Positions 1 through 64,000 of a stretch of 64,000 bases of DNA are shown in pieces. How positions within the stretch are numbered: position 1 is the stretch's first letter; each line of letters starts with the position of its first letter. Under the pieces are notes generated by a model. The model did no database searches and was not told the origin of the DNA. It saw only the letters and a program-made list of their open reading frames with translations. Made by a program: the position numbers and the translations under genes. The stretch is from the NCBI GenBank assembly GCA_001794215.1, contig MGJK01000012.1:4834-68833 (forward strand), read 5' to 3'. This stretch comes from Candidatus Yanofskybacteria bacterium RIFCSPHIGHO2_01_FULL_44_24. Lineage in GTDB: Bacteria > Patescibacteriota > Minisyncoccia > 2-02-FULL-40-12 > GWA2-44-9.

Positions 1-2
1 AG

Positions 3-1181
3 TTACAACAAAGACTCGATCTCCTTGACCATCTTGTCCTCGGAGAATTTGAAGAGGACGGTTTGGTGGGCCTGAATGCTGAGTTCCTGTCGAAGACGGT
101 CATTGCCGAGGATTTCCCGGATTCGATTAGCTATCTGATCGGGGTTTTTAGGCTCAACCATAAATCCGTTTTTGCCGTCTTCGATAATCTCGGGTACGGC
201 GCCGACGTTAGTTGCGATAACCGGAGTTTTGGCGGCCATAGCCTCTATTAATGCCCATGGGAAGCCTTCTTTGACCGAGGGCAGGACAAAAACATCAAAT
301 GCGGTGATAAATTTGGAAGCCTCCGGTATCTGTCCAAGGAGAAAGATCTTATGGCTAAGTCCGTGTTCAGCGATCATCAATTCTAACTTTTGCCTCTCCT
401 GCCCGTCGCCGATTATTATAAATGCTGTATCTTCAATATCCTTAAATTTTTCAGCCGTGAGTATGAAATACTCCAAGCCTTTGGGAGGGTAAAAATTGGC
501 GATAGTACCGACTATATTTTTGGCCTGAAATATCTTACCGGAATGGCGGGCTATCTTTTCGAATAACTTCAACCGGGCTTCTTCGCGGGGGAGGTAGGAG
601 GTTTTGTAAGTATCGAGGCCGTTGTGAATCAAGGCCAATCTATCCCTGGGAATGATCTTCATTTTCTGGGCTTGTCGAAGATCATGTTCATTGTTTACTA
701 CGATTACGTCTTTCCAACTGCTTCCGAGTTTCTCCAGCCTGACCCATAGCCATCTTTTCCATGCCGGCCAAGGGTCGTTAAAAGTCCAACCGCCTATTCG
801 ATAGATGACTTTAGGGCGAGTAGTATGGTAGCGCAGTAGCGCAGTAGCGAGGGAGCCTATAAAACCGGCCTTGGAACTGTTCAGAAAAATCGTTTCCGGC
901 CGGAAACTTTTGATCAGGTTTCTGATTTCCGAAACCGCCTTCACGTCCTTTACTGGCGCAGTTTCTCTTCTCAGAAACTTGAGGTCATGAACGGGAATTC
1001 CGTTCCGTCGAAGCTGTTCCTGAAACATCTTTCCTCCATCTTGGCCGACGGCAACGAGAATCTGATATTTCTCAGGGGTCAGCCTCCGCACAAGGGTATA
1101 CAAAAACTGTTGGGCTCCTCCCCAATCCGATTGAGTTATGACGAACAGGACTCGTTTTTTGGAATTGATTTCCAGCCCCAT
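3..1181 (-). CDS. glycosyltransferase family 4 (GT-B fold)
   Basis: ORF 3..1220 with TAA at 3-5. C-terminal GT4 signature EGFPWALIEAMAAKTPVIATNVGAVPEIIEDGKNGFMVE and N-terminal KRVLFVITQSDWGGAQ. Start chosen at MGLEINSKK (1181); the longer 1220 start would overlap the divergent gene at 1205. Confidence 0.8.
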   Translation of the reverse strand: MGLEINSKKRVLFVITQSDWGGAQQFLYTLVRRLTPEKYQILVAVGQDGGKMFQEQLRRNGIPVHDLKFLRRETAPVKDVKAVSEIRNLIKSFRPETIFLNSSKAGFIGSLATALLRYHTTRPKVIYRIGGWTFNDPWPAWKRWLWVRLEKLGSSWKDVIVVNNEHDLRQAQKMKIIPRDRLALIHNGLDTYKTSYLPREEARLKLFEKIARHSGKIFQAKNIVGTIANFYPPKGLEYFILTAEKFKDIEDTAFIIIGDGQERQKLELMIAEHGLSHKIFLLGQIPEASKFITAFDVFVLPSVKEGFPWALIEAMAAKTPVIATNVGAVPEIIEDGKNGFMVEPKNPDQIANRIREILGNDRLRQELSIQAHQTVLFKFSEDKMVKEIESLL

Positions 1182-1204
1182 ATATGGCATTATAATATAG
1201 AAAA

Positions 1205-2359
1205 ATGGCCGAAAAATCAATCACGATCTTCACTACCGCCTACAAGCCTTTTATAGGCGGATCCGAAATAGCAATTGAACAAATCAGCCGACGATTGCCG
1301 GATATTTTTTTCAATATCATAACTCCAAAACTTCGCGGTGATCTTAAGTGGGAGGAGGCCACAGGAAACGTGAAAATAAACAGGGTCGGGATTGGATGGC
1401 GACCGTTAGATAAGATGCTTTTTCCCGTTTTGGGGTTTCTACGGGCCGGCGGTTCGCCGTCTGTAGTTCATTCTTATCAGGCGTCATATGGAGGCGGAGC
1501 CGGGTGGGTTTTTAAAGTTTTCCATCCCAAATCTTTTTTTATTTTAACCCTGCAGGAGGGCAAGGATTTTGAAAAGCAGGGGTTTTTTATAAATTTTTTC
1601 AGAAATTTAATTATTAAAAAGGCCGACGCTATAACGGCGATCAGCAATTACTTGGCCGATTACGCCCGCAAGATAAATCCAAAGGCCAAGATCGCGGTCA
1701 TTCCCAATGGAGTGGACCTTGAAAAATTTAAAATTCAAAATGAAAAATTTAAAATTGAAGAACTCAAAAATAGACTAAAAATAGAAGACGGTGATAAGAT
1801 TGTCATTACCATTTCGAGGCTGGTGGAGAAAAATGGAGTGGGAGATCTGATAGAAGCGATCAGTAAGTGCAAAATCGCTAACCCAGAGCAAAGAATTAAG
1901 TTGATGATCATCGGGTCAGGATCGCTTGAGGAAAATTTAAAGATCAAAGTTCAAAAATCAAAATTACAAGACAGCGTTCTTTTCCTGGGGGATATTCCTT
2001 ACGATGAAATTCCTGCCTACTTAGCTATATCAGATGTTTTTGTGAGGCCCTCGTTTTCTGAGGGCTTAGGGAATGCATTTCTTGAGGCGATGGCGATGGG
2101 TGTTCCGATAATCGGTACGCCGGTCGGCGGTATACCCGATTTCCTTCAGGACGGAATTACAGGTCTTGCCTGTAAGGTCAGAAATCCGGACGATATAGCT
2201 AAGAAAATAAGCAGAATCTTGGCGGATGAAGGCCTGAGAAGATTGCTTGGAGAAAACGGAAGAAAACTTGTTCATGAAAGATACGATTGGGACTTCATTG
2301 CTCAAAAGTTTGGAGCAACATACAACCCTTTAATTCAAAATGAAAATATCAAAATGTAA
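1205..2359 (+). CDS. glycosyltransferase family 4
   Basis: N-term ITIFTTAYKPFIGGSE and C-term EGLGNAFLEAMAMGVPIIGTPVGGIPDFLQDGITG (E-x7-E motif). Contains an in-frame AT-rich tandem repeat coding EKFKIQNEKFKIEELKN. Confidence 0.85.
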   Translation: MAEKSITIFTTAYKPFIGGSEIAIEQISRRLPDIFFNIITPKLRGDLKWEEATGNVKINRVGIGWRPLDKMLFPVLGFLRAGGSPSVVHSYQASYGGGAGWVFKVFHPKSFFILTLQEGKDFEKQGFFINFFRNLIIKKADAITAISNYLADYARKINPKAKIAVIPNGVDLEKFKIQNEKFKIEELKNRLKIEDGDKIVITISRLVEKNGVGDLIEAISKCKIANPEQRIKLMIIGSGSLEENLKIKVQKSKLQDSVLFLGDIPYDEIPAYLAISDVFVRPSFSEGLGNAFLEAMAMGVPIIGTPVGGIPDFLQDGITGLACKVRNPDDIAKKISRILADEGLRRLLGENGRKLVHERYDWDFIAQKFGATYNPLIQNENIKM

Positions 2360-2438
2360 AATTCAGGTTACTCAACACTTCATTAGAAAAGTTTTGAGTT
2401 TCAATAATTTTTAACTTTGATTTTTAAATTTTAAATTT

Positions 2439-3593
2439 ATGCGAAGCATTTTAATTACAACCGGAATTTTCCCTCCCGATATTGGCGGGCCGGCTTCTTA
2501 CGGAAAAATATTAGCCGAGAAATTATCCAAGGATTTCAGGGTTACGCTGATTACTTATTCTTCAAAATTAAATTGGGCCGAAGATAAGAAGCTATCTTTC
2601 AAGGTGGTCAGGGTTTGGAGGAAAATTCCCAAATTTTTGAGGCACTTAGTTTACTTTTTCCAAGTTGTTTCATTGGCGAAGAAGCAAGACGTGATATTTG
2701 CCCTTAATTCTGTAAGCGCCGGAGTGCCGGGATTATTGGCGGCCAAGATGCGCAAGAAGAAATTTTTTGTAAAAGTCGTCGGGGATTATGCCTGGGAGAT
2801 CGCGGTTAATAAGAGAAAAACTTCTCTTTTAATGAACGATTTCCAAAAATCCAAAAGAAAAGGCTGGATCGGGGTGCTTCATAAAATTCAATCTTGGCTT
2901 ACCAAAAACGCCGACGGAGTAATAGTTCCTTCTGAGTATCTGGGCAGGGTCGTCAGGGGATGGGGAGTGTCTCAGAATAAGATTCACGTGGTTTATAATC
3001 AGGTAGAGTTTAAAAAATCAGAATTAACCAAGGAAGAGGCCCGAAAGAAGATAGATATATCGGGCAATATCATCGTATCAATCGGCCGGCTGGTGCCTTG
3101 GAAGGGGTTCAGGATGCTGATCAAAATAATGCCTGAACTTCTGAAAATAAATCAGTTTTTCCGCTTGGTTATTATCGGAGACGGTCCTGAAAAATCGAAT
3201 CTTGATTCGATGGTCAAGAATATGAGACTCGAGAAGAAGGTTTATATTGTTGGGCGCAAGTCTCAGTCGGAGGTGGCCGATTATTTAGCGGCCAGCGATA
3301 TATTCGTTTTGAACACCGGTTACGAGGGCTTTTCGCATTTGATACTTGAGGTGATGACGGCCGGCGTACCTGTGGTTACTACGACCGTCGGAGGCAACAA
3401 AGAAATTATCCATCAGGGGGAGAACGGATTTATGGTTAAGTACAATGATGAATTTAATCTGATCGAAGCTATCAAAACAGTTTGGCAGGTTCCGGAAATG
3501 CGCCAGCGTTTTATAGACGGCGGACTTAAAGCTTCCGGGTTGTTCAGTGTAGATTCCATGTTCCAGGAGACAGTCAAAGTCCTAAAAAGCTAA
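2439..3593 (+). CDS. glycosyltransferase family 4
   Basis: C-term EGFSHLILEVMTAGVPVVTTTVGGNKEIIHQGENGFMV. Preceded by the AT-rich leader aatttttaactttgatttttaaattttaaattt. Confidence 0.85.
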   Translation: MRSILITTGIFPPDIGGPASYGKILAEKLSKDFRVTLITYSSKLNWAEDKKLSFKVVRVWRKIPKFLRHLVYFFQVVSLAKKQDVIFALNSVSAGVPGLLAAKMRKKKFFVKVVGDYAWEIAVNKRKTSLLMNDFQKSKRKGWIGVLHKIQSWLTKNADGVIVPSEYLGRVVRGWGVSQNKIHVVYNQVEFKKSELTKEEARKKIDISGNIIVSIGRLVPWKGFRMLIKIMPELLKINQFFRLVIIGDGPEKSNLDSMVKNMRLEKKVYIVGRKSQSEVADYLAASDIFVLNTGYEGFSHLILEVMTAGVPVVTTTVGGNKEIIHQGENGFMVKYNDEFNLIEAIKTVWQVPEMRQRFIDGGLKASGLFSVDSMFQETVKVLKS

Positions 3594-3614
3594 AAGACTA
3601 AAGACTATGGCTTT

Positions 3615-4826
3615 ATGCTCTCAGCATTAGTCATTTCACCAGCAATGAAATTATTGATGATATCGGGTGATCGAAGTTTAGCTCAAGGCAAAAAGGGCGC
3701 TTTTTACAATACCTTAGAAGAACTTCGCAGGCATTTTGAAAGAGTTGTCATCATCTGCCCGCCTATCGGAAATTCAAAACTGAAAATTGTAAATTATTTC
3801 GATAATGTCGAGGTCCATCCTTCTCCGTGGCCGTTGGTATTTCAGCCTTTGTGGATTCTTCGCGAAGGCTCGCGGATTATAAGAGTTGAAAATTCAAAAT
3901 TGCCCGCCTTCGGCCAAGCCGGGGCGAGGCCGGAGAAAATTGAAAATTGGTTTATGACCGTTCATGAGTACCCGCCCTTTTATAACGGCATCGGGGCGCG
4001 GCTGTTATGGCAAAAGATAAAGGTTCCTTACCTGCTTGAAGTTTTTCATGTCCCCGGATACCCAAGATCGGCTAATTTAAAAGAGATTCTTTATAAGAAA
4101 TTAACAGGAGCCTTTATCGGTTATGATACCGCTAAGACTTCAGCCGTCAGAGTCATGAATGAAGATATGGGAGATTTTCTTGAGAAGGCCGGAGTACCGA
4201 GAAAAAAGATCAAACTCATTCCGGCTATCTATATCGATTTTGATGTTTTTAGGCCGGTGAATCTCATCAAAGAATACGACCTCATTTTTATTGGCCGGTT
4301 AGAATCTAACAAGGGAGTAGACCTATTGCTCAAAGCAATAGAATTTTCAATTTTTAATTTAAAATTTTCAATTAAATGTTTAATTGTCGGAGAAGGCTTA
4401 TTGAAAGAGGAGTTAAAATTAAAAATTAAAAATTTAAAATTGCAGGACAATGTCCTGCTTCATGGTTTCGCCAAAGATTCCCGTGAAATATCCGAGCTGA
4501 TGAATAAGTCTAAAATCTTGGTAATGCCGTCGTATAACGAGGGCGGACCCCGGGTAGTAGTCGAGGCTTTAGCGTGCGGGGTGCCGGTACTGGCATCAAG
4601 GGTCGGAATAGTGCCGAATTTGCTTAAAAATGGCTTAGGATGCGAGATTATCGACTGGAAGGCCGAAGATATTGCCAAGAAGGCGCAAGCTCTTCTGGGC
4701 GATCCTGTGAGGTATGGCGAATTCAGTAAAAACGGCCCCAAAATAGCGGCTCAATTTGAAAGAAGGGCGGCAATAAGGAATTACGCCGAGGAACTCCACA
4801 AAATAGGTCAAAACCGGACAAACTAA
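3615..4826 (+). CDS. glycosyltransferase family 4
   Basis: C-term EGGPRVVVEALACGVPVLASRVGIVPNLLKNG. Alternative start at MKLLMISGD (3645). In-frame AT-rich tract coding EFSIFNLKFSIKCL...LKLKIKNLKLQDN. Confidence 0.8.
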   Translation: MLSALVISPAMKLLMISGDRSLAQGKKGAFYNTLEELRRHFERVVIICPPIGNSKLKIVNYFDNVEVHPSPWPLVFQPLWILREGSRIIRVENSKLPAFGQAGARPEKIENWFMTVHEYPPFYNGIGARLLWQKIKVPYLLEVFHVPGYPRSANLKEILYKKLTGAFIGYDTAKTSAVRVMNEDMGDFLEKAGVPRKKIKLIPAIYIDFDVFRPVNLIKEYDLIFIGRLESNKGVDLLLKAIEFSIFNLKFSIKCLIVGEGLLKEELKLKIKNLKLQDNVLLHGFAKDSREISELMNKSKILVMPSYNEGGPRVVVEALACGVPVLASRVGIVPNLLKNGLGCEIIDWKAEDIAKKAQALLGDPVRYGEFSKNGPKIAAQFERRAAIRNYAEELHKIGQNRTN

Positions 4827-4951
4827 CCGGTTAAAGTTATGAACAGATAAGCCTTTCCCCCGTATCTCTAAAAGTAATATAATTAATGCAGTGTTTTTAA
4901 CTCTTAGATTCCCCTTTTAGGCACGGATAAAACGTGCTTAGCGGTGCTTCT

Positions 4952-6547
4952 ATGTTTTTTATGGATAAGGCAACAGACAGTAAAAAAACCAGTAAATGGT
5001 CCTTTTTGGGGGTATTATTTGCCGTCTTAGCGGCATTTTTATTTTTTTCCGGCAGTGCTTCAGCCGGAGGCAACGCCATTGATACGGCCGATTATATCTA
5101 TTTTCGCATTGATACCGAAATAAATGTTTTAAATGATAAATCGGTTCTTGTTAAATGGTCATGCGGTGGCGGAGCCACCAGCGGTAGCTTGAGTATTTAT
5201 CAAGGCTCGGTTACCGATGGTACTTCATCGGACAGCGATGGCTTGGTAAATGGTATTGTTCAGATTGCTTCTCAATCGTTGGAAAATGCTGGCGCTAACG
5301 GATCTGGCTGTGATGGAGGGGAATCAATAACGGCCAGCGTTTCTCTGGGCGGATGGGTCAGTAGAACATGGGCTTCTTCCATTACTGATACGGCAGGAGG
5401 CTTTATTAACAGGGCCAGTATGGATTATACGATCGTTGTTAATGGGATAGTCGAACAATTAGGGAATACCCTAACTCTTAATGGCACCACTGCTTCGGCT
5501 ACTTACAGCGGGACGGTTGCCTCTCAATCGTACAGCAATTACAGCGGTACCTATAAGAAATATATTGCAGGATCTACCGACGCAGGAACGGTTAAGGGTG
5601 GAGCCGATGGATATGTAAATAGGACTTCTTCGGCCTTAACTATATCAGCCACAGCCTCTCAATCAGTTGACTTTGGCGCCTCTACCGATAGCGACTTAGA
5701 TGAGAGTAGCTTGTTATTCGGCCACGTTGTTACGGTGAGCGGTTATACGAACGGTTCGGTAAGGGCGGGCGACAGCTTGAGTATCGTATGTTCCAACGGA
5801 GGAGCCGGTTCTTGGTATTGTCCCGTACCCTTAGCTCATACCGGAACTACGGCGGAATATAGTTACCCATCGGGAGGTATTACTTCCCTCACCGCTACCT
5901 ATACTGACAGAACCACAGGCGGTGATGCGCAGGTTGCATCTACTATTACACCACCAACTCCTTCCGGAGGAGGATCTTATTCAGAATCCGGAACAGTTCC
6001 GGCCACCCCAGCCACTCCGGCAGTTCCGGCAACGCCTGCGACAGAGGAAACTCCAGCTGTTCCCGCAACTCCGGCAATACCGGCGACTCCAGCGACGCCC
6101 GCTTCTCGAGGTTTTGTTAGCTTGGCCGCGCTTAATCTTAAAGAAGGCGATGTCGTCAGTGCCGCGGGATCAGATGATCCGGATGTTTATATCGTCAATG
6201 ACTGGGGTTACAAGAGATTATTCTTGAATCCTGCAATATTCGGATTCTACGGGCATCTCGGAGGATTTAATAGGGTTAAAAATACTTCTTCCACGGTTCG
6301 TGATACCATGGTAACTTCCGGCTTGTTCAGGAATTGCGAAACTAATGACGCAAAAGTTTATGGAGTCGAAGCGACGGGCGAAGACGCAGGGCTTCTTCAT
6401 TGGGTGAATGTTAGCGGCGATGAAGCCGTAGCCCAAGATTCAGAATTCTTCAAGAAAGTATTCTGTATAAACGGCAACGAATTTAATTGGTACTCGAAAG
6501 GGGCAGACTACAGCTCTGTCGGTCAGGTCCCGGCCTATTCCCGCTAA
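4952..6547 (+). CDS. secreted Ser/Thr/Gly-rich surface protein with Pro-Thr/Ala repeat linker (candidate glycoprotein)
   Basis: Sec-type signal: basic n-region DKATDSKKTSK, hydrophobic WSFLGVLFAVLAAFLFFSG, then SASA cleavage site. The long body is S/T/G/N-rich and low-complexity with at least 7 N-x-S/T sequons (NGS, NGT, NYS, NRT, NTS, NVS). It has a PATPAVPATPA repeat linker and a distinct C-terminal domain. The ORF finder used GTG at 4934; the ATG at 4952 is in frame. Confidence 0.6.
   Translation: MFFMDKATDSKKTSKWSFLGVLFAVLAAFLFFSGSASAGGNAIDTADYIYFRIDTEINVLNDKSVLVKWSCGGGATSGSLSIYQGSVTDGTSSDSDGLVNGIVQIASQSLENAGANGSGCDGGESITASVSLGGWVSRTWASSITDTAGGFINRASMDYTIVVNGIVEQLGNTLTLNGTTASATYSGTVASQSYSNYSGTYKKYIAGSTDAGTVKGGADGYVNRTSSALTISATASQSVDFGASTDSDLDESSLLFGHVVTVSGYTNGSVRAGDSLSIVCSNGGAGSWYCPVPLAHTGTTAEYSYPSGGITSLTATYTDRTTGGDAQVASTITPPTPSGGGSYSESGTVPATPATPAVPATPATEETPAVPATPAIPATPATPASRGFVSLAALNLKEGDVVSAAGSDDPDVYIVNDWGYKRLFLNPAIFGFYGHLGGFNRVKNTSSTVRDTMVTSGLFRNCETNDAKVYGVEATGEDAGLLHWVNVSGDEAVAQDSEFFKKVFCINGNEFNWYSKGADYSSVGQVPAYSR
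6000..6105 (+). repeat. in-frame tandem oligonucleotide repeat encoding (P-A-T-P-A-V/I) linker
   Basis: Repeated gcnactccngcn units coding TPATPAVPATPATEETPAVPATPAIPATPATPA. This also creates the spurious alternate-frame ORF 5922..6227. Confidence 0.7.
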
Positions 6548-6565
6548 AAATCTGTTCTGATTAAG

Positions 6566-6590
6566 TTAAAACCCCTGAATGGGGTTTTAA
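6566..6590 (+). terminator. stem-loop terminator candidate after surface-protein gene
   Basis: ttaaaacccc tgaat ggggttttaa is a perfect 10-bp stem with a 5-nt loop and a T-containing tail, lying 19 nt after the stop codon. Confidence 0.55.
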
Positions 6591-6627
6591 CTTGGAAAAA
6601 TGGCAAAATAAGGGTATATTTCTAAGG

Positions 6628-8445
6628 ATGAGCAGGCTTCTTATTATTACCCAAAAAGTAGACATAAACGATGGCGTTTTAGGTTTTTTCCACGAGTGGA
6701 TCAGGAGGTTCGCCGAAAGATTTGATAAGGTCACGGTTATCTGCCTGAAAAAGGGCGAATACAATCTGCCGCCGAATGTTAAGGTCTTATCGCTGGGCAA
6801 GGAGACGTACGGCCATTATCCGGCAGTCGTCAGGCGGGCTTTGTTTTTTAAGAAATTTTATTCTTACATCCGACGGGAGAGAAATAATTACGACGCCGTA
6901 TTCGTACACATGAATCCTAAGTACGTTGTTCTCGGTGCTCCTTTGTGGAAAATTTGGGATAAAAAAATCAGCCTCTGGTATGCTCACGGCCATGTGGGCC
7001 CGACTCTTCAGTTGGCCGACAAGATGACCGATATTGCTTTTACCTCGACTCCGGAGGGCTATAGATTGAAAAGCGACAAGTTAGTCATAGTCGGACAGGG
7101 GATAGATACGGAAAAATTCAAAAATCAAAATTCAAAAATCAAAATTGATGATAGATTCAGGATTATATCCGTCGGGCGTATCACGGCCTCAAAGGATTAT
7201 GGAACGTTGATTCAGGCTTTATCCGTGCTTGGTAAGGATCTGAGAGATAAGCTGGAAGTTTCCATTGTCGGTGATACATGGACGGATAAAGACACTGCTT
7301 ATCTATCTGGATTGAAAGATAGGATAGCCGAGAAAGGATTAAGCGGAACGATAAAATTTTCTGGTCCGATTGCCAACAAAGATTTGCCGGGATTTCTTCA
7401 GTCAGCTGACCTATTCGTAAATATGGGATTGACCGGGAGTTTGGATAAGGCAATTTTGGAAGCGATGGCTTCGGGATTGCCGGTTTTGACCTGTAACGAG
7501 GCTTTGAAAAACGTTCTTGGTCTATATGCGGATAAGCTTATGTATCCGAAGGAGGATTCCGGCAAATTATCGGAAAAAATATCCTTGATGATGAAAATGG
7601 GTGGCCGCGAAAGAGCATCTTTGGGTGCCGGCCTGAGAGATATTGTCATAAGAGATCATAATATTGACGGTCTGATAGGCAAAATATCTAACTCAATCAA
7701 GGGCGTCCCTGCCAATCTAAATGTCGGTGACATTTACAACCGGCAGATAAAGGGTAAATTTGAAGGGAACTATGAGTATCATCGCTGGAAGAGCTCACCG
7801 GTCAAAAGGGCGGGGTATGAAATGACCCGGAGTTTGATTCGGGGTAATATATTGAAAAGCGGTTTGGGTTTCAGGGATTACCTTGAAGTGGGTCCCGGTC
7901 CGGGGACGTGGACGAAGATGTTTTTGGAGGCGAGTCCGAAAGCAAATTTTGATTTAGTGGATATATCCTCCGAAATGCTCAACTTAGCTAAGCAGAATCT
8001 TGCCGGTCATGGCAATTTAAGGTACATAGAGACCGATTTTCTGCGCTTCAATCCCGATAAGAAGTACGACATATTCTTTTCTTCCCGGGCAATTGAGTAT
8101 ATGCCGGATAAGGATGGTTTAGTAAAGAAAATATCCGATCTTTTGAGGCCGGGAGGCAGGGGATTCGTCATCACTAAAAATCCTAAATATTTACGGAGCA
8201 AATTGGCCGGCAGACATATCTCGGAATTTCATAAGGGCCAGATCTCTCCCGAAACATTCAGGGCCTTATTGATTGGAAATGGTTTCAAGGATGTCGAAAT
8301 TTATCCGGTTACTTTTGTTTTTCCCGTTTTCAACTCCGCCTTCATGAACAGGACGGTATCAGGGATCTTTTCTTACCAGAAATTGAATACGTTAAATAAT
8401 TTTTTTGCAGAATCCTATTTAATTAGGTTCAAGAAACCTAATTAA
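6628..8445 (+). CDS. fusion protein: GT4-like glycosyltransferase (N) + class I SAM-dependent methyltransferase (C)
   Basis: N-half has GT-B features (GLTGSLDKAILEAMASGLPVLTCNE). C-half has methyltransferase motif I LEVGPGPGTWTKMF and motif post-I LRPGGRGFVIT. The ORF finder used TTG at 6592; the ATG (MSRLLIITQ) is at 6628. Confidence 0.8.
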   Translation: MSRLLIITQKVDINDGVLGFFHEWIRRFAERFDKVTVICLKKGEYNLPPNVKVLSLGKETYGHYPAVVRRALFFKKFYSYIRRERNNYDAVFVHMNPKYVVLGAPLWKIWDKKISLWYAHGHVGPTLQLADKMTDIAFTSTPEGYRLKSDKLVIVGQGIDTEKFKNQNSKIKIDDRFRIISVGRITASKDYGTLIQALSVLGKDLRDKLEVSIVGDTWTDKDTAYLSGLKDRIAEKGLSGTIKFSGPIANKDLPGFLQSADLFVNMGLTGSLDKAILEAMASGLPVLTCNEALKNVLGLYADKLMYPKEDSGKLSEKISLMMKMGGRERASLGAGLRDIVIRDHNIDGLIGKISNSIKGVPANLNVGDIYNRQIKGKFEGNYEYHRWKSSPVKRAGYEMTRSLIRGNILKSGLGFRDYLEVGPGPGTWTKMFLEASPKANFDLVDISSEMLNLAKQNLAGHGNLRYIETDFLRFNPDKKYDIFFSSRAIEYMPDKDGLVKKISDLLRPGGRGFVITKNPKYLRSKLAGRHISEFHKGQISPETFRALLIGNGFKDVEIYPVTFVFPVFNSAFMNRTVSGIFSYQKLNTLNNFFAESYLIRFKKPN

Positions 8446-8484
8446 ATTTTTACTTTTTAATTTAGAATTTTTACTTGATTCATA

Positions 8485-8883
8485 ATGGCCAATTTTAAAA
8501 ACAACTACGATTTAGAAGAGAGGGTTGCCAGATTTGGCGAGGAAATAATTCTTTTTTGCCGAAGAGTCAAAAAAGATCCGATAGTCTTGCCCCTCTTGGT
8601 TCAGTTAATAAAATCAGCTACCAGTATCGGCGCTAACTACATGGAGGCCAATGGAGCCAGCTCGAGAAAGGATTTTGCCAATAAGATCTACATAGCCAAA
8701 AAGGAAGCCCAGGAAACCAAATACTGGCTGCGTATGCTCTCGGTTTATTATCCAAATGAATTAGAAAAACTTCAGAAATACCGGCAAGAAAGTCACGAGT
8801 TCACTTTGATATTTCACAAAATTGTCCGTACCATTAAAGATAAAGATTCCAAGGAACCGGATGCAATAAAAATTTTAAAGTAA
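8485..8883 (+). CDS. four-helix-bundle protein (23S rRNA intervening-sequence protein / Avd-like family)
   Basis: 132 aa. The YDLEER...IGANY.EA.......F......IA..E..ET..WL pattern is typical of the PF05635/TIGR02436 family. A paralog lies at 46558. Confidence 0.75.
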   Translation: MANFKNNYDLEERVARFGEEIILFCRRVKKDPIVLPLLVQLIKSATSIGANYMEANGASSRKDFANKIYIAKKEAQETKYWLRMLSVYYPNELEKLQKYRQESHEFTLIFHKIVRTIKDKDSKEPDAIKILK

Positions 8884-8898
8884 AAATTAAAAATTCTT

Positions 8899-9468
8899 AT
8901 GGTAATCGAACTATTCGGTCTGCCGGGGGCGGGCAAAACAACTTTTGCTAAACAGTTAGAAGCTGACGGCTTTACCGTGGTTAAGATAAGGACCAAGAAA
9001 GAGCTTCTTTATTTTAATTTTGTCCATTTAGTCCGTCATCCGATCAGTTCGCTGATGAACGCCATCTTCATTTTAAAAAATTCACCTAATCCCGGACTGC
9101 GCTATTATAAATTCATGAATTTTTTCTTAGATATGAATGCCCGCTACGAAAAAGCTCGATTGTACGGCAAGGCAGTTTTGGATCAGGGATATTTTCAGAA
9201 TGTCTTATCGGTATTTGAGAATCCGATGAGTGCCGAGATTATGAAGAGGTATATAAAGCATCTTCCTAAGCCGGACAAGCTGATCGTTTTAGACATCTTA
9301 GCCGAGGAGAGTTTAAAAAGAGCGGGGGAAAGGGGATATTACTCGCGCGAAAGATTTGGTGATGAATATGTCGAGAATTGGAGAAAAGTAGTTTTGCAGA
9401 ATTATGATTTGTTCAAGAAAGTCGTAGGGGATTTGGGGGTAGAATATGAAATCGTGAGTAATAATTGA
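8899..9468 (+). CDS. P-loop nucleoside/nucleotide kinase-like protein (dNK/dTMP-kinase-like fold)
   Basis: Walker A LFGLPGAGKTTFAKQL at the N-terminus. Downstream PKPDKLIVLDILAEESLKRAGERGYYSRE resembles the PD-hhhLD...R..RGR..E lid of the deoxynucleoside kinase family. Confidence 0.55.
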   Translation: MVIELFGLPGAGKTTFAKQLEADGFTVVKIRTKKELLYFNFVHLVRHPISSLMNAIFILKNSPNPGLRYYKFMNFFLDMNARYEKARLYGKAVLDQGYFQNVLSVFENPMSAEIMKRYIKHLPKPDKLIVLDILAEESLKRAGERGYYSRERFGDEYVENWRKVVLQNYDLFKKVVGDLGVEYEIVSNN

Positions 9469-9602
9469 AAATTCAAAAATAAAAATGCAAAATTATCGAA
9501 GCTCATTTAGCAACAAAATGAGCAATCCAAATTTTAAACTTTTTAATCAATTTTCAATGATAATAATTCTAAAATTTAAAATTCTAAATTAAAAATTTTG
9601 TA
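9469..9602 (+). repeat. AT-rich intergenic element with central hairpin (family copy D)
   Basis: gaaaattcaaaaataaaaatgcaaaattatcg + hairpin gctcattt agcaacaa aatgagc + T-rich arm ...aattttaaactttttaat... ending at the ATG of the next gene. Same architecture as the copies at 37157 and 38225. Confidence 0.6.
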
Positions 9603-11885
9603 ATGAAGCTTGTCTATATCACCAACGCCAAAATACCTTCAGAAAAGGCTCGTAGTTTGCAGATTATGAAATCATGCGAAGCTTTTGCCACGCAGAACGA
9701 GGCCAATATGCGAATGAATGCCGATGATGCGGATAGGGGTCAAAAAGTTGAAGTCGAGCTTGTTTTACCAAGGCGGGTAAATGCGCCGAAGGATGACCCT
9801 TTTAATTTTTACAGCGTAAAAAGGATTTTCGGGATAAAAAAGATTTTTAATTTCGATCTGTTCGGTCTTTCTTTCGTACCAAGAAAATTTGCATTTTATG
9901 TCCAATCGCTGAGCTTCGGTCTTTTCGGAGCGGTCTACCTGTCGATTTTTTACGGTAATAAAACAGTTTTTTACTCCCGTGATTTCGCCACGCTTTTCTT
10001 TCTGTGTTTGTTCGGGTTCGATCCTATTGCGGAAGTTCACGACTATCGTTCGTCAAAGTTCCGATGGGATGTGAAATATGTTTTAAAAAATTCGAGAAAA
10101 GTTATTGTTAATTCGGAAGGAACGCTCGAGCAACTAAGAAAGCATTATGAACTTGATGCGTCGAGAGTCTTAGTTGCACCCAACGGGGTTGATTTAGAAT
10201 TCTTCAGTATTAAAGAGTCGCAAGATGAGGCGAGGAGAATTTTGAATATTCCGCAAAACAAGAAAGTCGTTGCCTACATAGGCCGTCTCGAAACTGTTGG
10301 TCAGGACAAGGGCGTCGGTACTCTGCTGGAGGCCTTTAATATACTAAATACAAAATACGATATACCAAATACACATCTTCTCATTGTCGGCGGTCCATAC
10401 CATTTAGTTGAAAAATACAAAGCAGAGGTTAGGAATCAGCATAATATTACCTTCACCGGCCAGGTAGAGTATCAGAAGGTTCCTCTGTACCTAAGAGCGG
10501 TTGATGCGGTTGCGATCCCTTTACCGAAAAATCAGCACGCAATTACAACTTCGCCGATTAAACTTTTTGAATATATGGCCGCCGGAAAAGCTATCGTTGC
10601 TTCGGACTTGCTCTCGATAAGACAATATTTGAATTCGGAAAATGCGGTATTCTTTGATGCGGAAAATTCCGAAGATTTAGCCGGAAAACTCAAGGCCGTT
10701 TTAGGTGACGGTATATTACGCAATAAAATCTCTAAAAATGCGTTACAGGATGCCACCCGATACTCTTGGATTTCTCGTGCTCAGAAAATTATTAATTTCG
10801 CTGTCAGTAAAACTTCAGTACATACACTCAAGGCCGTTCTCTATTTCGGCGATTTTGATCCCAATTATGCCCGCAATAGCGTGATCATTAAAGGACTTCA
10901 GAAGAATGGCGTAGAAGTTTTATTGTGCAATGACCGGACGAAGGGATTCAAAAAATACGTGAATTTGGTCAAAAAATTCATAGATTTGGATAAGCGATTC
11001 AACTTAGTTATCGTCGGTTACTCTGATTCCCGCTTCATGGTTCCCCTAATTAATATTTTGACCCGGAAGAAGGTAGTTTGGGATGCCTTCTACTCTATCT
11101 ACGATAACTGGATTTTCGATAGAAAGTTGGCCGCACCTAATAGTATGAAGGCGAGTTATTATTGGACGATGGACTGGTTTTCTTGTTGGCTTTCCGATCT
11201 CGTCTTATTAGATACGCAGGCCAACGCCGATTATTTCATTAGAACTTTTAATATGTCCCGCGATAAAGTAAGGCGCGTTTTTATCGGCGCAGACGACGAA
11301 GCATTATATCCAAAAAAGAAAACAATATCAGACAAGTTCATCGTAGAATTTCATGGTAACTATATTCCCGTTCACGGCTTAGAGTATATTATAAAAGCTG
11401 CTAAAATATTAGAAAAACATCAGGATATTATGTTCTATGTCATTGGTGGAGGACAAGAGCACGGTAAAATAAAGAAATTAGCCGAGGATTTACGAGTTTC
11501 CAATATAACTTTCATGGATAAAATGCCTCAGTACATGATCTCTGAGTATATAAAGGAGGCTGATGTTTGTTTGGGTCTTTTAGGAAATTTGGATCGCGGA
11601 GGCAGGGCAATCCCAAATAAGGTCTACGAGGCTTCGGCGATGGAAAGAGCAAGTCTGAATATGGATGGTCCGGCTATTCACGAGTTATATACCGATCGGG
11701 AAAATATACTTTTGTGTCATGGCGGAGATTCTCAGGATATAGCTGATAAAATCTTAGAATTGAAAAATAATCCTCAGCTGAAGGATCGCATAGCTAAAAA
11801 TGCCTACCAGTTATATTTGGCCAATGGAACCCCGAAGACAATAGGGGATCACTTGATTAAGCTGATCGGCCGATTATTATTTTAG
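9603..11885 (+). CDS. two-domain glycosyltransferase (tandem GT-B modules)
   Basis: 760 aa. First module shows GT4-like features (IGRLETVGQDKGVGTLLEAF...FEYMAAGKAIVASD). A second GT-B-like module follows (FHGNYIPVHGLEYIIKAAKILEKHQDIMFYVIGGGQEHGK). Confidence 0.7.
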   Translation: MKLVYITNAKIPSEKARSLQIMKSCEAFATQNEANMRMNADDADRGQKVEVELVLPRRVNAPKDDPFNFYSVKRIFGIKKIFNFDLFGLSFVPRKFAFYVQSLSFGLFGAVYLSIFYGNKTVFYSRDFATLFFLCLFGFDPIAEVHDYRSSKFRWDVKYVLKNSRKVIVNSEGTLEQLRKHYELDASRVLVAPNGVDLEFFSIKESQDEARRILNIPQNKKVVAYIGRLETVGQDKGVGTLLEAFNILNTKYDIPNTHLLIVGGPYHLVEKYKAEVRNQHNITFTGQVEYQKVPLYLRAVDAVAIPLPKNQHAITTSPIKLFEYMAAGKAIVASDLLSIRQYLNSENAVFFDAENSEDLAGKLKAVLGDGILRNKISKNALQDATRYSWISRAQKIINFAVSKTSVHTLKAVLYFGDFDPNYARNSVIIKGLQKNGVEVLLCNDRTKGFKKYVNLVKKFIDLDKRFNLVIVGYSDSRFMVPLINILTRKKVVWDAFYSIYDNWIFDRKLAAPNSMKASYYWTMDWFSCWLSDLVLLDTQANADYFIRTFNMSRDKVRRVFIGADDEALYPKKKTISDKFIVEFHGNYIPVHGLEYIIKAAKILEKHQDIMFYVIGGGQEHGKIKKLAEDLRVSNITFMDKMPQYMISEYIKEADVCLGLLGNLDRGGRAIPNKVYEASAMERASLNMDGPAIHELYTDRENILLCHGGDSQDIADKILELKNNPQLKDRIAKNAYQLYLANGTPKTIGDHLIKLIGRLLF

Positions 11886-11919
11886 TTGATTTTCTATTAA
11901 TTTTTTTTATACTTTCTAT

Positions 11920-12621
11920 ATGTTTGTACGCAAAAATAACTGCCGTATTTGCGGAAGCTCTGATCTTGTGAGCGTACTCAATTTAGGCGATCAGCCACCG
12001 GCGAATGCTTTTCTAAAAAGAGAAGACTTTAAAAGCGAAAAGGCATATCCTCTTAATGTTTACTTTTGTAGCGGATGTAATCTTTTGCAACTAAGAGACA
12101 TAGTTTCCCCGGATATTTTATTTCGGGATTATGTTTATGTTTCTTCAACTTCACGCAGTTTTGTTGAGCATTTTGAATCTTATGCGGCGGATGTAGCTAA
12201 AGACTTTGATGTAAAAAACAAATTAGTTATCGATCTGGGAAGTAATGACGGTGTATTATTGAAGCCCTTTAAATCCTTAGGCGCCAAAGTTCTTGGGATT
12301 GATCCGGCAATCGAAATTGCCCGAAAAGCAACCCAAGAGGGAATTGAGACTTTGCCGGAATTTTTTACACCCGACCTCGCTAAAGACATAGTTGCTAAGA
12401 GGGGTAATGCCAAAATAATAAGCGCGAACAATGTCTTCGCTCACATAGACGACGTTAAGGCTGTCTTAGAGGGAGCTGATATCTTATTATCCGGTGACGG
12501 GGTCTTTGTCGCTGAGTTTCCTTACTTAGTCGACTTTATTAATAAAGGCCTGTTTGATACGGTTTACCACGAACACCTTTCTTATTATGGAGTCAGGCAG
12601 TATTTTCCAATCCCTAAATGA
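11920..12621 (+). pseudogene. NDP-sugar C-methyltransferase, N-terminal fragment (disrupted by IS insertion)
   Basis: Zn-ribbon N-term CRICGSSD...CSGCNLLQL and methyltransferase core (VIDLGSNDGVLL). Colinear with the intact 420-aa paralog at 34476 up to ...YHEHLSYY. The stop codon lies inside the IS terminal inverted repeat. Confidence 0.8.
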
Positions 12622-13961
12622 CACCCAAATATCTTATCATATCTTTGCCGAAATTTGTTTAAAAATCTTTAATCTTTCTTCTTGTAATCTCTTAGCTGAC
12701 TCGAAATGGGTCAGCTTTTTTGGTTCTGTTTCTAGTGATTCTCTAGTTATTCCTGGAACAAGATATTCTTGAAGATTTTTTATGGTTAGTAATTTCTGAC
12801 AGGGAGTAAGATATTCTTTGTATTCTTTTTTAATCTTACCTTTTTCATCAATTTGATCCTCAGAAAAAGCGCAATGCCGATGGAAATTAAGATGAGGATT
12901 CAAATATTTTCTCAGGAACTCATTAATCAATATGGCATGTTTCTTTGGTATGTGCGTATAGCCCATAGTCTTTCTGATGACGGCTCCATTCTTACCTTCC
13001 GCTAAAGCATTGTCATTGCTGTGTCTGGCCCTTGATTTAGTCTGACAGATATTCAGTTTGTTTAGAAGATTAGCCACCACCTTGTTAATATATTCCGATC
13101 CGTTATCGGAATGGAAGTTGATGACTTTAAAAGGAATTAGGCTAAGAAGTTCTTCCAAGACTGGAATTAAATGTTGTTCGGATATTGTTTCTACGCAGCC
13201 GACAAATTCCCATTGGCTTATCTCATCTACGATATTAATGTAGTATACTCCCTTTTCCTTGTCTAAATCACCTTGGTGAACCGAATCTATCCTCAGATAA
13301 CCCGGTTTACCTTGATTATCGGGTTTTCTCCTCTCTCCGATAGGAATAGCCGTTTTCTTGGTTTTAGTGTAAACCAGGACCCGACTGGTATATATCTTCG
13401 TCTTTCTGAGATTGTAGATATGGCTTTTGGATATGTGGCTTAATTTCTCAAACTTATCATCGCCATAAATCTGATACATATCCTCAAGACATTTCTTGAG
13501 AGCATAGCCATTAGGATTTTCAAAGGCTGAAGCCACGTCAGCCAGCAACCTAATATCGGGAACTTCATAAAAGGTCTGAAAGGCATTTTGAGTCCTTTCT
13601 TTTACAAAAACTTGGCCGGTATCTTTCTTCCTTTTGATTAATCGATCAACCTGGCTATCAGAATATCCGCTTACAGATTTAATATATTCTTTGATAACCG
13701 CTTTATTCTTTTTCGTCTCGGAAGAATATCTAAACTTTCCGAGTGTTTGTCCGATCCACTCGTAAGTCTTGGCCTTACCGGCAGTTCTCTTAAATTCAGC
13801 ACATTGCGAAAGTTTTACAAACTCTCTAAGCTGTGCCAGGCTTGTTACTGACTCGTCGTTCATATCCATAGTCATATATCGGCATGATACGACGAGCCAT
13901 TCACTTAAGGGAGCTTTCGGCTCCTTTCTGTGTTGGAATGACCCTTGATTTGGGTGTCATT
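12617..13961 (-). mobile_element. insertion sequence (single DDE transposase ORF) inserted into C-methyltransferase gene
   Basis: Perfect 14-bp terminal inverted repeats AATGACACCCAAAT at 12617-12630 and 13948-13961 (reverse complement). Total 1345 bp with one 412-aa rve-type transposase. No clear target-site duplication is visible. Confidence 0.8.
12637..13875 (-). CDS. DDE-type transposase / integrase-core (rve) family
   Basis: Catalytic triad context RIDSVHQGD ... FHSDNGSEY ... NDNALAEGKN (D, D, E) with an N-terminal HTH-like region. Occupies nearly the whole IS. Confidence 0.8.
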   Translation of the reverse strand: MTMDMNDESVTSLAQLREFVKLSQCAEFKRTAGKAKTYEWIGQTLGKFRYSSETKKNKAVIKEYIKSVSGYSDSQVDRLIKRKKDTGQVFVKERTQNAFQTFYEVPDIRLLADVASAFENPNGYALKKCLEDMYQIYGDDKFEKLSHISKSHIYNLRKTKIYTSRVLVYTKTKKTAIPIGERRKPDNQGKPGYLRIDSVHQGDLDKEKGVYYINIVDEISQWEFVGCVETISEQHLIPVLEELLSLIPFKVINFHSDNGSEYINKVVANLLNKLNICQTKSRARHSNDNALAEGKNGAVIRKTMGYTHIPKKHAILINEFLRKYLNPHLNFHRHCAFSEDQIDEKGKIKKEYKEYLTPCQKLLTIKNLQEYLVPGITRESLETEPKKLTHFESAKRLQEERLKIFKQISAKI

Positions 13962-14532
13962 GTGCGTTGGACAAGACTGGCCCTTGAAAGTGCTATTTGA
14001 TAATTGTAGGATGAGAATGTTTGACGTCCAAAGGGTAAACTCCCATGGCGGTTCGTTGAGGATTTTCGTATGTAGGCAGGATGCCGCTTATCCTACCAGA
14101 TCTTCTGTCGATGAGCTGGATAACCTCGAAAGGAGTCTAAGGCTTGATTCAGTCGAGACGTATATCAATTTCGAAAAAAGAGTTAATGAAAATCGACTTA
14201 AGCTTCAGGGCCTTCTTCGCGGGTTGAAAAAAGATGGCCATAAAATAGCTGCCTACGGAGCGCCTGCCAAGGGGAATACGCTTTTGAATTATATGGAAAT
14301 CGGAACCGACTTGTTGGAATATGTTGTCGACGATAGTCCCTATAAGCAAGGGTTATATACGCCGGGAATGCATATTCCGGTTGTAAGTTCTCAAAGCTTG
14401 GAGAATAATCGACCCGACTATTTGTTTATTTTAGCCTGGAATTTCGCGGAACAAATTATGGTTAAGTGCTCGGATTTTAGAAACAAGGGAGGAAGGTTTA
14501 TATTACCCGTGCCTGAGCCAAAGATTATATGA
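13945..14532 (+). pseudogene. NDP-sugar C-methyltransferase, C-terminal fragment
   Basis: From ~13975 (PLKVLFDNCRMRMFDV...GGSLRIFV) it aligns with LTKLFPYYGMEVFDA...EGSIRVYV of the intact paralog. Carries the C-methyltransferase C-terminal domain (KIAAYGAPAKGNTLL...DYLFILAWNF). The first codons of the ORF overlap the IS inverted repeat. Confidence 0.75.
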
Positions 14533-15599
14533 AACACCCCATCGTACAGGAGGACATAGACGTCATAGTTTCGGCCATAAAAAAAGAGGCAAAACAGCTT
14601 GAAGGGAAAAGGATTTTAATTACCGGAGGAACCGGTTTTTTGGGTAACTACTTTCTCTCGGTCTTTTACGATTTAAATAAAAAAGTGTTAAAAACCCCCT
14701 GCAAAGTTATAGTCATCGATAACTATATTACGGGGGACAAGAAAAATATACTTGGATTAGAAAAGAGTTCTCACTTTAAGTTCATAGAACATGATGTCCG
14801 GGTTCCTATAAAAGTTTCCGGGAATATCGATTATATAATTCATGCTGCCGGGATAGCTTCCCCGGTTTATTATATGAAATATCCTTTGGAGACTATCGAA
14901 GTTGCCACCAAGGGAACGCAAAATATGCTTGAATTGGCCCGCTTGAAAAAGGTTAAGAGCTTTTTGTTTTTCAGTTCAAGCGAGATATATGGTGATCCTC
15001 ACAAGGACCATATACCTACCCCTGAAAGTTACCGAGGCCATGTTTCTTCGACGGGTCCGAGATCTTGCTATGATGAATCAAAAAGACTGGGTGAAACTCT
15101 ATGTATGACCTATAGTAAAATTTATGGTGTACCGGTCAAAATAGTCAGACCGTTTAATGTTTATGGTCCCGGCATGAAGCCTAACGACGATAGGGTTCTG
15201 CCTAAGTTTTTAAGCCATGCATGTATGGGGAAATCACTGCCCATACATGGCAAGGGACTTCAAACCAGAACGTACTGCTACATAACCGATGCCACGGTCG
15301 GATTTTTGAAGGTATTGTTATCGAAGGGAAGCGGAGAGGTGTATAATATAGGGAACAATGAAGGAGAGATTAATCTCGTTGACTTAGCCAATGTTGTCAG
15401 CGGACTTTTTGATAACAAAGTATCGGTAGTCAAAATTGATTATCCCTCTGCCTATCCGGCAGATGAGCCTAATCGAAGATGCCCCAGTATAACTAAAGCA
15501 AAAGCAAATCTTGGATTTGAGCCCCAAATGGAATTAAAAGACGGAGTAAGTCGGCTTTTGCAATGGTATAAAGAAACTTATCCCAATCTCAAGGCTTAA
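14529..15599 (+). CDS. NAD(P)-dependent nucleotide-sugar epimerase/dehydratase (extended SDR; probable NDP-4-keto-6-deoxyhexose reductase/decarboxylase-like)
   Basis: ILITGGTGFLGNY Rossmann motif, YxxxK context (SEIYGD...YDESKRLGE) and overall UXS/RmlB-like length. Confidence 0.75.
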   Translation: MKHPIVQEDIDVIVSAIKKEAKQLEGKRILITGGTGFLGNYFLSVFYDLNKKVLKTPCKVIVIDNYITGDKKNILGLEKSSHFKFIEHDVRVPIKVSGNIDYIIHAAGIASPVYYMKYPLETIEVATKGTQNMLELARLKKVKSFLFFSSSEIYGDPHKDHIPTPESYRGHVSSTGPRSCYDESKRLGETLCMTYSKIYGVPVKIVRPFNVYGPGMKPNDDRVLPKFLSHACMGKSLPIHGKGLQTRTYCYITDATVGFLKVLLSKGSGEVYNIGNNEGEINLVDLANVVSGLFDNKVSVVKIDYPSAYPADEPNRRCPSITKAKANLGFEPQMELKDGVSRLLQWYKETYPNLKA

Positions 15600-15601
15600 A
15601 T

Positions 15602-16456
15602 ATGAAAGTCCTTATTATCGGAGCGGATGGTCAGTTGGGTAGCGATCTCTTAAAAATATTCAAATCTTCCCAAAACGAGGTTGCCGGTCTTTCTCGCGGA
15701 GATGTTGATATTAGTCGATCGGCCGATGCGGAGTCTGCTATAAAAAAAATAAAGCCGCAGATAGTTATAAACTGCGCCGCCATAGTTGATACCGAAAGAA
15801 ACGAGCTCTTTCCCGAAGAGGCTTTTTTGGTCAATTCATTGGGAGCTTTTTACGTCGCAAAAGCCGCTCAGACTATCGGAGCCACCGTCGTTTATATAAG
15901 TACTGACTATGTTTTTGACGGATTAAAGAAATACTTTACGGAAAAAGATACTCCAAACCCACTCAATGTCTATGGCTCTTCCAAGTTAGCCGGTGAATAT
16001 CTTACAAAAATAGCGAATCCTAAAAACTATATAATCAGGACAAGCGCTTTGTTCGGAAAGGGCAAGGGGCCGAAGGGAAATTTCGTTTCAAGGTTATTAG
16101 ATAAGGCAAGGTCAGGAATGGAGATCAAGATGGTTAACGATCAATTCACCTCGCCCACGTACACCGTAGACTTAGCAAAGACTATCCAGAAAATAATTAG
16201 GAAAAAATTACCGTATGGCGTATATCATATAACCAACCAGGGCAGTGCTTCTTGGTACGGATTTGGTAAAGAGATAATAAAGTTAATGAAAATTAATTCT
16301 AAGATTGTAGGGATAAAAACTGACATGTCGTCCAGCGGGATCAAGAGGCCCATGTATAGTGTCCTAATAAATCACAATCTCAATCAAAAGAAAATTAGTC
16401 TACCTTCTTGGCAAAATTCTCTCGCAAGGTACCTCAAAGAGGAGGATCTCATATAG
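15602..16456 (+). CDS. dTDP-4-dehydrorhamnose reductase (RmlD)-like NDP-sugar reductase
   Basis: MKVLIIGADGQLGSDL...VINCAAIVDTE...STDYVFDG is the classical RmlD/RfbD pattern. Confidence 0.75.
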   Translation: MKVLIIGADGQLGSDLLKIFKSSQNEVAGLSRGDVDISRSADAESAIKKIKPQIVINCAAIVDTERNELFPEEAFLVNSLGAFYVAKAAQTIGATVVYISTDYVFDGLKKYFTEKDTPNPLNVYGSSKLAGEYLTKIANPKNYIIRTSALFGKGKGPKGNFVSRLLDKARSGMEIKMVNDQFTSPTYTVDLAKTIQKIIRKKLPYGVYHITNQGSASWYGFGKEIIKLMKINSKIVGIKTDMSSSGIKRPMYSVLINHNLNQKKISLPSWQNSLARYLKEEDLI

Positions 16457-16529
16457 AGTAATCAGGTTGAATAAGGCCATATTTATTGTATAATTAACAG
16501 AGCTTAGCCCTCTCTATGATTTCGATTTT

Positions 16530-17561
16530 ATGAGGATAAATTTTCTATTACCGCATCTTAAACCGGCCGGGGGAGTCAGTGTTTCTCTTACCTTTGGCCA
16601 CAAATTAGCCGAACGAGGCCATGACGTGATTGCTGCAATTGAAAACAGCAGTTTTTTATCGCGTCTTTATAGGAATTTTTTCAACGATCACCCGTTACTA
16701 CCCCGGGGATCAAAGTTGCGATTGAAGATGGTCAGAAGTTTTAAGGATCTTCCCGACGCAGATGTCTGGATGGCTGATTCCTGGAAGTCTGCCAAAAAAT
16801 TATATAACCTGAAAACAAAGGCGGTTAAATTTCAATATATTCAGCATGACGAAAGGATGTATCACGGCGACCCCAAGGTCGTAGAAGAAGTTTTTCGTCT
16901 GCCGCTGATTAAATTTGTAAATGCAACCTGGCTTCAGAGGATGCTGAAAAGAGACTTCAATTACGAGGCCGAAGTCATGTTTAATTCAGTTGATTGCGAT
17001 CTTTTCAATCCAAACAAAAGAGACAGAAGACCGGACGACGGATTGATTAAGATACTATTGCTTCATCATGATTATGGATGGAAGAATTCGAAGGAGGGAG
17101 CCCAGATAGTTATGGAGCTGAAAGAGAAATATCCCAATGTGAGATTGGTTTTATTCGGAACAAGGGCCAAGAATATAGATTTACCGCACGATGAGTACCA
17201 TTTTAATGTCTTTGGAGAGGACTTAGCCCGCCTTTTTGCCAATTCGGATATCTTTCTCGGGGCTTCGATAGATGATAGCCGACCCCTGCCCCATAGATGG
17301 GCGATGGCTTCCGGGTGCGCTTTAGCAACGTATGACAATGTAAGCTCCGATGACTATGCATTTAACGGCGAGAATTCATTAGTGGCCGAAAAGGGGAATC
17401 GGGAGGATTTAAAAAATAAAGTCGAAGAATTGATCCGAGACTCGGAGTTAAGAAGACAAGTTATCCAAAGTGCGCTTGTATTTGTAAGAAAGCTGCCGAC
17501 ATGGGATGAGATGACCGATAAATTAGAGAATATATTTAAAAAAGGACTAAATCAAACATGA
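16530..17561 (+). CDS. glycosyltransferase (GT-B, GT4-like)
   Basis: N-term LLPHLKPAGGVSVSLTFGHKLAERGHDV and C-term GT-B-like region (LVLFGTRAKN...ASGCALATYDN). Confidence 0.55.
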   Translation: MRINFLLPHLKPAGGVSVSLTFGHKLAERGHDVIAAIENSSFLSRLYRNFFNDHPLLPRGSKLRLKMVRSFKDLPDADVWMADSWKSAKKLYNLKTKAVKFQYIQHDERMYHGDPKVVEEVFRLPLIKFVNATWLQRMLKRDFNYEAEVMFNSVDCDLFNPNKRDRRPDDGLIKILLLHHDYGWKNSKEGAQIVMELKEKYPNVRLVLFGTRAKNIDLPHDEYHFNVFGEDLARLFANSDIFLGASIDDSRPLPHRWAMASGCALATYDNVSSDDYAFNGENSLVAEKGNREDLKNKVEELIRDSELRRQVIQSALVFVRKLPTWDEMTDKLENIFKKGLNQT

Positions 17562-18172
17562 TACTGATTACCGGCAGTACTGGCTTCATTGGTTCTCGAC
17601 TGGTCTCATTTCTTTCTCAGAAAGGATACGAGATCAAAGAGGTAAATGAGGAAATAACCGATATCGAAAAATTAAGACCCCATTTTAAGGGCGCAGATTT
17701 TGTTGTGCATTTGGCGGGCAAGAAACCCAACAGTGAAACTGTCGGAAAATCCAACGATACATTTCTGGTTAATGTCTTGGGGACCATGAATGTGGTGAGG
17801 CTGTGCTTAGAAAACAAGTCGAAGCTGATTAATATAAGCTCAAGTGCCACTGAATCGGAGTACGGCATAAGCAAAGTGGTCGCCGAAGAACTGGTCAGAT
17901 CTTATGCCAAGTCTCAGGGCCTAAAGGCAATTACCATACGTCCTGCCGGTATTTATGATGAAAACGATAAAACCGTTCCGTATATAAATAAGAACTATCC
18001 CCTCGGCCATTTAGTCCGTGATATCGAATGGATAATAAAAAATCACAACTTTGATCAGTATAAGGTTTATGAAACCCGAAATTTTCAGCAAAAAATTTAC
18101 TTCATTCGAAGAAAAATCAACGCGGTAAAAAGAAGAGTGAATAAACTATCGTCATGGCTAAGGTTTCAGTAA
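17558..18172 (+). CDS. short NAD-dependent epimerase/dehydratase family protein
   Basis: MILITGSTGFIGSRLVSFL Rossmann motif and ...ISKVVAEELV (YxxxK-like). Only 204 aa, so the C-terminal substrate domain is reduced. Confidence 0.6.
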   Translation: MILITGSTGFIGSRLVSFLSQKGYEIKEVNEEITDIEKLRPHFKGADFVVHLAGKKPNSETVGKSNDTFLVNVLGTMNVVRLCLENKSKLINISSSATESEYGISKVVAEELVRSYAKSQGLKAITIRPAGIYDENDKTVPYINKNYPLGHLVRDIEWIIKNHNFDQYKVYETRNFQQKIYFIRRKINAVKRRVNKLSSWLRFQ

Positions 18173-19035
18173 TTATTCCAACACATAACCGGCCCGAGCC
18201 CCTCTATAAGGCGGTCAGTTCGGTTTTAAACCAGACCTACAAAGACCTCGAAGTAATTGTAGTTGACGGGGGCTTGGATAGAAGGGCAGAGGAGGTCGTT
18301 CGGGACCTTAACGACCCGAGAGTCGCGTATATTAAAAGCGACAAGGATTTAAATGGCAGCGAGGCGCGGAATATAGGCATAAGGAGGGCCGGTGGCGAAT
18401 TTATTGCTCTTCTCGACGATGATGATGAGTGGCTCTCGGAGAAGTTGGACATACAGATGAAAGCATTCGAACATACTCCTCGAGAGGTTGGCTTTTGTTT
18501 TTCGGCGGTTAAAAATGTTTACGACAATAAAATTCAAGACACCAAAGTGCCATCAGGAATCAGGGATTATTTTGAGGTTGTTTTAGCGAGGCTGAAAGGA
18601 TTTCTTAGCGTCACCCTTATTGTTAAAAAATATGTCCTTGAAGATGTCGGTTATTTTGATGAGCGGCTACCAAGTCATCAAGAAACGGAACTGGTGTTGC
18701 GAATTTCCAAGAAGTATAAAGGTTTGGGTATCAATCAGCCCCTTGTCTTAGTCAGCATGCGTAAGGGGTATGAGAAAGTGGGCTTTGATATAAACAAGAG
18801 AATAGTCGGCCGTGAGATTATAATTAATAAATATATGGAAGATTATAAGAAGCGGCCAGTTATTTTTGCCGGGCAGTTATTCAGGCAGGGCTTGCTTCAT
18901 AGGAGCAATGATCAAATGACCAAAGCAAGAGATTATTTTAAAAAGGCTTGGGATACTGATCATAGGCCTCTTTATATCCTGCATTATCTTAGCTTGATAG
19001 GCGGCGGAAGGATTTATCGATGGTTTAGAAAATAA
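18154..19035 (+). CDS. glycosyltransferase family 2
   Basis: VSVIIPTHNRPEPLYKAVSSVLNQTY...VIVVDGG and DDDDEW (DxD region) are typical of GT-A/GT2. Confidence 0.8.
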   Translation: MAKVSVIIPTHNRPEPLYKAVSSVLNQTYKDLEVIVVDGGLDRRAEEVVRDLNDPRVAYIKSDKDLNGSEARNIGIRRAGGEFIALLDDDDEWLSEKLDIQMKAFEHTPREVGFCFSAVKNVYDNKIQDTKVPSGIRDYFEVVLARLKGFLSVTLIVKKYVLEDVGYFDERLPSHQETELVLRISKKYKGLGINQPLVLVSMRKGYEKVGFDINKRIVGREIIINKYMEDYKKRPVIFAGQLFRQGLLHRSNDQMTKARDYFKKAWDTDHRPLYILHYLSLIGGGRIYRWFRK

Positions 19036-19049
19036 CTGAATACAATTAC

Positions 19050-19177
19050 TCTAATTTCTAATTGATCTAATTATTCTAATCAATTCCCAATTTTTTAAAT
19101 GTCTAAATCCTAAGGTTTTCGTTATTACGATTTATTTAGGTCAATTAGGTTAATTAGTATAATTAGGTTAATTTTTT
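19050..19177 (+). repeat. short direct repeats in intergenic leader (ctaatt x5; aattaggttaatt x2)
   Basis: ctaatttctaattgatctaattattctaatcaatt and tcaattaggttaattagtataattaggttaatt directly upstream of the 19182 ATG. Confidence 0.5.
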
Positions 19178-19181
19178 ACCC

Positions 19182-20993
19182 ATGATTAAAAAAATTGCCC
19201 TCATAACTCCAATAAACGGTGACTGGGCCTACGATAGCTATATGGCTTTGGATGGGCTTATTCAGTTAAAGAAAGAGAAGCCCGATATTGAGTTTTTCAT
19301 TTCCTCAGATCCTTATAGAAAACATCCTTTTCCGGCAATCGAGTATGCTCTACCTAAAAAAGAATTTATCGAATTTGCAAAAAATGCCGATTTAATTTTG
19401 TTGTTCTGGTGCAAGAAGGATACAGATTCTAAATTGGCTGAAGAGATAGGGGAGTGGAACAAAACTGCCTATGTTGACGGTTCGGAATGGGGAATGAATA
19501 AGGGCCGGGACTTTGCGGTTCAGCGCGAGGTATTGTCGGGTGAATACAAAGACTGGGGACGGATAGATGATAAGATGCTCAGCCTGTGCCCTCTCTATTT
19601 CAGGCGAGAAAAGCCTTACATAAAAGGAGTTACTCCTTTGCCCTATGGTATAACTTCCACTTTCACGAAATATTATGAGCCGGCAAAGCCGAAAGATATA
19701 GACTTTTTCTGTGTCTGGGGACAGGACGAGTATCCTTTGACAAGAAGGTACGCCGAAGAGATTTTGGTTGATTTTTGCAAGAAGAACGGCTTCACTTATC
19801 ATGTTGAGAAAACCAAAAATCGCGACGAGTTTTATGAAATATTGTCCCGATCAAAGGTAGGGGTCTCGATAGGCGGCGGGGGATATGATACGGCTCGATT
19901 CTGGGAGATCTTGGGCAATAACTGCCTCCTTTTGACTGAAAGAATCGATATTTTAGAACCGGACAGTAGAGAACTCGACTACGAGAGAATCTATCAGTTC
20001 AATAATTTGTACGATTTTAAGTACCAGCTTGAAAAAGTAGCCAAGTTTTTAAGGGAAGAATATGCCAAAACGGATCTTCTACCGGAATATCAAGAGATTA
20101 TGTCCAAGCACTCGTCCAAGGCCCGGGTCTTAAAATTAATCCAAGAAGCCGAAGTTAAACTCAAAAAAGACGAAGAAAATGGGAAGCTTTGCAGTATAGT
20201 CGTATCTTCATTCGACGGAAATGCCGACATCTGGGACCCCTTCTTTACCCTCTTTTTTAGGTACTGGCCAAACTGCCCTTATCCTGTTTATTTAATAACC
20301 AACCGCAAAGAATACTCAGATAAAAGAGTAATTACGATTAAAGTAGGAGATGACAAGGGTTGGGCCACCAACATTCGTAATGCCCTGAAAGACATATCTA
20401 CGCCGTATGTCATAAACTTGATGGAAGACTTTTTAATAGAAAAACCGGTCAACAATCGATATATTCAATCTCTCGTTGATTACGCGAGCTTAAATAAAAT
20501 AGCCTACATACGCCTATTGCCTAACCCCGGACCTGATAAATATTTTCTAAACGACCTTAGTCTTGGGGAAATAGACAAAAAATCATCTTATAGAACCTCT
20601 CTTCATGCTGCTATTTGGGGTAAGAAAGTCTTCTTGGATTTATTAGTTGACGGAGAGAATCCTTGGAATATGGAACTTGAGGGATCGAAGCGATCGCAAG
20701 CTATAACCGAGCCGTTTCTCAGTGTTAAGGAGGCTGTACTCTACTATTATCATCGCACGGGGGTTATAAGGGGAAAGTGGATGTATGATGCGGTAAGGCT
20801 CTGCAAGCGAGAAGGCATTAAAGTTGATCTTAAGAAAAGAAGAATAGACTACGGCTGGAAAATTAATTCGATGTTCGATCAGATCAGGAAACATCCTTTG
20901 TTAAAAAGAGTTGGATCTATTCCCGCTCTGGGCTGGATTATCAAGAAAACATCGCGATCTCTTGTTGGTTTGATCAGTAATCGCGGATCCTAA
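19182..20993 (+). CDS. hypothetical two-domain protein (possible glycosyltransferase-like; unassigned)
   Basis: 603-aa ORF with coding-like composition in a glycan locus. No confidently recognised motif. Confidence 0.4.
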   Translation: MIKKIALITPINGDWAYDSYMALDGLIQLKKEKPDIEFFISSDPYRKHPFPAIEYALPKKEFIEFAKNADLILLFWCKKDTDSKLAEEIGEWNKTAYVDGSEWGMNKGRDFAVQREVLSGEYKDWGRIDDKMLSLCPLYFRREKPYIKGVTPLPYGITSTFTKYYEPAKPKDIDFFCVWGQDEYPLTRRYAEEILVDFCKKNGFTYHVEKTKNRDEFYEILSRSKVGVSIGGGGYDTARFWEILGNNCLLLTERIDILEPDSRELDYERIYQFNNLYDFKYQLEKVAKFLREEYAKTDLLPEYQEIMSKHSSKARVLKLIQEAEVKLKKDEENGKLCSIVVSSFDGNADIWDPFFTLFFRYWPNCPYPVYLITNRKEYSDKRVITIKVGDDKGWATNIRNALKDISTPYVINLMEDFLIEKPVNNRYIQSLVDYASLNKIAYIRLLPNPGPDKYFLNDLSLGEIDKKSSYRTSLHAAIWGKKVFLDLLVDGENPWNMELEGSKRSQAITEPFLSVKEAVLYYYHRTGVIRGKWMYDAVRLCKREGIKVDLKKRRIDYGWKINSMFDQIRKHPLLKRVGSIPALGWIIKKTSRSLVGLISNRGS

Positions 20994-21098
20994 AGGTTGA
21001 GGTTGTTATATCCTCAAATTGTGGTACCATATGGCCTGAATGGTGTCCTTTTACAATAAGGAGCGGAGTTGCTGATCAAAAAGAAACGCAACATCTAT

Positions 21099-23027
21099 AT
21101 GTCTCAGGTTAATTATCGATATGGAGATAACGCATTTTTACCATACTCAGTGGCCGTGCTACAGGCTTATGCTCAGGCTGAAAGCGAAATAAGAAATAGT
21201 TTTACATTCAAAGAGCTCATATTCCTTAGAGAGGATCCGGATCAGGTTGCTCGCAGAATGGAGAGCCCGTCTATATTAGCCCTCTCGTGCTATATGTGGA
21301 ATTGGGAATGGCAGAAACTGTTAGCCCAAGCAGTAAAAGCTTATTACCCCGACTGCTTAGTTATTATGGGCGGGATTCATATTCCGGAAAAATCTGATGG
21401 GTTTTTTCGAGAGTATCCCTATGTGGATCTGATTATCCACGGAGAGGGCGAGGTAACCTTTACCGCCGTTCTTCTTGCTTTTCTTTCCGGTGGAGGGTTC
21501 GAGTCCATGCCGGGAGTTAGTATCAGAAGGCCTGACAATTCGACCCTTAAAACATCTCTGCCGAATCGTATAAGCGATTTATCTAAATTGCCGTCACCTT
21601 ATTTGACCGGAGTCTTTGACTCGATTATAGATTTGCCGTTTCTCTGGAATGCCAGCCAAGAAACAAATCGTGGTTGTCCGTATCCATGCACCTTCTGTGC
21701 CTGGGGTCCGGCATATCAGCAAAAAGTTTGGCAGTTTAGCGAAGACCGAATAATTGAAGAATTAGAATGGTTCGGCCGGCATAGGATCGAATATATCTTC
21801 AATTGCGACGCCAATTGGGGAATTTTTGAAAGAGATTTGGAATTGACGCGAAAAATGGCTGAAATTAAAGCCAGATACCAAGGATATCCCAAGAAATTCA
21901 GGATGTGTACTGCTAAAAACAGCAATGATCGGGTTTTCGATATCAGCAGAATTCTTGATCGGGCCGGAATGAACAAGGGAGCGACGCTCAGTTTTCAAAG
22001 TATGAATGATACGGTCTTAGAGGCTGTTAAGCGCAGGAATATTAAGATCAAAGATTTTACCTCATACATGCGCCAGTATCGCGAGGCCAAGATAGCCACA
22101 TATACCGAGTTGATCATGGGATTGCCATGTGAGACATATACAACCTTCAAAGAGGGAATTGATAAGCTTATAAATGCCGGACAGCATAACGGTTTGAATA
22201 ACTATGTTTGCCTGATGCTTCCAAATGATGAGATGAGTGATCCGGATTATGTCCGTAAGCATCGGTTGGGGTGGGTGAAGATGCCTATTCTTCTTGCCCA
22301 CAGTACTCCAGGGTCGGATCCGGTCCAAGAGTATCAGGACGTTGTTGTCTCGACTAACTCCATGCCCGTAGAGGATTGGGAAAGAATTTTTATTTTCTCT
22401 TGGGCAGTGCAGTCATTTCACTGTCTCGGCCTGACTCAAACCATGGCTCTATTCTTAAGGAAACAATTTGGTGTTCAGTACAGTGTTTTTTACGAAAAGT
22501 TAATTGATTACTTTTCAAGTCGTCCTGAAACCCTTTTGGGTCAACAGCTTGTAAGAGTGTCCGATATAGTTTCCGGATCGATTCAGGGCGGAAGATTAGA
22601 TATGGTTATGCCTAAATTTGGCGAGATCTACTGGCCGCTAGAAGAGGCAGCTTTCCTCAATTGTGTTACTGACAAGGAAACATTCTATCGGGAATTGGCT
22701 GGGTTTGTAGATGATCTTTTAGGTCAATCCGGACGATCTGTCGATCGGACTTTACTGAGCAATCTCCTTTCTTATCAGAGGGCTCTTGTCGTGGATCCTT
22801 ATTCAGATGGCGAGTTTAGCGTTAATTTAGAATATGATCTTCATGACTACTTTGCCAAGGCTTACTTAGACGAAGAAGGCAAGCTGGCCTTAGCATCTAA
22901 TCGACTGGTCGTAAAACCATCAGTAGTTTTTAAAGGAGATTTAGTTTCTTATGCCCGAGAGATTGTCTGGTATGGTCGCAAGGGCGGTAAATTCTATCAT
23001 TCGGATGTTGAGGTCGCTCGCTTATAG
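21099..23027 (+). CDS. B12-binding domain radical SAM protein (class B radical SAM)
   Basis: Radical SAM cysteine motif NRGCPYPCTFCAWG (CxxxCxxC) preceded by an N-terminal cobalamin-binding-like domain (DCLVIMGGIHIP). The ORF finder used TTG at 21069; the ATG (MSQVNYRYG) is at 21099. Confidence 0.75.
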   Translation: MSQVNYRYGDNAFLPYSVAVLQAYAQAESEIRNSFTFKELIFLREDPDQVARRMESPSILALSCYMWNWEWQKLLAQAVKAYYPDCLVIMGGIHIPEKSDGFFREYPYVDLIIHGEGEVTFTAVLLAFLSGGGFESMPGVSIRRPDNSTLKTSLPNRISDLSKLPSPYLTGVFDSIIDLPFLWNASQETNRGCPYPCTFCAWGPAYQQKVWQFSEDRIIEELEWFGRHRIEYIFNCDANWGIFERDLELTRKMAEIKARYQGYPKKFRMCTAKNSNDRVFDISRILDRAGMNKGATLSFQSMNDTVLEAVKRRNIKIKDFTSYMRQYREAKIATYTELIMGLPCETYTTFKEGIDKLINAGQHNGLNNYVCLMLPNDEMSDPDYVRKHRLGWVKMPILLAHSTPGSDPVQEYQDVVVSTNSMPVEDWERIFIFSWAVQSFHCLGLTQTMALFLRKQFGVQYSVFYEKLIDYFSSRPETLLGQQLVRVSDIVSGSIQGGRLDMVMPKFGEIYWPLEEAAFLNCVTDKETFYRELAGFVDDLLGQSGRSVDRTLLSNLLSYQRALVVDPYSDGEFSVNLEYDLHDYFAKAYLDEEGKLALASNRLVVKPSVVFKGDLVSYAREIVWYGRKGGKFYHSDVEVARL

Positions 23028-23052
23028 AAAGAACCATGGATATACCATGGTT

Positions 23053-24021
23053 TTATTTTTTAATTTGTTCTCTATTCTTAAAGTCATAATAAAGTTTCAG
23101 CCAGTCCAGGAAAAAAATAGAAGGATATTTTTTGTTTTGAAAACGTAACGAGCGGTATTCAAGATGTCTTTGATGTTTACGCCAGTATAAATCTAAATGC
23201 GAAGGGTCGATAATTATGCAATATCTGGCAAAATCTTCTAAGGTATCTTCCATCGTAAATTTAACTTCCCGGCCGATTGTTTTTAGAAAAGTTGTAAAAA
23301 GATGGTTCTCGGGGCCTCCGAAGGAAAGAGGTTTTGTTAGCAGGTCAATTCGCCAATAAGCAGTCATATCTTTAATATGACCGAAGAGGAACTCATCGGA
23401 TAAGTGGTATAACTGAGATCCTAAAGCCTCTGTCCCCAGAGCTATTATGCGGTTTTTTAAAAAAATATTTTGTTCTTGAGAATTTTCCGGGGGGTAGAAT
23501 CTTGTTAGGTTATGCAAATGATCAATGATTTTTGGAGCATATATGCGCTGGTCATTTCGAGTGTTAAGTATGTATTCCACGCCTAATTCCGCTGCTTTTT
23601 CTATTCCTGCAATCGTAGTCGTAATTTGAAAATTAAGATGGAAAGGCCCGGCTATCGAGGGTTTTCTAACGAGGACAACTTCGGCACCTGCTTGGTAAAT
23701 TTTCTCGAGATAAGCCGGCTCCTCGTCATTCCAGGTGGATACCACAATAGGTACTTGAGGGTGAAGCTTTTTGTAGGTTCTTACGGTTTCAAGGGTAAAA
23801 TCATTGGGCTTAATAATTTCTCCCCTTATCAATATTGCCGTTTTGGGATTGACGACAGCGATGCCCATATTAGCTTTTACTTCTGAAGCTTTGACTGGTC
23901 TAATCCGGATGGTTATAAATTTACCCCTTGAATTCTCAATGAAATGCAAAATAGACACTGCGAGCTTTTTTATATAAAAAACTAATTTAATTCTGTATTT
24001 AGTTGGCGTTAAATAACTCAT
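23053..24021 (-). CDS. conserved polysaccharide-locus protein of unknown function (paralog of 39653..40615)
   Basis: 322 aa, about half identical by eye to the 320-aa protein at 39653 (shared NDFTLETVR.YKKLHP...VSTWNDE.PAYL.KI, TIAGI..A.LG.EY.L.TRNDQR.Y, YFPPENSQ, IIDP...DLY). Possibly WavE-like, but not confirmed. Confidence 0.5.
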   Translation of the reverse strand: MSYLTPTKYRIKLVFYIKKLAVSILHFIENSRGKFITIRIRPVKASEVKANMGIAVVNPKTAILIRGEIIKPNDFTLETVRTYKKLHPQVPIVVSTWNDEEPAYLEKIYQAGAEVVLVRKPSIAGPFHLNFQITTTIAGIEKAAELGVEYILNTRNDQRIYAPKIIDHLHNLTRFYPPENSQEQNIFLKNRIIALGTEALGSQLYHLSDEFLFGHIKDMTAYWRIDLLTKPLSFGGPENHLFTTFLKTIGREVKFTMEDTLEDFARYCIIIDPSHLDLYWRKHQRHLEYRSLRFQNKKYPSIFFLDWLKLYYDFKNREQIKK

Positions 24022-24142
24022 TTGGCGGAGTATCTTGGCAAGTATTATTCATTAAGATATCAATATTTTCGTATCTTAGCAATATTAAAAAAACTGGAGA
24101 ACGGTTGACCATCCGCTAAAGTATAGATAGAATAAAACTGCC

Positions 24143-24589
24143 ATGGTTTTAATATCGCATCGGGGCAATATTAGCGGTGAAAATCCGGAAAGGGAGAACA
24201 GTCCCGGGTATATTATAGAGGTTTTGACCCGAGGCTATAATGCCGAAATTGATGTAAGGCTTATTGATGGTATTTTTTGGCTTGGTCACGATGCTCCCCG
24301 ATATCAAATAGAGGAGAGCTTTTTGGAAAATGACAAATTGTGGTGTCATGCGAAGAACTTCGCGGCATTGGCAAAAATGCAGCAAAATAAAAAAATACAT
24401 TTTTTTTGGAATCAGGAAGACAATTTTGCCCTGACTTCAAAGGGGTTTATCTGGACATATAAAAGCAAAGAAATTTGTCCCGTGTCTGTGCTGGTTAAAC
24501 CGGAAGTACTGGGGATAACCGATAAAAAAAAGTTGCCGGATTGCTATGGCATTTGCTCTGATTTCGTAGCCAACTTTAATGAAATATAA
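24143..24589 (+). CDS. short glycerophosphodiester-phosphodiesterase-like protein
   Basis: VLISHRGN (HRG motif) and AEIDVRLIDGIFWLGHDAP (E-x-D-V...DG...HD motif) of the GDPD fold. Only 148 aa, so truncated relative to canonical GDPDs. Confidence 0.45.
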   Translation: MVLISHRGNISGENPERENSPGYIIEVLTRGYNAEIDVRLIDGIFWLGHDAPRYQIEESFLENDKLWCHAKNFAALAKMQQNKKIHFFWNQEDNFALTSKGFIWTYKSKEICPVSVLVKPEVLGITDKKKLPDCYGICSDFVANFNEI

Positions 24590-25190
24590 AGCTATAATTT
24601 TTGATTTGGATGGCGTATTGGTCAATATGCCTGCCGCTCACTTTGAGGCGCTAAACTGCGCTTTGAGTTTGTTTGGAGTTGCCATTGAGAAGGACGAGCA
24701 TTATAATTTTTTCAACGGGCTTCCTACCAGAAAAAAACTCGAAGAACTTGAGCGGAAGAACCGTCTTCCTGTTGGTTTACGTGAGTTTATTAACAGGATT
24801 AAGCAGAATTACACAAAAGATCTCATTCCGTCATATTGTGTTCCCGATTATTCGAAAATCATTCTTTTACGGTACCTCAAGGGACAGAATTATAAATTGG
24901 CATGCTGCTCAAATTCAATCAGTGAAACCCTCCACCTAATGTTAAAATCCGCCCATTTATTCGATTATTTTGATCTGATCCTGGGAAACGACGAGGTTAC
25001 CAACCCTAAACCGGATCCCGAAATTTATTTAACTGCCTTCAGGCGCTTGCAGGTTAAGCCAAGCGAATGTATTATTGTGGAGGATGCCCCTCATGGCATT
25101 GCGGCCGCAAAAGCCAGCGGGGCCAAGGTTCTTCAGGTTAGAAATACCGAAGACGTAAACTTATCTTTATTTTACAGCGAAGGCATTTAG
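24579..25190 (+). CDS. HAD-superfamily hydrolase (beta-phosphoglucomutase-like phosphatase)
   Basis: AIIFDLDGVLV motif I and a C-terminal IVEDAPHGIAAAKASG motif IV region. Confidence 0.75.
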   Translation: MKYKAIIFDLDGVLVNMPAAHFEALNCALSLFGVAIEKDEHYNFFNGLPTRKKLEELERKNRLPVGLREFINRIKQNYTKDLIPSYCVPDYSKIILLRYLKGQNYKLACCSNSISETLHLMLKSAHLFDYFDLILGNDEVTNPKPDPEIYLTAFRRLQVKPSECIIVEDAPHGIAAAKASGAKVLQVRNTEDVNLSLFYSEGI

Positions 25191-25213
25191 TTGCTCTAAG
25201 CTATCTATAGTTT

Positions 25214-25957
25214 ATGCTTAATATTGTTATTCCAATGGCCGGCAAGGGCTCAAGATTTCAGGAGGCAGGTTTTGTGTTTCCAAAACCGCTTATTGATGTG
25301 AAGGGGAAGGCCATGATAGAGCTGGTTGCAAGCAACCTCCGTCCCAGGTGTGCACACCGATTCATATTTATCTGCCAGAGAGAGCATGCAGAAAAATACG
25401 ACCTCCATAATATTTTAAAAAGTGCGACAAAAAATAAATTCGAGATTGTTCAGCTTGGAGGGATGACTCAAGGCGCTGCCTGCACGGTCTTAACCGCTGC
25501 GCAATATATCGATAACGATGATGATCTATTGATCGCCAACTCGGATCAGTTTATTGATTATGATATCAATGATTTTATCAATCGAGGACGCGCTAAGGGT
25601 GATGGATTAATCCTGACTTTTAAATCAAGTCATCCAAAATGGAGTTATGCGCGAGTCGACAGGGCAAGCAGGGTGGCGGAAGTTGCGGAAAAAAAAGTAA
25701 TCTCCGACAGGGCTACCGTGGGGATATATTATTTTAAGCACGGAAAACATTTTGTTGCCGCTGCCCAGGAGATGATTGCGAAAAATATAAGGTACAACAA
25801 TGAATTTTATGTATGCCCGGTTTTTAACGAGCTGATTTTAGGAGGGAAGCAAGTATTTACCAGGAATATATCTGTCGAAAAAATGCATGGCCTTGGTACG
25901 CCGGAAGATCTCAACGCATTTCTCCGCAAGCTGGATAGCGGTATCGTAAAAGTATAA
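25214..25957 (+). CDS. sugar-phosphate nucleotidyltransferase (LicC/IspD-like GT-A fold)
   Basis: N-term IVIPMAGKGSRFQEAGFVFPKPLIDVKGKAMIE (G-x-G-x-R nucleotide-binding motif). Confidence 0.65.
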   Translation: MLNIVIPMAGKGSRFQEAGFVFPKPLIDVKGKAMIELVASNLRPRCAHRFIFICQREHAEKYDLHNILKSATKNKFEIVQLGGMTQGAACTVLTAAQYIDNDDDLLIANSDQFIDYDINDFINRGRAKGDGLILTFKSSHPKWSYARVDRASRVAEVAEKKVISDRATVGIYYFKHGKHFVAAAQEMIAKNIRYNNEFYVCPVFNELILGGKQVFTRNISVEKMHGLGTPEDLNAFLRKLDSGIVKV

Positions 25958-25966
25958 TATTATGAA

Positions 25967-27781
25967 TTACGATGCCGGCGGCAAATCTGCGTAAGCGTTT
26001 ACGTTTTTATGCATTCTATAAAAATATGAATTCTGGTCGGCCAGTAAATCTCTTGGCGACCCTTCTTCTATCACTCTTCCCTGATTAACAACAATAAGCT
26101 TGTCGGAGTTTGTTATTGTCGAAAGTCGATGAGCTATTATTACTATGGTGATCTTGCCTCGTAATTGACTGATAGCATTTTGGATGAGGGCCTCCGATTC
26201 ATTGTCTATGGCGCTTGTAGCCTCATCCAAAATCAGTATTTTGGGTTTTCTTGCCAGCGCCCTAGCTAAAGATATTCTTTGTCTCTGTCCTCCGGAAAGC
26301 TTCAGACCCCTCTCTCCAACCAAAGTTTCAAATTTATCCGGCAAATTCTGGATTGTTTCATAAATGTCAGACATTTGGGCGGCTTCTACAACGTCGCGCC
26401 TGGACATTGAGTCATCGTAAAATTTTATATTATTCTCAATGGTATCATTTAGGAGAAACGTATCTTGGGGGACATAGCCTATGTTTCTTCTCCATTCTGT
26501 TAAGTTGACGGTAGAAATATTTTTATCATCCATCATAATTTCGCCTGCTCCCGGAATAAAAAGACGAAGAATCAGATCAACAAACGTGGTTTTTCCGGTT
26601 CCGGAGGGCCCGACAATACCAGTTATCTCCCCCCTCTGTATAGAACAGGAGATATCTGATAGTATTTTCTTTTGCGCATCATATGCAAAGCTAACATGAT
26701 TAAATTTTAATGCATGTTTGAAATCAAATCTCTCCCCATTTTCGTATATCTCCCTGTTGTTGCTTGTGACTTTTCGGTGTTCTATGACTAACTCAAGGAA
26801 AGGGAGCTGGGTGTTAATGCTCTGAATTTGACCCTGGGCGGATTCTAAAAAATTAAACATGCGTTGAATAAGATAAACTACGACTGTGAACGAAGCGATG
26901 CTGAAACCGGGCCTATGGTACGAAAACATAAATAAGAATGCCATGAATATCAGTCCGAGCGGCTCAAAAAGGGCATTGGCAAAAATTCCGTAGGTTAATG
27001 CCTTTGTTCTCGCATTCATTAATTCCTGAAAATAGTGACGGCCCCTCTCGATCACCTTATCTTCAGAAGATGTAGTCTTGATTATTTTAGCCCCGATCAT
27101 ACTTTCGCCTATATGGTGGCTTGCTATTTTATAAACATCGGCGATCCTTTTCGAAAGCTGACGCGTTCTAAAAAGTAACGGTTTAAGGCCGACAAAGATT
27201 AAGGCACCAGCAAGTATCGATAGTATCGTGATCGAAGCCGATACATTGAAGGCCACCAGACCGTACATGATAAAGCTTGTCATCGCGATCACAAAGGAAG
27301 TGAGAAGGTTCAGGATTCCTGCGCTTTGGCCCGTATCGCTTAAGATCAATCTTTCCAGATGGCCGATTTTTTGATTGATCAAGTATGGCCAAACGGCCCG
27401 AATGGTGTCTTCGAGTAAGATAGTCCTCGTTTCTTCTTCGTATTTTGCGGTCATTCTCTCATTCGTAAACTTAATCATAAATAACGTTATAGCTTTTAAA
27501 ATAAAAAGCGTGACTATGAGCATTAAAAGAAATGGCAGTGTAAGCGGAATGTGGAGAAAATTTAATAAATGCGCGACGATTTTATTTATAAAATCAGTTC
27601 CCTCGATTGTCTGATTTGTAAGCAGTGAAAAAATCGGGATTATGACGCTGATTCCCAAACTACCCAATAGTCCGGTTACAAAACCCAAGACTATCATGGT
27701 TGCAAACGCAATTTTGTATTGCCTGAAGGACTCCCTGATCAGTCCAGCGGCGCGTCCTATTTTATTGAGGTTTATGATCAT
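25967..27781 (-). CDS. ABC exporter, fused permease/ATP-binding protein (MsbA-like)
   Basis: Six-TM N-domain plus NBD with Walker A GPSGTGKTT, signature LSGGQRQRISLARAL and Walker B ILILDEATSAID. Confidence 0.85.
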   Translation of the reverse strand: MIINLNKIGRAAGLIRESFRQYKIAFATMIVLGFVTGLLGSLGISVIIPIFSLLTNQTIEGTDFINKIVAHLLNFLHIPLTLPFLLMLIVTLFILKAITLFMIKFTNERMTAKYEEETRTILLEDTIRAVWPYLINQKIGHLERLILSDTGQSAGILNLLTSFVIAMTSFIMYGLVAFNVSASITILSILAGALIFVGLKPLLFRTRQLSKRIADVYKIASHHIGESMIGAKIIKTTSSEDKVIERGRHYFQELMNARTKALTYGIFANALFEPLGLIFMAFLFMFSYHRPGFSIASFTVVVYLIQRMFNFLESAQGQIQSINTQLPFLELVIEHRKVTSNNREIYENGERFDFKHALKFNHVSFAYDAQKKILSDISCSIQRGEITGIVGPSGTGKTTFVDLILRLFIPGAGEIMMDDKNISTVNLTEWRRNIGYVPQDTFLLNDTIENNIKFYDDSMSRRDVVEAAQMSDIYETIQNLPDKFETLVGERGLKLSGGQRQRISLARALARKPKILILDEATSAIDNESEALIQNAISQLRGKITIVIIAHRLSTITNSDKLIVVNQGRVIEEGSPRDLLADQNSYFYRMHKNVNAYADLPPAS

Positions 27782-27789
27782 TTTCGAGG

Positions 27790-29580
27790 TCAGTCTTTTA
27801 TATGATAAGCTTTGTAAAAATGAGAACTTTTGTTCTTAAGCAATTCCTCCGGTCTTCCTTCTTCGATAATTCTGCCTTCCTCGAGCACCATCAGCTTATC
27901 CGCATTGGTGATAGTGCTTAAGCGGTGGGCAATGACTAAAATAGTAACCCTGCCCTTTAGGCCGCTAATTGCTTTTTGTATCAAAGCTTCTGATTCCGTA
28001 TCTACTGAACTTGTGGCTTCATCAAGGACGAGGATTTTCGGATTTCTTGCCAATGCCCTGGCCAGGACTATCCTCTGTCTTTGACCCCCGGACAGTTCAA
28101 TACCCCTTTCTCCCACTACGGTTTGAAATCTATCGGGAAGTTCAGAAACGAAATCGTATATGCTGGCCATTTTAATGGCCTTAATAATTTCCTCATGAGT
28201 TACGGTTTCGTCATAGAATTTGACGTTGTTCTCTATGGTGTCATTTAAAAGGAATATGTCTTGAGGGACATAACCGATGTTGTTTCGCCACGCCTTGAGA
28301 TCTATCTTCAGTATATTTTTACCGTCAAGCAGTATTTGGCCGCCGTCCGGTTCTAAGAGCCGTAGCAAGAGGTCTACGACAGTTGTTTTCCCTACTCCCG
28401 AGGGTCCGATGATCCCAACCACCTCTCCTTTTTGAATTGAAAAATTTAAATTCTTTAAAATTTCTCCTGAGCGAGGGTATGAAAATTCTATTCCCTTAAA
28501 CTCAAGAGACTTGTTAAATTCGAAATCATCAGTGCCACGATTTACCTCCACGCTATTCTTTGCAATAGTTTTGTATTCCGCCGTACTTTCCAGGTAGGGA
28601 ATCAATCCGTTAAATCCTTGCATTTGGCTTTGGGCCGACTGGATAAATGAAAACATTTTTTGGATTAGATAAACGACAACGCCAAAAGCAGCGATATTAA
28701 ATTCAGGAGTCCTATATGTGAAAATAAACAGAAGCCCCACGAAAGCTATGCCGGTAGGTTCGAGAGATTGTCCTAAAGAGTAGGTGTAAAAACTCATCTT
28801 TATTCTTGCCCTTCTCAACTTGTCGAAATAGTGGAGGCCCTTACTTATGACCCTATCCTCGGTTGAGGTGGCCTTCACTATCTTAGCGCCTATGATATTT
28901 TCTCCGACATGGTGGGCAACCTCCTTAAAGGTAGCACTTATTTCTTCTGAAATTTTCCTGGTCTTAAAAAATAACGGTTTGAAGAGAAAGAAAAGGATTC
29001 CTCCGAAGCCCATGGTCATGAGCGTAACGGTAGACGATATCTTGAATGCGACAAAGGCGTAGGCGATAAAGCTGGTCGCGATTAATATACTTGAACTTAC
29101 TTGGTTCAAGAGCGATGCGGCGTTGGATATATCAAATAAAAGCACCCTCTCAAGATAGCCAGTTTTTTGCTCCATTAAAGACGGCCAGTCGGCTTTCAGG
29201 GTTTTTTCGAACAGATCTTTTCGGAGATCTTCTTCGAGCCGGGCGACTAATTTTTCAGTATTGTATTTTGAGAAAAACTGGGTCAGGGCCTTTAACGCAA
29301 AGAGAGCGACCATAAAAGCGATCAAAAAAGCCGGCGTTAACGGAATATGAAGAAAAGAAAAAGACCAGGCTACGTTTCTTGTAATAAAGTCTGTGCCCTC
29401 TACGGCGACGTTAGAGAACAATGAGAATAGGGGAATAACGACGCCTATTCCTATGCTTCCGGCCAAACCGTTCAAAAAGCCAAGCAGGATGGTCAGAATA
29501 AGGCCGGATTTATACGGTCCTATAAGATCCTTACTTAATACAAAAATGTATTTTATTTTTTGGAAAGTATTCAGGCTCAT
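27790..29580 (-). CDS. ABC exporter, fused permease/ATP-binding protein (MsbA-like; probable heterodimer partner)
   Basis: Walker A GPSGVGKTT, signature LSGGQRQRIVLARAL and Walker B ILVLDEATSSVD. Adjacent to and co-directional with the paralog at 25967. Confidence 0.85.
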   Translation of the reverse strand: MSLNTFQKIKYIFVLSKDLIGPYKSGLILTILLGFLNGLAGSIGIGVVIPLFSLFSNVAVEGTDFITRNVAWSFSFLHIPLTPAFLIAFMVALFALKALTQFFSKYNTEKLVARLEEDLRKDLFEKTLKADWPSLMEQKTGYLERVLLFDISNAASLLNQVSSSILIATSFIAYAFVAFKISSTVTLMTMGFGGILFFLFKPLFFKTRKISEEISATFKEVAHHVGENIIGAKIVKATSTEDRVISKGLHYFDKLRRARIKMSFYTYSLGQSLEPTGIAFVGLLFIFTYRTPEFNIAAFGVVVYLIQKMFSFIQSAQSQMQGFNGLIPYLESTAEYKTIAKNSVEVNRGTDDFEFNKSLEFKGIEFSYPRSGEILKNLNFSIQKGEVVGIIGPSGVGKTTVVDLLLRLLEPDGGQILLDGKNILKIDLKAWRNNIGYVPQDIFLLNDTIENNVKFYDETVTHEEIIKAIKMASIYDFVSELPDRFQTVVGERGIELSGGQRQRIVLARALARNPKILVLDEATSSVDTESEALIQKAISGLKGRVTILVIAHRLSTITNADKLMVLEEGRIIEEGRPEELLKNKSSHFYKAYHIKD

Positions 29581-29588
29581 TAAAATAT

Positions 29589-30524
29589 TCAGCTGTTTTT
29601 AAGATACCAGTTCAGGGTTTCCTTGAGGCCGTTTTTTAATTTTATCTTAGCCGTAAATCCGAACTCCTTTTTGGCCTTGCTAATATCGATTGCTCTGCGG
29701 GGTTGGCCATCCGGCTTTTCTTTATCCCAGATAATTTTATTTTTGTAGTCCGCCACTTTGGATATAAGTCCCAGTAATTCCTTGATTGAGATTTCTTGCC
29801 CCGATCCGATATTGATCGGTTCCGGTTTATTGTATTTTGCCGTAGCTAAGACTATCGCTTCTGCCGCATCGTCGACATAAAGAAATTCTCGAGTAGCTTT
29901 GCCCGTACCCCATGCCTGAAGGGGCTTATTATTTTTCTTGGCCTCAACTATTTTGCGGACAAGGGCGGCAACAACGTGGCTTGAGGCGGGATCAAAGTTA
30001 TCGCCGGGGCCGTATAGATTCTCGAGGAGAAGGTGTATCGAGTTAAATCCGTATTCCTGTCTGTAGGCTTGGCCTTGTACCAAAACAGCCTTTTTCGCTA
30101 TTCCATAGGGAGCATTGGTTTCTTCGGGGTAGCCCAGCCAGAGATCTTCTTCTTTGAACGGTACGGGAGTAAATTTAGGGTATTCACAAACAGACCCGAT
30201 CATTATAAATTTCTTAACACCGGCCCTATGCGAAGCTTCCATCAGGTTGACTCCCATACTTATATTATCATAAAAGGCCTTTGCCGGATGTTCTTTGTTA
30301 TAGCCTATTCCTCCGACTATTGCTGCGCAATGGATTACGATATCTTGTTCGGCCGTCAGCTTCTCACAGTTGCTTAAGAGTCGTAAGTCGTAATCTTTTG
30401 AGCGGGGGATCGTTATATTTTTTTTCAATACTCCTGCCCGTACTAAGCGATCAGCAACCCGTCTACCCAAAAAACCGGCTCCACCGGTCAGCAATATTTT
30501 TTTATTTTTAAAATAATTATCCAT
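29589..30524 (-). CDS. GDP-L-fucose synthase family 3,5-epimerase/4-reductase (Fcl / GDP-colitose synthase ColC-like)
   Basis: ILLTGGAGFLG, IGSVCEYPK, NAPYGIAKK, NLYGPGDNFDPASSHVV and TREFLYVDD match the Fcl/WcaG family throughout. Confidence 0.8.
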   Translation of the reverse strand: MDNYFKNKKILLTGGAGFLGRRVADRLVRAGVLKKNITIPRSKDYDLRLLSNCEKLTAEQDIVIHCAAIVGGIGYNKEHPAKAFYDNISMGVNLMEASHRAGVKKFIMIGSVCEYPKFTPVPFKEEDLWLGYPEETNAPYGIAKKAVLVQGQAYRQEYGFNSIHLLLENLYGPGDNFDPASSHVVAALVRKIVEAKKNNKPLQAWGTGKATREFLYVDDAAEAIVLATAKYNKPEPINIGSGQEISIKELLGLISKVADYKNKIIWDKEKPDGQPRRAIDISKAKKEFGFTAKIKLKNGLKETLNWYLKNS

Positions 30525-30532
30525 TTTGTTTG

Positions 30533-30976
30533 TTATTTAAATCCCGCTGATGCAAGAACCTCGCGAACGTATTTAGGCCATTGCTTATCTATGCGTGAAA
30601 ACCACTGAATGGTCGAATGCTGGCTATCCGGCCGAGTATTACCCGCTGATTTTATTGTAACGGCGTGTATGATATTAATATTGTGGCAGGGGTACTTGAA
30701 GGCGCTGTCGGGGAAAAATACTTCGTTTACTGTCAGGAAGCGGATCTTTGTAATCACACTTGTCGATAATCCGGTTTCTTCTTTTATTTTACGCATTACA
30801 GCGTTTAATATTTTTTCATTTTTTAAAATTCTTCCACCGGGAAACCACCATTTATTTTTTGCCGGCGCGTTGGCTCTTTTGCCGAGCAAGAATTTGCGCC
30901 GATGGATTAAAATAAACTCCACGCATGTAATGGGCATTGTCTCAACAATTTTCTTGTACGAAGCCTTGCTGATCAT
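30533..30976 (-). CDS. Nudix hydrolase (GDP-mannose mannosyl hydrolase-like)
   Basis: Nudix box GGRILKNEKILNAVMRKIKEETGL (G-x5-E-x7-REUxEExGU). Sits between the dehydratase and reductase, as gmm does in gmd-fcl clusters. Confidence 0.7.
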   Translation of the reverse strand: MISKASYKKIVETMPITCVEFILIHRRKFLLGKRANAPAKNKWWFPGGRILKNEKILNAVMRKIKEETGLSTSVITKIRFLTVNEVFFPDSAFKYPCHNINIIHAVTIKSAGNTRPDSQHSTIQWFSRIDKQWPKYVREVLASAGFK

Positions 30977-30986
30977 TAGCTCTTTG

Positions 30987-32159
30987 TTATCTTACCAACG
31001 CGGTAATTATTTTGAGATCCGAGTTAGTCAGTTCAGGATTATTGCCGAAATAAAATCCATTTCTATGCGCGAATTCGGCATTGGGACAGCTTGATGTTTC
31101 GGTTTGATCCCGATTATGTTTCTTAAAAAATGGCTGAAGAATCATACTGCCGCCGACAATGGGTCGAATTTCAAGTTTATTTTTTAGCTTTTTAACGAGC
31201 CTGTCGTGATCTCCTTGCGAGCGGCATAATACCGGAAAGGCAAAGTTCGAGACCATGTCTATATGGGAGTGGCGCAGAGGAATAAAGGCCCTATTGGCGT
31301 AGATTGTTTTAGCTAACTGAGTAAAGTTTTGATTTCTTTTTTGAATTATTTTATCTATGTGACGGAGCTGTTCGTTGCCCAAGAATCCATTGATTTCTGT
31401 CGGGCGCAAGTTATAGCCCAAATCATAAAATGTATATTGGGCATGGAACTGCTTTACTCTGTGTTTAGCCCTTAATTCCTCTTTTTCTTCCTCTTCTAAG
31501 TGTCTATCCCAACCGTGGGCTCGGACTATTCTGAGCATTTTAGCCAAGTCTTTATCGTCAGTGCAGACCGCCCCGCCCTCTATAGTTGACATATGATGAC
31601 CTACGAAGAAGGAAAAGGTACTGGCTAATCCAAAATTTCCTAACTTCTTACCCTTATATACAGTACCCAGGGCTTCACAATTATCCTCGATTAGGATCAT
31701 ATTTTGGTCTTGGCAGATTTTCTTTATTTGGTCTATGTCGTGGCAAAAACCGAGAAGGTTCGTTATAAAGAGTGCTTTTAGACCTTTGTTTTTTAGGGAC
31801 TCAGTTACTTTCTTGCTGGATATATTCAGAGTATCCAGTTCAATGTCTATGGGTACGGGCCTTAGTCCAAGCTGGATCAGCGGCATTACGTTGGTAGCCC
31901 AAGTTAAAGCAGAGAAACCGACCTCGTTGCCCGGCTTTAGTTGGCCGGAGTTCAATAGTGCCTGAATAAGCGCCAAGTTAGCCGAGCTGCCGCTGTTAAA
32001 GAAGATACAGTACTTTCTACCCTGGTACTCGGCGAAATTCTTTTCAAATTTTTCACATTCCGGTCCGAAGCTTAGTTGACTGGTTCGGCCGATGAAGTTA
32101 GTGAGCTTATCTTTTGTCTCTCTCTCCCGGTAGAAGGTAGATTTTATCAGTTTAATCAT
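30987..32159 (-). CDS. PLP-dependent DegT-family sugar 3-dehydratase, ColD-like (GDP-4-keto-6-deoxy-D-mannose 3-dehydratase)
   Basis: DegT/AHBA-synthase fold ([20 protein letters not shown]). In the Schiff-base motif [17 protein letters not shown] the usual Lys is replaced by His (His188 by my count), the hallmark of ColD/E1-type dehydratases. Confidence 0.65.
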
Positions 32160-33178
32160 ATTTTTATTCCTTCATTTCTTAGATCCGCCTCTACCATGAT
32201 TCTAACCAAGTCTTCAAATTTAGTTTTGGGCTTCCAGCCAAGAATCTTCGTTGCCTTAGTCGGATCGGCCTTAAGGACATTAACTTCTGTTGGCCGATAA
32301 TAGCGCGGATCAATCTCGATGTATTTTTTGTAGCTACCGAGACCCGCCACTTGGAAGGCGAGCTTCACGAATTCTTTTACCGAATGAGTTTCTCCGGTCC
32401 CTATGACATAGTCGTCTGGTTTGTTTTGCTGAAGCATTAGCCACATTGCTTCGCAATATTCAGGAGCATAACCCCAGTCTCTTTTGGCCTCCAGATTGCC
32501 TAAATATATCTTCTTATCTTTTCCGGCTACGATTCGAGCTATGCCCCGGGTTATTTTTTTGGTCACAAAAGTTCCTCCTCGTCGGGGGCTTTCATGATTA
32601 AATAGTATTCCATTGGAGGCGAATATATTGTAGGCCTCCCTGTAATTTACGGTTGTGTTGTAGGCAAAAACCTTGGCGACAGCATAAGGACTTCTGGGAT
32701 GAAAAGATGTATTTTCGTTTTGCGGCGGAGGAGCGGAACCGAACATTTCAGAACTGGATGCTTGGTAGAACTTCACTTTTTGTCCGGTGTCATGTTGGTA
32801 GTCCTTGATTGCTTCTAAGATTCTGAGAGTTCCAAGGCCGGTTATGTCTGCTGTGTATTCCGGAATATCGAAAGATACCCTCACATGAGATTGCGCACCC
32901 AAATTGTATATTTCCTGGGGCTTGATTGAGTAGAGCAGTCTCCTTATAGTATTTGAATCCGCCAAGTCCCCATAATGAATTATTAATTTTGGCTTCTTCT
33001 CGTGAATATCTTTGAGTATGTGTTCTACGCGTCCGGTAATGAAAGTACTGGAGCGTCGCATGATTCCATGAACCTCGTATCCTTTTTCAAGTAAAAATTC
33101 AGCTAAGTATGAGCCGTCTTGTCCGGTAATCCCAGTTATTAGAGCCACCTTGGCTTTCTGGTTTTTCTTCAAATTCAT
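32156..33178 (-). CDS. gmd: GDP-mannose 4,6-dehydratase
   Basis: [30 protein letters not shown] and a YAVAKVFA catalytic Y-x3-K region. Full-length Gmd-like, 340 aa. Confidence 0.85.
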
Positions 33179-33269
33179 AGCTAAATTTATATCAAATTTT
33201 AACGTCTTAGTAAAGTTGTTTACGTGCTATGGCCATTGCTGTATCATTTAAGCTATAATTGTCAAAATA

Positions 33270-34034
33270 ATGAATAAATCAAACCAAGATCAAATTAACG
33301 CTACTTGGCGGGATGCTTGGGTAAAAGAGCGGGGGGTTTCGGGTAAGAAGATCTTAGGAAGCCGATTGTCCGTCGAAAGCTATAAAGTCGTCAAGAAATA
33401 TATTCCGGCCGATGTCGGTTCAATTTTGGAAATAGGGACGGGGAGCGGGAGGTTTGCCGTAAGATTTGCTCAGGATTTTCCGAAAGCAAGAGTCGTGGCT
33501 ACGGATATTCTGGAGGAATCTCTTTCCGAGGTCCGGAAGCTATCAAGCGAGCTTGGAGTGGGCAATGTCGAGACAAAACAGGAAGATATTTTCGGACTAT
33601 CATTTTCTGACGGAAGTTTTGATGTGGTTTTTTGTGATGCGGTGATCCAGCATTTACCCGAGTATGAGTCGGCAGTTAAAGAAATGGTCCGAGCGGTTAA
33701 GCCGGGAGGACTGCTGATTGTTTCGGTGGTTAACTTCTGGAATCCCCATACTTTCAATAAATTTCTTCTCGGGAAAAAGTACGAGTATGGCTTTGAAAAA
33801 TCTTTTACCCGTCGAGAGCTTAGGGATATTTTTAAAAAATATGGATTAAGCATTGCGGGAGAGGATGGATTTTATCCGGCTTATGGGATCGCAAGACTTA
33901 AGCGGCGCTATCGGATCTTCGGGCCTATCAGCGGAATTGCCGATAAAGTAGTCAGATTATCTGATAAAGTTTCTAACCGGTTCGTATCGAGGTATTTTGG
34001 ATTCGAGATTCTTATTGTAGGCCGGAAGGTTTAA
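33270..34034 (+). CDS. class I SAM-dependent methyltransferase
   Basis: Motif I ILEIGTGSGRFAVRFA and post-I VKPGGLLIV. Confidence 0.75.
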   Translation: MNKSNQDQINATWRDAWVKERGVSGKKILGSRLSVESYKVVKKYIPADVGSILEIGTGSGRFAVRFAQDFPKARVVATDILEESLSEVRKLSSELGVGNVETKQEDIFGLSFSDGSFDVVFCDAVIQHLPEYESAVKEMVRAVKPGGLLIVSVVNFWNPHTFNKFLLGKKYEYGFEKSFTRRELRDIFKKYGLSIAGEDGFYPAYGIARLKRRYRIFGPISGIADKVVRLSDKVSNRFVSRYFGFEILIVGRKV

Positions 34035-34059
34035 AACAGGATTTGTCTGAAAGCGATAA

Positions 34060-34410
34060 ACAGAAGTAATGAGGGCGCGGCATAAAGTCACTCCGCCTTG
34101 GCTTATTCGAGGCACGCCAATAAATTCCGCTCGCCCCTTATCTATCTTCAGCACGCCTCCGTCCCGCCAGCGACGGGACTCAGCTATGTTCGCCCCGCCC
34201 CTTCAGAACCATGCAAGGGGCGGGGTCTCAAATGCTTCAGATAGACAAGGGGCTTCGCCTTAGTTTTTCGTAAATCCCTTCAATAGGTTAAAGCCTCGCT
34301 TAAGGTTTTAAATAGAAGCCTGCGCAAATCTCCCAATATGCCGGCCGGGGCTTCGCTTAAAGTTGGTTTTGTAAATTCCTTATAGGGTTAACTAATCTAC
34401 CCTCGGTAGC
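34060..34410. other. GC-rich, hairpin-dense intergenic region (possible structured RNA / foreign leader) upstream of intact C-methyltransferase
   Basis: Unusually G+C-rich for this genome. Strong hairpins gccccgcccctt-cagaaccatgc-aaggggcggggt (34192-34227) and gtcccg-ccagcga-cgggac (34161-34179). ggggcttcgc repeats twice. No protein-like ORF; the 64-aa ORF 34069..34263 is low-complexity. Confidence 0.4.
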
Positions 34411-34475
34411 TATCGTTGATTTAATTAATTATTTCCTGTAACATCACAATGAATAAATCGGGAGGAGCTTAAACC

Positions 34476-35738
34476 ATGAAAATACCCAATCATGATGCGC
34501 CAATCGGCAGGATGGACCGATGTCAGATATGCGGCTCGGCCAACCTTTTTGAGGGTATAGATTTAGGCCATCAACCTCCCTGCGATGCTCTTTTAACAAA
34601 TAAAACGATCAACGAGCCGGAGATTTATTATCCTTTGCGCCTAATGATATGTTCCGACTGTGGACTCGGTCAGCTTGACCATGTCGTGGACGGGAAAATC
34701 ATTTATCCCGCCGACTATCCTTATAGGGCCGGAATTTCAAAGCCTTTACGGGATTATCTGCTGACTTATGCCGATGATGTGGTTACGCGGTTGAATGTTC
34801 CGCAGAAGGCCCTATGCGTTGATATAGGCTGTAATGACGGGACATTGCTCACCGGATTTCGGTCCCATGGCATGCGTACGCTTGGCGTTGAGCCGACAGA
34901 TATGGCCAAATACGCCCGGAAAGAAAACAAAATCACAACTTTGCAGGAGTTTTTCACTGAAGGCGTTGCCCGACAAGCAGTTAAAGAATACGGGAAAGCT
35001 AAGGTGGCAACAATGACCAATGTTTTTGCTCATATGGCTCCGTTGGGTAAAGTGATGCGCGGTATCGACAGACTACTGGATAAAGACGGAATGTTTGTTA
35101 CCGAGAGCCAGTATCTTCTTGATGTCTTGGATCGCAATCAGTTCGACCAGGTTTATCATGAGCATATCAGGTTATATAGCCTGAAGTCGCTGACCAAGCT
35201 GTTCCCGTATTATGGAATGGAAGTTTTCGATGCCGAGAAGCTCTCTTCCCGCGAAGGAAGCATCCGTGTTTATGTGGCGCGTAAAGGTGTGCGTCCGGTC
35301 AGTTCGAGGGTGGGCAACCTGCTTGCTCTTGAAGAAAGTCGGGGGCTGTTTGTGCCAGCGGTCTGGGCTCAGTTCCGGGCTCGGGTTAGTGAATGTCGTG
35401 AAAGATTTCTCGATTTAGCCTATAAGGCCAAGAACCAGGGGTTGAGATTTGTTGCCGATTCTTGTCCCGGACGCGGTGCGGTCTTGGTTAATTATTACGG
35501 TTTAGATAAAACCCTGATGCCATACATAGCTCAGCTTCCGGAGTCAGAAAAGGTTGGAAGGTATCTTCCCGGCACCCATATTCCTATCGTGGCTAACGGC
35601 ATTATTCTAAAAGAGAAGCCGGACTATGTGGTCATTCTCGCATGGCATTACGCCGATTTCATCATGAAGAATTGGCGAGCCAAGGGCCTGAAGTCGAAGT
35701 TTGTTATTCCGCTTCCGGATCCGAGGGTTATAAGTTAA
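34476..35738 (+). CDS. NDP-sugar C-methyltransferase (Zn-ribbon + class I MTase + C-methyltransferase C-terminal domain), intact
   Basis: CQICGSAN...CSDCGLGQL zinc ribbon, VDIGCNDGTLL motif I and the C-terminal domain (GRGAVLVNYYG...DYVVILAWHYADFIM). Good SD gggagg 9 nt upstream. Visibly higher G+C than its neighbours. Confidence 0.8.
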   Translation: MKIPNHDAPIGRMDRCQICGSANLFEGIDLGHQPPCDALLTNKTINEPEIYYPLRLMICSDCGLGQLDHVVDGKIIYPADYPYRAGISKPLRDYLLTYADDVVTRLNVPQKALCVDIGCNDGTLLTGFRSHGMRTLGVEPTDMAKYARKENKITTLQEFFTEGVARQAVKEYGKAKVATMTNVFAHMAPLGKVMRGIDRLLDKDGMFVTESQYLLDVLDRNQFDQVYHEHIRLYSLKSLTKLFPYYGMEVFDAEKLSSREGSIRVYVARKGVRPVSSRVGNLLALEESRGLFVPAVWAQFRARVSECRERFLDLAYKAKNQGLRFVADSCPGRGAVLVNYYGLDKTLMPYIAQLPESEKVGRYLPGTHIPIVANGIILKEKPDYVVILAWHYADFIMKNWRAKGLKSKFVIPLPDPRVIS

Positions 35739-35753
35739 TTAAAGTGTCCCCCA

Positions 35754-35785
35754 AGAGCAGACTGATTAGTCTGCTCTTTGATTTG
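35754..35785 (+). terminator. rho-independent terminator candidate
   Basis: agagcagact gatt agtctgctct is a perfect 10-bp stem followed by ttgatttg. Confidence 0.6.
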
Positions 35786-36003
35786 TCGGGTAGTGAATGT
35801 TTGAGATGCAATTTTCTAAAGAAAATTGCCACGGCAAAGCCACTCAAACATCTACTACCTGACGATTTGAAAAAGCATGTATTTAGGGTATATTAACCAT
35901 AGGATCAAATCCGAATAGCGAAACAAGAAATTCGAAACAAACAATAAGCCCGAAGCTTTTAGAGGGTGGCCGGTGGGCGTGCGGGGTATTCAAATGTTTG
36001 GAG

Positions 36004-36038
36004 TTTCGATCTTCGATATTGTTTCGTATTTCGAAATT
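36004..36038 (+). promoter_or_regulatory. conserved T-rich half of palindromic leader motif (TTCGAYATTGTTTCG-KW-TTTCGAWATT), ~20 nt upstream of start codon
   Basis: tttcgatcttcgatattgtttcgtatttcgaaatt. Near-identical copies lie at 46924 and 54547, each ~20 nt from a start codon and each paired with an upstream A-rich complement (cgaaacaa). Confidence 0.55.
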
Positions 36039-36058
36039 CTAATTTCTAATTTAAGTAG

Positions 36059-37156
36059 ATGATACCCTTTTTGGATCTAAAAAGTTTGAATGCTCCAATG
36101 AAGAAAGAACTCATGAAGGCTATTGAGAATGTTTTTGATTCCGGCTGGTATATCTTGGGCAGACAGTTAATCTTATTCGAAAAAGAATTTGCCAAGTACT
36201 GTGGAACCAGATATGCGGTAGGGGTGGGCAACGGACTCGATGCGCTCATTCTGATTTTTCGTGCCTACAAAGAAATGGGAATCATGAGAGAGGGCGATGA
36301 GGTCATCGTTCCGGCCAATACCTACATTGCCAGCATACTTGCCGTTACTGAAAACAGGCTCAAGCCGGTTTTAGTTGAGCCTGATCTGGCGACGTACAAC
36401 ATCGATCCGGATCTGATTGAGGAGAAGATCACCGATAAGACAAGAGCGATCATGGTGGTGCACCTGTATGGACGGGTCGGATATTCGGATAAAATTCGAA
36501 AAATTGCTGATAAATATAATCTAAAAGTAATTGAAGACGGAGCTCAGTCTCACGGCGCCGAGTACAAGGGGAGAAAATCTGGAAATTTGGGAGATGCCGC
36601 CGGACACAGCCTGTACCCTTCAAAACCCTTTGGTGCCTTAGGTGATGCGGGGGTTGTGACCACTAACGATCCTAAGTTGGCGGAGGTGGTCAGCGCTATA
36701 AGAAATTACGGGAGCTATAAAAAATACTACAACCGTTACAAGGGCGTTAATAGCCGTTTAGATGAACTGCAAGCCGCGGTTCTTTCGGTTAAGTTAAAAT
36801 ATTTAGACAAAGATAATGACGAGCGCAGGAAAATAGCCGACCTTTATCTGGAGAGTATTAAAAATAAAAAGATTGCCCTACCTCAAGTTAAAGATAAGAA
36901 ATCCCATGTCTGGCATCTTTTCGCTATCAGAGCAAAAGACAGAGAGCAATTTGCCGAGCATATGCTGAAGAAGGGGATCGAAACCCTCATTCATTACCCG
37001 GTCCCGCCCCACAAACAGGAGGCATTTAAAGAATGGAAGAGTCAAAAGTATCCGATAACCGAAGAGATACATGATACGGTTATCAGCTTGCCCCTTTATG
37101 GAACGATGACTAAAAGGCAGATAGAACAGGTGATTGAGGCGTGCAACGCATTCTAA
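36059..37156 (+). CDS. DegT/DnrJ/EryC1/StrS-family PLP-dependent sugar aminotransferase
   Basis: Full-length with the conserved active-site Lys present ([15 protein letters not shown]). GVGNGLDAL and [11 protein letters not shown] motifs. Confidence 0.8.
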
Positions 37157-37270
37157 TTCTAATGAAAAATTCAAAAATCAAAGTGTAAAATTATTGTAAC
37201 CCGTAAAACCCCTTGATTTTTACGGGTATCCTGAATTTTTAATTTTGATATTTACATTTTAAATTTTGGT
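37157..37270 (+). repeat. AT-rich intergenic hairpin element (family copy A)
   Basis: ctaatgaaaaattcaaaaatcaaagtgtaaaattattgtaa + hairpin acccgtaaaa-cccctt-ga-ttttacgggt + T-rich arm gaatttttaattttgatatttacattttaaatttt, ending at an ATG. Confidence 0.7.
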
Positions 37271-38224
37271 ATGAAGAAGATAGCATTTGTTGTCGGAGTT
37301 TTTCCAGCCGTGTCTGAAACCTGGATGATCAATCAAGTCGCCGGTGCTTTAGATCGGGGTTTTGACGTGGATATTTATTCTTTTGAACGTCAGGACGAAA
37401 AGAATGTGTCCGATGTTTATCGTAAATATAAAATGTCTGAGCGGACGAGGTATATAGGGATGCCCGAGAACAAAATCGTAAGAATCGCTTTGGCTCTGCC
37501 GAAAATTATCAGACTTTTGTTAGTTTCTCCGGGAACTTTATTCAAAAGTTTGAATGTCGGGGAATACGGCCGGAATGCCCTATCTCTGAAATTTCTTTTC
37601 TGGTCTGAAGCTTTTGCCGGCAAAAAATACGATCTTATCCATCTCCATGACGGAGTTATAGCCGCTCGGTTTTTGACCATAAGAGATATAGCCGGAATCA
37701 AGGGTAAACTGCTGACCTCCTTCTATGGACAGGACGTGAGCCGGAGGGTAAAAGAAAATCCTCATATTTACGACAGGCTCAAGAAGACTGATTCGGAGTT
37801 TATCGTCATGTCGGATTATATGAGAAAACGCGTAGTAGATATGGGGTTTGACGAAAAAAGAGTTCACACCGTGTCGATATTCGGGATTGATGTTGACGCG
37901 CATCCGTTTAAGGAGAGGACAATTTCTCCCGGCGAGACATTCGAAATTGCGGCGATGGGCCGGTTTGTGGAGAAAAAGGGATTTGACGACATTCTAAGGG
38001 CCTTAGCCATCGTAAAGCAGAAGGCGAATAGGAAGTTTCATTTCAGTTTTATCGGAGGCGGAGAACTTGATCAAAAGCTTAGAAAAATGACCACAGACCT
38101 CGATTTGGATGATGTCGTCTCTTATAAAGGATACATGAAGATAGAAGATGCAATGAAATATTTAATGGGTATGCATCTGTACCTTCAGCCGTCAAAGATG
38201 GCGTCTGACGGAGACCAGGAATAA
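37271..38224 (+). pseudogene. GT4 glycosyltransferase, N-terminal 317-aa fragment (gene split by repeat element)
   Basis: GT4-like through ...LYLQPSKMASDGDQE, then a TAA exactly where the E-G-x-P...LEAMA motif should continue. The element copy at 38225 follows. Confidence 0.65.
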
Positions 38225-38338
38225 CCTAATGAAAAATTTAAAAATCAAAATGTAAAATTATTGTAACTCGCGAAATTAACCGACTTTTGCGAGTATCCTT
38301 AATTTTTAACTTTGATCTTTACATTTTAAACTTTTTAG
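38225..38338 (+). repeat. AT-rich intergenic hairpin element (family copy B) inserted inside a GT4 gene
   Basis: cctaatgaaaaatttaaaaatcaaaatgtaaaattattgtaa + hairpin actcgcgaaa...ttttgcgagt + T-rich arm. Collinear with copy A. The hairpin has compensatory substitutions (cccgtaaaa/ttttacggg versus ctcgcgaaa/ttttgcgag). Confidence 0.7.
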
Positions 38339-38617
38339 ATGACCACTTCTGTCCTACAAGCCCTTGCTACCGGTCTTCCATGCATCACCACTAATCACGG
38401 TGCCTTTAACGAGCAGATAGTTGATGGCAAAAACGGTTTTATGGTTCCGGAAGGAGATTATATGGCATTAGCCGAGAAGGTACTGTATTGCATGGATCAT
38501 CCGGAGCTATGGCCCGGTTTTGGTCGTTTTGGCAGACAACAGGTTCGGGATCGCTTTGATCTAAATTCTCTAATGGATAGGCAAGTTCAAATTTATAATA
38601 ACCTTTTAAGTAAATAA
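38339..38617 (+). pseudogene. GT4 glycosyltransferase, C-terminal 92-aa fragment with its own ATG
   Basis: MTTSVLQALATGLPCITTNHGAFNEQIVDGKNGFMVPEGD is the remainder of the GT4 E-x7-E region. Joined to the 317-aa upstream piece it gives a normal-length (~409 aa) GT4. Confidence 0.65.
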
Positions 38618-38619
38618 TT

Positions 38620-39618
38620 ATGGACGAGGTTAATATTTTAAAAAAATATATTGCTGAAATGGAATCTTTACCTTGTAATCTTTGCGGTAAAAATGAGACT
38701 CAAATTATTTGCGGCAAAGAAAGATTCGGCCTGGATATAAATACGGTTGTCTGCAAAAATTGCGGTTTAATTTATTTAAACCCCCGACCGGCCAAAGGAC
38801 AATATGAAGAAATGAATCGGGCCGATTACAGGATTGCGGTTGACGGGACAGATGCGGGTAATAATAAGTTATTCCAAAATCAATACAATTATTTTTTTAA
38901 AAATGCCGCCTTACTATGTCGGAAGAATATTGGTTTTCAGCCTCAAAGTATTCTCGATGTAGGGTGCAGTTGCGGCGGGGCCTTAAAATGTTTAGGCGAA
39001 ATTTATCCTTCGGCAAAATTGTACGGACTTGAACCGATAGTAAAGCACGCCGAATATACAAAGGAAAAGACCGGAGCAGAGGTGTATACCGGAATTTTAG
39101 AGAACTGGAACCCGGGCAAAAAATTTGATGTCATACTATTCTCCAAGGCGCTCAACCATACCTTGGATCCCAGGGGAAATTTGGAAAAAATAAAAAGCTT
39201 GTTATCTGAACGGGGGGTCTTGATCTTAATTATTCATGACCCGATGAACCCTTTATTGGCTTATCCGATAGAATATGTTTCAGAGATTTTGCATCCCTTC
39301 ATGTTTTATAGGGAGTCCATCAAATATTTTCTGGACCAAGTCGGATTTAACATCATTAATTACCGGGACGGCAGATATGTAAGTCCGTCAGGGAGAGAGA
39401 TGAGGAAGTTAAAATTTCCTAAAATGATTATATTTGCAAGAAGCGGACGGATAGGAAGCAATAAAACCGTAAAACCGAATTACCTCGAAACGCTAAAAAT
39501 GATCGCCGACAACAGCAGTATAAGGTTAAAATATGGACACATATATCATCGATGGCAATCTCCTAACTTAGCGATGAGGTTTTATCGGAAAGGTCTTAAA
39601 ATGATTGGATTGTGGTAA
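38620..39618 (+). CDS. class I SAM-dependent methyltransferase with N-terminal zinc-ribbon
   Basis: CNLCGKNETQIICGK...CKNCGLIYL and motif I ILDVGCSCGGAL. Confidence 0.7.
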   Translation: MDEVNILKKYIAEMESLPCNLCGKNETQIICGKERFGLDINTVVCKNCGLIYLNPRPAKGQYEEMNRADYRIAVDGTDAGNNKLFQNQYNYFFKNAALLCRKNIGFQPQSILDVGCSCGGALKCLGEIYPSAKLYGLEPIVKHAEYTKEKTGAEVYTGILENWNPGKKFDVILFSKALNHTLDPRGNLEKIKSLLSERGVLILIIHDPMNPLLAYPIEYVSEILHPFMFYRESIKYFLDQVGFNIINYRDGRYVSPSGREMRKLKFPKMIIFARSGRIGSNKTVKPNYLETLKMIADNSSIRLKYGHIYHRWQSPNLAMRFYRKGLKMIGLW

Positions 39619-39652
39619 GTTTTTGAAGCTTCGCCTAAAACAGTCCCATGGT

Positions 39653-40615
39653 CTACGCAACGGGTGTCTGTCGGTTTTTGTAATTATTATATATTTTTAG
39701 CCAATCTAAGAAAAAAAGAGGCTGATGTCTTATGTGTTTGTATCTCGGAGTCCGGTATTCCATATGCCTTTCATATTTATGAAAGTACAAATCTGCGTAC
39801 AGAGGGTCGATGATTACGCAGTATTTGGCGTAAGCTTCATGGGAGTCTTCAATGGTCCACAAGATATCTCGGCCAATATTTTTCAAGAAAGTAGAGAATA
39901 GATAGCCCTCCACGCTGGAAAAGTTCTCAGTATCTTTTTTAACTAAATTAATCTGCCAATACCGAACCATGTCTTCAATATTGCCGAAAAGCAGCTCGTC
40001 TGATAAATAATACAGCTTGGATCCTCCGGATCTTGCTCCCAAAGCCGCCAGGCGTTTTTTCATAAAAATTCTTTGAGAATTTTCCGGCGGGAAGTATTCT
40101 AAGAGATTGTGCAGGTATTCAAAAAGACCCGGAGAGTACATGCGCTGGTCGTTCCTGGTTTTTAAAACATACTCGGTTCCCAATGCTTCTGCTCTTTTGA
40201 TACCCGCTATCGTGGAAGCAATTTGAAAGTTAATGTTGAAAAATCTTGCAGGAGCGGTTACTCTCGGTTTTTCACTTAAAACAATCTCCGCATTTTCTTG
40301 GCGAATTTTATCAAGATAGGCCGGATCCTCATCATTCCACGTCGATACTATGATCAGAACTTTAGGGTGAAGCTTTTTGTAGATTCTTACGGTTTCAAGG
40401 GTAAAATCGTTAGCCTTAAGAATTGGACCCTGCATTACAATTGCCGTTTTCGGGTAGCTGCCGATTATTTTGGAATTGCTTTCAATCCCGGAAGCGTACA
40501 TCGGCCTGGCATGAAGAGTCATAAACTTGCCTTTAGTTTTTTCTACCCAATTTAAAAAGAATAAAAATATTTTTTCTTTTTTACGAAGTACCCTAAGCGG
40601 CAATAAAAATTTCAT
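39653..40615 (-). CDS. conserved polysaccharide-locus protein of unknown function (paralog of 23053..24021)
   Basis: See 23053..24021. Colinear similarity over the whole length. Confidence 0.5.
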   Translation of the reverse strand: MKFLLPLRVLRKKEKIFLFFLNWVEKTKGKFMTLHARPMYASGIESNSKIIGSYPKTAIVMQGPILKANDFTLETVRIYKKLHPKVLIIVSTWNDEDPAYLDKIRQENAEIVLSEKPRVTAPARFFNINFQIASTIAGIKRAEALGTEYVLKTRNDQRMYSPGLFEYLHNLLEYFPPENSQRIFMKKRLAALGARSGGSKLYYLSDELLFGNIEDMVRYWQINLVKKDTENFSSVEGYLFSTFLKNIGRDILWTIEDSHEAYAKYCVIIDPLYADLYFHKYERHMEYRTPRYKHIRHQPLFFLDWLKIYNNYKNRQTPVA

Positions 40616-40856
40616 TTGATTTGAGGCGCTATTTCTTCAGTATATCTCGGATATTCACAGGCAGTCAACCCAAGCTAAATTTTAATGCGCGGGTTTTGTT
40701 TTCGTAGTGAAATAGAATTGCTGAGGTGGTCGGATTGAGCTTCAGCGAGCGGCCGCTTGTTGGACAACTGGTCTTCGACAACCAAGATATTACAGTGATA
40801 TATTGTTAAAAAGTCAAGTCTTTATTTTTTTAGTTAAATATGATGTACTTTTATCT

Positions 40857-41393
40857 ATGGGAAATAAAAACGAGAAACCAAAGAACTTTATTATCGATGT
40901 AGACGGCGTCTTAACTGATGGCCAGTATTACTATACCGACAAGGGGAAGGTTATGAAAGTTTTTGGTCCCGATGATCACGATGCCCTATTGTTAATAAAA
41001 CCCCATCTGAATATTTGCATGATTTCGGGCGATAAAAGAGGGTTTGAGATTACCAGAAAAAGAATCGTGTCAGATATGAGGTTTCCTCTATGGTTGGTAA
41101 GTACTTTTGAAAGGGTTGAGTGGATCAAGCGTAAATTCAATCCCGAACAGACTATATATATGGGCGACGGTATATTTGACGGATCAGTTTTCGATGAAGT
41201 TGCGTATGGTATCGCGCCGGCCAATGCATTTTATAAAATAAAAGAAAGGGCGGATTTCGTAACTTTCTCGCGAGGCGGCGACAGTGCGGTGGCAGAAGCT
41301 TGCCTTCATATAATGGAGAAATTCTTTAAGCCTATCGACCTGAAGAATATAAAGATTAACGAAGCGGGTGTTTGGCGGAAGAAGAAGCAGTAA
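40857..41393 (+). CDS. KdsC-family HAD phosphatase (3-deoxy-manno-octulosonate-8-P / N-acylneuraminate-9-P phosphatase-like)
   Basis: FIIDVDGVLTDGQYYY...MISGDKRGFE...IYMGDGIFDGSVF matches the YrbI/KdsC subfamily. The ORF finder's 40803 start adds a hydrophobic leader; ATG at 40857 (MGNKNEK) is preferred. Confidence 0.65.
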   Translation: MGNKNEKPKNFIIDVDGVLTDGQYYYTDKGKVMKVFGPDDHDALLLIKPHLNICMISGDKRGFEITRKRIVSDMRFPLWLVSTFERVEWIKRKFNPEQTIYMGDGIFDGSVFDEVAYGIAPANAFYKIKERADFVTFSRGGDSAVAEACLHIMEKFFKPIDLKNIKINEAGVWRKKKQ

Positions 41394-41529
41394 TAATTAT
41401 GCACTGGAAAAAACCTACTCACAGTGCTAATGTTAAAAGTATAAAGAATTTTTAAGGAAATAGGGAGGATCGGCGTCATAAAATTAGATGACGGCTCGGT
41501 CCCCGAAATCCTATTTCTTGCGATTCATC

Positions 41530-43131
41530 ATGAACTACAAGGTCTGTATTTTGGCTGCGGGCATCGGTTCTCGCATGGGGAGCTTGTCAGACCACGTTAA
41601 TAAGGCCATTCTACCCGTAAATTATAAGGGTGTTATTTCGCATATCATTGAGAAATTTCCTAAAGATGTCGAAATAATAATCGCCGTAGGCCATAAGAAG
41701 GAAACTATTAGAAATTACCTATCCTTAGCTCATCCGGATAGGCTTCTGACCCTTGTCGATGTAGATAAGTACATGGGTCCGGGTACAGGGCCGGGATATT
41801 CTCTTTTGCGGTGCAAAAAATTCCTAAACTCTCCTTTCGTTTTTTTTGCAGCCGATACTTTAGTAATCGAAGATGTTCCTTTACCCGACAAAAATTGGTT
41901 CGGAATCGCTCCCGTTAAAGAAACGGAGAAATATTGTACCGTCAAGATTAAAAATAACTTAATTTGCCAACTGGATGACAAAATCAAAACCGATAATCGT
42001 TTTGCCTTCATCGGTTTAGCAGGTATTAAAGACTACCAAGATTTTTTTTCAGCTTTGGAAAAGGATAAAAATTTGATTGGCGGCGAAGTTCAGGTTTCAA
42101 ATGGGTTCAATAAATTGATCGAGAAAAAACTGGTGCCGATCGGCTTCACTTGGTTTGATACGGGCGCCCTCAACAGCTACGCAGAAACTAACAGAAATTT
42201 TATGGGCGGTGATAAAAAATTTGATTTCAGCAAGGGAAATGAATTTCTTTATTTTATCGATGACAGGGTAATTAAGTTTTTTGCCGATGCCGAAGTATCA
42301 AGCAACAGGTATGCCAGAGCGAAAAAAAGTTTATCTGAATTTTGTCCGGAGCTTATAGGCTTGGAAGGCGGTTTTTACAGCTATAAAAAAGTTGACGGCG
42401 CCACTCTCTATAGCGTTCTTAACACGAAAATCGCAAATGACTTTTTCAATTGGGCATACCATAATCTGTGGCAACGAGTCGAGTTACCCTCTGCGGAAAA
42501 AAAGGAATTTTTATCAACTTGTCAGAGGTTTTACTATGATAAAACCGAGAAAAGATTGCAGGATTTTTATAATAAGACGGGCTTGCAGGATACCCCAAAC
42601 AATATAAACGGGACGGAAACCCCGTCATTGAAAGAGCTGTTGTCTCAAATAGACTGGAAATATATTACCGACGGCATTCCAACCAATTTTCACGGGGACC
42701 TTCAGTTTGACAATATTTTGGTTGCCAACAATTCCGGTCCCGATGCCAAGTTTGTTTTATTGGACTGGCGGCATGATTTCGGGGGACTTACGCATGCGGG
42801 GGATATTTATTATGACTTGGCCAAGCTTTACGGAGGTACCATAGTGTCCTACCAGCTGATGAAGGACGGGATGTTTTCTTTTAACATGAGCGGTTCGGAC
42901 GTTTATTACGATTTTTATACTAAAAGCAATCTTAACGATGCCCGAGACGAATACGAATTATTTCTAAAAAGTCATGATTTTGACTTAAATAAAATCAAGA
43001 TCATTACCGCACTTATTTTTTTGAATATGTCTCCATTGCACAATGACCCTTTTGACCACATGGTGTACTATCTCGGCAAAAACATGCTTTATAAGACCCT
43101 TAGGACCGTCAATTATGGAAAAAGAGCATAA
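41530..43131 (+). CDS. bifunctional nucleotidyltransferase (N, LicC/MobA-like) / small-molecule kinase (C, choline/aminoglycoside-kinase fold)
   Basis: N-term VCILAAGIGSRMG. C-term Brenner/APH-like HGDLQFDNILV and LLDWRHDFGG. Start at MNYKV (41530) is preferred over the ORF-finder start at 41488. Confidence 0.65.
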   Translation: MNYKVCILAAGIGSRMGSLSDHVNKAILPVNYKGVISHIIEKFPKDVEIIIAVGHKKETIRNYLSLAHPDRLLTLVDVDKYMGPGTGPGYSLLRCKKFLNSPFVFFAADTLVIEDVPLPDKNWFGIAPVKETEKYCTVKIKNNLICQLDDKIKTDNRFAFIGLAGIKDYQDFFSALEKDKNLIGGEVQVSNGFNKLIEKKLVPIGFTWFDTGALNSYAETNRNFMGGDKKFDFSKGNEFLYFIDDRVIKFFADAEVSSNRYARAKKSLSEFCPELIGLEGGFYSYKKVDGATLYSVLNTKIANDFFNWAYHNLWQRVELPSAEKKEFLSTCQRFYYDKTEKRLQDFYNKTGLQDTPNNINGTETPSLKELLSQIDWKYITDGIPTNFHGDLQFDNILVANNSGPDAKFVLLDWRHDFGGLTHAGDIYYDLAKLYGGTIVSYQLMKDGMFSFNMSGSDVYYDFYTKSNLNDARDEYELFLKSHDFDLNKIKIITALIFLNMSPLHNDPFDHMVYYLGKNMLYKTLRTVNYGKRA

Positions 43132-44125
43132 AATAGATTCAACATTGGGTATCGGTCCTATGAGCTCAGAGGTGATTGAGGCCGTGTTTAGGTACTCTAA
43201 CTACTACCGCAAGCCGCTCATGCTCATTGCATCTAAAAATCAAATTGACTGGCGGGGCGGGTATGTTAATGGCTGGAAGACCGAAAATTACAAGTCTTTT
43301 ATAGACCAGATGAGACAACAGTACGGTTTGGCCAAGGTTTATATTTGCAGAGATCACTGCGGTCCCGGATTTAACGGCGTATATGATCTTGACGATACCT
43401 ATAAAACTATCGAAGACGATATCAAAAACGGCTTCGATCTTATTCATATCGATTTTTGCCATTTTCGAGGAAGCAAAGATGAGCAGTTCGAAGCATCAAA
43501 AAAGGCAATCGAGCATTGCCTTTCCCTAAAACCAGATATTTTCCTGGAAGTAGGCACTGATGAAAATGCCGGCGTTAGTTATAATCTTTCAAACGCCGAA
43601 GAGATTGAAAGAGAGATGGATTTTTTTAAAAGTTTTTGTTCCCCCGATTTTTACGTGGTGCAAACCGGAAGCCTGACAAAAGAGATAAACCAGGTTGGAA
43701 AATTCAACAAACAATTCGTGGAAAAAATATCCAGGATTTGTTCTGACAAGGGGATGAGCCTGAAAGAACATAACGGAGATTATCTGGACAAAGATCAGCT
43801 GGCATTGCGCAAGGGGATTGTCAACGCCATTAACATAGCTCCGCAACTCGGCGTAGTGCAGACAAACTTTGTTTTGAGCAGATGTTTAATGTACGGAATA
43901 GATTTCGGAGACTTTATCAAGGAGGCTTATCATGGCAAGAAATGGCAGAAGTGGCTTCATGGCAGCGACGACAGCAACAAATTTTTATGCTCTTTAATTT
44001 CCGGCCATTACCACTTTACATCCGATTCTTATAAGAGAATAATAGAACAATTAGGCCGAGTCGAAGATATCAGGGAATTAATAATCAATGAATTGATGAG
44101 CGTAATAGATCATTATGAAATATAA
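43115..44125 (+). CDS. GatZ/KbaZ-like (tagatose-6-phosphate kinase / tagatose-bisphosphate aldolase accessory family) protein
   Basis: IGPMSSEVIEAVFRYS...LMLIASKNQIDWRGGYVNGWKT resembles the GatZ N-terminal pattern (SVCSAHPxVIEAA...LIEATSNQV.QFGGYTGM). Start at MEKEHK (43115) overlaps the upstream gene end by 17 nt. Confidence 0.45.
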   Translation: MEKEHKIDSTLGIGPMSSEVIEAVFRYSNYYRKPLMLIASKNQIDWRGGYVNGWKTENYKSFIDQMRQQYGLAKVYICRDHCGPGFNGVYDLDDTYKTIEDDIKNGFDLIHIDFCHFRGSKDEQFEASKKAIEHCLSLKPDIFLEVGTDENAGVSYNLSNAEEIEREMDFFKSFCSPDFYVVQTGSLTKEINQVGKFNKQFVEKISRICSDKGMSLKEHNGDYLDKDQLALRKGIVNAINIAPQLGVVQTNFVLSRCLMYGIDFGDFIKEAYHGKKWQKWLHGSDDSNKFLCSLISGHYHFTSDSYKRIIEQLGRVEDIRELIINELMSVIDHYEI

Positions 44126-44504
44126 GTTTCCAAAAATTGTCAATAAACCGTGGGGCAGGGAGGTCTGGTTAGAGTTAAATAAAAATTATTGCTACAAAAG
44201 GATTTACATCAACAGAGGCTTTAGAACCAGTTTTCAGTTTCACCGGAAGAAGATGGAAACCAACTATATCATCAAGGGTAGGGCTGAAATTTGGCTTGAA
44301 AACGATCGCGGCGTTGTTTTGAAAAAAAATATGAAAAGCGACGATTTTTTTACAGTTAAACCGCCCCGAAAGCACAGAGTGGCTGCAATAACCAATCTGG
44401 TTCTTCAGGAGGTTTCTACCCCTGAAGTCGACGATGTTGTCAGAATCAACGATGATACCAATAGGCCCGATGGTAAAATTAAAAGCGAGCACAAAAATAA
44501 ATGA
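44115..44504 (+). CDS. cupin-domain protein (mannose-6-P-isomerase-like small cupin)
   Basis: KPWGREVWLE...FQFH..K.E...I.KG is the cupin motif pair. Confidence 0.6.
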   Translation: MKYKFPKIVNKPWGREVWLELNKNYCYKRIYINRGFRTSFQFHRKKMETNYIIKGRAEIWLENDRGVVLKKNMKSDDFFTVKPPRKHRVAAITNLVLQEVSTPEVDDVVRINDDTNRPDGKIKSEHKNK

Positions 44505-44788
44505 ATCCCGTTAGAGCCAAAATGTACTACCATGTCTATGTATTACAAAGCACAAAGGATAGGCACTGGTATACAGGCTTTACGGTGGATTTACGGAAGC
44601 GCTTGAAAGAACACAATGAAGGAAAGTATGAGTCGTGGACAAAAGGCAGAGGACCATTTGAATTAATATATTATGAAGCGTCTAAAAACAAACAAGATGC
44701 TAAAAATAGAGAAAAATATCTTAAAACTGGCATGGGCAAGCGCTACCTCAAAAACAGGCTTAAGCGCTTCCTGGCTCTAACGGGATGA
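44501..44788 (+). CDS. GIY-YIG nuclease-domain protein (YhbQ/UPF0213-like)
   Basis: YYHVYVLQS...WYTGFTVDLRKRLKEHNEG is the GIY-YIG core in a ~95-aa protein. Overlaps both neighbours by 4 nt (ATGA). Confidence 0.65.
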   Translation: MNPVRAKMYYHVYVLQSTKDRHWYTGFTVDLRKRLKEHNEGKYESWTKGRGPFELIYYEASKNKQDAKNREKYLKTGMGKRYLKNRLKRFLALTG

Positions 44789-46497
44789 ATCCAAATCTTT
44801 CTAAAATCTGCGTACGGCCGGATGACAGCATCAAGGCGGTGCTGGATAAATTAGTTTTGCATAAGCCAGCCCAAACCAAGCTTCCCGGGGGGATTGTCTT
44901 GATTACCGAAAAGGATGGTAAGTTAGTCGGTATTGCTACTGATGGCGACATTCGAAGAGGACTTGCTGGAGGAGCAAAAATGGAAGATCGGATTTCCGCT
45001 CTGATGAACGGTAAGCCCTTTGTCGTTCAGGGTCCGACAACGAGCGAAGCGATACTCTCATTGGCTTCGGAGAAAATAAGAAAAGAAGGGCTCCATCGCG
45101 ACCGCTTAAGCAAAATTATCATCGTCGATAAAGATAAAAAGGTTTTAGATTTAGTCTCTTTTTATGATTTATGGAGGAAAAGCGATGTAAGGTTCAGGCA
45201 GATCGGAGTTGTCGGTTTGGGATATGTGGGCTTGACGCTCGGTGTTACCTTGGCCGATTTAGGGTTCAAGGTCATTGGTTTTGATATTGCTCCCGCGGTT
45301 AGGAAATCTTTGCAGAGAGGCAAGCCTCACTTCTACGAAAACGGCCTGGAAAGAATGCTTAAAGACAACTTAAGCAAGAATTTAAGGATTGCAAGTAATT
45401 TCAAAGGAGCCAATAATTGCGATGTATATTTTGTTTCTGTCGGCACTCCCTTAGACGGTAATAAAAAACCGAACCTCAAATATTTGCGTAATGCCTCAGA
45501 AAGGATCGGGAAGGTGCTGAAGGAGGGAGATTGCGTGATTTTACGCTCGACTGTTCCGGTCGGCGCGACCAGAAATTTTGTAGTGCCGATTTTAGAGAAA
45601 CTTTCCGGACTTAAGGCCGGTGACGGGTTTTTCGTCTCATTTGCCCCTGAAAGAACCATAGAGGGCAAGGCTCTTGAGGAATTGAGAAACCTTCCTCAGG
45701 TAGTTGGAGGAATTAATCGCGTAAGCGCCGATTTGACGGCGACCCTTTTCGGCCATATGACCCATTCGACGGTCTTGGTGGACTCTCTGGAAGAGGCAGA
45801 GACGGTTAAGCTTATCAACAATACTTATCGAGATGTTACCTTCTCCTTTGCCAACGAACTGTCCCTGATTTGCCATCGTTTGGGCATCGATACTCACCGG
45901 GTGATCGAGGCTGCTAATCGTGGATATGCAAGAAGCAATGTCCCTTTGCCTGGGCCAGGAGTCGGAGGAGCGTGCCTTGAAAAGGATCCATTTATTTTTA
46001 TCGAAAGCGCCAAAACCAAAGACTACGATCCGTTGCTGGTAAGGCACGCCCGATCGGTAAGCGACTTGATGCTCGATTTTATTACCCGGGAGATCAAAAG
46101 GTTCTTGGCCGGAAAACCAAATCTGCGCAACCCCAAGGTATTTATGATGGGCTTTGCGTTCAAGGGTCAGCCTGTTACCTCCGATATCAGGGGTTCGTAT
46201 TCGGTTAAGCTCGCAGATCAACTGAAGAAGAATATTCCGAATATCCATGTTTATGATCCTGCGGTTAGGCGGGAAGATATTCTGAATCATGGGCTCAGGT
46301 ATGCCGGCGACCTTAAAACAGGATTTACCGGAGCGGACGTGGTCGTGGTTATGAATAACAATCCGGCGTTTGGAGAAATAGACATAAGAAGCGCTCTCCA
46401 GTTGACTAATAAGCCGGCATTTCTATTTGATACTTGGGGAATATATAATAGAGAAGACGTGGCCAAAGTCAAAGGAGTGGAGTATAAGAGGTTGTAA
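44785..46497 (+). CDS. CBS-pair domain fused to UDP-glucose/GDP-mannose-dehydrogenase-family nucleotide-sugar dehydrogenase
   Basis: N-terminal ~150 aa with CBS-like repeats (LVGIATDGDIRRGL). Then the NAD-binding IGVVGLGYVGLTLGVTLADLGFKVIGFD and the UDPG/MGDP dehydrogenase central and C-terminal regions. Confidence 0.7.
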   Translation: MNPNLSKICVRPDDSIKAVLDKLVLHKPAQTKLPGGIVLITEKDGKLVGIATDGDIRRGLAGGAKMEDRISALMNGKPFVVQGPTTSEAILSLASEKIRKEGLHRDRLSKIIIVDKDKKVLDLVSFYDLWRKSDVRFRQIGVVGLGYVGLTLGVTLADLGFKVIGFDIAPAVRKSLQRGKPHFYENGLERMLKDNLSKNLRIASNFKGANNCDVYFVSVGTPLDGNKKPNLKYLRNASERIGKVLKEGDCVILRSTVPVGATRNFVVPILEKLSGLKAGDGFFVSFAPERTIEGKALEELRNLPQVVGGINRVSADLTATLFGHMTHSTVLVDSLEEAETVKLINNTYRDVTFSFANELSLICHRLGIDTHRVIEAANRGYARSNVPLPGPGVGGACLEKDPFIFIESAKTKDYDPLLVRHARSVSDLMLDFITREIKRFLAGKPNLRNPKVFMMGFAFKGQPVTSDIRGSYSVKLADQLKKNIPNIHVYDPAVRREDILNHGLRYAGDLKTGFTGADVVVVMNNNPAFGEIDIRSALQLTNKPAFLFDTWGIYNREDVAKVKGVEYKRL

Positions 46498-46557
46498 AAA
46501 AACTCGAATAACGAAATTCGAAACTCGAAACAAAACCAGAAAATTAGAAATAAAATC

Positions 46558-46908
46558 ATGAACGAAGCTAAAAAACCTTATGATTTGGAAGAGCGGTCTT
46601 TACTGTTTGCTAAACGAGTTAACGGTTATGTGCGTAAATTGCCGAAGGATACTCCTAATTTTGAAAACGGAAAGCAATTGGTCCGTTCTGGTGGTTCAAT
46701 CGGAGCTAATTATATCGAAGCTAACGAGGCTATGAGTAAGAAAGATTTTAGAATGAGAATCAAGATATCTAAGAAAGAGGCCAAGGAAACTGTCTTCTGG
46801 TTAAAGTTGACTCAACCGACTTCAGAACAAATAAACGAAAAAGACGATTTAGTAAAAGAAGCTGGCGAGTTGATGAATATTTTAGGCGCTATCTTGGTTA
46901 AATCTTAG
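46558..46908 (+). CDS. four-helix-bundle protein (23S rRNA IVS protein / Avd-like family)
   Basis: YDLEERSLLFAKRV...SIGANYIEANEAMSKKDF...KEAKETVFWLKL. Paralog of 8485. Flanked by the inverted A-rich/T-rich arms at 46498-46540 and 46924-46958. Confidence 0.75.
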   Translation: MNEAKKPYDLEERSLLFAKRVNGYVRKLPKDTPNFENGKQLVRSGGSIGANYIEANEAMSKKDFRMRIKISKKEAKETVFWLKLTQPTSEQINEKDDLVKEAGELMNILGAILVKS

Positions 46909-46923
46909 TTTAGGAATTTATAA

Positions 46924-46958
46924 TTTCGATATTCGACATTGTTTCGGATTTCGATATT
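46924..46958 (+). promoter_or_regulatory. conserved T-rich palindromic leader motif copy
   Basis: tttcgatattcgacattgtttcggatttcgatatt, 21 nt upstream of the TTG start at 46980. Its complement-like A-rich arm aaactcgaataacgaaattcgaaactcgaaacaa lies at 46498-46535 on the other side of the four-helix-bundle gene. Confidence 0.55.
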
Positions 46959-46979
46959 AGGATTTCGAATTTACATAAA

Positions 46980-47702
46980 TTGTATAAACAGTATAAAGTA
47001 TTGGGTCTTATTCTTGCTCGCGGAGGTTCCAAGTCTATTCCTAAGAAAAATATTAAACTGCTTGGAGGCAAGCCTTTGCTTGCCCATACGGTTGAAAAAG
47101 CCAAAGCCGCCAAGTACATTGACCGGCTCATCCTTTCCACTGACGATAAAGAGATTGCCGATGTCGGCAGAAAATACGGAGCCGAAGTTCCTTTTACGCG
47201 ACCGGCAGAATTAGCCGAAGACAGCACGACCGACTATCCGGTTTTCGTTCATGCGGTTGAGTGGCTTGAAAAGAACGAGAATTGGAAGCCCGATTTTGTC
47301 GTTCACTTACGGCCGACTCATCCTTTTCGTAAAACTTCAGATATCGATAAAGCCGTAGAAATGCTCGCCGGTAATCCGGAAGCCGATTCTGTTTGGACCG
47401 TTGGGCTGCCTCCGGTGACGCCGTACAAGATGTTTTTGGCCGAAGAAGGCCAATTTATTAAACCAGTCGTTACTATCCCCGGAGTAGATGAGGCGTATAA
47501 TCTTCCTCGTCAGAAACTTCCCAAAGCCTACAACCACTATGGCCAAGTTGATGTTATGAGGCACAATACGTTGATGAAAAAGAAATCAATGTGTGGGAAA
47601 AATATCTTACCTCTTTTCCTTGAAGGAGAATTAGTTGATTTAGATACTCTATTCGATTGGGAGTTCGCGGAGTTTCTAATGAAAAAAGGGAAGATCAGAT
47701 AA
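46980..47702 (+). CDS. CMP-nonulosonic acid synthetase (acylneuraminate cytidylyltransferase NeuA/PseF/LegF family)
   Basis: LGLILARGGSKSIPKKNIKLLGGKPLLAHTVEKA...RLILSTDD is the classical N-terminal CMP-NeuAc/CMP-Kdo synthetase motif. TTG start. Short form without an esterase domain. Confidence 0.75.
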   Translation: MYKQYKVLGLILARGGSKSIPKKNIKLLGGKPLLAHTVEKAKAAKYIDRLILSTDDKEIADVGRKYGAEVPFTRPAELAEDSTTDYPVFVHAVEWLEKNENWKPDFVVHLRPTHPFRKTSDIDKAVEMLAGNPEADSVWTVGLPPVTPYKMFLAEEGQFIKPVVTIPGVDEAYNLPRQKLPKAYNHYGQVDVMRHNTLMKKKSMCGKNILPLFLEGELVDLDTLFDWEFAEFLMKKGKIR

Positions 47703-47784
47703 TTTTTTACTTTTTAATTTTCAATTTTATAATCAATTTTTAAAATTAAAAATTCTAAAATTAAAAATTTAACTTCTTTATAGC

Positions 47785-48792
47785 ATGATTATTCTAATTG
47801 CCGAATCAAATTATTCTCCGGAAGCGGTAAAAGTCTATAAAACCTTAGGGGAGGTTTACTTTTGGTTTCCCGGTAGTAGAAGTTCCGATGGTGACAAAGT
47901 CGCTAAAAGCGTGTCGGAACTTTCACAACCGGACAGGGACCGATTCTTAAGCAAGATAGATATAATAGTTATTCGGCTTATGCTCAATGTCAGAAAAGAT
48001 TTGATTGACCGGATGTCGAATTTGAAAATAATCGCTACTTCCACGACCGGCCTTAATCATATAGACGTGGATTATGCCGAAAAGAGAGGAGTCAAGGTCA
48101 TATCTTTAAGGGGCGAAACGTTGTTTTTGAGAAATATTCCCTCTACCGCCGAAGAAACCTGGGGTTTACTATTGGCTTTGGTCAGGAATCTTCCCTGGGC
48201 TTTTGATGATGTAAAAAACGGAAACTGGACGCCGAATAAATGGGTGGGCCATCAGCTTATGGGTAAAACAATCGGCTTGTTAGGCCTTGGTCGTTTAGGC
48301 AAGATTGTGGCCGAATATGCCGTCGCTTTTAAAATGAATGTGATTTCCTACGATCCGGCCGTAAGCCAAAAGGAAATGAAGAAATACGGCGCCAAAAAGG
48401 TTGCGATGGACTATTTATTTAAAAATTCAGATATTGTTTCTTTGCATGTGTTGTTGAATGATGAAACTTACGGTTTGGTTAAAGACGATCATTTAAAAAT
48501 GATGAAGCCGACGGCTTATCTGATCAATACTGCCCGGGGCGAGCTGATTGAAAAAGGAGGACTGGAATCTGCCCTTGAAAAGAAATGGATTGCCGGAGCG
48601 GCCATTGATGTCATGTGGGACGAAAAGGACGATAGCGGGCATTTAAAAGATAATAAATTAATGGAATATGCCAAGAAAAATACCAATCTCATCATCGTTC
48701 CCCATATCGGCGGAACGACCTATGATGCCACCCGCATTACTCAGGATTTTATTGCGGAATTAGTCAGGAAAAACTGCAAGAAGAGCGGCTAA
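47785..48792 (+). CDS. D-isomer-specific 2-hydroxyacid dehydrogenase family protein
   Basis: NAD-binding GKTIGLLGLGRLGKIVAEYAVAFKMNVISYDP and catalytic-region ARGELIE...PHIGG. Confidence 0.75.
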   Translation: MIILIAESNYSPEAVKVYKTLGEVYFWFPGSRSSDGDKVAKSVSELSQPDRDRFLSKIDIIVIRLMLNVRKDLIDRMSNLKIIATSTTGLNHIDVDYAEKRGVKVISLRGETLFLRNIPSTAEETWGLLLALVRNLPWAFDDVKNGNWTPNKWVGHQLMGKTIGLLGLGRLGKIVAEYAVAFKMNVISYDPAVSQKEMKKYGAKKVAMDYLFKNSDIVSLHVLLNDETYGLVKDDHLKMMKPTAYLINTARGELIEKGGLESALEKKWIAGAAIDVMWDEKDDSGHLKDNKLMEYAKKNTNLIIVPHIGGTTYDATRITQDFIAELVRKNCKKSG

Positions 48793-48801
48793 AATACTTC
48801 G

Positions 48802-49557
48802 ATGGAAAAAAAATCAATACAGGAAATACTCCAGCCACAATACAGTTACCGTACCGTTGAGGACAAAATATTTTTTATTGATCCGCCGTCCGATGTAAAA
48901 ATACATTATCGTCCCAAAGAACGCTGGTCAAGCTGGCGAAAGGCGAACTTTGCTTTTTATGAGGAATATTTAAAAAATGTTCCCTCGGGAAAACTACTTG
49001 ACATCGGAGCCGGTCAGACAGAATTCAAAGACCTCTTGCTCAAATATGATTATATCGGTCTTGATTTTTATCCTCATGAACATGTTCAGATAATTACCGA
49101 TATTACGAAACAGCTTCCTGTAAAGGACGGATCCGTGGATATTATTATTCTGTCCAACGTTTTAGAACACACCCCCGAGCCGGAATTATTGGTTAAAGAA
49201 TGTCTTAGAACGTTGAAAGCGGGCGGACTGTTGCTTGGAACTGTCCCATTTCTGGGCGTAGTTCATCAAGGACCCTATGATTTTTACAGGTATACAAACT
49301 ATATGTTGGAAAGGTTTTTAAGCAACTTCAGTTCTTATAAGGTCATGCCTTTAGGGAAAATGTTTGATGTAAATAAAACTTTTACAACCGTCTTTTTTAA
49401 TAATATTTATCGTATACAGCCGTCTTTAGGCAGAAAACTACTTTTTAAAGTTATTTGGAAAATAATAAGGCTTTTGAATTCTTTAGCCTTTTCCATATCT
49501 CCCTTTTCTTCAACAAACGAATATACCGAAGGATATGGATTCAGGGCGGTTAAATAA
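48802..49557 (+). CDS. class I SAM-dependent methyltransferase
   Basis: Motif I LLDIGAGQTEFKDLL and post-I LKAGGLLLG. Confidence 0.65.
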   Translation: MEKKSIQEILQPQYSYRTVEDKIFFIDPPSDVKIHYRPKERWSSWRKANFAFYEEYLKNVPSGKLLDIGAGQTEFKDLLLKYDYIGLDFYPHEHVQIITDITKQLPVKDGSVDIIILSNVLEHTPEPELLVKECLRTLKAGGLLLGTVPFLGVVHQGPYDFYRYTNYMLERFLSNFSSYKVMPLGKMFDVNKTFTTVFFNNIYRIQPSLGRKLLFKVIWKIIRLLNSLAFSISPFSSTNEYTEGYGFRAVK

Positions 49558-49633
49558 TCGGGTATTCCCGCATTGACATCTCAAATTTTCTCGATACCAT
49601 TGATCAAGAACATAAACAGGGCGAGGTAAAATT

Positions 49634-50065
49634 ATGGCATTGGATTCAAATAAATTCGTACATATTAAGAGGGCAGAGATAGATAAGGCTCTTTCCGTTG
49701 ATTCCGTTGCAGGCAAAAGAATGATTCCGCCCTTCAATGGGTTTTCTGAGCGCCCCTTTGGGATTTTAGAAGATCATCAAGTTAAGGATGGTCTCCCCGA
49801 GATCCACACTCACGAAGAGGATCTTTGGATTGGCCTTGAGGGCGAGGCGATTTTTACTCTCGGGGGCGAGCTTGTCGAACCATATTTCAAGAAGCTTGCT
49901 GACGGCAGCGAGGATGAGCGGGAGATTAAGGGGAAGAGTATCGCGGGCGGTACTGAAGTGATAGTCGGTACTGGCGATGTTTTGTGGATTCCGGCCGGTG
50001 TTCCCCATATGCACACCGCATCAGGAACGGCCCGACTTCTCATCTATAAAAATCCAAAAAGATAG
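49634..50065 (+). CDS. cupin-domain protein
   Basis: LWIGLEGEAIFTLGGE...VLWIPAGVPHMH is the cupin motif pair. Confidence 0.6.
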   Translation: MALDSNKFVHIKRAEIDKALSVDSVAGKRMIPPFNGFSERPFGILEDHQVKDGLPEIHTHEEDLWIGLEGEAIFTLGGELVEPYFKKLADGSEDEREIKGKSIAGGTEVIVGTGDVLWIPAGVPHMHTASGTARLLIYKNPKR

Positions 50066-50078
50066 CCAATAAGCGAAG

Positions 50079-50103
50079 GCCGCCGGAAAATCGGCGGCTT
50101 TTT
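50079..50103 (+). terminator. rho-independent terminator
   Basis: gccgccg gaaaat cggcggc followed by ttttt, 14 nt after the cupin stop. Confidence 0.75.
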
Positions 50104-50186
50104 AGTTGTGACGGTTTACGTTTGACAGAACTCAAAAATATTGATATCATCTGGACACTTTGATCGTTTAAAACGAAGGAGAGGTT

Positions 50187-51137
50187 ATGCAGGTTGGCGA
50201 GAGGTGGATGCGCTGGACATTAGCAGAGGCCGGAACCAAGACTTCTACGAAGCTTCTGCAGAAAGTTGTCGGAGTAACGGCGAGCAGTTGGATCAATGCT
50301 GTCTTTGCAACGACAGTCATTTCGATTGTGCAGGTGTTAGTAGGCTTGTCGGTGGTGACAAGGCAGGGCAAATCCTTGTTTCCCGGTGTTTCTCAGGTTA
50401 CGCTTTCGTGCGCTTTTGGTTTTGTCGCTTTCGTGATGACGACTCTATCTTTCGTGGTCTTTGTTTTTAACGGGGATATTGGAGTTAATACTTTTATCAT
50501 CACTCTTTCCATTGTTCCGGGAGCGATCATTGATCGGGTCTTTTTCGGTCACAAGCTCAATTTCAGGCAATGGATGGGAGTGCTGATGGCTATCTTTGCC
50601 GGCTATGCCGTTCTGGATTTCCCGTCTCTATCGCAAGCGTTCAAAAGTCCGACTTGGGTTTGGCTGTCTCTTGCCACTGCGCTTTTAGCGGCCGTTAATC
50701 AGGGAATCACCCAGAAAAACAAAGCCGTAGATCCTTTTGTGAAAAACTTTTGGGGCGGATTGACCACCTTAATCTCGGGAGTCGTGAGCTTGCTGATCGT
50801 CGGATCCCTGAGTGTTTTCACTGATTTTTCCGTCAGTATGCAGAAGATTTGGTTGATTTCCGCTCTGATGGGCTTTATCATCGTCGGCATGTGGAGTTTC
50901 AACCTCCTGAGCTATAAGGGCGGAGCCAGTATCGCTCTAAAGAAATTAGTCATGAACGGGTCTTATCTTGTTACGGCAATGCTTGGCGGAGTACTGATTT
51001 TCAACGAATCATTGACTGCGGGCAAAGTTTCTGGAATCTTGTTTTTCTTTATTGCCTTTACCTTGATGGACAAAGGAACCTGGGAATTTGTTAGGAAATC
51101 CTTGGGAAGAAAAAACGAGCCCGCCAACGTCGTTTAA
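50187..51137 (+). CDS. polytopic membrane protein (possible DMT/EamA-like transporter)
   Basis: ~10 predicted hydrophobic helices across 316 aa. Good SD aaggagag upstream of the ATG. G+C visibly above the local average. Confidence 0.5.
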   Translation: MQVGERWMRWTLAEAGTKTSTKLLQKVVGVTASSWINAVFATTVISIVQVLVGLSVVTRQGKSLFPGVSQVTLSCAFGFVAFVMTTLSFVVFVFNGDIGVNTFIITLSIVPGAIIDRVFFGHKLNFRQWMGVLMAIFAGYAVLDFPSLSQAFKSPTWVWLSLATALLAAVNQGITQKNKAVDPFVKNFWGGLTTLISGVVSLLIVGSLSVFTDFSVSMQKIWLISALMGFIIVGMWSFNLLSYKGGASIALKKLVMNGSYLVTAMLGGVLIFNESLTAGKVSGILFFFIAFTLMDKGTWEFVRKSLGRKNEPANVV

Positions 51138-51232
51138 TGATTTGAATCCTCTATCAAGAGGATTTTTGTTCTCTTTACATGCACGATTATTTGTTGTATT
51201 TATAAAGACAGCGAAGTTTTAAAAGGACGAAA

Positions 51233-52345
51233 ATGAAGTTGAAAGATTTTGCCATCACCAATTTTGCTTATGGAAACGGGCCGTATCTAAGGACTACTGA
51301 ACTGGCTCTGTCTTTTAACGACAGGCTTGAAGAGGCCGGAGAAAAAAGATTCGGTATTATTGTTCCCTTGGTTTACGGTGATAAGCAAAAAAGGATTATG
51401 TCTGAAGATTTCGGGACCCGCATGGACGAAATAGTGCTTGATCCGGAGCTGGGAGCGATCCTGAAGGGCGTTTTCTACGATGGGGGCTCTTATTTGGAAT
51501 CTCTCGGGGGGTGGGTTGATAATTTTGAAAAAACTTCGGAATCAATACATAGGTATCTTAAAAATAAATATGGCGATAGCATTGTCGTGGAACTCAATCG
51601 TTCGCCCCGGGTCCGGTATGATATTGCGCCTTCGTATTTCACGTCTTTTGGTTTCATCGGGGAGATATTGGAGAGAATCGGAGAGATCAAGGGTTTGGCG
51701 ATTCCCGAGGGGCTTCTGAATGCCGGTATAAAAACCGCCGGATTGGCCGAGAGCGGCCATAGAATTCACTGCCTCGCTTATCCGGCAACATTCGCACATC
51801 TCAAAGACAGAAGTCCTCGTTGCAAAACCGAAGTCGAAGTTCCGCCCATCATGCTTCCGCCCGCAGTTAATAACGATAACGTCGAGAGAGGCATATACAT
51901 AACGGTAAGCGGAATTGCCGGATTAGGCGATCTTTATGCGAATGCCGGTAAATTCGGTGCGAAAATTTATACCAACAATCCCGATCTTATTCCCGGTAGT
52001 ATAAAGGCCTCGCCCCGCATTATCCCGAACAAAAACATTCTGTTTCAATTTGCCCGTTCCGGCTGGGGCTCAGTTTGGCTATCAATGATTTCCGGGACGC
52101 CTTTAGTCGTTCCCGCTTTTGACTTGAACGACGATCCGGAAATATATTTCAACAATAAGACGATAGAACAACTTGGCATCGGAATAATTTATCGGGGTCA
52201 GCCAATCGAGGAAATACTGGAAGGATGCGCGGAAGTGAAGAAAAACAGCGTTAAGGTTTGCGAGGAGGTCAAGAAACGCTGGGGAACCTTGGATGGCAAT
52301 CGGTATTGCGCCGGATTGTTTGTTAAGGACCTTCTCGGGAAGTAA
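51233..52345 (+). CDS. GT-B fold protein of the MurG/GT28/GT1 type (possibly PseG-like UDP-sugar hydrolase or glycosyltransferase)
   Basis: C-terminal ARSGWGSVWLSMISGTPLVVPAFDLNDDPEIYFNNKTIEQLGIGI matches the GT1/GT28 G-x-G...E...G-x-P.vv.P...DQ/D...NA...G.G signature. Confidence 0.5.
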   Translation: MKLKDFAITNFAYGNGPYLRTTELALSFNDRLEEAGEKRFGIIVPLVYGDKQKRIMSEDFGTRMDEIVLDPELGAILKGVFYDGGSYLESLGGWVDNFEKTSESIHRYLKNKYGDSIVVELNRSPRVRYDIAPSYFTSFGFIGEILERIGEIKGLAIPEGLLNAGIKTAGLAESGHRIHCLAYPATFAHLKDRSPRCKTEVEVPPIMLPPAVNNDNVERGIYITVSGIAGLGDLYANAGKFGAKIYTNNPDLIPGSIKASPRIIPNKNILFQFARSGWGSVWLSMISGTPLVVPAFDLNDDPEIYFNNKTIEQLGIGIIYRGQPIEEILEGCAEVKKNSVKVCEEVKKRWGTLDGNRYCAGLFVKDLLGK

Positions 52346-52368
52346 ATATTACAAATTCATTATGCGGG

Positions 52369-52398
52369 CCGTGTCAAGATTGATACGGCTCTTTTTTT
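52369..52398 (+). terminator. rho-independent terminator
   Basis: ccgtgtcaa gat ttgatacgg is a 9-bp stem with one G-U, followed by ctc ttttttt. Confidence 0.7.
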
Positions 52399-52411
52399 AT
52401 TGTATTGATAT

Positions 52412-53221
52412 ATGGTGGCCAACGAATTATTTGAACAAAAGTGGAGCGAGGCTTTGAAGGGAAAAAAGGGAGAGGAATTCTCCATCTTCGTTCCCAAAGG
52501 AAAAAAACCGCAGACCCAGCGTCAGTTTAATTTATATTATTACTACCGCCTTATAGAGCGGCTGATTAAAGGCCGGAATTATAAGAATAGCATCGAATTC
52601 GGATGCGGCAGGGGAACCATCTCTCTTTATCTAAATCTCTACGGAGGTCTCGACGTTACTCTTTTCGATGTGGATCAGGGCGGGGTTGATTTAGCCCGGG
52701 CTAATTTTGACCTTCACAGAGCCAAGGGTTCTTTTTTTGTGGCCGATAGCGCCAAAGTTCCCATTGCTGATGACAGTTTCGATATTGTGGTGACCATGGG
52801 CTTGCTTGAGCACCTCACCAACTATATTGATAGTCTGAAGGAAATGTACAGAGTCCTTAAGCCGGGAGGAATCATGATATCGATGAATGTACCTAAGAAA
52901 ACATCCATTCAGATTTTGAACAAAATTTATAGAAAGATTCTCGGCGCAGTTAATAAGAAAATAGAGCTGAAGCTGGACTATTTCCGCATAGAAGAAACCC
53001 CGGCCGGGTTCCAGCGTACTGCCGAATTTGTGGGGTTCAAAAATTGTTCAATAATTCACGCCGATCCTCTTCCGCTTTTTACTCCCGTTGCAAAGCCCAT
53101 CGAAAGAACCTTGGCCGTTCTTTATAGAAATTTTATGGAGTTTCGCAAGCTATTTAAGTCTGAGCCGATGGAAACGGGAAGGAGATTGTCGAGGTGCCAT
53201 TTTCTTATAGGCTATAAGTAA
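52412..53221 (+). CDS. class I SAM-dependent methyltransferase
   Basis: Motif I IEFGCGRGTISLYL and post-I LKPGGIMIS. Confidence 0.7.
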   Translation: MVANELFEQKWSEALKGKKGEEFSIFVPKGKKPQTQRQFNLYYYYRLIERLIKGRNYKNSIEFGCGRGTISLYLNLYGGLDVTLFDVDQGGVDLARANFDLHRAKGSFFVADSAKVPIADDSFDIVVTMGLLEHLTNYIDSLKEMYRVLKPGGIMISMNVPKKTSIQILNKIYRKILGAVNKKIELKLDYFRIEETPAGFQRTAEFVGFKNCSIIHADPLPLFTPVAKPIERTLAVLYRNFMEFRKLFKSEPMETGRRLSRCHFLIGYK

Positions 53222-53320
53222 AATTTTTAATTTAGAATTTTTAATTTTCAAAATTGGCCGTTAAAAACCGATTATAAAATTCCTGCCTGCCGGTAGGCAG
53301 GTTAAAGTAAAAAGTAAAAA

Positions 53321-54475
53321 TTGATATCAAGCATGAATGGTTTTAATATTAAAACCCCTTATAGTAGTAGGAGGATAGGCGATAACGCCCCTACTTTTGT
53401 TATAGCCGAAATAGGTAAGAATTTTATCCAGACCAAAAAGGAGAAATCGGTTAAAGAATATCTGAGGAACGCCAAAGAACTGGTAATTTTAGCCAAAAAA
53501 TCCGGAGCTGATGCGGTTAAATTCCAAACCCATAATGTCGAGGATGAACAGCTCAATTTAAAAATAAGAGCCCCGCACTTTAAGGGCGATAGGTACGAAT
53601 GGGTTTCGAGGAATACCAAGGCTACACCGGTTAAAGAGTTTTGGATTCCGCTCAAAGAATTCTGCGATAAGGAAGGAATCACATTTTTCTCTACGCCCTG
53701 CAGTTTAGGAGCCGCAAAGATATTGTCCTCCCTGGATGTGGCTCTGTGGAAAGTCGCCTCTTGGGATATTTTGGATTTTGTTATGCTCGACCATATCAGA
53801 AAAAGCGGCAAACCGGTTATTATTTCCGGCGGAGCCAGTACGGCCGAAGAGATAGACAGATCAATCTCTTATATCCAGGAGAAAAACAAAAATCTTGCCT
53901 TGCTTCATTGTGTTTCCAAGTATCCCTGTCCACCCGAAGAGTTGAATTTGGGTACGATCGGTTTTTTTAAGAAAAGATACGATGTCCCCATAGGTTTTTC
54001 CGATCATTCTTTAGGCATCGAGTCTACCCTGGCCGCCGTTGCCCTGGGAGCTAAGGTGATAGAAAAACATTTCTCCCTGTCCCGAAGCTTATGGGGGGCC
54101 GATCATAGATTTTCCATGACTTCGGCATCGTTTGGTAAAATGGTTACAGAGATAAGGAAAATAGAGGCTAATCCCGGTGCGGCTCAGAAATATTTAAATC
54201 ATGAGAAAGTAAAGCCGAGCCTGAATTTTTCCGGCAAGGTTATCAGAGACGAAGAGAAAAGCATGAAGGCCGTATTTGCCAAGGCTCTTTTTGCCGGACG
54301 GGATATTCCGGCCGGACAAGTTATAAAATCTGATATGTTATACTCAATGAGACCCGGATTGGCGGTCGGAGGACTTCAGCCACTCCACTTCCATATGGTA
54401 GTCGGTCAAAAATCAGCAAAAGATTTGAAGAAGTTCGAACCGATAACGTTAGAAGTTGTAAAATCCGAAATCTGA
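53321..54475 (+). CDS. N-acetylneuraminate-synthase family enzyme (NeuB/PseI/LegI-like) with C-terminal SAF domain
   Basis: FVIAEIGKN...GADAVKFQTH...IGFSDHSLG is the NeuB TIM-barrel region. C-terminal antifreeze-like domain (ARDIPAGQVIKSDMLYSMRPGLAVGG). Confidence 0.8.
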   Translation: MISSMNGFNIKTPYSSRRIGDNAPTFVIAEIGKNFIQTKKEKSVKEYLRNAKELVILAKKSGADAVKFQTHNVEDEQLNLKIRAPHFKGDRYEWVSRNTKATPVKEFWIPLKEFCDKEGITFFSTPCSLGAAKILSSLDVALWKVASWDILDFVMLDHIRKSGKPVIISGGASTAEEIDRSISYIQEKNKNLALLHCVSKYPCPPEELNLGTIGFFKKRYDVPIGFSDHSLGIESTLAAVALGAKVIEKHFSLSRSLWGADHRFSMTSASFGKMVTEIRKIEANPGAAQKYLNHEKVKPSLNFSGKVIRDEEKSMKAVFAKALFAGRDIPAGQVIKSDMLYSMRPGLAVGGLQPLHFHMVVGQKSAKDLKKFEPITLEVVKSEI

Positions 54476-54546
54476 AATCCGAAATTCTAAACAAAGCCCG
54501 AAAATCAGAAATCCTAAATCTGAGATGGTTTGATAGTTTTCTTTAG

Positions 54547-54595
54547 TTTCAATATTCGATATTGTTTCGTTTTTCAACATTCGATATTCGAATTT
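54547..54595 (+). promoter_or_regulatory. conserved T-rich palindromic leader motif copy
   Basis: tttcaatattcgatattgtttcgtttttcaacattcgatattcgaattt, ~14 nt upstream of the ATG at 54609. The A-rich counterpart (aaatccgaaatctgaaatccgaaattctaaacaaagcccgaaaatcagaaatcc, 54458-54520) overlaps the upstream gene's stop. Confidence 0.55.
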
Positions 54596-54608
54596 AAATT
54601 TCTTAGGC

Positions 54609-55922
54609 ATGAAGATCCTCATAAGTATCCCAAGTCCCGAATATTACAGGAACTATATTACTTCGCCGGCGCTTTCGGAAATAATCGAAAGCTGTTATTT
54701 TATTGTGCCCAAGAAAATGGCGGATAAGGATTTCGGAGTGCCTAAATCGAGGGTTGCGGTCTATGATTATCCTGCCGACAAAGAAGTTCTGCACAAACAT
54801 TTATTTCATATCAATACAGGAAAGTTTGAATCTCGAAGCACTTCCCTGAAGTTCAGATTTATGAGACTAAGCAAAAGGAGCCAGGTTCTCTATCGTATTC
54901 TTGGATTGCCGGTTATTTATGAACTGACGCGATTTTTCATCCTCTCCCGAGCGGACGATAGACGGTTATTCTCTGTAATTAAAAGCATTCAGCCGGATGT
55001 AATTTTAATGCCTTCAAGCGGGTACGAGGGGATTACTTTTGAAATTATAAAGACAGCCAAGAAGCAGGGGGTACCGACTTTGATGCTGGTAGATAACTGG
55101 GATAATTTAGTGAGCAAGACCATTTTTACCTATAAGCCTGATTTTCTTTCGGTCTGGGGACCGCAGGCGGTTAAAGATGCCGTTGAAATTCATGGAATAC
55201 CCAAAGAAAGGATCTTTCCGATCGGAACGCCGAGGTTTTTCAATTATTTCAAGAACAGATCAGAGTATCCGTCACCTTACCCCTTTAAGTATGCACTTTT
55301 TGCCGGAAATTCAACGGGTTTTGATGAGCTGTCTGCGCTTAAAAAACTCGAAGAATATATCGAGAAAAATAATTTAGATCTCAAGATCGTTTATCGGCCC
55401 CACCCAATGAGGCAGAAAAGGAAATGTCCGGATAATTTTGTTGAGAGCGAATTCAAACATGTTGTACTGGATCTCCAGGCCAAGGAATATTATAACCGGG
55501 AAAAATCCAAAACCCCTTCTGATCTTCCTGATCTGGATTATTATCCCCGGGCCTTGGCTAATATGGAGTTTATGATCTGTCCGTTATCAACCATGTTGAT
55601 TGAGTGTCTTCTTTTTGATAAGCCAGTTTTTGTTTTGGCTTATGATGACGGGATACATTTCGTAAATCCTAAGAACTTGTATAAATATTGCCGACACTTT
55701 GAGGGGATCGAATATCTTAGAAATCTCGAAATCATTCACGAGTTCGAAGATCTAACCAGGGTGTTTACGGTTGATTTTTCCAAGAAAAGAATGGAGAAAG
55801 AAATTCCTTTGAGTTATTATCTTTCAGAAAAAACACGGCACTATCCGCACCATGTGAAATTACTGGTTGAGGATATCAATGCAAAATTCAAAAATAACCT
55901 GCGGGTCGGCCCGCAGGAATGA
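54609..55922 (+). CDS. putative GT-B glycosyltransferase with HP motif (sialyltransferase / KpsC-KpsS Kdo-transferase-like)
   Basis: 437 aa. Rossmann-like N-domain (VILMPSSGYEGITFEIIKTAKKQGVPTLMLVDNWDN) and a C-domain with YRPHP (His-Pro motif as in CMP-sugar-dependent sialyl/Kdo transferases). Confidence 0.4.
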   Translation: MKILISIPSPEYYRNYITSPALSEIIESCYFIVPKKMADKDFGVPKSRVAVYDYPADKEVLHKHLFHINTGKFESRSTSLKFRFMRLSKRSQVLYRILGLPVIYELTRFFILSRADDRRLFSVIKSIQPDVILMPSSGYEGITFEIIKTAKKQGVPTLMLVDNWDNLVSKTIFTYKPDFLSVWGPQAVKDAVEIHGIPKERIFPIGTPRFFNYFKNRSEYPSPYPFKYALFAGNSTGFDELSALKKLEEYIEKNNLDLKIVYRPHPMRQKRKCPDNFVESEFKHVVLDLQAKEYYNREKSKTPSDLPDLDYYPRALANMEFMICPLSTMLIECLLFDKPVFVLAYDDGIHFVNPKNLYKYCRHFEGIEYLRNLEIIHEFEDLTRVFTVDFSKKRMEKEIPLSYYLSEKTRHYPHHVKLLVEDINAKFKNNLRVGPQE

Positions 55923-56009
55923 AAAATTATCGTAACCCGCAAAACATAGTTAGCTTTGCGAGTGTCATTAATTTTTAACTTTCATCTCTACGCTTTAATT
56001 TTCCGTACT
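55923..56009 (+). repeat. AT-rich intergenic hairpin element (family copy C, lacking left arm)
   Basis: gaaaaattatcgtaa + hairpin cccgcaaaa-catagttagc-tttgcgag + aatttttaactttcatctctacgctttaatttt, ending at ATG 56010. Confidence 0.55.
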
Positions 56010-57221
56010 ATGAATCCGCAACTTCTTCAAAAGTCAGATAACAACGAGAATGTCTTTAGAGTTACGCTACCTTACGACTTCCTTATGCCGAATATCAACC
56101 ATGACGAGCCGGCTTTAAAAAGGAAGGTAATTTTCTGGGGGACGTGTTTCGGACAACTGCCGAAAGATCTGGATATCGAGCGCTACGTCACGATGGTTAA
56201 TAAATGTCTGGATTATGTTCGGCAAGAATGTCGCGGTTTCGAGCTTTATTACAAACCGCATCCTGCCGAAAAAGACGAGTTCAAGCTGCTAAATTTAGAA
56301 TCTTTTACGTTGCTTAGCGATCCTGCCGTTGGAGAGGTTTTTTTGTGGAAAAATTGGGATCAGATAGCTTATTCGTTCTCAGTTATGTCCAATGCCACCA
56401 TATCAGCTTATGATTTCGGGATAAATTCCTATGTTTTTTACAAACTTTTTGATTCGGTTTTGGGTAGAGCTTCTTTTGAGTCTTGTGAATGGTTTTTTCA
56501 AAGTATGCCAGAAGATTTTTTTATTAAAGATTTAGGCCAGGGACTTAAAGGAAACAGGTCTCTTCTCGGAAAGGACGATTTCTTAGAGAATAAAATGAAA
56601 AATATGTTAAACAACAACAAAGAGGGCAGAATCTGGTTTATTATAGTTGAACCAGCGCTGATTACTGCCATGGTATCGCTTGTAAGCTTGATTAAACAAC
56701 TGGATCCGGCCAGAAAAACTGGACTGATTATTTCGAAGCAGAAACGGTGGAGAGCGGTAAGCATCGATGAATTCAAAAAATATTTCGATATAATCGCGGT
56801 ATTTCCAAAAATTTCCTATACTCTTAAGCTGAGTCGATTATTCGAGGCCATAAAAACAGCCCTTCAAATTAGAAGATTTGATATTAAGCCGGAAGACATC
56901 TTTATGGGGCTATCTCATAATTCTTTGGTCGAAAACTGCTTTATTTCTTATTTTTCGGAAAACAAAAAAATCGCTTTTTTTTCGGATATTTATTTCGATA
57001 TGATGTATAATTTAAGGTATGCCACCTTTTTTGCTAATAGTGATTTTAAAACAAAATTGGCGAGCAAACTTTGGGGCTTGGTTTTCGAGCCGTTGTTGGG
57101 ATTGTACCGGACCATTTATCTTCAATATGGTGACGGTCGGGTTTTGAACATAACCAGATATCGAAAGCCGATGGATAGAATATACGATGAAATATATTTG
57201 GCTCATCTGCAAAGAGGATAG
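56010..57221 (+). CDS. hypothetical protein with HP motif (possible second CMP-sugar-dependent transferase)
   Basis: YYKPHPAEKDEFK parallels YRPHPMRQKRK of the preceding protein, with similar size and architecture. The ORF finder start at 55956 lies inside the repeat; ATG (MNPQLLQK) is at 56010. Confidence 0.35.
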   Translation: MNPQLLQKSDNNENVFRVTLPYDFLMPNINHDEPALKRKVIFWGTCFGQLPKDLDIERYVTMVNKCLDYVRQECRGFELYYKPHPAEKDEFKLLNLESFTLLSDPAVGEVFLWKNWDQIAYSFSVMSNATISAYDFGINSYVFYKLFDSVLGRASFESCEWFFQSMPEDFFIKDLGQGLKGNRSLLGKDDFLENKMKNMLNNNKEGRIWFIIVEPALITAMVSLVSLIKQLDPARKTGLIISKQKRWRAVSIDEFKKYFDIIAVFPKISYTLKLSRLFEAIKTALQIRRFDIKPEDIFMGLSHNSLVENCFISYFSENKKIAFFSDIYFDMMYNLRYATFFANSDFKTKLASKLWGLVFEPLLGLYRTIYLQYGDGRVLNITRYRKPMDRIYDEIYLAHLQRG

Positions 57222-57243
57222 TGTGTAACTTATCAATATTCGT

Positions 57244-58212
57244 ATGTATACGAGCTATACAAACAAAATCGCCCACGGAATAATGTTTCATCACTTTCAC
57301 GGACGGAAGCATTATAAAGGGCAAGGTTCTTTATCGAGGGAGGGTTTCGAAAGTATTTTGAACTTTATAGGAATTGACCGGATACTTAGTCCGGCCGAAT
57401 GGCTAAGGCGGCTTGATAGCAATCGTTTACAGCCCTCGGATATCTGCATCACATTCGACGATTCTTTAATGTGCCAGTTTGATGTTGCTTTGCCAATTCT
57501 GGAGAGGTATAAGCTTAAGGCTTTTTGGTTTATTTATTCCAATGTCTTTGAAGGGCAGATAAACAAACTCGAGGTTTATCGAGCCTTTCGTTTAAAGAAT
57601 TTTAAGCATGTTGACGAGTTTTATGATGTTTTTTTAGAGAAGGTTTTTGTCTCTGAATTCGGAGAAAAAGCTAAAAAAGCAATAAGCCCAAGCGATTTAC
57701 GGCGCTACCAAAAAACCTTTCCGTTTTATTCACCGAACGACATCAAGTTCAGGTTTATCAGGGACAGGGTATTGCAACCAAGCGACTACGAGTATATAAT
57801 GGACGGCATAATAAAAGATCGTGGTGTCAAAATCGGAGCATTAACCCGAAACTTGTGGATGTCGAACGAGAATTTAAAATACTTAAGTGACAAAGGCCAT
57901 GGTATCGGACTTCATTCTTATTCTCATCCGACCAGGTTAGCCGGACTGGCATATAAAGATCAGCGGATGGAGTACGGTAAAAATTACGAGCACATAGAAA
58001 GCATTACGAGCAGACCGCCATTGGTCGCGGCTCATCCGGTAAATTCTTATGATCTGAACACCTTCCGAATTCTTGAAAAGTTAAATATTCGTTGCGGCTT
58101 TAGATCCAATATGTTTCCAGGAGAGATAACGGGGAAAATAAACGGCCATAAATACGAAATGGCCAGGGAAGACAGCGCCAATATTATTAGGATGATGGAA
58201 AAAAGTAAATGA
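57244..58212 (+). CDS. polysaccharide deacetylase (NodB/CE4-like)
   Basis: ICITFDDSLMCQFDVALPILERYKLKAFWFIYSN (TFDD motif) and a later HSYSHP His-rich motif. Confidence 0.65.
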   Translation: MYTSYTNKIAHGIMFHHFHGRKHYKGQGSLSREGFESILNFIGIDRILSPAEWLRRLDSNRLQPSDICITFDDSLMCQFDVALPILERYKLKAFWFIYSNVFEGQINKLEVYRAFRLKNFKHVDEFYDVFLEKVFVSEFGEKAKKAISPSDLRRYQKTFPFYSPNDIKFRFIRDRVLQPSDYEYIMDGIIKDRGVKIGALTRNLWMSNENLKYLSDKGHGIGLHSYSHPTRLAGLAYKDQRMEYGKNYEHIESITSRPPLVAAHPVNSYDLNTFRILEKLNIRCGFRSNMFPGEITGKINGHKYEMAREDSANIIRMMEKSK

Positions 58213-58231
58213 AATCGAAATCGCAATATCC

Positions 58232-59365
58232 ATGAAAATAAACAGTCATAATGAATGGGATAAGCTGAAAGAAATAATAGTCGGGCGGGCAGAAGGCCAT
58301 GCCCCGCTTGTTTTTCCGCACGGCTTAGTTTCTCCCGAGTTATTGGAAAAATCTGTCAAATTGGCTCGCCAAGCTTATCCCCAGTGGCTAGTTGATGAAA
58401 TTAGCGAGGACTTGGAGGGGCTTTGTGATGTTTTGAAATCTTTCGGCGCCAAGGTTTATAGGCCCGACCTTTCTCATAATAATAAATTGTTTACAACTCC
58501 ATACTTTTCTGCGGTAGGCGACCATGTTTATAATATGAGAGATCTTCACTTGGTAGTCGGCGATAATGTCATTGAGTCGCCTTCGCAGGAGCAACACAGG
58601 TATTTTGAGGCCATGGGCCTGTATCCTATTTGGTATGAGTACTTCAAAGCAGGGGGATTTAAATGGATCGCCGGTCCTAAGCCGCGCATTCCCGGAAATC
58701 ATATGGAAGTCTATACCGTTCAAGGTAAATCTCAGTACGATGATGGCCAGAAATATACTCGGCTTACCGAAGAGGAGATCTTATTCGAGGCCGCTAATAC
58801 TTTGAGAATGGGCCGGGATCTTTTATACCTTGTTTCAAGATCCGGCAATTACCTTGGCGCCAAATGGCTTCAGAGCGTTTTAGGGAGCGATTATCGGGTC
58901 CATACGACCAGTGAAATTTACCGTTCAAGCCATATAGATTCTACCGCCATGGCATTGCGTCCCGGTTTGGTTATGCTCAATGCCACTCGAGTTGATTCAG
59001 AAACGTGTCCTGCGGTTTTTAAAAAGTGGGATAAAATCTATTTTTCTGACATTGTTCCCACGCCGCAAAGAACACTCGATATTCATGAGAAAGTCAGGAA
59101 ACCGGTTCATATTGAATTAGAAAAATTGGGAGTAAAATCAGGCCTGGGATCTATCAGTTCTCCGTGGATAGGCATGAACTTTTTGTCCATAGACCCCAAT
59201 CACGTAGTAGTTGACAAGATTCAGGTGCCTTTGATGAAAATTCTTGAACAGCACGGTATCACGCCGGTACCCATATCTTTCAGACACTCTTACTTTATGG
59301 GCGGTATTCATTGCAGTACGCTCGATACGGTTAGAGAAAGCAAACTTGAAAGTTATGGCGATTAA
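58232..59365 (+). CDS. amidinotransferase-superfamily enzyme (glycine/inosamine amidinotransferase-like)
   Basis: C-terminus FMGGIHCSTLDTVRESKLESYGD closely resembles the catalytic-Cys C-terminus of AGAT/StrB1 amidinotransferases (GGFHC.T.D.RRRG.L.SY.D). Length ~377 aa is appropriate. Confidence 0.6.
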   Translation: MKINSHNEWDKLKEIIVGRAEGHAPLVFPHGLVSPELLEKSVKLARQAYPQWLVDEISEDLEGLCDVLKSFGAKVYRPDLSHNNKLFTTPYFSAVGDHVYNMRDLHLVVGDNVIESPSQEQHRYFEAMGLYPIWYEYFKAGGFKWIAGPKPRIPGNHMEVYTVQGKSQYDDGQKYTRLTEEEILFEAANTLRMGRDLLYLVSRSGNYLGAKWLQSVLGSDYRVHTTSEIYRSSHIDSTAMALRPGLVMLNATRVDSETCPAVFKKWDKIYFSDIVPTPQRTLDIHEKVRKPVHIELEKLGVKSGLGSISSPWIGMNFLSIDPNHVVVDKIQVPLMKILEQHGITPVPISFRHSYFMGGIHCSTLDTVRESKLESYGD

Positions 59366-59380
59366 ATTCAATATAAAAAT

Positions 59381-60586
59381 ATGAGTACAAAATACAAAAA
59401 AATTAAACGAGTTGAGGCGGCTACCCAGAAAACATTTAGGGAAGAAATCCCCTCTATTTATTTTTCTGATAAATCCGAAAAAGAATTTCAAAGATATTCG
59501 AATAACGCGTTGTACACCTATCGAGATTTATTTAAATTTCCACCGAAAATGTTTTCCAATGCGGATCTTATTGATTTTGGCGGGGGTACGGGAGAAAATA
59601 CCGTCACATTAGCCAGATGGGGTGCGAATTGCACGCTTGTAGACATGAACGACAAATCGTTGGCCATAGCCAGACAGGTGTTTAAGCGTTATGCCAAAAC
59701 AGGCAAACATAAATTTCAGCTCTCATCAATATTTGATTATAAATCATCTGCTAAGTATGACATTGTCCATTGTAGGGGAGTTCTAAGCCATACTGCCGAT
59801 AAAGAAGGGGCGTTTAAAAAAATTGCAGGATTTCTTAAGCCCGGCGGATTTCTGATTTTCGGAGATCCCAATAAGGCCGGAGGGTTTCAAAATATGCTTC
59901 AGCGTTTCGCCGTCTATTATCATTCCAAATCAAAGGATGATATGGTTCGGGTAAGTGAAAAACTATTCAAAGAAGATATTGATCGAAGCCAGTCATTTAT
60001 CCCTCGGACTCGAAGGTCAATAATATTTGACCGGTGGGTCATTCAAAACCAAGACGATCCATCCGTCGACGAGGTTATGAGCTGGCTGGGGGCTAATGGT
60101 TTGACCTTGTATTCAGGTTATCCGCCGTTCTCCTTCCCTTTGATCGGAGATTCCGTTCATCACCAACCCAAATTCGACATTTCGCAGGTTCAGGGGTTAG
60201 CTACTATTGCCGAAACTACCTGGTTATTGCAAAGGTACGGCGATCAGGAGAATATCAAGGACTTAAAAGAAGGTTGCTCGGAATACGCCAAGAGGTTTTC
60301 TGATTTAACCAGCTATGTAGCAAATTTCAATTCTAAGTCTGCGCTTGATAAGGCTATGTTTAATAAGTTGATTGACGCCGTCGATGCTTCTTTTAGCAAC
60401 GTATCGGTTTTAAATCCGCTGAAGGTTCGATTGTCAGAATTTACTATTGAAGCAAAACGGTTTGTACATTTAGTCCAGGCGTCTAATCTGGATGAAATCA
60501 GGAAATATATACTCTCCTGCAAGCACCTGTTTAAGGGTGCCTGTGGCGTTCGGCACGTAGATTTCATTGCTTATAAGAACGAATAG
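59381..60586 (+). CDS. class I SAM-dependent methyltransferase
   Basis: Motif I LIDFGGGTGENTVTLARWGA and post-I LKPGGFLIFG. Confidence 0.7.
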   Translation: MSTKYKKIKRVEAATQKTFREEIPSIYFSDKSEKEFQRYSNNALYTYRDLFKFPPKMFSNADLIDFGGGTGENTVTLARWGANCTLVDMNDKSLAIARQVFKRYAKTGKHKFQLSSIFDYKSSAKYDIVHCRGVLSHTADKEGAFKKIAGFLKPGGFLIFGDPNKAGGFQNMLQRFAVYYHSKSKDDMVRVSEKLFKEDIDRSQSFIPRTRRSIIFDRWVIQNQDDPSVDEVMSWLGANGLTLYSGYPPFSFPLIGDSVHHQPKFDISQVQGLATIAETTWLLQRYGDQENIKDLKEGCSEYAKRFSDLTSYVANFNSKSALDKAMFNKLIDAVDASFSNVSVLNPLKVRLSEFTIEAKRFVHLVQASNLDEIRKYILSCKHLFKGACGVRHVDFIAYKNE

Positions 60587-60591
60587 ATATC

Positions 60592-60609
60592 CACGGCCTA
60601 ACGGCCGTG
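60592..60609 (+). terminator. hairpin (terminator-like) at start of GC-rich intergenic region
   Basis: cacggcc taa cggccgtg is a perfect 7-bp stem, 6 nt after the stop. No U-tract. Confidence 0.4.
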
Positions 60610-60881
60610 ATACCCCATGTCTTCGATTTATTCTCGGGATTTGCTTTGGAAAAGAAATTCGGGGTCTATATAATTGCTTCCTCCGCCAACTGGGCGGATC
60701 CGGGTCTGACTTCATCCTCGTGCTAACGCCCGAGGTTTTCGTCGGATCAATTATAAAAAGATGAACCTATGGCGCCCCATAGGGAGCGTACTTCATATTT
60801 TTTTACCATCTATGGCGTCCTATGTCAATATAGCCATAAGCTTAAATATATTGTACATTAGTTTAGTTAATTTAACTCACG

Positions 60882-61589
60882 ATGCCATATAGATCTCAAA
60901 AGATCTTAGTGATTATTCCGGCGCGGGGAGGATCAAAAAGGTTACCCGGTAAGAATATAAAGAAGATCGGCGGAAAGCCGATGATTGCCCATGCGATCGA
61001 AGCGGCCAGGAAATCAAAATATGTCGACAGGGTAGTCGTTTCGACTGATGATAAGGCAATAGCCAGTATTGCGAAAAAATATAAAGCCGAAGTGCCATTT
61101 GTGCGTCCGGCCGAACTTGCCTCTGATACGGCGCCAACCCTCCCTGTTTTACAGCACGTTGTTAAATATGTTGAGGAAAATGATAAATTCAAGCCGGATT
61201 TAGTTGTTCTGATTCAGCCGACAAATCCGCTTGTCAGATCTGAAGATGTGGACGGAACTATAGAAACTTTATTCAAAACCAACACTAATTCCTGCTTTTC
61301 TGTTACTGAAATAAGTCAGAGGCCGGAATGGATGTATAGGATGGATAATAATCCCGCAGAACTTTTTCTAAAAGAAGAATCTGGCCCGACGAAAAGATCA
61401 CAGGAACTTCCCCGACTGGCTATCATAAATGGCACGGTTTATGTAATGAAATACGAAACTCTTATGACAAAAAATAAAATACGGGATGGCAATACGAGTA
61501 TTTATGTGATGCCCCGGGAAAGATCGGTGGATATTGATGATAAGTTTGATTTCGAGTTGGCAAAGTTTTTGTTCCAGAGAAATAAATGA
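60882..61589 (+). CDS. CMP-nonulosonic acid synthetase (NeuA/PseF/LegF family), second copy
   Basis: ILVIIPARGGSKRLPGKNIKKIGGKPMIAHAIEAA...RVVVSTDD. Paralog of 46980. Confidence 0.8.
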   Translation: MPYRSQKILVIIPARGGSKRLPGKNIKKIGGKPMIAHAIEAARKSKYVDRVVVSTDDKAIASIAKKYKAEVPFVRPAELASDTAPTLPVLQHVVKYVEENDKFKPDLVVLIQPTNPLVRSEDVDGTIETLFKTNTNSCFSVTEISQRPEWMYRMDNNPAELFLKEESGPTKRSQELPRLAIINGTVYVMKYETLMTKNKIRDGNTSIYVMPRERSVDIDDKFDFELAKFLFQRNK

Positions 61590-62626
61590 AAAAAATTATA
61601 AAAATTGGAGATAAATTTATTGGAAAAGGTTATCCGGTTTTTGTGATGGCTGAGGCCGGAGTCAACCATAACGGCAAATTAGATCTGGCGCTTAAACTTG
61701 TCGATGCGGCGGCCGATGCCGGAGCCGATGCGATAAAATTCCAAACATTCAGGGCGGAAGAGGTTGTTATAGCCGAGGGTGAGATGGCCGAATATCAAAA
61801 GAAAAATACGGGCAAGAATCAAAGTCAGCTCGCAATGCTTAAGAAATTGGAATTTCAGGAAGAATGGTATCCCAAAGTTATAAAAAGGTGTAAAGAAAGA
61901 GGCATAATATTCCTATCAACTCCTCATGGCGGTTTTGCTTCCGTCGATCTTCTTAATAAGTTTAAAGTCCCAGCCCTTAAATTCGGTTCAGGAGATTTAA
62001 ATAATCTGCCGGTATTAGAATACGCAGCTCGTCTGAATAAGCCGATAATTTTGAGTACGGGGATGGGGAATATGGAAGAAATTAAAGAAGCCGTTAAAAC
62101 CATAAGCAAAAAGGGGAACGATAATCTGATAGTTTTACACTGTACTACGAATTACCCCTGCCCTTTGGAAGAGGTGAATCTAAATGCCATGAAAACCATA
62201 GAAAAAGAAGTTGGTGTTATGACCGGATATTCTGATCATACGGCCGGGTATGATACGGCGGTCATGGCTGTGGTTATGGGTGCACCGCTTATAGAGAAGC
62301 ATCTTACTCTTGATAAAAAAATGAATGGGCCGGACCATAAAGCATCGGCGGATCCGAAAGAATTCAAAGAGATGGTGATGAAAATAAGAAATGTCGGTAT
62401 TGTCATGGGTCAAGGTAAAAAAGAGCCAACTGTATCCGAACTCAAAATGTTGCCATTAGTCAGAAAGAGCGTGGTGACACTGTCTGATATTAAGAAAGGG
62501 GATCTGTTCACCGCTCTTAACATAGGGATCAAAAGACCTGGAACCGGTCTTGCACCTAAATATCATACAGAACTGATCGGCTCAAAATCTAAGAAAGATA
62601 TTAAAGCCGGCACCCTCCTTGACTAA
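61586..62626 (+). CDS. N-acetylneuraminate-synthase family enzyme (NeuB/LegI/PseI-like), second copy
   Basis: VFVMAEAGVNHNGKLDLALKLVDAAADAGADAIKFQTF...GYSDHTAG and a C-terminal SAF domain. Overlaps the upstream gene by 4 nt. Confidence 0.85.
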   Translation: MKKIIKIGDKFIGKGYPVFVMAEAGVNHNGKLDLALKLVDAAADAGADAIKFQTFRAEEVVIAEGEMAEYQKKNTGKNQSQLAMLKKLEFQEEWYPKVIKRCKERGIIFLSTPHGGFASVDLLNKFKVPALKFGSGDLNNLPVLEYAARLNKPIILSTGMGNMEEIKEAVKTISKKGNDNLIVLHCTTNYPCPLEEVNLNAMKTIEKEVGVMTGYSDHTAGYDTAVMAVVMGAPLIEKHLTLDKKMNGPDHKASADPKEFKEMVMKIRNVGIVMGQGKKEPTVSELKMLPLVRKSVVTLSDIKKGDLFTALNIGIKRPGTGLAPKYHTELIGSKSKKDIKAGTLLD

Positions 62627-62680
62627 TCAGCATTTTTATATTACTCTAAGCGGCAGCAAATTGAAAACGGGAGAAATAAA

Positions 62681-63823
62681 ATGAAAAAAATAGCATATAT
62701 TTCAGGTACTCGAGCGGATTTCGGGTTGATGACACCCGTTCTATGGGCTATTGAAAAGAGCTCAAGATTGAATCTTCAAGTTTACGCTACGGGCATCCAT
62801 CTGATGAAAGATTTTGGTTTTACCTTTAATGAAGTCAGGAAAGAATTTCCTAGAGTGAAAAAAATAGAGGCAACCTTTAAATCGGACGACAGAATTGGAA
62901 CTGCCGGTTTCACCGGGGAGTTTATGGGCAGATTTGTGGAGACTCTGGCTGAAGACAAGCCTGATTTTCTCTTGGTTCTTGGCGATAGGATCGAGATGCT
63001 GTGCGCCGCTGTTGCCTGTCTTTACCTCAGGATCCCGGTCGGCCAACTTCACGGAGGAGATAGGAGCAGTACCGTTGATGAATTGGCTCGCCATGCAATC
63101 ACTAAGCTTTCGCATATTCACTTTCCGGCGACCGTAGATGCTGGTGAAAGAATAAAGAAGATGGGTGAGGATGATTGGCGGGTACATGTTGTCGGCGCCC
63201 CGGCTTTAGACATTATTTTGAACAAGCAGTTGCCTACGCGGGAGGAACTATTTAAAAAACTCGGGCTGGATCCGAAAAACAACGTCATTTTAGTCACCCA
63301 ACATCCGGTGAGCGAGGAAATAGAAGATGCCGGATTCCAAATGGAGGAGACTCTATCGGCGGTGAAGACATTCAATCTGCCCGTGGTTGTGACTTACCCT
63401 CATGCCGATGCCGGCGGAAGAAAGATTATCGAGGTTATAGATCGAGAAAAGGGCAATTCTCAATTCCGAATTTTTCCTAGCCTGACTTATAAAGATTTCT
63501 TAGCTCTTGAAAGAGAGTGTGCGGTTTGGGTCGGAAATTCCAGCGGGACGATGATCGAGTCATCTTCTTTTCAAACCCCCGTAGTTGAGGTGGGTGAGCG
63601 TCAGAAGGATAGGGAACATGGCGATAATTTGATAAAGGTCGGATATGACCGCAGAGCGATATCGGCTGCGATAGATAAGTCGCTGAACGACAGAGAATAC
63701 CTGCTCAAATTAACCAAGATAAAGAATCCTTGGGGCGACGGAAAGACCGGTCCGAGAGTCGTTCAAGTGCTCGAAGATTTAAAAATCGATTCCAGATTGT
63801 TGAATAAGCAGATCAGCTATTAG
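62681..63823 (+). CDS. UDP-N-acetylglucosamine 2-epimerase (hydrolysing), NeuC/LegG-like
   Basis: ISGTRADFG...LVLGDRIEMLCAAVACLYLRIPVGQLHGGD is the NeuC pattern (GDR.E and HGG motifs). Confidence 0.8.
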   Translation: MKKIAYISGTRADFGLMTPVLWAIEKSSRLNLQVYATGIHLMKDFGFTFNEVRKEFPRVKKIEATFKSDDRIGTAGFTGEFMGRFVETLAEDKPDFLLVLGDRIEMLCAAVACLYLRIPVGQLHGGDRSSTVDELARHAITKLSHIHFPATVDAGERIKKMGEDDWRVHVVGAPALDIILNKQLPTREELFKKLGLDPKNNVILVTQHPVSEEIEDAGFQMEETLSAVKTFNLPVVVTYPHADAGGRKIIEVIDREKGNSQFRIFPSLTYKDFLALERECAVWVGNSSGTMIESSSFQTPVVEVGERQKDREHGDNLIKVGYDRRAISAAIDKSLNDREYLLKLTKIKNPWGDGKTGPRVVQVLEDLKIDSRLLNKQISY

Positions 63824-63833
63824 CAAATTAAAA

Positions 63834-63858
63834 GGAGCCTATAGGCTCCTTTGTCGTT
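63834..63858. terminator. bidirectional terminator hairpin between convergent genes
   Basis: ggagcct at aggctcc is a perfect 7-bp stem followed by tttgtcgtt. Confidence 0.6.
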
Positions 63859-64000
63859 ATTGGGCGACCGATACGATGAACTCGGCGGCTCTTTGGGCAT
63901 TCTTGCCGTCGAGCTTGAAGTTATTTTCCTGATTTTCTCTCAGGCCTAAGTTGTTCTGGAATGACTGCTCGAGAAATTTCCTGAGTTGGTTCCGATCGGT
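63857..64000 (-). CDS. 3' end of a convergent minus-strand gene (partial, runs off window)
   Basis: Open minus-strand frame ending ...NNFKLDGKNAQRAAEFIVSVAQ with TAA at 63857-63859. Only 47 codons visible, so function is unassignable. Confidence 0.35.
   Translation of the reverse strand, partial: TDRNQLRKFLEQSFQNNLGLRENQENNFKLDGKNAQRAAEFIVSVAQ

Follow-up and report, generated by a model that had tools for sequence, protein, structure and literature searches.

The A-rich tracts in glycosyltransferase genes of the window, the 64,000-nucleotide stretch of Patescibacteria (CPR) DNA analysed here, are very probably short in-frame heptanucleotide repeats that lie in tolerant, exposed segments of GT4 enzymes and change by whole units, as expected of replication slippage. 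The tracts are simple-sequence repeats (SSRs) of a heptanucleotide unit, NAAAAWT, in three to five copies, and are not pieces of an intergenic element; their periodicity is present at the nucleotide level and exceeds what the peptides and the codon usage of the window would give. Such arrays show a tenfold enrichment in GT4 genes, where they occupy four structural positions, and both in-frame and frame-shifting unit changes are seen in natural variants.

Heptanucleotide arrays in the window

The 21-mer GAAAAATTCAAAAATCAAAAT has seven matches in the window against 0.04 expected by chance (100 shuffles): it is exact at 7111-7131, recurs at 7125-7145 with two mismatches, and is found with one mismatch at 37164-37184 and 38231-38251, with two at 1721-1741, and with three at 1944-1964 and 9466-9486. 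This confirms an earlier note on this DNA, which had reported the 21-mer at 7111-7131, its near-match at 37164-37184, and related coding tracts. Tandem Repeats Finder (TRF) detects period-7 or period-14 arrays at 1723-1756, 1939-1962, 4342-4373, 4415-4441, and 7113-7146; the NAAAAWT variants in the tracts include AAAATTC, AAAAATC, AAAATTT, and AAAATTA. Resampling of synonymous codons under the codon usage of the window yields per-tract P values of 0.0002 to 0.06 (0.003 for 1931-1972 and 0.0002 for 4407-4441). The earlier translations, EKFKIQN-EKFKIEE, NLKIKVQKSKLQD, EFSIFNLKFSIKCL...LKLKIKNLKLQDN, and EKFKNQNSKIKIDD, are right, as is the placement of the tracts at the inter-domain linker or before the V.F.G segment, based on structure alignments and a model; the tracts at 1721-1763 and 7111-7153 lie just after the NGVD/GID motif at the N/C-domain junction, those at 1931-1972 and 4407-4441 form the helix before V.F.G, and that at 4342-4376 is upstream of the hhhhGxG strand. 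Three related features were also observed beyond those in the earlier note, namely the 3768-3795 tract, the insertion at about 3890-3945, and the GT1 end at 2331-2359 (Table 1).

Table 1. Coordinates of the glycosyltransferase genes, their tracts, and the intergenic palindrome in the window
Feature	Position	Strand	Basis or detail
GT1, GT4-family (GT-B fold) glycosyltransferase, 384 aa, hosting three tracts	1205..2359	+	Pfam, BshA 2jjm, AlphaFold2
GT1 N/C-domain linker heptamer array, EKFKIQN-EKFKIEE, polymorphic	1721..1763	+	TRF period 7, 4.9 copies
GT1 array coding NLKIKVQKSKLQD, surface helix before VLFLG strand	1931..1972	+	17/18 match to (NAAAAWT)x3; TRF 1939-1962
GT1 C-terminal tail ..LIQNENIKM*, last ~9 codons	2331..2359	+	Left arm of intergenic palindrome 2331-2440 (repeat family D8)
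GT3, GT4-family glycosyltransferase, 403 aa (393 from Met at 3645), hosting four tracts	3615..4826	+	Pfam; WlaC 6eji
GT3 N-domain-loop array coding NSKLKIVNY, relative position 0.13	3768..3795	+	16/18 unit match
GT3 lineage-specific in-frame insertion, about 17 aa (SKLPAFGQAGARPEKIE)	3887..3949	+	Without counterpart in 33/36 GT3 orthologues
GT3 T-rich array coding EFSIFNLKFSIK, before CLIVGEG strand, relative position 0.60	4342..4376	+	17/18, minus strand; TRF 4342-4373
GT3 array coding ELKLKIKNLKL, helix before VLLHG, relative position 0.66	4407..4441	+	18/18 unit match; TRF 3.9 copies, 95%
GT5, GT4 + class-I methyltransferase fusion, 617 aa (605 from Met at 6628)	6592..8445	+	Pfam
GT5 N/C-domain linker array (AAAATTCAAAAATC)x2.4 coding EKFKNQNSKIKI, polymorphic including a frameshifting variant	7111..7153	+	TRF period 14, 100%
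Intergenic palindrome with a GC hairpin between an A-rich heptamer arm and a T-rich arm	37157..37270	.	Repeat families D7, D10, inverted pair I5

GT1 matches the Pfam families Glycos_transf_1 (1e-42) and Glyco_transf_4 as well as the BshA structure 2jjm (3e-31), and its AlphaFold2 model has a pLDDT of 91. Its linker array consists of two 21-nt copies of three heptamers each, modeled as coil at residues 171-180 followed by the start of a helix at 181-190; the second tract is gapless against 2jjm and falls in helix 242-251. The disordered C-terminal tail has no counterpart in aligned orthologues and a pLDDT below 50 at residues 378-384; it is the only translated piece of the palindromic element proper.

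GT3 matches Glycos_transf_1 (7e-34) and WlaC 6eji (2e-12). At the site of its N-domain-loop array, orthologues display RITNYELRITN, RTTNYKLQTTN, SKLKIKNLKL, and similar sequences of varying length. Three of 36 orthologues have a 6-aa insertion at the site of the 17-aa insertion, which itself has a 31-nt core rich in GC (3903-3933), set between GAAAATTCAAAATTG and GAAAATTGAAAATTG, with two heptamer dimers as flanks; the core has one copy in the window and folds no better than its shuffles (z = -0.9). The array at 4342-4376 is the complement of the A-rich type and, like that at 4407-4441, is gapless against 6eji; the two arrays could pair as a hairpin (z = -2.7 versus shuffles). GT5 matches Glycos_transf_1 (1e-18) and Methyltransf_25 (1e-15). 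The linkers are not insertions, as little or no length change is found relative to the solved GT4 structures 2jjm and 6eji; alignments are gapless at at least two tracts with four added residues at another, and the tracts are coil or surface helix in the GT1 model.

Length variants and orthologous loci

Two natural length variants are known from third-party short-read assemblies, both without mismatches to the window. Over 12.3 kb, the sole difference of the L005 assembly is a 21-nt in-frame loss of one copy at 1721-1762, and the GT1 protein variant P0122 has 377 aa versus 384; over 12.06 kb, the sole difference of the L004 assembly is a 14-nt loss of one unit at 7113-7146, which yields EKFKNQN-stop and truncates the GT-methyltransferase GT5, leaving the split products P0137 (168 aa) and P0135 (412 aa). 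In another lineage the proteins P0078 and P0187 are 99% identical, and all three residue differences fall at the array edge; ten other 90%-identity orthologue clusters contain no unit indels at the protein level. The earlier note had left two origins for the tracts, exapted element fragments or a slippage-prone simple repeat tolerated in linkers with possible length variation; the latter is supported by heptamer arrays with unit-length indels at two of them, and the former, for the tracts listed there, is not supported. A third indel of the same population lies off any array, a 17-nt deletion at 4557-4573 on a 2-kb scaffold.

Among 84 Patescibacteria orthologues, perfect period-7 arrays often occupy the corresponding positions and are built of unrelated units (AAAGTTC, AATTACG, AATTTCC, and others). 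In locus L001 two of these positions are filled, one by (AAAATTC)x4.7 with no imperfection and one by (AAAATTT)x4.9 at 92% match; further loci contain CAAATTC/CAAAATC (L002/L006), AAAGTTC (L049 and L071), AATTACG (L027), AATTTCC (L014), or AGTTCAC (L054), and the closest orthologue, L003 (62% identity), has no array. A survey of 83 Patescibacteria loci (850 kb) assigns period 7 to 150 of about 210 tandem repeats, 117 genic and 33 intergenic, the latter out of 38 intergenic repeats. These arrays use 77 distinct units and span 2.4-5.6 units, none of the 150 being longer; 38 of the 117 coding arrays are 100% perfect, and none of the 117 is out of frame in these reference loci. When called genes are re-scored alone, 115 period-7 arrays are found versus 3.2 after codon shuffling. 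Of the arrays with at least 3.5 copies, 80 lie in 332 GT4 genes and 8 in a set of 415 other genes with the same summed length (p = 2e-16); with GT1 orthologues left out, the counts are 55 and 8 (p = 9e-13); along GT4 genes their positions peak at 0.10-0.15, 0.45-0.50, and 0.55-0.70.

It is extremely improbable that the tracts reflect compositional or protein-level convergence, in which Lys/Ile/Asn-rich surface segments written in A-rich codons only resemble the repeat. EKF after NGVD and L-K-x-K-x-x-L-K-L before V.F.G are both common in GT4 orthologues, and codon preference for the residues concerned falls on AAA, AAT, and ATT; however, synonymous resampling rarely reaches the observed periodicity, orthologues contain arrays that are perfect at the nucleotide level, codon shuffling removes nearly all arrays, and the indels are whole units, which together refute convergence. 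The same peptide kept over unrelated nucleotides had been named by the earlier note as its sign; instead, orthologue peptides differ, arising from one shared nucleotide-level process.

Proposed origin of the arrays and alternatives

Because seven and three share no factor, a heptamer array encodes one 7-residue periodic peptide in any frame; an AAAATTC array is translated as KFKIQNS, which accounts for the abundance of Lys, Ile, Asn, and Phe in the linkers. It is proposed that heptamer-biased slippage, as suggested for bacterial long SSRs generally, makes and homogenises the arrays and that selection holds total length and frame, so that arrays would last where the protein accepts nearly any sequence. 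The arrays occupy, in frame, four solvent-exposed and sequence-tolerant segments of the GT4 (GT-B) fold: an N-domain loop (relative position ~0.12), the linker after NGVD (~0.47), the segment before hhhhGxG (~0.60), and the helix before V.F.G (~0.65). A three-heptamer (21-nt) change keeps the frame and adds or removes 7 residues, and a change of one or two heptamers shifts the frame and truncates the enzyme; single glycosyltransferases may thereby be unusually prone to knock-out or length change, which the cell may or may not exploit. As the arrays are short, slippage rates may be modest. Pure slippage does not account for arrays that replace a fixed-length helix at unchanged length, for a unit of seven, or for the tenfold preference for GT4 genes.

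A possible, though doubtful, alternative is that the arrays are adaptive contingency loci, selected as stochastic switches with on/off steps of 7 or 14 nt and length steps of 21 nt; if so, episymbiotic cells would vary their surface glycans, as Haemophilus, Neisseria, and Campylobacter do through SSRs in their LOS and capsule genes. In favour of this, seven is not divisible by three, the host genes serve surface-glycan synthesis and show the GT4 enrichment described above, and the natural OFF variant of GT5 arose from loss of exactly one unit; reuse of the same structural positions with lineage-specific, often perfect units points to ongoing turnover rather than decay. However, classical contingency genes are often OFF when sequenced and every coding array of the reference loci is in frame, the arrays contain few units, and the intergenic repeats share the period-7 preference, which means that selection for frameshifting does not account for the period. 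It is very unlikely that the arrays are functional DNA or RNA motifs embedded in the coding sequence, such as internal promoters, protein-binding sites, or mRNA structures regulating the GT operon: weak sigma-70-like matches (9/12) occur as TTTAAA-N17-TAAAAT at 1727-1755 and also at 2334-2362, 4413-4440, and 9465-9493, and the paired GT3 arrays fold better than shuffles, but single arrays are without structure (z = -0.2 and +1.0), the 0.60/0.65 pairs are not inverted in other genomes, no Rfam match is found, and the units, some GC-containing (AACTGCC, AATTACG, ACGCCCG), vary among the genes of one genome and among lineages with no common promoter or binding motif.

The intergenic palindrome at 37157-37270 folds with z = -2.9 and has sister copies at 2331-2440, 38225-38338, and 55918-55998. 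The earlier suggestion that fragments of this element became coding linkers is very unlikely and, for the tracts listed by the earlier note, already largely refuted; in this reading, pieces of the element, which is about 110 nt long, would have been inserted in frame and retained, comparable to Rickettsia palindromic elements (RPEs). It draws on the 20 of 21 positions shared with the arms at 37164 and 38231, a complete element inside a GT4 gene (38225-38338), the left arm that supplies the last codons of GT1, the genuine GT3 insertion with its heptamer-dimer flanks, and a slightly raised frequency with which coding and intergenic arrays in a locus share an exact unit (8.8% versus 1.9%). Against this, two tracts align to solved GT4 structures without gaps, AT-rich coding arrays of other genomes match the arms at 18-20/21 just as the tracts of the window do, orthologues have unrelated units at the same sites, the hairpin core is missing from every tract, as are the two arms in the order of the element, and the complete palindrome at 38225-38338 splits its GT4 gene, breaking the frame with no read-through. 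The tracts resemble the arms because the arms are built from the same heptamer-repeat class, not because the tracts were cut from palindromes.

Comparison with known repeat systems

Heptameric SSRs have been reported in excess from many bacteria and explained by polymerase slippage (Mrazek et al. 2007, as summarised in PMC4679880 and PMC4692102); examples include Calothrix and Nostoc (cyanobacteria), Xanthomonas GGGAATC, and Beggiatoaceae TAACTGA (PMC4692102, PMC4679880). The present arrays share with these the tandem 7-nt unit, the strong predominance of period 7 among repeat periods, inverted pairs that are also intergenic, length differences between relatives, and a 7-residue periodic peptide upon translation (LSVISYQ is noted for TAACTGA). 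Known heptanucleotide SSRs are overwhelmingly intergenic, are usually dominated by a single unit in each genome, and can run to dozens of copies, whereas here 117 of 150 arrays are genic, copies reach 5.6 at most, the units number 77, and the arrays concentrate in one enzyme family, at four fixed places in its structure.

In Haemophilus, Neisseria, Campylobacter, and Helicobacter, glycosyltransferase genes for surface glycans include phase-variable (contingency) loci that switch through SSRs (PMC2651432). As in these loci, units whose length is not divisible by three stand within the coding frame of genes for glycan assembly, unit loss truncates the enzyme (here in one natural variant), and several GT genes per locus each have their own repeat. 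Classical contingency tracts are homopolymers or tetranucleotides of many units with high switching rates and common OFF alleles; the arrays described here have three to five heptamers, and each of the 117 reference alleles keeps the frame.

RPEs, reportedly described by Ogata and colleagues in 2000, are said to be inserted in frame into protein genes. Both systems comprise a hairpin-capable repeat family that is intergenic and also translated at surface positions without disturbing the fold. An RPE is a complete element of 100-150 nt and lengthens its host protein by 30-50 residues; in contrast, the tracts add 0 or 4-7 residues without an element core, and the complete palindrome inside a GT gene splits that gene. 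FutA and FutB of Helicobacter pylori contain a heptad DDLRVNY repeat with a 21-nt unit, under protein-level selection, in a C-terminal dimerisation or 'ruler' region. These glycosyltransferases likewise have a variable count of 7-residue repeats encoded by 21 nt with in-frame variation among strains; in contrast, the period here is 7 nt, the peptide is set by seven bases, and the arrays lie in the core GT-B fold.

Heptamer arrays in the GT4 genes of the window

The A-rich tracts within GT1, GT3 and GT5 (a GT4-methyltransferase fusion), three glycosyltransferase genes of the window, are tandem repeats of a 7-nt unit, and the peptides they encode originate at the nucleotide level. The window, from a Candidatus Yanofskybacteria (Patescibacteria) genome, encodes proteins that have identical counterparts in KKT81856.1 and related entries of GW2011_GWA2_44_9 and the RIFCSP assemblies. 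The 21-mer GAAAAATTCAAAAATCAAAAT, reported in GT5 by the earlier note, is present there exactly at 7111-7131; allowing up to 3 mismatches it is also found at 1721, 1944, 7125, 9466, 37164 and 38231, which amounts to 7 matches in the window vs 0.04 expected. A score for three consensus units, (NAAAAWT)x3, recovers all tracts of that note and additionally picks up the intergenic palindrome arms and a further tract (3768-3795), the tracts scoring 16-18/18; a strict period-7 filter returned 4 tracts only and was less informative than the unit score and TRF, and a loose A-run regular expression gave 50 matches vs 24.6 in shuffles, only about a twofold excess. The tracts are composed of head-to-tail 7-nt copies, at least about three in number, and are heptanucleotide simple sequence repeats (SSRs) by this definition; all of them lie in frame within GT4 genes, unlike the described heptamer SSRs, which are mainly intergenic. 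A perfect (AAAATTC)n array read in any frame gives the cyclic heptad KFKIQNS. When the same peptides are re-encoded with the codon usage of the window, the observed 7-nt periodicity is reached at P = 0.0002 to 0.06 per tract; mere A-rich codon usage is ruled out as the cause of the tracts by this synonymous resampling.

Heptamer arrays, ~110-nt palindromes and arrays of GT1 orthologues
Feature	Location	Coordinates	Unit or sequence	Peptide	Detail
Heptamer array	GT1 linker	1723-1756			TRF, period 7, 4.9 copies
Heptamer array	GT1	1939-1962			TRF, period-7 structure
Heptamer array	GT3	4342-4373			TRF, period-7 structure
Heptamer array	GT3	4415-4441			TRF, 3.9 copies, 95% matches
Heptamer array	GT5 linker	7113-7146			TRF, period 14 (double heptamer), 2.4 copies, 100% matches
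Palindrome, ~110 nt	window	2331-2440			
Palindrome, ~110 nt	window	37157-37270			
Palindrome, ~110 nt	window	38225-38338			
Palindrome, ~110 nt	window	55918-55998			
Orthologue array	P0011 (L001), NGVD linker		AAATTCAAAATTCAAAATTCAAAATTCAAAATT		GT1 orthologue, 53% identity
Orthologue array	P0011 (L001), pre-V.F.G helix		(AAAATTT)-type		4.9 copies
Orthologue array	P0015 (L002/L006), linker		CAAATTC/CAAAATC		GT1 orthologue
Orthologue array	L049, L071		AAAGTTC	KFKVQSS	
Orthologue array	L027		AATTACG	NYELRIM	
Orthologue array	L014		AATTTCC	NFQFPIS	
Orthologue array	L054		AGTTCAC	FTVHSS	
Orthologue array	L032, L036		AATCACG-like	NHESRIM	

The Glycos_transf_1 C-domain and the N-terminal GT4 domain are found in GT1, GT3 and GT5 above the Pfam gathering score; GT1 and GT3 have homologues in the PDB, and a structural model was made of GT1. 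In this AlphaFold2 model (pLDDT 91) the linker array is predicted to form a coil (residues 171-180) and the start of a helix (181-190), and the second array a surface helix (242-251) preceding a strand (258-262); the translations and structural placements quoted by the earlier note are all correct. That the tracts are insertions does not hold. GT1 aligns to BshA (2jjm) without gaps through NLKIKVQKSKLQD and with only four additional residues through EKFKIQNEKFKIEE, and the alignment of GT3 to WlaC (6eji) is gapless through EFSIFNLKFSIKCLIVGEGLLKEELKLKIKNLKLQD; the tracts at 1931-1972 and 4342-4441 are gapless against solved GT4 homologues and 1721-1763 is longer by 4 aa, while the pre-V.F.G helix is of constant length in 30 orthologues. 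A lineage-specific in-frame insertion of 17 residues is present elsewhere in GT3 (3887-3949, approximately 3890-3945); it is absent from most orthologues and is not the palindrome. It features a GC-rich 31-nt core, CCCGCCTTCGGCCAAGCCGGGGCGAGGCCGG, unique in the window, between near-identical 15-nt heptamer dimers, and resembles a small inserted sequence whose target was duplicated.

Intergenic palindromes and other features of the window

In each ~110-nt palindrome a GC hairpin, variable but with compensating changes, lies between an A-rich arm of heptamers on one side and a T-rich arm on the other. Arms and coding tracts resemble each other because both belong to one class of heptamer array. 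The earlier note considered the tracts to be possible exapted fragments of this element on the basis of a match in 20 of 21 positions; however, the tracts hold no element-specific sequence beyond the low-complexity repeat, and the hairpin core is found in none of them. AT-rich coding arrays of other genomes match the palindrome arms of the window at 18-20/21, which is also the range for the tracts of the window itself; a 20/21 match is therefore to be expected of any pair of A-rich heptamer arrays. None of the tracts can be identified as a piece of the palindromic element, and translation of the element itself is limited to the C-terminal ~9 residues of GT1, which are disordered. A second palindrome family has arms of GAAATTC, GAAACTC or GAAATCC (GAAAYTC type) with their complements and is located at 35907-36054, 46500-46974 and 54461-54597 (repeat families D11 and D14).

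One complete palindrome of the ~110-nt family, starting at 38225, splits a GT4 gene (37271-38617) into a 317-aa N-terminal part (37271-38224) and a 92-aa C-terminal part (38339-38617), which cover Glycos_transf_1 profile positions 9-102 and 107-162. The joined parts align to BshA 2jjm as a single stretch across the junction, with only the five residues before it (DGDQE) unaligned; stop codons are supplied by the 5' end of this palindrome, and an ATG follows directly after it. The gene so divided could be a pseudogene, or else encode an enzyme in two pieces.

The window also contains two small genes of PF05635 (23S rRNA intervening-sequence protein/four-helix-bundle) at 8485-8883 and 46558-46908, with inverted heptamer arrays on both sides of each gene; the region 8445-8897 has a T-arm followed by an A-arm of AAAATTN type, and the region 46498-46979 an A-arm followed by a T-arm of GAAAYTC type. 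This layout recalls either an rRNA intervening sequence with a loop ORF or a small mobile cassette. A 95-aa GIY-YIG nuclease-domain ORF (44501-44788) occupies the space between two genes of sugar metabolism, with the inverted repeat CCCGTTAGAGCC...GGCTCTAACGGG on either side of it. An rve-family integrase/transposase gene is present within the glycan locus (12637-13875, minus strand); contig MGKL01000015.1 of the same-organism assembly GCA_001795655.1 ends within this gene, as assemblies typically do at a repeated IS. Two intergenic regions, 34035-34475 and 60587-60881, are unusually long (441 and 295 nt) and relatively GC-rich with several GC hairpins, and have no Rfam family or tRNA match; for the whole window, neither an Rfam search at gathering threshold nor a scan for tRNAs returned a match.

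Heptamer arrays across Patescibacteria

Arrays at the positions of the GT1 tracts are also seen in its orthologues (P0011, P0015), and the closest orthologue, at locus L003 (62% identity), is without an array at both sites. A further 80 orthologous loci were taken from species-representative Patescibacteria genomes; many of them carry perfect period-7 arrays at the GT1-type linker, with unrelated units. What recurs at this position is a type of repeat, with neither peptide nor sequence conserved.

The survey covered 83 loci (850 kb), using TRF and a simple gene caller; in-frame heptamer repeats are present in glycosyltransferase loci at 53 of the 83. At a threshold of at least 2.5 copies and at least 80% matches, 150 tandem repeats have period 7, compared to 24 of period 6, 12 of period 8, 13 of period 9 and 3 or fewer at each other period; of the 150 period-7 arrays, called genes contain 117 and intergenic DNA the other 33. 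Genes scored on their own yield 115 period-7 arrays vs 3.2 after within-gene codon shuffling. There are 77 distinct heptamer units, including GC-rich ones from a 58%-GC genome, and 38 coding arrays are 100% perfect; copy number ranges from 2.5 to 5.6 and none is longer.

The arrays have a tenfold preference for GT4 genes. With a profile from the orthologue alignment, 332 of 747 genes were classified as GT4; these contain 80 arrays of at least 3.5 copies, vs 8 in the remaining 415 genes, whose total length is equal (p = 2e-16), and without the GT1 orthologues the counts are 55 and 8 (p = 9e-13). Within GT4 proteins of 330-450 residues, arrays are found at relative positions 0.10-0.15, 0.45-0.50 and 0.55-0.70, which coincide with the window tracts at 3768-3795; 1721-1763 and 7111-7153; 4342-4376; and 1931-1972 and 4407-4441. 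Four sites of the GT-B fold tolerate them: an N-domain loop, the linker after NGVD, the segment before hhhhGxG and the helix before V.F.G.

Exact unit sharing within a locus, between paralogues or between intergenic and coding arrays, is only slightly raised. In L024, a surveyed locus, two diverged GT4 paralogues share the perfect unit AAGTTAC at one structural position (5762-5797 and 9469-9499); as their flanks are only ~50% identical, recent duplication or a long conversion tract does not explain the shared unit, which hints at copying between paralogues limited to the array. As a source of the arrays, copying between paralogues or from intergenic arrays was rejected in view of the only slightly raised sharing and the diverged L024 flanks.

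Whole-unit variation and possible function

At least two of the arrays vary by whole units between natural genomes that otherwise do not differ. In the clusters formed at 90% identity around proteins of the window, P0122 is GT1 minus exactly EKFKIQN; P0137 ends in ...EKFKNQN and P0135 is the rest of GT5, on one contig (168 + 412 aa). The 171,636-bp ENA contig L005 matches window 1-12359 with 0 mismatches and a sole gap, the loss of a 21-nt repeat copy at 1721-1762; the 17,572-bp ENA contig L004 matches window 628-12704 with 0 mismatches and lacks only one 14-nt AAAATTCAAAAATC unit, which puts a TGA in frame and makes it a putative frameshift knock-out (OFF) allele of GT5. Both variants come from short-read assemblies; two more assemblies show no difference from the window over 13.7 and 14.8 kb. 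These losses bear out the prediction of the earlier note that tandem copies could give length variation. A 2-kb ENA scaffold with a chimeric end from the same population (L088) carries a 17-nt frameshifting deletion in GT3 at 4557-4573, away from the arrays; together with GT5 of L004, two glycosyltransferases of the locus have knock-out alleles in public assemblies. In one 99%-identical protein pair all three residue differences lie at the array edge, and scans of metagenomes for the GT5 array locus (gapped pattern; 30-mer) gave no matches.

Replication slippage biased to 7-nt steps is proposed to create the arrays, purifying selection would maintain frame and length, and turnover would swap units between lineages. 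In the parts of PMC4679880 and PMC4692102 that summarise Mrazek et al. 2007, a 7-nt slippage bias is offered as the explanation for the general bacterial excess of heptameric SSRs. A regulatory role for the arrays as promoters or binding sites is unlikely, since the units differ within and between genomes; a search for internal promoters gave weak 9/12 consensus matches only, and promoters of this kind are inapplicable to the GC-containing units of other lineages.

Repeat instability of this sort is exploited by contingency loci (PMC2651432), and an adaptive reading can be formulated in which selection would have conserved the arrays at four fixed GT4 positions throughout the Patescibacteria as a mutational device; every glycosyltransferase encoded at a surface-glycan locus would have its own array, and slippage would stochastically knock out or re-length single enzymes, diversifying the cell surface within a clonal population. 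A unit of 7 nt, as present inside GT1, GT3 and GT5, is not divisible by 3 and is thus of frame-breaking length, which together with the glycan-gene location, the GT4 enrichment, the many perfect arrays and the one putative OFF allele of GT5, from an assembly, agrees with switching; however, 0 of 117 coding arrays in the 83 loci are out of frame, ten other 90%-identity orthologue clusters show no unit indels (only start/end annotation differences), the tracts are short (2.4-5.6 units) and the period-7 bias is equally present in intergenic DNA. A search of the 150 arrays for changes of frame gave 4 candidates, one being an antisense-strand call, and these are interpreted as putative gene boundaries rather than frameshifts. 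On balance adaptive switching is considered improbable, at roughly one chance in four.

Patescibacteria are ultrasmall episymbionts which probably attach to their hosts via surface glycans, and the arrays provide a concrete hypothesis for surface variation through repeat slippage in the Candidate Phyla Radiation (CPR). For annotation, the arrays explain the odd low-complexity peptides of CPR proteins, of KFKIQNS-, RITNYEL- and YKLQTTN-type, and split glycosyltransferase genes adjoining arrays may be population variants, not errors. Heptanucleotide SSRs and SSR-driven switching of glycosyltransferase genes are both of already known kinds; the literature searched contains no account of phase variation, SSRs or heptamers in Patescibacteria, and no description of in-frame heptamers outnumbering all other coding repeats, of heptamer arrays confined to four fixed structural positions of a single enzyme family, or of lineage-specific units together with uniform short array length. 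If the adaptive reading were true, the CPR would have its first described contingency loci, and in-frame heptamers would be a repeat class without known such use elsewhere; the arrays are in themselves a striking new case of the bacterial 7-nt repeat bias.

Follow-up and report, generated by a model that had tools for sequence, protein, structure and literature searches.

What separates the two halves of a sugar methyltransferase gene in Candidatus Yanofskybacteria bacterium RIFCSPHIGHO2_01_FULL_44_24, and why does it lie where it does? Within the window (the whole 64,000-nt stretch of contig MGJK01000012.1 analysed here), ORFs of 233 aa (11920-12621, + strand), 412 aa (12637-13875, - strand) and 195 aa (13945-14532, + strand) were all present where the original prediction had placed them, and its central reading, that a seemingly intact insertion sequence (IS) breaks up a single C-methyltransferase gene, was borne out. 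Removal of 12599-13981, equivalent to the IS plus one copy of a flanking GGC, restored a 1,230-nt ORF encoding 409 aa. The rejoined protein was gapless at the junction (...YYGVR-P-LKVLF...) in comparison to ten homologues, with P227 (codon CCC, 13981-13983) matching the consensus PL. The N-fragment (11920..12598, +) carries native residues 1-226, including the Methyltransf_13 (Zn-binding, 80 bits) and SAM-methyltransferase (36.5 bits) domains. Its 233-aa mechanical ORF adds seven IS-encoded residues before ending at a TGA (12619-12621). The C-fragment (13982..14532, +) carries native residues 227-409 and Methyltransf_14 (199 bits); only 183 of the 195 residues in its ORF are native because the TTG start sits inside the IS.

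The domain trio of Methyltransf_13, class I SAM methyltransferase and Methyltransf_14 was therefore complete across both halves, and C8, C11, C50 and C53 were conserved in the reconstruction. End-to-end matches were obtained to the D-mycarose 3-C-methyltransferase 4rv9 (E 6e-100, aligned over residues 7-412 in a trial join of 412 aa), TcaB9 (3ndi, E 6e-79) and 5t64 (E 1e-74). The trial junction (...GVRQ+DWPLKVLF...) contained three surplus residues, which produced the sole junction gap against 4rv9, whereas the junction based on the target-site duplication was gapless. As predicted, the fragments were also colinear with a distant intact paralog of 420 aa (34476..35738, +): residues 4-226 of the N-side ORF aligned with 12-237 (40% identity, E 5e-55) and residues 14-195 of the C-side ORF with 239-419 (34% identity, E 6e-32). 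The closest intact homologues were 53-61% identical and those with a source name were proteins from candidate-phyla-radiation MAGs. By its domains and full-length colinearity, the split gene is a predicted NDP-hexose 3-C-methyltransferase of the TylC3/TcaB9 type, and, split as it is, it almost certainly no longer yields an active enzyme.

The complete IS spans 1,380 bp (12599..13978, - strand) with tips 5'-AGT...ACT-3', and its GC content (38.1%) is lower than that of the window (41.8%). These boundaries were defined by three related copies, whose similarity to the window element stops there. L003 (88% identity) and L004 (84%) both stop at 12599 and 13978, and L002 has sequence in common with the window as far as 12598 precisely, beyond which its flank is unrelated. 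The transposase-distal inverted repeat (IRR; 12599..12630, - strand) is 32 nt long, AGTATTTTCCAATCCCTAAATGACACCCAAAT, and the transposase-proximal repeat (IRL; 13948..13978, - strand) is 31 nt long, reading AGTCTTGTCCAACGCACAATGACACCCAAAT on the - strand. The two are imperfect, with 26 of 32 columns matching, and their differences are typical of the family. The premature TGA falls inside IRR, consistent with the earlier attribution of this stop to the left repeat. Immediately beyond the tips lie the two copies of a 3-bp target-site duplication, GGC (12596..12598 and 13979..13981), and loss of the IS with one copy restores the frame. The element therefore has the generic features of an IS, namely inverted repeats at its true ends, a target duplication and transposase-only coding.

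The transposase gene (12637..13875, -) is the sole long ORF in the element, the others being 50-72 aa and on the opposite strand, and it is one continuous ORF with no frameshifted pair. Its 412-aa product has a predicted integrase fold, in which N-terminal helical/HTH domains lead into a DDE core of the RNase H type, a small beta-barrel follows and the C-terminus is helical. The proposal of a single opposite-strand DDE/rve transposase was upheld: the Pfam rve score was just under the cut-off (31.9 versus 32.6 bits), and the catalytic D197, D257 and E293 were invariant in 54 homologues. The best NCBIfam matches were the IS481 model NF033577 (50.5 bits, cut-off 224) and the IS3 model NF033516 (38.5 bits, cut-off 160). 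No curated IS family model was matched and the nearest named relative was ISLbi1 (ISNCY). As no curated model captures the family, annotation pipelines name its members 'integrase' or 'hypothetical protein'.

We further investigated the occurrence of relatives of this transposase. Clustering at 90% identity gave at least 7,987 groups of them, most on contigs of 1.3-2 kb, and clustering at 50% identity gave 497 (E <= 1e-30), with at least 594 matches in genomes and at least 588 in metagenomes. A single-sequence scan of genome contigs returned no family matches; these were found by an alignment-based scan. The family spans Patescibacteria, Proteobacteria, Elusimicrobia, Acidobacteriota and other phyla, and is multi-copy in single genomes (five copies in Methylococcales CBDCZY01 and at least three in Gammaproteobacteria CBDALO01). 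Both ends were recovered in 130 loci by a PWM pair search, which replaced a strict regex and a catalytic-motif anchor (many loci missed by each) as well as inverted-repeat alignment (tips often mis-set). Members are ~1.36-1.7 kb with two-block inverted repeats, and the AGT...ACT tip consensus was common to these 130 relatives, as recovered with a PWM built here and trained on AG-starting tips. An exact 5-bp duplication, the family norm, flanked 35 of 59 genome copies, amongst which the window copy was the only one with 3 bp. Metagenome contigs often have chimeric flanks, and 35 of 58 metagenome or viral copies (L086-L168) lacked a duplication. No description of the family was found in the literature searched, where coverage of subscription journals was thin, so that its novelty is unproven.

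Across 113 non-redundant flanks from independent relatives, the DNA adjoining IRL had the consensus TTGACA-N17-TATAAT, pointing outward from the IS, with the -35 box beginning at base 6 from the tip and 5 bp between. Positions 6-11 read T95 T67 G85 A52 C54 A52 (n = 113) and positions 29-34 were TATAAT-like; TAnnnT started at position 28-30 in 76-80 of the 113 flanks against a background of ~3 per position. Both hexamers matched at 4/6 or better in 41.6% of IRL flanks; the corresponding figures were 0.9% for IRR flanks and 0.5% among 49,472 control windows. The signal was confined to the outward strand on the IRL side. An outward ORF started 30-300 nt away in 54/72 IRL flanks versus 30/70 IRR flanks. 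Family-wide, the flanks thus have a sigma-70-type layout by sequence (-35/-10, 16-18 bp spacer, gene after), with no clear promoter in about a third of them. On this evidence the family inserts non-randomly, the IRL of most copies lying 5 bp upstream of a predicted sigma-70-type -35 box, at about -41.

The window copy has the same arrangement. From the sixth base off the IRL tip, a promoter-like motif (TTGAAA-N17-TAGGAT, 13984..14012, +) points away from the IS, towards the C-fragment and the genes that follow it. The target, GGCCC|TTGAAA|N17|TAGGAT, has 5/6 and 4/6 matches with a 17-bp spacer, in the place and orientation seen across the family. This score was reached at 0.1% of window positions and at 3 of 2,340 in the reconstructed gene; the site is nevertheless weak, consensus matches being common in AT-rich DNA (15 in 3 kb versus 7.6 in shuffles). 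The window copy thus appears to obey the family target rule, the gene offering just three sites with so strong a resemblance to a promoter. The most convincing account, which we hold to be probably correct, is that a 1,380-bp IS split the methyltransferase gene with a GGC duplication, and that it belongs to a widespread family that inserts with its IRL 5 bp upstream of a -35 box. Neither the duplication nor the promoter-like target site featured in the original prediction.

That prediction instead had a 1,345-bp element running from 12617 to 13961 and ending in perfect 14-bp inverted repeats, mentioned no duplication and took the perfection as a sign of recency, a version to which we give almost no weight. 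The 14-mers AATGACACCCAAAT (12617-12630 and 13948-13961) do form a perfect inverted pair with no further exact copy in the window, but they are not the termini: similarity to the three copies runs 17-18 bp past each, and in relatives the 14-mer is a conserved inner block of the inverted repeat. Moreover, when 1,345 bp are cut out, 38 surplus bases stay behind and the frame is still broken, whereas excision of 1,383 bp restores it. A repeat mis-joined into the gene during assembly can scarcely be credited either. The public contig L002 is visibly chimeric inside the IS, and flanks that do not match are frequent on the family's metagenome contigs; however, both junctions were identical in an independent assembly (L001, 100% over 4,312 bp), the right junction was also present in L002 (right side 100%), a direct repeat flanks an IS whose removal gives a gapless ORF, and the site obeys the target rule. 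More weight, though still on the unlikely side, attaches to an old, fixed insertion of an immobile copy, which would look intact because it decays slowly or because selection acts on the transposase. A search of 5.8 billion protein clusters yielded no empty-site allele, the best intact homologue being 61% identical; tblastn, blastn and a 14-mer search detected no second copy in the window; the identical transposase occurs on ten contigs, with the neighbourhood seen for this one alone; and a 3-bp duplication is atypical. Against this, neither gene half contains stops, frameshifts or other lesions and all family-invariant columns are kept, the transposase is untruncated and retains its triad, both inverted repeats fit the family consensus, and variants of 84-93% identity coexist in related samples, which points to a living lineage. 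Given the lesion-free halves and the full-length transposase, the insertion is plausibly recent on the time-scale of decay and the element plausibly active. The earlier claim of a recent, still-mobile insertion consequently keeps its transposase argument and loses that from 'perfect' repeats, since both the boundaries and the perfection were wrong.

The target rule itself could be read as sequence mimicry, with the DNA-binding domain recognising its own inverted-repeat motif (TTGTCCAAT) and capturing TTGACA-like targets, and the -10 box arising by survivorship, as only harmless intergenic insertions upstream of real promoters would persist. TTG is the sharpest signal (T at position 6 in 84% of flanks), the inverted repeats contain TGTCCAA, close to TGTCAA, the reverse complement of TTGACA, and most clean sites were intergenic (33/43, labels from mechanical ORFs). 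Targeting of sequences that resemble inverted repeats is known for a number of IS families, IS30 and IS911 included. Amongst sites without TTG, however, 37/61 still had a correctly spaced -10. Where flanks had only 0-2 matches to TTGACA, the -10 matched at 5/6 or better in 29% versus 1.7% of controls, and the extended -10 TG occurred in 58% of weak--35 sites versus 6.6%. Intergenic TTG controls upstream of ORFs in the same loci had a correctly spaced -10 in only 8/210 cases, compared to 39/52 IS-adjacent TTG sites (P 2e-27). Survivorship also sits poorly with genic-like insertions, the window copy included, which kept more -10 matches than controls (mean 3.8 versus 2.4, genic again being a label from mechanical ORFs). 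Mimicry is therefore, in our judgement, distinctly improbable. As the -10 persists beside a poor -35 and TTG controls fail to reproduce it, insertion appears to be promoter-directed and possibly RNA-polymerase-directed.

Under promoter-directed insertion, the IS would have transposed into the methyltransferase gene and duplicated GGC, separating the Zn/SAM half from the C-terminal domain, with IRL coming to lie 5 bp ahead of the promoter's -35 hexamer (about position -41) and the transposase gene divergent from the promoter. The promoter would be recognised whole, most simply via RNA polymerase holoenzyme or DNA distortion at its upstream edge. We tentatively propose, without ranking it as the likelier case, that promoters with sigma-70 RNA polymerase holoenzyme bound to them recruit the transpososome, and that the element then integrates at about -41 in one orientation. 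Recruitment could run through contact with sigma region 4, contact with the alpha C-terminal domain, or bending of the DNA at the complex's upstream edge. If true, this would be a mode of target selection that we found described for no IS, and the methyltransferase gene would contain a working internal promoter, marked by the window copy and still driving the SDR and rmlD genes. Protein-bound or guided sites to which DDE transposons home so far comprise attTn7, dif/pdif, res sites and CRISPR-guided targets. Should the targeting be real, promoters would join the short list of protein-bound sites, and the wide spread of the IS with rare gene breakage would be explained. It would likewise provide a free, sequence-only promoter marker, precise to the base pair, in uncultured lineages, and suggest a compact system, consisting of one protein, for inserting DNA close to promoters. 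Interruption of the gene is ordinary; what stands out is a family of which we found no description and its apparent choice of promoters as targets, which we could not find reported for bacterial transposons in the literature searched.

Comparison with known systems placed the element outside the IS481, IS3 and IS1202 families, with ISLbi1 as a distant homologue. Searches for promoter- or -35-directed IS, ISLbi1 and ISNCY returned only papers on IS1202 and dif, within a limited coverage of journals that is not proof of novelty. In the ISAba32/ISAjo2 subgroup of IS1202, insertion is always in one orientation, IRL lies 5 bp from dif/pdif on its XerC side, 5 bp are duplicated and the tips are TGT...ACA (PMC10132070; bioRxiv 10.1101/2022.12.17.520857). 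The window's family shares with them a transposase-proximal end 5 bp from a protein-bound site (putatively so here), a single orientation and the 5-bp duplication, as well as a length of ~1.4-1.7 kb, imperfect inverted repeats (~25-30 bp) in which a tip block and an inner block are conserved, and an architecture of HTH domains, RNase H core, beta-barrel and C-terminal domain. It differs in its target (promoters, flank consensus TTGACA-N17-TATAAT, rather than dif/pdif), in its AGT...ACT tips and in the residues beyond the catalytic E, where IS1202 has Q at seven residues and the window transposase has I300 followed by an invariant R301. Targeting of dif/Xer sites as in IS1202 was considered and rejected, the flanks containing no dif-like 28-mer and the motif consisting of -35 and -10 hexamers.

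The rve-type DD(35)E core is shared with IS481 and IS3, and the single ORF with IS481. The tips of IS481 are TGT...ACA, in contrast to AGT...ACT in the window copy and the relatives with printed ends, and IS3 has TG tips and two frameshifted ORFs, neither of which the window IS shows. To our knowledge, neither is known to target promoters. ISLbi1 (Leptospira biflexa p74, WP_012476869.1) is, like the window IS, a single-ORF rve/DDE IS of ~1.4-1.5 kb. Its transposase shows homology that takes in the N-terminal region, the core and the beta-barrel (hhalign probability 98.8%, E 6e-17, 319 columns) and gives the same weak sub-threshold NCBIfam IS481/IS3 matches, and its terminal repeat ATCTACTCGAAA resembles family tips such as AGTCTACTCCAAC. 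However, identity to the window transposase is only 24% (tblastn E 2e-8) and the protein is longer (442 aa versus 403-412 aa in the window's family). From its one copy, with an uncertain tip, neither a clear adjoining promoter nor a duplication was definable. ISNCY means 'not classified yet', so that membership carries no formal criteria. Amongst eukaryotes, the integrases of the LTR retroelements Ty3 and Ty1 target RNA polymerase III genes, with TFIIIB or Pol III subunits acting as the tether. The window's family resembles them in fold and logic only, and would, if the proposed recruitment is true, be a bacterial counterpart of such targeting. A match of the transposase to the Ty1 integrase (7z0h, E 0.034) reflected core-domain similarity alone and does not speak for a tether.

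At the level of the locus, this is routine pseudogenisation, to be annotated as such and not as two methyltransferase genes, with one step almost certainly knocked out in the C-methyl-deoxyhexose branch of a large glycan cluster. The description of the methyltransferase gene as the first of its operon is not supported: it sits within a ~22-kb co-directional glycan cluster, and a gene for a 760-aa glycosyltransferase ends 34 bp before it. An Rfam search of the window returned no RNA element. Downstream of the C-fragment, an SDR of the dehydratase/epimerase type (356 aa, 14529-15599, +) and the dTDP-4-dehydrorhamnose reductase RmlD (15602-16456, +; 277.8 bits, cut-off 224) are both intact (14529..16456), in agreement with the expectation that these genes remain. 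About 100 nt inside the IS, on the host-gene strand, lies a terminator-like hairpin with a T-run (12694..12726, +), identified by consensus match alone, which would stop transcripts entering from the N-fragment. Given this hairpin, the promoter-like site beside IRL may be what keeps the downstream SDR and rmlD genes transcribed.

The original prediction was correct in its core claim, that a methyltransferase gene is cut by an element with its transposase on the opposite strand (12637-13875, -, 412 aa), and the three ORFs it described were present in the window. The 233-aa N-fragment (11920-12621, +) carried Zn-binding Methyltransf_13 and class I SAM-methyltransferase domains, and the 195-aa C-fragment (13945-14532, +) a Methyltransf_14 domain (199 bits). 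Both were colinear with the intact paralog at 34476-35738, as predicted (N-fragment residues 4-226 against paralog residues 12-237, 40% identity, E = 5e-55; C-fragment residues 14-195 against 239-419, 34% identity, E = 6e-32), and the premature TGA (12619-21) was located inside the IS arm, as also proposed. The 233-aa ORF comprised 226 native residues plus 7 encoded by the IS, and the 195-aa ORF used a TTG start inside the IS and retained 183 native residues. Deleting the IS and one GGC in silico gave an ORF of 1,230 nt, whose restored junction (...HEHLSYYGVR-P-LKVLFDN...) aligned without gaps to ten homologues, with P227 corresponding to a consensus 'PL'; the reconstructed empty site reads ...GGAGTCAGGCCCTTGAAAG.... 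A first junction guess with three extra residues was rejected, having opened a 3-residue gap against PDB 4rv9. This longer trial join still matched D-mycarose 3-C-methyltransferase (4rv9) end-to-end (E = 6e-100), as well as TcaB9 (E = 6e-79) and 5t64 (E = 1e-74). Neither gene half contained further lesions and all family-invariant columns were kept, including C8, C11, C50 and C53. The splitting of a gene by an IS is in itself an ordinary event.

The ends of the element required revision. It had been described as 1345 bp long (12617-13961) with perfect 14-bp terminal inverted repeats. The perfect 14-nt inverted pair AATGACACCCAAAT does occur at 12617-12630 and 13948-13961, with no further exact copy elsewhere in the window, but alignment with the ends of other copies demonstrated that it forms the inner block of longer repeats. 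For this mapping, other copies were fetched via the transposase and compared with the window. L001, in which this locus was assembled independently, was 100% identical over 4,312 bp (16875-12564). A second metagenomic contig, L002, tracked the window from 16875 to exactly 12598 before entering unrelated DNA, and the matches of two related copies, L003 (88% identity) and L004 (84%), ran down to 12599. On the other side, the L004 match ended at 13978, where alignment of ends also placed the L003 tip. The complete IS defined by alignment of ends therefore spans 12599-13978 (1,380 bp, tips AGT...ACT), with inverted repeats of 32 nt (IRR, transposase-distal, 12599-12630) and 31 nt (IRL, transposase-proximal, 13948-13978) matching in 26/32 columns. 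A GGC duplication (12596-98 and 13979-81) adjoins both tips.

Several further features of these copies were recorded. L002 (4279-5253; ERZ27254745 k141_1850662) is an assembly chimera switching within the IS (relative to window 12598-13697): its flank and first 280 bp of IS were identical to the window, all 109 mismatches fell within 12698-13697 and its far flank was an unrelated locus. This pattern implies a second, ~92%-identical IS at another locus in that sample, and fixes the left tip. In L003 (1419-1493; ERZ4903072 k141_3301055), an IS end of another subfamily (AGTATTTTCCAATCCAGGAATGATACTGAAAT) starts 7 bp past the IRR tip, so that either two family members abut tail-to-tail or the contig is misassembled. 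The 5' leader that separates IRL from the transposase ATG contains a hairpin (GGGAGCTTTCGGCTCC, 13903-13928), also found slightly changed in L003 and L004 (GGGAGCTTTCAGCTCC and GGGAGCCTTTCGGCTCC), which may serve translational or read-through control. The GC content of the IS (38.1%) was lower than that of the window (41.8%) and the 10-kb surroundings (40.5%), a small difference that fits horizontal arrival.

The element belongs to a large family: clustering at 90% identity gave at least 7,987 clusters, most on IS-sized contigs, and clustering at 50% gave 497 with E <= 1e-30. Matches were found in at least 594 genomic and at least 588 metagenomic cases. Hosts included Saccharibacteria, Paceibacterota, Doudnabacteria, Minisyncoccus, Gamma- and Zetaproteobacteria, Elusimicrobia and Acidobacteriota. 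More than one copy was present in several genomes, and cultivable carriers included Paraglaciecola MB-3u-78, Mariprofundus KV, Minisyncoccus and the Polaromonas P1-6 plasmid. Element length ranged from 1,357 to 1,704 bp (median near 1,400). Among 59 genome copies, the duplication was an exact 5 bp in 35 and 4 bp in 3; a 3-bp duplication occurred in the window copy only.

Profile searches placed the transposase only loosely. Pfam returned rve alone (31.9 bits, cut-off 32.6), and NCBIfam scores for IS481 (50.5 bits, cut-off 224) and IS3 (38.5 bits, cut-off 160) fell well short; no further NCBIfam model of an IS family, for ISNCY or otherwise, matched even at E <= 10. In an AlphaFold model (mean pLDDT 76), helical/HTH domains at the N-terminus are followed by an RNase H core, a small beta-barrel and helices at the C-terminus. 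Among named elements, the ISLbi1 transposase of ISNCY was the closest relative (hhalign probability 98.8%, E = 6e-17, 24% identity). The published definition of IS1202 calls for TGT/ACA at the tips and, seven residues past the catalytic E, a Q; this element has AGT/ACT tips, and I300 and R301 after E293. The element joins the ISLbi1-like part of ISNCY, a group that is poorly defined, as a new member.

We then analysed target choice across the family. Copies were oriented by the transposase gene and the IRL-side flank was read outward from the tip (n = 113, every pair <60% identical). Flank positions 1-5, corresponding to the duplication, carried no signal. Positions 6-11 read TTGACA (T95 T67 G85 A52 C54 A52 of 113) and positions 29-34 TATAAT (T64 A73 t35 A49 A52 T74), separated by a 17-bp spacer. 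TAnnnT started at position 29 in 50 flanks, 28 in 14 and 30 in 16, against a background of ~3 per position. Both hexamers matched in at least 4/6 positions in 41.6% of IRL flanks; the corresponding figures for IRR flanks and for 49,472 control windows were 0.9% and 0.5%. The promoter signal was seen solely on the outward strand at the IRL end. An outward ORF (>= 100 aa) starting 30-300 nt from the tip was also more frequent in IRL (54/72) than IRR flanks (30/70; P = 1.5e-4). Together, the flank signal and outward ORFs put the tip of IRL near position -41 relative to a sigma-70-type promoter, and the transposase gene is divergent from this predicted adjoining promoter.

Direct reading of a TTGACA-like sequence, followed by survivorship, fails to reproduce three further sets of data. 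Sites with 0-2 matches to TTGACA still had a -10 of at least 5/6 in 29% of cases versus 1.7% of controls (P = 3e-5), and an extended -10 TG in 58% versus 6.6%. Correctly spaced TAnnnT was found at 37/61 IS-adjacent sites lacking TTG. Among sites with TTG, it accompanied 39/52 next to an IS but only 8/210 intergenic controls from these loci that lie 30-300 nt ahead of an ORF (P = 2e-27). The -10 signal was also retained in ten genic-like insertions (mean -10 matches 3.8 versus 2.4 in controls). As judged from these sequence patterns, the simplest reading is that the promoter is recognised as a unit, the most plausible means being RNA polymerase holoenzyme bound there or a DNA bend at its upstream edge. 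In behaviour, the nearest system is the ISAba32/ISAjo2 subgroup of IS1202, whose IRL lies 5 bp from XerC-bound dif sites with a 5-bp duplication; the present element differs in target, tips and transposase signature. Literature searches, within incomplete coverage, turned up no bacterial IS described as directing its insertion to promoters or -35 boxes, and promoter targeting is provisionally a novel mode for these elements.

Individual copies added detail. Three MAGs of unrelated hosts (L023, zetaproteobacterial; L081, Methylococcales; L029, Mariprofundaceae) shared a near-identical 10 bp adjoining IRL (GTCAATAGAT or CTCAATAGAG) and differed farther out. This hints at extra base preferences within the duplicated pentamer; position 5 was C in 42% of family flanks. 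The closest isolate copy (L005:908-2813; 43% identity, annotated 'integrase') was on a plasmid of Polaromonas sp. P1-6 (CP087967.1), beginning directly after a 166-aa 'TniQ family protein' gene, with a GTGTG duplication (5 bp) and the flank TGGGCA-N17-TATGAT. Its reconstructed empty site sits in a 609-codon open frame, and a gene may thus be interrupted here as well. In NCBI, a 'Candidatus Hodarchaeales archaeon' MAG is given as the source of P0048, a family member at 60% identity, and a Methanosarcinales MAG as that of L012, which reflects either binning contamination or genuine archaeal presence. The latter, if true, would be odd for an element targeting sigma-70 promoters.

In the window copy, the IRL tip (13978) and GGCCC are followed by a promoter-like motif on the + strand (TTGAAA, 13984-89; 17 nt; TAGGAT, 14007-12), which a consensus scanner listed independently. 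With the same geometry, a score this high was reached at just 0.1% of positions and orientations in the window. In the reconstructed methyltransferase gene 3/2,340 did so, one of which the IS occupies. The distance at the IRL joint is canonical; at the IRR joint, 2 bp are missing from the usual stagger, which accounts for the 3-bp duplication. Consensus scanning also detected a terminator-like hairpin (12694-12716, +) with a T-run after it, just inside the IS. Speculatively, if the hairpin or promoter-like site were functional, upstream transcripts would stop in the IS, and SDR and rmlD would rely on the promoter-like site.

The lesion-free gene halves, full-length transposase (412 aa; 403-412 aa in most relatives), invariant D197, D257 and E293 (54 homologues) and inverted repeats that both fit the family consensus argue for a recent insertion. 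On the other side, an intact allele of the split gene was not found among 5.8 billion protein clusters (best intact homologue 61% identical), an identical transposase had no neighbourhood but the window's among the matches listed, and the window held no second IS copy. The IRR-to-IRL joint expected in a circle intermediate is ...AAAATACT-N(3-5)-AGTCTTG....

That the split gene is the first of its operon was not established, as it lies inside a co-directional array (~1205 to 23027), beginning 34 bp past a 760-aa glycosyltransferase gene. The array contains GT4 and GT2 glycosyltransferases, a fused GT-methyltransferase and a B12-radical-SAM methyltransferase. Downstream, rmlD scored 277.8 bits (curated cut-off 224) and the 356-aa SDR was of generic dehydratase/epimerase type. 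A 204-aa ORF (17558-18172) matched the N-terminal part of the NAD-dependent epimerase/dehydratase fold alone (Epimerase profile positions 1-176 of 240, aligned to residue 136) and could be what is left of an SDR gene of the glycan cluster after truncation or decay. Judging from a KedN5-related B12-binding radical-SAM C-methyltransferase (285 bits, below its cut-off) and the fused GT4-methyltransferase (genes at 21069-23027 and 6592-8445), the glycan is probably heavily methylated.

Follow-up and report, generated by a model that had tools for sequence, protein, structure and literature searches.

Class B radical SAM methylases of the TokK/CysS clade have been studied in natural-product pathways, and to our knowledge all characterised members of the clade tailor antibiotics. 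TokK and ThnK, which are 79% identical to each other, are the C6 methylases of carbapenem biosynthesis in Streptomyces (PDB 7KDX, 7KDY). CysS, the cystobactamid methylase, performs iterative radical methylation and converts an O-methyl group into ethyl, isopropyl and tert-butyl groups on an aromatic carrier-linked substrate (PDB 9N1B-D). The large C-terminal domain that marks this clade forms the substrate tunnel, which in TokK accommodates the long tail of its pantetheinylated substrate. A tryptophan lies below the cobalt (W76 in TokK, W75 in CysS) and a second one, W215 in TokK, between the cluster and cobalamin. In radical methylases the lower face of cobalamin is typically hydrophobic, whereas non-radical or non-methylase members have a polar residue there. 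In TokK, R280 anchors the substrate carboxylate and the R280Q variant is nearly dead, and in CysS W271 acts as hydrogen-bonding and gate residue.

KedN5 also belongs to a natural-product pathway, for which an isopropoxy-forming role has been proposed. Class B radical C-methylation of sugars or related molecules is the work of GenK, GenD1 and Fom3, whose substrates are aminoglycoside sugars or a CMP-activated alcohol and which belong to antibiotic pathways, not to cell-surface glycan loci. The words sugar, glycan and polysaccharide are all absent from a 2026 review of B12-radical SAM enzymes. Moreover, we found no published characterisation or biochemistry of glycan-linked TokK-like enzymes, and literature on polysaccharide, O-antigen, polyprenyl-phosphate, colitose and Patescibacteria/CPR yielded nothing relevant on TokK-like or B12-radical SAM enzymes.

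A TokK/CysS-clade protein in a CPR bacterium

The window, the whole 64 kb stretch of DNA analysed here, comes from a Candidatus Yanofskybacteria (CPR) bacterium. It contains an intact, uninterrupted reading frame for a radical SAM protein (hereafter rSAM; Table 1). The initial annotation placed its start at 21099, which is an ATG inside the frame. The TTG at 21069 is the more likely start, because it is preceded by AAGGAG and because the residues ahead of the methionine at 21099 are kept in the family consensus (...KxNVxLxQVNY...) and form the first Rossmann beta-strand of the model (E7-12). Public annotations are split between the 652 aa and 642 aa starts.

Table 1. Features of the window around the rSAM gene (domain limits and functions as predicted)
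Feature	Position	Strand	Basis
Two-domain glycosyltransferase, 603 aa, upstream of rSAM	19182..20993	+	weak Pfam Glyco_trans_1_2 match; AF2
Shine-Dalgarno-like AAGGAG	21058..21063	+	read from sequence, 5 nt 5' of TTG start
TokK/CysS-clade cobalamin-dependent radical SAM enzyme (rSAM), 652 aa	21069..23027	+	ORF call, TokK homology, AF2 model
N-terminal cobalamin-binding Rossmann domain, ~aa 1-185, includes W77	21069..21623	+	Pfam PF02310 aa 56-134; strand/helix pattern of model
Radical SAM core domain, ~aa 186-430, includes R278	21624..22358	+	Pfam PF04055 aa 200-365
CxxxCxxC [4Fe-4S] cluster motif (C203, C207, C210), then W212	21675..21698	+	translation
TokK-type C-terminal domain, mostly helical, ~aa 431-652, WYGRKGG at end	22359..23024	+	phmmer to aa 597; full-length Foldseek; conservation
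Terminator-like hairpin, 10 bp stem + T-run, between convergent rSAM and WavE-like genes	23030..23054	.	sequence
WavE-like putative glycosyltransferase, 322 aa, convergent with rSAM	23053..24021	-	Pfam WavE
148-aa unknown, HAD (beta-phosphoglucomutase-like) hydrolase, sugar-1-phosphate nucleotidylyltransferase	24143..25957	+	profile matches
Two MsbA/HepA-like ABC exporters	25967..29580	-	profile matches
GDP-L-fucose-synthase-like (ColC-like) SDR	29589..30524	-	NCBIfam NF047922, 278 bits
NUDIX hydrolase resembling GDP-mannose mannosyl hydrolase	30533..30976	-	profile matches
DegT-family enzyme, ColD/RfbH-type sugar 3-dehydratase	30987..32159	-	NCBIfam RfbH, 239 bits; His for catalytic Lys
GDP-mannose 4,6-dehydratase (GMD)	32156..33178	-	TIGR01472, 524 bits vs cut-off 415
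Class I SAM methyltransferase (33270-34034) and TylC3-type NDP-hexose C-methyltransferase (34476-35738)	33270..35738	+	profile matches

A class B radical SAM enzyme had been announced from the CxxxCxxC signature and a B12-like N-domain, and this assignment holds. The Pfam Radical_SAM and B12-binding models both match above their cut-offs (36.7 bits versus 29.5 and 35.1 bits versus 32.1, respectively), and the cluster motif, which in this superfamily lies in a partial TIM-barrel core, reads C203-P-Y-P-C207-T-F-C210 (CPYPCTFC). By these sequence marks the protein is a member of the radical SAM superfamily and, with an N-terminal Rossmann domain that is predicted to bind cobalamin joined to the radical SAM core, of its class B.

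Chance cannot account for these similarities: the protein database yielded 1856 homologues of rSAM, and TokK (7kdx) was matched with E=2.7e-118 over aa 20-597 (phmmer), with 36.7% identity over 596 aa (BLASTP). CysS, which is 31% identical, was matched with E=2.8e-61. The AF2 model (pLDDT 90.5) superposes on cobalamin-bound TokK; in Foldseek comparisons it aligned with TokK 7kdy_A over its full length (TM 0.91/0.90, rmsd 2.6 A, 685 columns), with CysS at TM 0.78, and with TsrM and OxsB at TM <=0.5 only. Sequence and modelled fold thus agree that rSAM belongs to the TokK/CysS clade, sharing the three-domain layout of TokK and ThnK with its large third domain. This C-terminal domain carries a 10-residue deletion relative to TokK and ends in the WYGRKGG motif, of which W634, Y635, R637 and K638 are conserved in the family alignments.

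Membership of the clade does not make the protein a TokK/ThnK orthologue, a possibility that we rejected on the identity to TokK, far below that of TokK to ThnK, and on the surroundings: unlike TokK and ThnK, rSAM has no carbapenem gene cluster around it and its neighbours are glycan genes. Two Streptomyces homologues (L012 and L014; loci of the comparison bear L numbers) were likewise rejected as TokK orthologues, being 37% identical to TokK and 44-45% to the window protein; next to them lie an inositol-monophosphatase-family gene and a class I/II aminotransferase gene, not carbapenem genes.

The best NCBIfam model was KedN5 (NF033712), which covered only aa 24-391 and scored 285.2 bits, far below its curated cut-off of 700. 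All other NCBIfam matches were weak: the P-methylase (PhpK, Sden_1168), HpnJ, HpnR and BchE families stood at 43-61 bits for cut-offs of 481-650. The NCBIfam matches included no GenK or Fom3 model, the nearest listed models reaching at most 61 bits. GenK, GenD1 and Fom3 are not detectably closer to rSAM than other class B families, and their likeness to it is a functional analogy only, namely cobalamin-dependent radical C-methylation of a sugar or nucleotide-activated small molecule.

The residues expected around the cofactors are all present. All of 195 relatives carry C203, C207 and C210, and all of them also have W77 and W212, the equivalents of TokK W76 under the cobalt and of TokK W215. 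R278 aligns with TokK R280 and with CysS W271, so that a tryptophan of CysS stands where rSAM and TokK carry arginine. This arginine is invariant in an alignment of 23 sequences of the CPR clade and the position varies among Clostridial paralogues, as would be expected of a specificity determinant. The pantetheine contacts of TokK are not kept: L408, at a variable position, takes the place of Y410, and a serine beside the 10-residue deletion that of N515. A counterpart of TokK Tyr652 was sought with the C-terminal 91 residues of rSAM, which gave no sequence match.

C-methylation, P-methylation and epimerisation had all been offered as the reaction; only the first is favoured by our results. 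The PhpK and Sden_1168 P-methylase models gave 44-57 bits, and the scanned ORFs contained no phosphonate-pathway family match. As for epimerisation or another non-methylase reaction, OxsB and BchE show that class B enzymes of this kind exist, and the weakness of every NCBIfam match besides KedN5 would be compatible with it. However, TokK and CysS are far closer in fold than OxsB, and the residue under the cobalt is a hydrophobic tryptophan as in radical methylases, not a polar one. We therefore give very little credence to a non-methylase chemistry.

Glycan genes around rSAM and a GDP-colitose-type operon

The sugar-tailoring context proposed for the gene is borne out. Throughout the 64 kb, the ORFs with a family match belong to glycan biosynthesis, the exceptions being an IS integrase, two 23S-rRNA-IVP proteins, a GIY-YIG nuclease and a kinase-like ORF. 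On the glycan side, the ORFs encode GT4, GT2 and WavE glycosyltransferases, SDRs, GMD, DegT-family and NeuB proteins, nucleotidyltransferases, methyltransferases and ABC exporters. Whereas TokK and ThnK are encoded in an antibiotic cluster, rSAM, in a CPR bacterium, has genes for GDP-deoxysugars and glycosyltransferases around it.

The immediate neighbours are where the initial annotation had put them, a 603-aa ORF upstream on the same strand and a convergent 322-aa ORF with a paralogue (39653-40615, 53% identical). Neither of them deserves the label unknown. The N-terminal part of the 603-aa protein is GT-B-like and its C-terminal ~265 aa (nt 20178-20963) form a divergent GT-A domain (AF2 pLDDT 93.6) whose fold matches B4GALNT1, WrtF, TarP and SpsA. 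This domain has stand-alone homologues in related loci and is a conserved rSAM neighbour in the subclade of the window protein. We rejected the entire 603-aa protein as the conserved partner, since only the GT-A domain recurs; at L003, the two genes upstream of rSAM are not homologous to it. The paralogous 322-aa family is real, and both copies match Pfam WavE.

Beyond the WavE-like gene lies an operon (29589-33178) with the enzymes expected of a GDP-L-colitose-type 3,6-dideoxyhexose pathway: a GMD, a His-type 3-dehydratase and an Fcl-like epimerase/reductase, the latter scoring 278 bits against an Fcl cut-off of 500. In the DegT-family enzyme the motif reads SFFVGHHM and its first histidine aligns with the catalytic lysine of normal DegT proteins, a replacement that is the hallmark of ColD/RfbH-type 3-dehydratases (10.1101/2021.09.04.459008). 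The operon is, as predicted from these sequences, a GDP-colitose-type route to a 3,6-dideoxy sugar, a rare kind of cell-surface sugar. It is displaced from rSAM by an insertion of ~6.5 kb, to which the WavE-like gene belongs, and now lies 6.5-10 kb away.

Other parts of the block recur elsewhere. Homologues of the MsbA/HepA-like exporter are syntenic in L086, L087 and L088, and L086 and L087 also preserve the synteny of the class I SAM methyltransferase and TylC3-type genes with the rSAM block. The window holds a second, IS-split copy of the TylC3/EvaC type (11920-14532). These SAM-dependent enzymes put C-methyl branches on NDP-4-keto-deoxysugars; their fold is unrelated to that of rSAM, and they use polar enolate chemistry, limited to the carbons adjoining the 4-keto group. 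With a C-methyltransferase of this kind already in the block, it is not obvious why a radical methylase would be needed. By analogy, a radical enzyme could, unlike the TylC3/EvaC type, reach unactivated carbons or lengthen an existing methyl group.

No cobalamin uptake, transport or salvage gene was found among the ORFs of the window and 10 kb on each side (~84 kb), which we also count against a methylcobalamin-dependent enzyme. The same ORFs include no carrier protein, PPTase, adenylating enzyme or phosphonate (PEP-mutase) gene.

Linkage in homologous loci

Besides the window, the comparison took in 8 non-redundant loci at which rSAM is at least 57% identical to that of the window. A His-type DegT gene lies within 3.1 kb of rSAM in 6 of the 8, an Fcl/ColC-like SDR gene within 5.4 kb in 7, and a GT-A domain protein within 4 kb in 6. 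At L089, the SDR, NUDIX, ColD-like and GMD genes directly adjoin rSAM in the gene order of the window. In the nearest homologues, rSAM directly adjoins the GDP-colitose-type operon, and the divergent GT-A glycosyltransferase is adjacent too. Over all loci, the DegT-family neighbours are of the His type in 25 cases and of the Lys type in 7.

A second partner appears when more distant relatives are included. In 43 of 82 loci an rSAM copy is directly adjoined by a small GT2 (227-265 aa) resembling polyprenyl-phosphate-hexose synthases, with matches to AglJ, dolichyl-phosphate hexose transferase and PpgS (NCBIfam) and to DPMS and ArnC (PDB). The small GT2 and the window-type GT-A domain are mutually exclusive as rSAM neighbours. 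At L007, L009, L010 and L085/L130, with 49-52% identity, only the small GT2 stands beside rSAM and no deoxysugar gene lies within 10 kb; therefore, a colitose-type substrate cannot apply clade-wide. At L085 the small GT2 and rSAM form a two-gene island amid ribosomal, FtsH and RecG housekeeping genes.

These loci raise the possibility that the same chemistry acts on a sugar linked to a lipid. A GT-A polyprenyl-phosphate-sugar synthase would make a polyprenyl-phosphate monosaccharide, which would be methylated at the cytoplasmic face, flipped and moved to the surface glycan. The frequent pairing with the small GT2, its reduction to two genes at L085 and the mutual exclusion of the two partners are in line with this, and a tunnel for a long-tailed substrate, as in TokK, would suit a polyprenyl tail. 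However, the window has no member of the small-GT2 family, the best match being 16 bits for the GT2 at 18154-19035. We also rejected the window GT-A domain as a member of that family. The two are not detectably related, because the hhalign probability is 0.8%; they have in common a fold class only, and the domain matches generic GT-A folds. Moreover, the direct partners in the subclade of the window protein are soluble GDP-sugar enzymes. For the window enzyme, we consider a lipid-linked substrate rather unlikely.

A carrier-bound substrate was weighed in the same manner. Since TokK and CysS, the structurally characterised relatives, take pantetheinylated substrates rather than sugars, rSAM might methylate an acyl or aryl group held on pantetheine or a carrier protein, which would later decorate the glycan without being a sugar itself, for example as N-acyl on an amino sugar. 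At L001, a PPTase, an AMP-dependent ligase and a 77-aa ORF lie 6-8 kb upstream of rSAM; this ORF has no Pfam match and is, by size and position only, a possible carrier protein. No such gene was found in the window or its 10 kb flanks, the TokK contacts Y410 and N515 are not conserved, and minimal loci have a GT2 as the sole partner of rSAM, all of which makes a carrier-bound substrate improbable.

Finally, rSAM could be a housekeeping B12-radical SAM enzyme that lies in a sugar island by chance and has no role in glycans, as the ribosomal, FtsH and RecG neighbours of the L085 homologue may suggest. Yet even that copy is paired with a GT2, and sugar genes adjoin rSAM in most loci with adequate flank, in several phyla, the Streptomyces loci L012 and L014 being the exception. 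Sugar loci also surround the homologues from CPR bacteria, DPANN archaea, Proteobacteria and Clostridia. The distribution is patchy, with several copies in Clostridia and tandem paralogues numbering at least 11 in one locus, and a patchy, multi-copy gene is unlike a housekeeping one. The initial annotation had named a best match to housekeeping families, with synteny outside sugar loci, as the outcome to look for against it; the best matches turned out to be TokK, CysS and KedN5, and the syntenic genes are sugar genes. A housekeeping role, already disfavoured on these grounds, is extremely unlikely.

Discussion

Clade membership, modelled fold, cofactor motifs and linked genes, as described above, are the grounds on which we infer the chemistry, its possible iterativity and the substrate. 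In our reading, rSAM is probably a methylcobalamin-dependent radical enzyme that C-methylates, perhaps iteratively, either a GDP-3,6-dideoxyhexose intermediate or an activated sugar closely related to it. By homology, one SAM would methylate cob(I)alamin to methylcobalamin, and a second SAM would be cleaved at the [4Fe-4S] cluster bound by C203, C207 and C210, generating a 5'-deoxyadenosyl radical. This radical would take a hydrogen atom from the substrate, at an unactivated sp3 carbon, and the methyl group of methylcobalamin would then pass to the substrate radical. The cycle might be repeated, as in TokK and CysS.

The gene linkage points to an activated deoxysugar of a surface-glycan pathway as substrate, most likely an intermediate or product of the GDP-colitose-type route, which would run from GMD through the ColD-like 3-dehydratase to the ColC-like reductase. 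One candidate target is the ring methylene beside the 4-keto group of GDP-4-keto-3,6-dideoxymannose, which is chemically analogous to the target of TokK, the C6 methylene beside the beta-lactam carbonyl. Alternatively, a methyl group already present on the sugar might be the target. Arg278, at the position of TokK Arg280, would anchor the substrate by a negatively charged group, its anomeric phosphate or else a carboxylate, and the nucleotide or a lipid tail would fill the tunnel that takes pantetheine in TokK. The conserved GT-A glycosyltransferase encoded next to rSAM would then transfer the modified sugar. The linkage suggests that this sugar is an undescribed carbon-methylated one. Two facts weigh against methylation of a nucleotide sugar, namely the pantetheinylated substrates of TokK and CysS and the distance of the operon from rSAM in the window.

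We speculate further, and only tentatively, that the large TokK-like clade found in CPR, DPANN, some Proteobacteria and gut Clostridia makes previously undescribed alkyl-branched deoxysugars of surface glycans, carrying methyl and perhaps ethyl or isopropyl branches. Radical tailoring of sugars had been called rare outside antibiotic pathways. This rarity may reflect a lack of study; the clade is widespread in glycan loci.

Altogether, TokK/CysS-type radical machinery, in this gene and in hundreds of relatives, sits in cell-envelope glycan pathways, next to GDP-3,6-dideoxyhexose genes and dedicated GT-A transferases. GMD and the ColD-like dehydratase, which would make the substrate, are encoded nearby and methods to produce cobalamin-loaded TokK and CysS exist, so the proposal can be tested directly. 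If it is true, class B radical SAM enzymes would gain a new class of substrates, namely sugars of primary surface glycans activated by a nucleotide or a lipid, and new branched sugars would be predicted as antigens. As far as we know, CPR organisms generally lack cofactor biosynthesis. A requirement for B12 would then be a concrete metabolic dependency of these organisms on their partners and, should the sugars indeed be alkyl-branched, the surface chemistry of ultra-small symbionts would hang on cobamides scavenged from the community.

Results

Gene structure and family membership

The radical SAM gene reported by the initial annotation is real: it is an unbroken reading frame in our ORF call, and its product (rSAM) passes the Pfam gathering thresholds of both Radical_SAM (36.7 bits, threshold 29.5) and B12-binding (35.1 bits, threshold 32.1). 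That annotation had used the 642-aa version beginning at an internal ATG. We take the upstream TTG as the start, because AAGGAG precedes it and because the ten residues ahead of the internal Met are kept in relatives (consensus '...KxNVxLxQVNYQYG') and make up the first beta-strand (E7-12) of the modelled Rossmann fold. Both starts occur in public annotations of the identical protein (database entries P0001, 652 aa, and P0003, 642 aa), which comes from two genome bins of Candidatus Yanofskybacteria (CPR/Parcubacteria).

The enzyme carries the cluster motif C203-PYP-C207-TF-C210. Its top PDB sequence match is the carbapenem C6 methylase TokK (E=2.7e-118, query aa 20-597 against TokK 19-610), and CysS of the cystobactamid pathway was also found (E=2.8e-61). 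By BLASTP the protein is 36.7% identical to TokK over 596 aa and 31% identical to CysS; between TokK and CysS the figure is 29%. An AlphaFold2 model built from a 23-sequence family alignment was confident (mean pLDDT 90.5, pTM 0.89) and superposed on TokK (7kdy_A) over its entire length (Foldseek TM 0.91/0.90, rmsd 2.6 A); therefore the large C-terminal domain reported as distinct to TokK is present. CysS came second (TM 0.78), and TsrM, OxsB, glutamine methylase and AprD4 were well behind both (TM at most 0.5). Among NCBIfam models KedN5 scored highest, at 285 bits over the N-terminal 390 residues only and far under its cut-off of 700, so that membership of this family is not reached; the remaining class B models, HpnJ, HpnR, BchE, PhpK, the Sden_1168 P-methylase, TsrM and AprD4 included, gave at most 61 bits. 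The class B assignment thus holds and is narrowed: rSAM belongs to the TokK/CysS structural clade, every tested defining feature of which it shows.

Residues with documented roles point the same way. A hydrophobic lower face of the cobalamin is typical of radical methylases, and W77 (TokK W76, CysS W75), beneath the cobalt, is invariant in 195/195 relatives. So is W212, the counterpart of TokK W215, whose substitution slows methylation dramatically. We regard the protein as very probably a Cbl-dependent radical methylase; some other, non-methylase chemistry is less likely. R278 corresponds to TokK R280, which holds the substrate carboxylate and whose change to Gln leaves TokK nearly inactive, whereas CysS has a Trp here (W271), a substrate hydrogen-bond donor and gate. 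R278 is invariant in the CPR-type clade, and the position varies (R/Q/K/E/G) among Clostridial paralogues, the pattern expected of a specificity-determining contact. The pantetheine contacts of TokK are not kept: Y410 aligns with a variable Leu (L408) and N515 with a Ser beside a 10-residue deletion. In the window and its 10 kb flanks we saw no carrier protein, PPTase or phosphonate genes, and a pantetheine-linked acyl substrate is the less likely reading. An orthologue of TokK or ThnK, which share 79% identity, was ruled out (37% identity, unconserved tail-binding residues, no carbapenem cluster).

The glycan island

With five exceptions (an IS integrase, two 23S-rRNA-IVP genes, a GIY-YIG nuclease and a kinase-like ORF), the window ORFs with a family match belong to glycan synthesis. 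They include many GT4 and GT2 glycosyltransferases and two WavE-like proteins, class I methyltransferases, two TylC3-type sugar C-methyltransferases, SDR dehydratases/reductases, DegT-family enzymes, two NeuB, two CMP-sugar synthetases, nucleotidyltransferase/HAD pairs and two ABC exporters. To the right (flank L170) the island runs on for at least 10 kb with Glyphos_transf, Hexapep acetyltransferase, DegT, SDR, flippase and Wzy_C/TPR genes, an initiating phosphoglycosyltransferase (Bac_transf) and UDP-glucose dehydrogenase, and therefore exceeds 74 kb. To the left (flank L169) there is one further GT4 (L169 8799-9899), and glycan genes end about 2.4 kb past the window; beyond lie mostly uncharacterised genes with a Y1 transposase, NUDIX, LCAT-like and tRNA-binding proteins.

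Several genes of the island are duplicated or broken (see the table). One TylC3-type gene is interrupted by the integrase gene and has an intact paralogue. A GT4 appears split into two ORFs, which may reflect a frameshift or a pseudogene.

Features of the window, with positions in nucleotides
Feature	Position	Strand	Remarks
23S rRNA-intervening-sequence protein genes	8485-8883; 46558-46908		dispersed within the island
Kinase-like ORF	8899-9468		non-glycan exception
TylC3-type NDP-hexose C-methyltransferase, first piece	11920-12621		N-terminal Zn and methyltransferase domains
rve-integrase (IS) gene	12637-13875	opposite to TylC3-type gene	
TylC3-type gene, second piece	13945-14532		C-terminal domain
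603-aa protein gene upstream of rSAM	19182-20993		GT-B-like N-terminal part fused to C-terminal GT-A domain
AAGGAG	21058-21063		precedes TTG
rSAM gene	21069-23027	+	TTG 21069, 652 aa; ATG 21099, 642 aa
Terminator-like hairpin	23030-23054		10-bp stem and T-run, 3' of rSAM stop codon, before convergent gene
WavE/HAD/nucleotidyltransferase module, first copy	23053-25957	WavE-like -, others +	HAD-type phosphatase
SDR, NUDIX, His-type DegT, GMD	29589-33178		
Intact TylC3-type paralogue	34476-35738		
GT4 in two ORFs	37271-38224; 38339-38617		317 aa; 92 aa (end of Glycos_transf_1)
WavE/HAD/nucleotidyltransferase module, second copy	39653-43131	WavE-like -, others +	
GatZ/KbaZ-like gene	43043-44125		additional, second module
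GIY-YIG nuclease gene	44501-44788		within the island
Nonulosonic-acid genes, two sets	46980-47702; 53321-54475; 60882-63823		NeuB-family (two), CMP-sugar cytidylyltransferase (two), UDP-GlcNAc 2-epimerase

A deoxysugar operon linked to the enzyme

We compared the window with the eight other non-redundant loci of its subclade (rSAM identity of at least 57%). In six of the eight, a DegT gene whose catalytic Lys is replaced by His is found no more than 3.1 kb from rSAM; in seven, an Fcl-like SDR is found within 5.4 kb. In locus L089, SDR, NUDIX, His-DegT and GMD are directly convergent on rSAM, in the order found in the window, where about 6.5 kb intervene (the WavE-like gene, a 148-aa ORF, HAD, nucleotidyltransferase and two ABC exporters). 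The window GMD scores 524 bits, above the equivalog cut-off of 415; RfbH is the top match of the His-type DegT (239 bits), whose motif is SFFVGHHM where an ordinary DegT of the same window has SLYPSK; and the best models of the SDR and NUDIX proteins are GDP-fucose synthase and GDP-mannose mannosyl hydrolase. The Lys-to-His exchange has been given as the hallmark of nucleotide-sugar 3-dehydratases, among them ColD, whose substrate is GDP-4-keto-6-deoxymannose (10.1101/2021.09.04.459008). Across all loci of the family, DegT neighbours are 25 His-type against 7 Lys-type. Judged from sequence, the linked operon is a GDP-colitose-type 3,6-dideoxyhexose pathway, since it combines GMD, a His-type DegT bearing this hallmark and an Fcl-like SDR.

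Glycosyltransferase partners

The neighbour upstream of rSAM, described at first as an unknown protein, is indeed adjacent but can now be assigned: its N-terminal part has a weak Glyco_trans_1_2 match (aa 177-320), and its C-terminal domain (aa 333-594), without a Pfam family, adopts a GT-A fold in a model of about 265 aa (AlphaFold2, pLDDT 93.6) with Foldseek matches to B4GALNT1, GDP-fucose-dependent WrtF, TarP and SpsA. Likewise, the convergent gene does have a paralogue (53% identity), but its family is WavE-like rather than unknown. A homologue of the GT-A domain occurs within 4 kb of rSAM in six of the eight subclade loci, directly upstream in four. The domain also stands alone (240-280 aa, 66 homologues, mostly Patescibacteria), with D19, W25, W36, W68, D90, W153, E166 and E172 invariant.

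Elsewhere the recurring partner is a small GT2 of 227-265 aa, found directly beside an rSAM copy at 43 of 82 loci. Its NCBIfam matches are AglJ, dolichyl-phosphate hexose transferase and PpgS and its PDB matches DPMS and ArnC, which makes it polyprenyl-phosphate-sugar-synthase-like. This pairing in sister clades speaks for a lipid-linked sugar as the substrate, the main rival to a nucleotide-activated one; no member of the small GT2 family is encoded in the window. The two transferases are mutually exclusive as rSAM neighbours, and no homology between them is detectable. In locus L085 small GT2, rSAM and one unknown gene stand alone amid housekeeping genes; a housekeeping role for rSAM itself is less likely than one in glycan synthesis. 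A TokK-like rSAM with a dedicated GT-A glycosyltransferase is the common denominator of the family, to which the window's subclade adds the deoxysugar operon.

Relatives and their distribution

The family counts 1856 protein-database matches, at least 559 relatives confirmed out of 600 pattern matches listed from 185,579 GTDB species-representative genomes, and 326 in the metagenome scan; ORFs were called in 168 loci for neighbour comparison. Hosts include many Patescibacteria lineages, DPANN archaea, Alphaproteobacteria, Magnetococcus, Elusimicrobiota, Planctomycetota and Streptomyces, and the family is very abundant in gut Clostridia. There (L041 and L022, L070, L026 and other Acutalibacteraceae loci), full-length TokK-like paralogues stand in tandem, with at least 11 copies across about 43 kb of contig CAZTCR010000001.1 (L041 and L022); they share 34-39% identity with the window protein. 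Each array has one small GT2 resembling polyprenyl-phosphate-hexose synthase, often with GHMP kinase, NTP-transferase-HAD fusion and cupin genes.

The Streptomyces homologues (L012 5747-7687, S. swartbergensis; L014, S. massasporeus) are 44-45% identical to the CPR protein against 37% to TokK. They are flanked by an inositol-monophosphatase-family gene on one side and a class I/II aminotransferase on the other, with an NB-ARC/TPR regulator alongside; together these resemble a small, uncharacterised gene cluster that might make an amino-sugar or cyclitol. At one Parcubacteria locus (L001/L002 1259-3846), genes for an acetyltransferase, a 4'-phosphopantetheinyl transferase and an AMP-dependent ligase are found 6-8 kb upstream of rSAM together with a 77-aa ORF without Pfam match, which its size and position alone make a candidate carrier protein. 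They adjoin a CDP-glycerol glycerophosphotransferase, and we read the group as a possible acyl-carrier decoration system of a CPR glycan locus. Some members of the rSAM family contain inserted intein domains (Pfam PF14890): P0113 (991 aa), P0118 (839 aa) and the one at L154.

Discussion

By homology, SAM would methylate cob(I)alamin, the C203/C207/C210 cluster would reductively cleave a second SAM, the 5'-deoxyadenosyl radical would take a hydrogen from a substrate sp3 carbon, and the substrate radical would capture the methyl of methylcobalamin. Both solved relatives, TokK and CysS, methylate iteratively, so the window enzyme may add more than one methyl group.

The sugar-tailoring context first proposed is borne out by the surrounding glycan genes, the GDP-3,6-dideoxyhexose operon and the GT-A transferase. 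We consider it reasonably probable that the methylation target of rSAM is an activated sugar from the glycan pathway; the linkage is observed, the chemistry we infer. That a GDP-3,6-dideoxyhexose is the specific substrate is a more tentative proposal, drawn from gene linkage. The preferred candidate would be GDP-4-keto-3,6-dideoxymannose or its reduced product: its C3 ring methylene, beside the 4-keto group, would closely resemble, in chemical terms, the carbapenam C6 methylene beside the beta-lactam carbonyl. Alternatively, rSAM could extend a methyl put on by the TylC3-type or class I methyltransferases encoded nearby, as in TokK steps 2 and 3 or in CysS. With an activated sugar, R278 might bind the anomeric phosphate or some other negatively charged group, and GMP or a lipid tail might fill the tunnel position of pantetheine.

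To our knowledge, radical C-methylation of sugars has been described so far only in antibiotic pathways (GenK, GenD1), and a literature search found no paper on a glycan-linked TokK-like clade. As far as is known, CPR organisms generally lack cofactor biosynthesis. Cobalamin transport or salvage genes, which the initial annotation had proposed to look for, were not seen in the window and its 10 kb flanks (about 84 kb). For a CPR genome, estimated at about 1 Mb, an island of more than 74 kb would be a large share, if that estimate holds. Altogether, the rSAM machinery is known; the substrate class, which is predicted, and the biological setting are new, and a predicted B12 requirement in a CPR bacterium, of whose genome about 84 kb was inspected, is a further point of interest.
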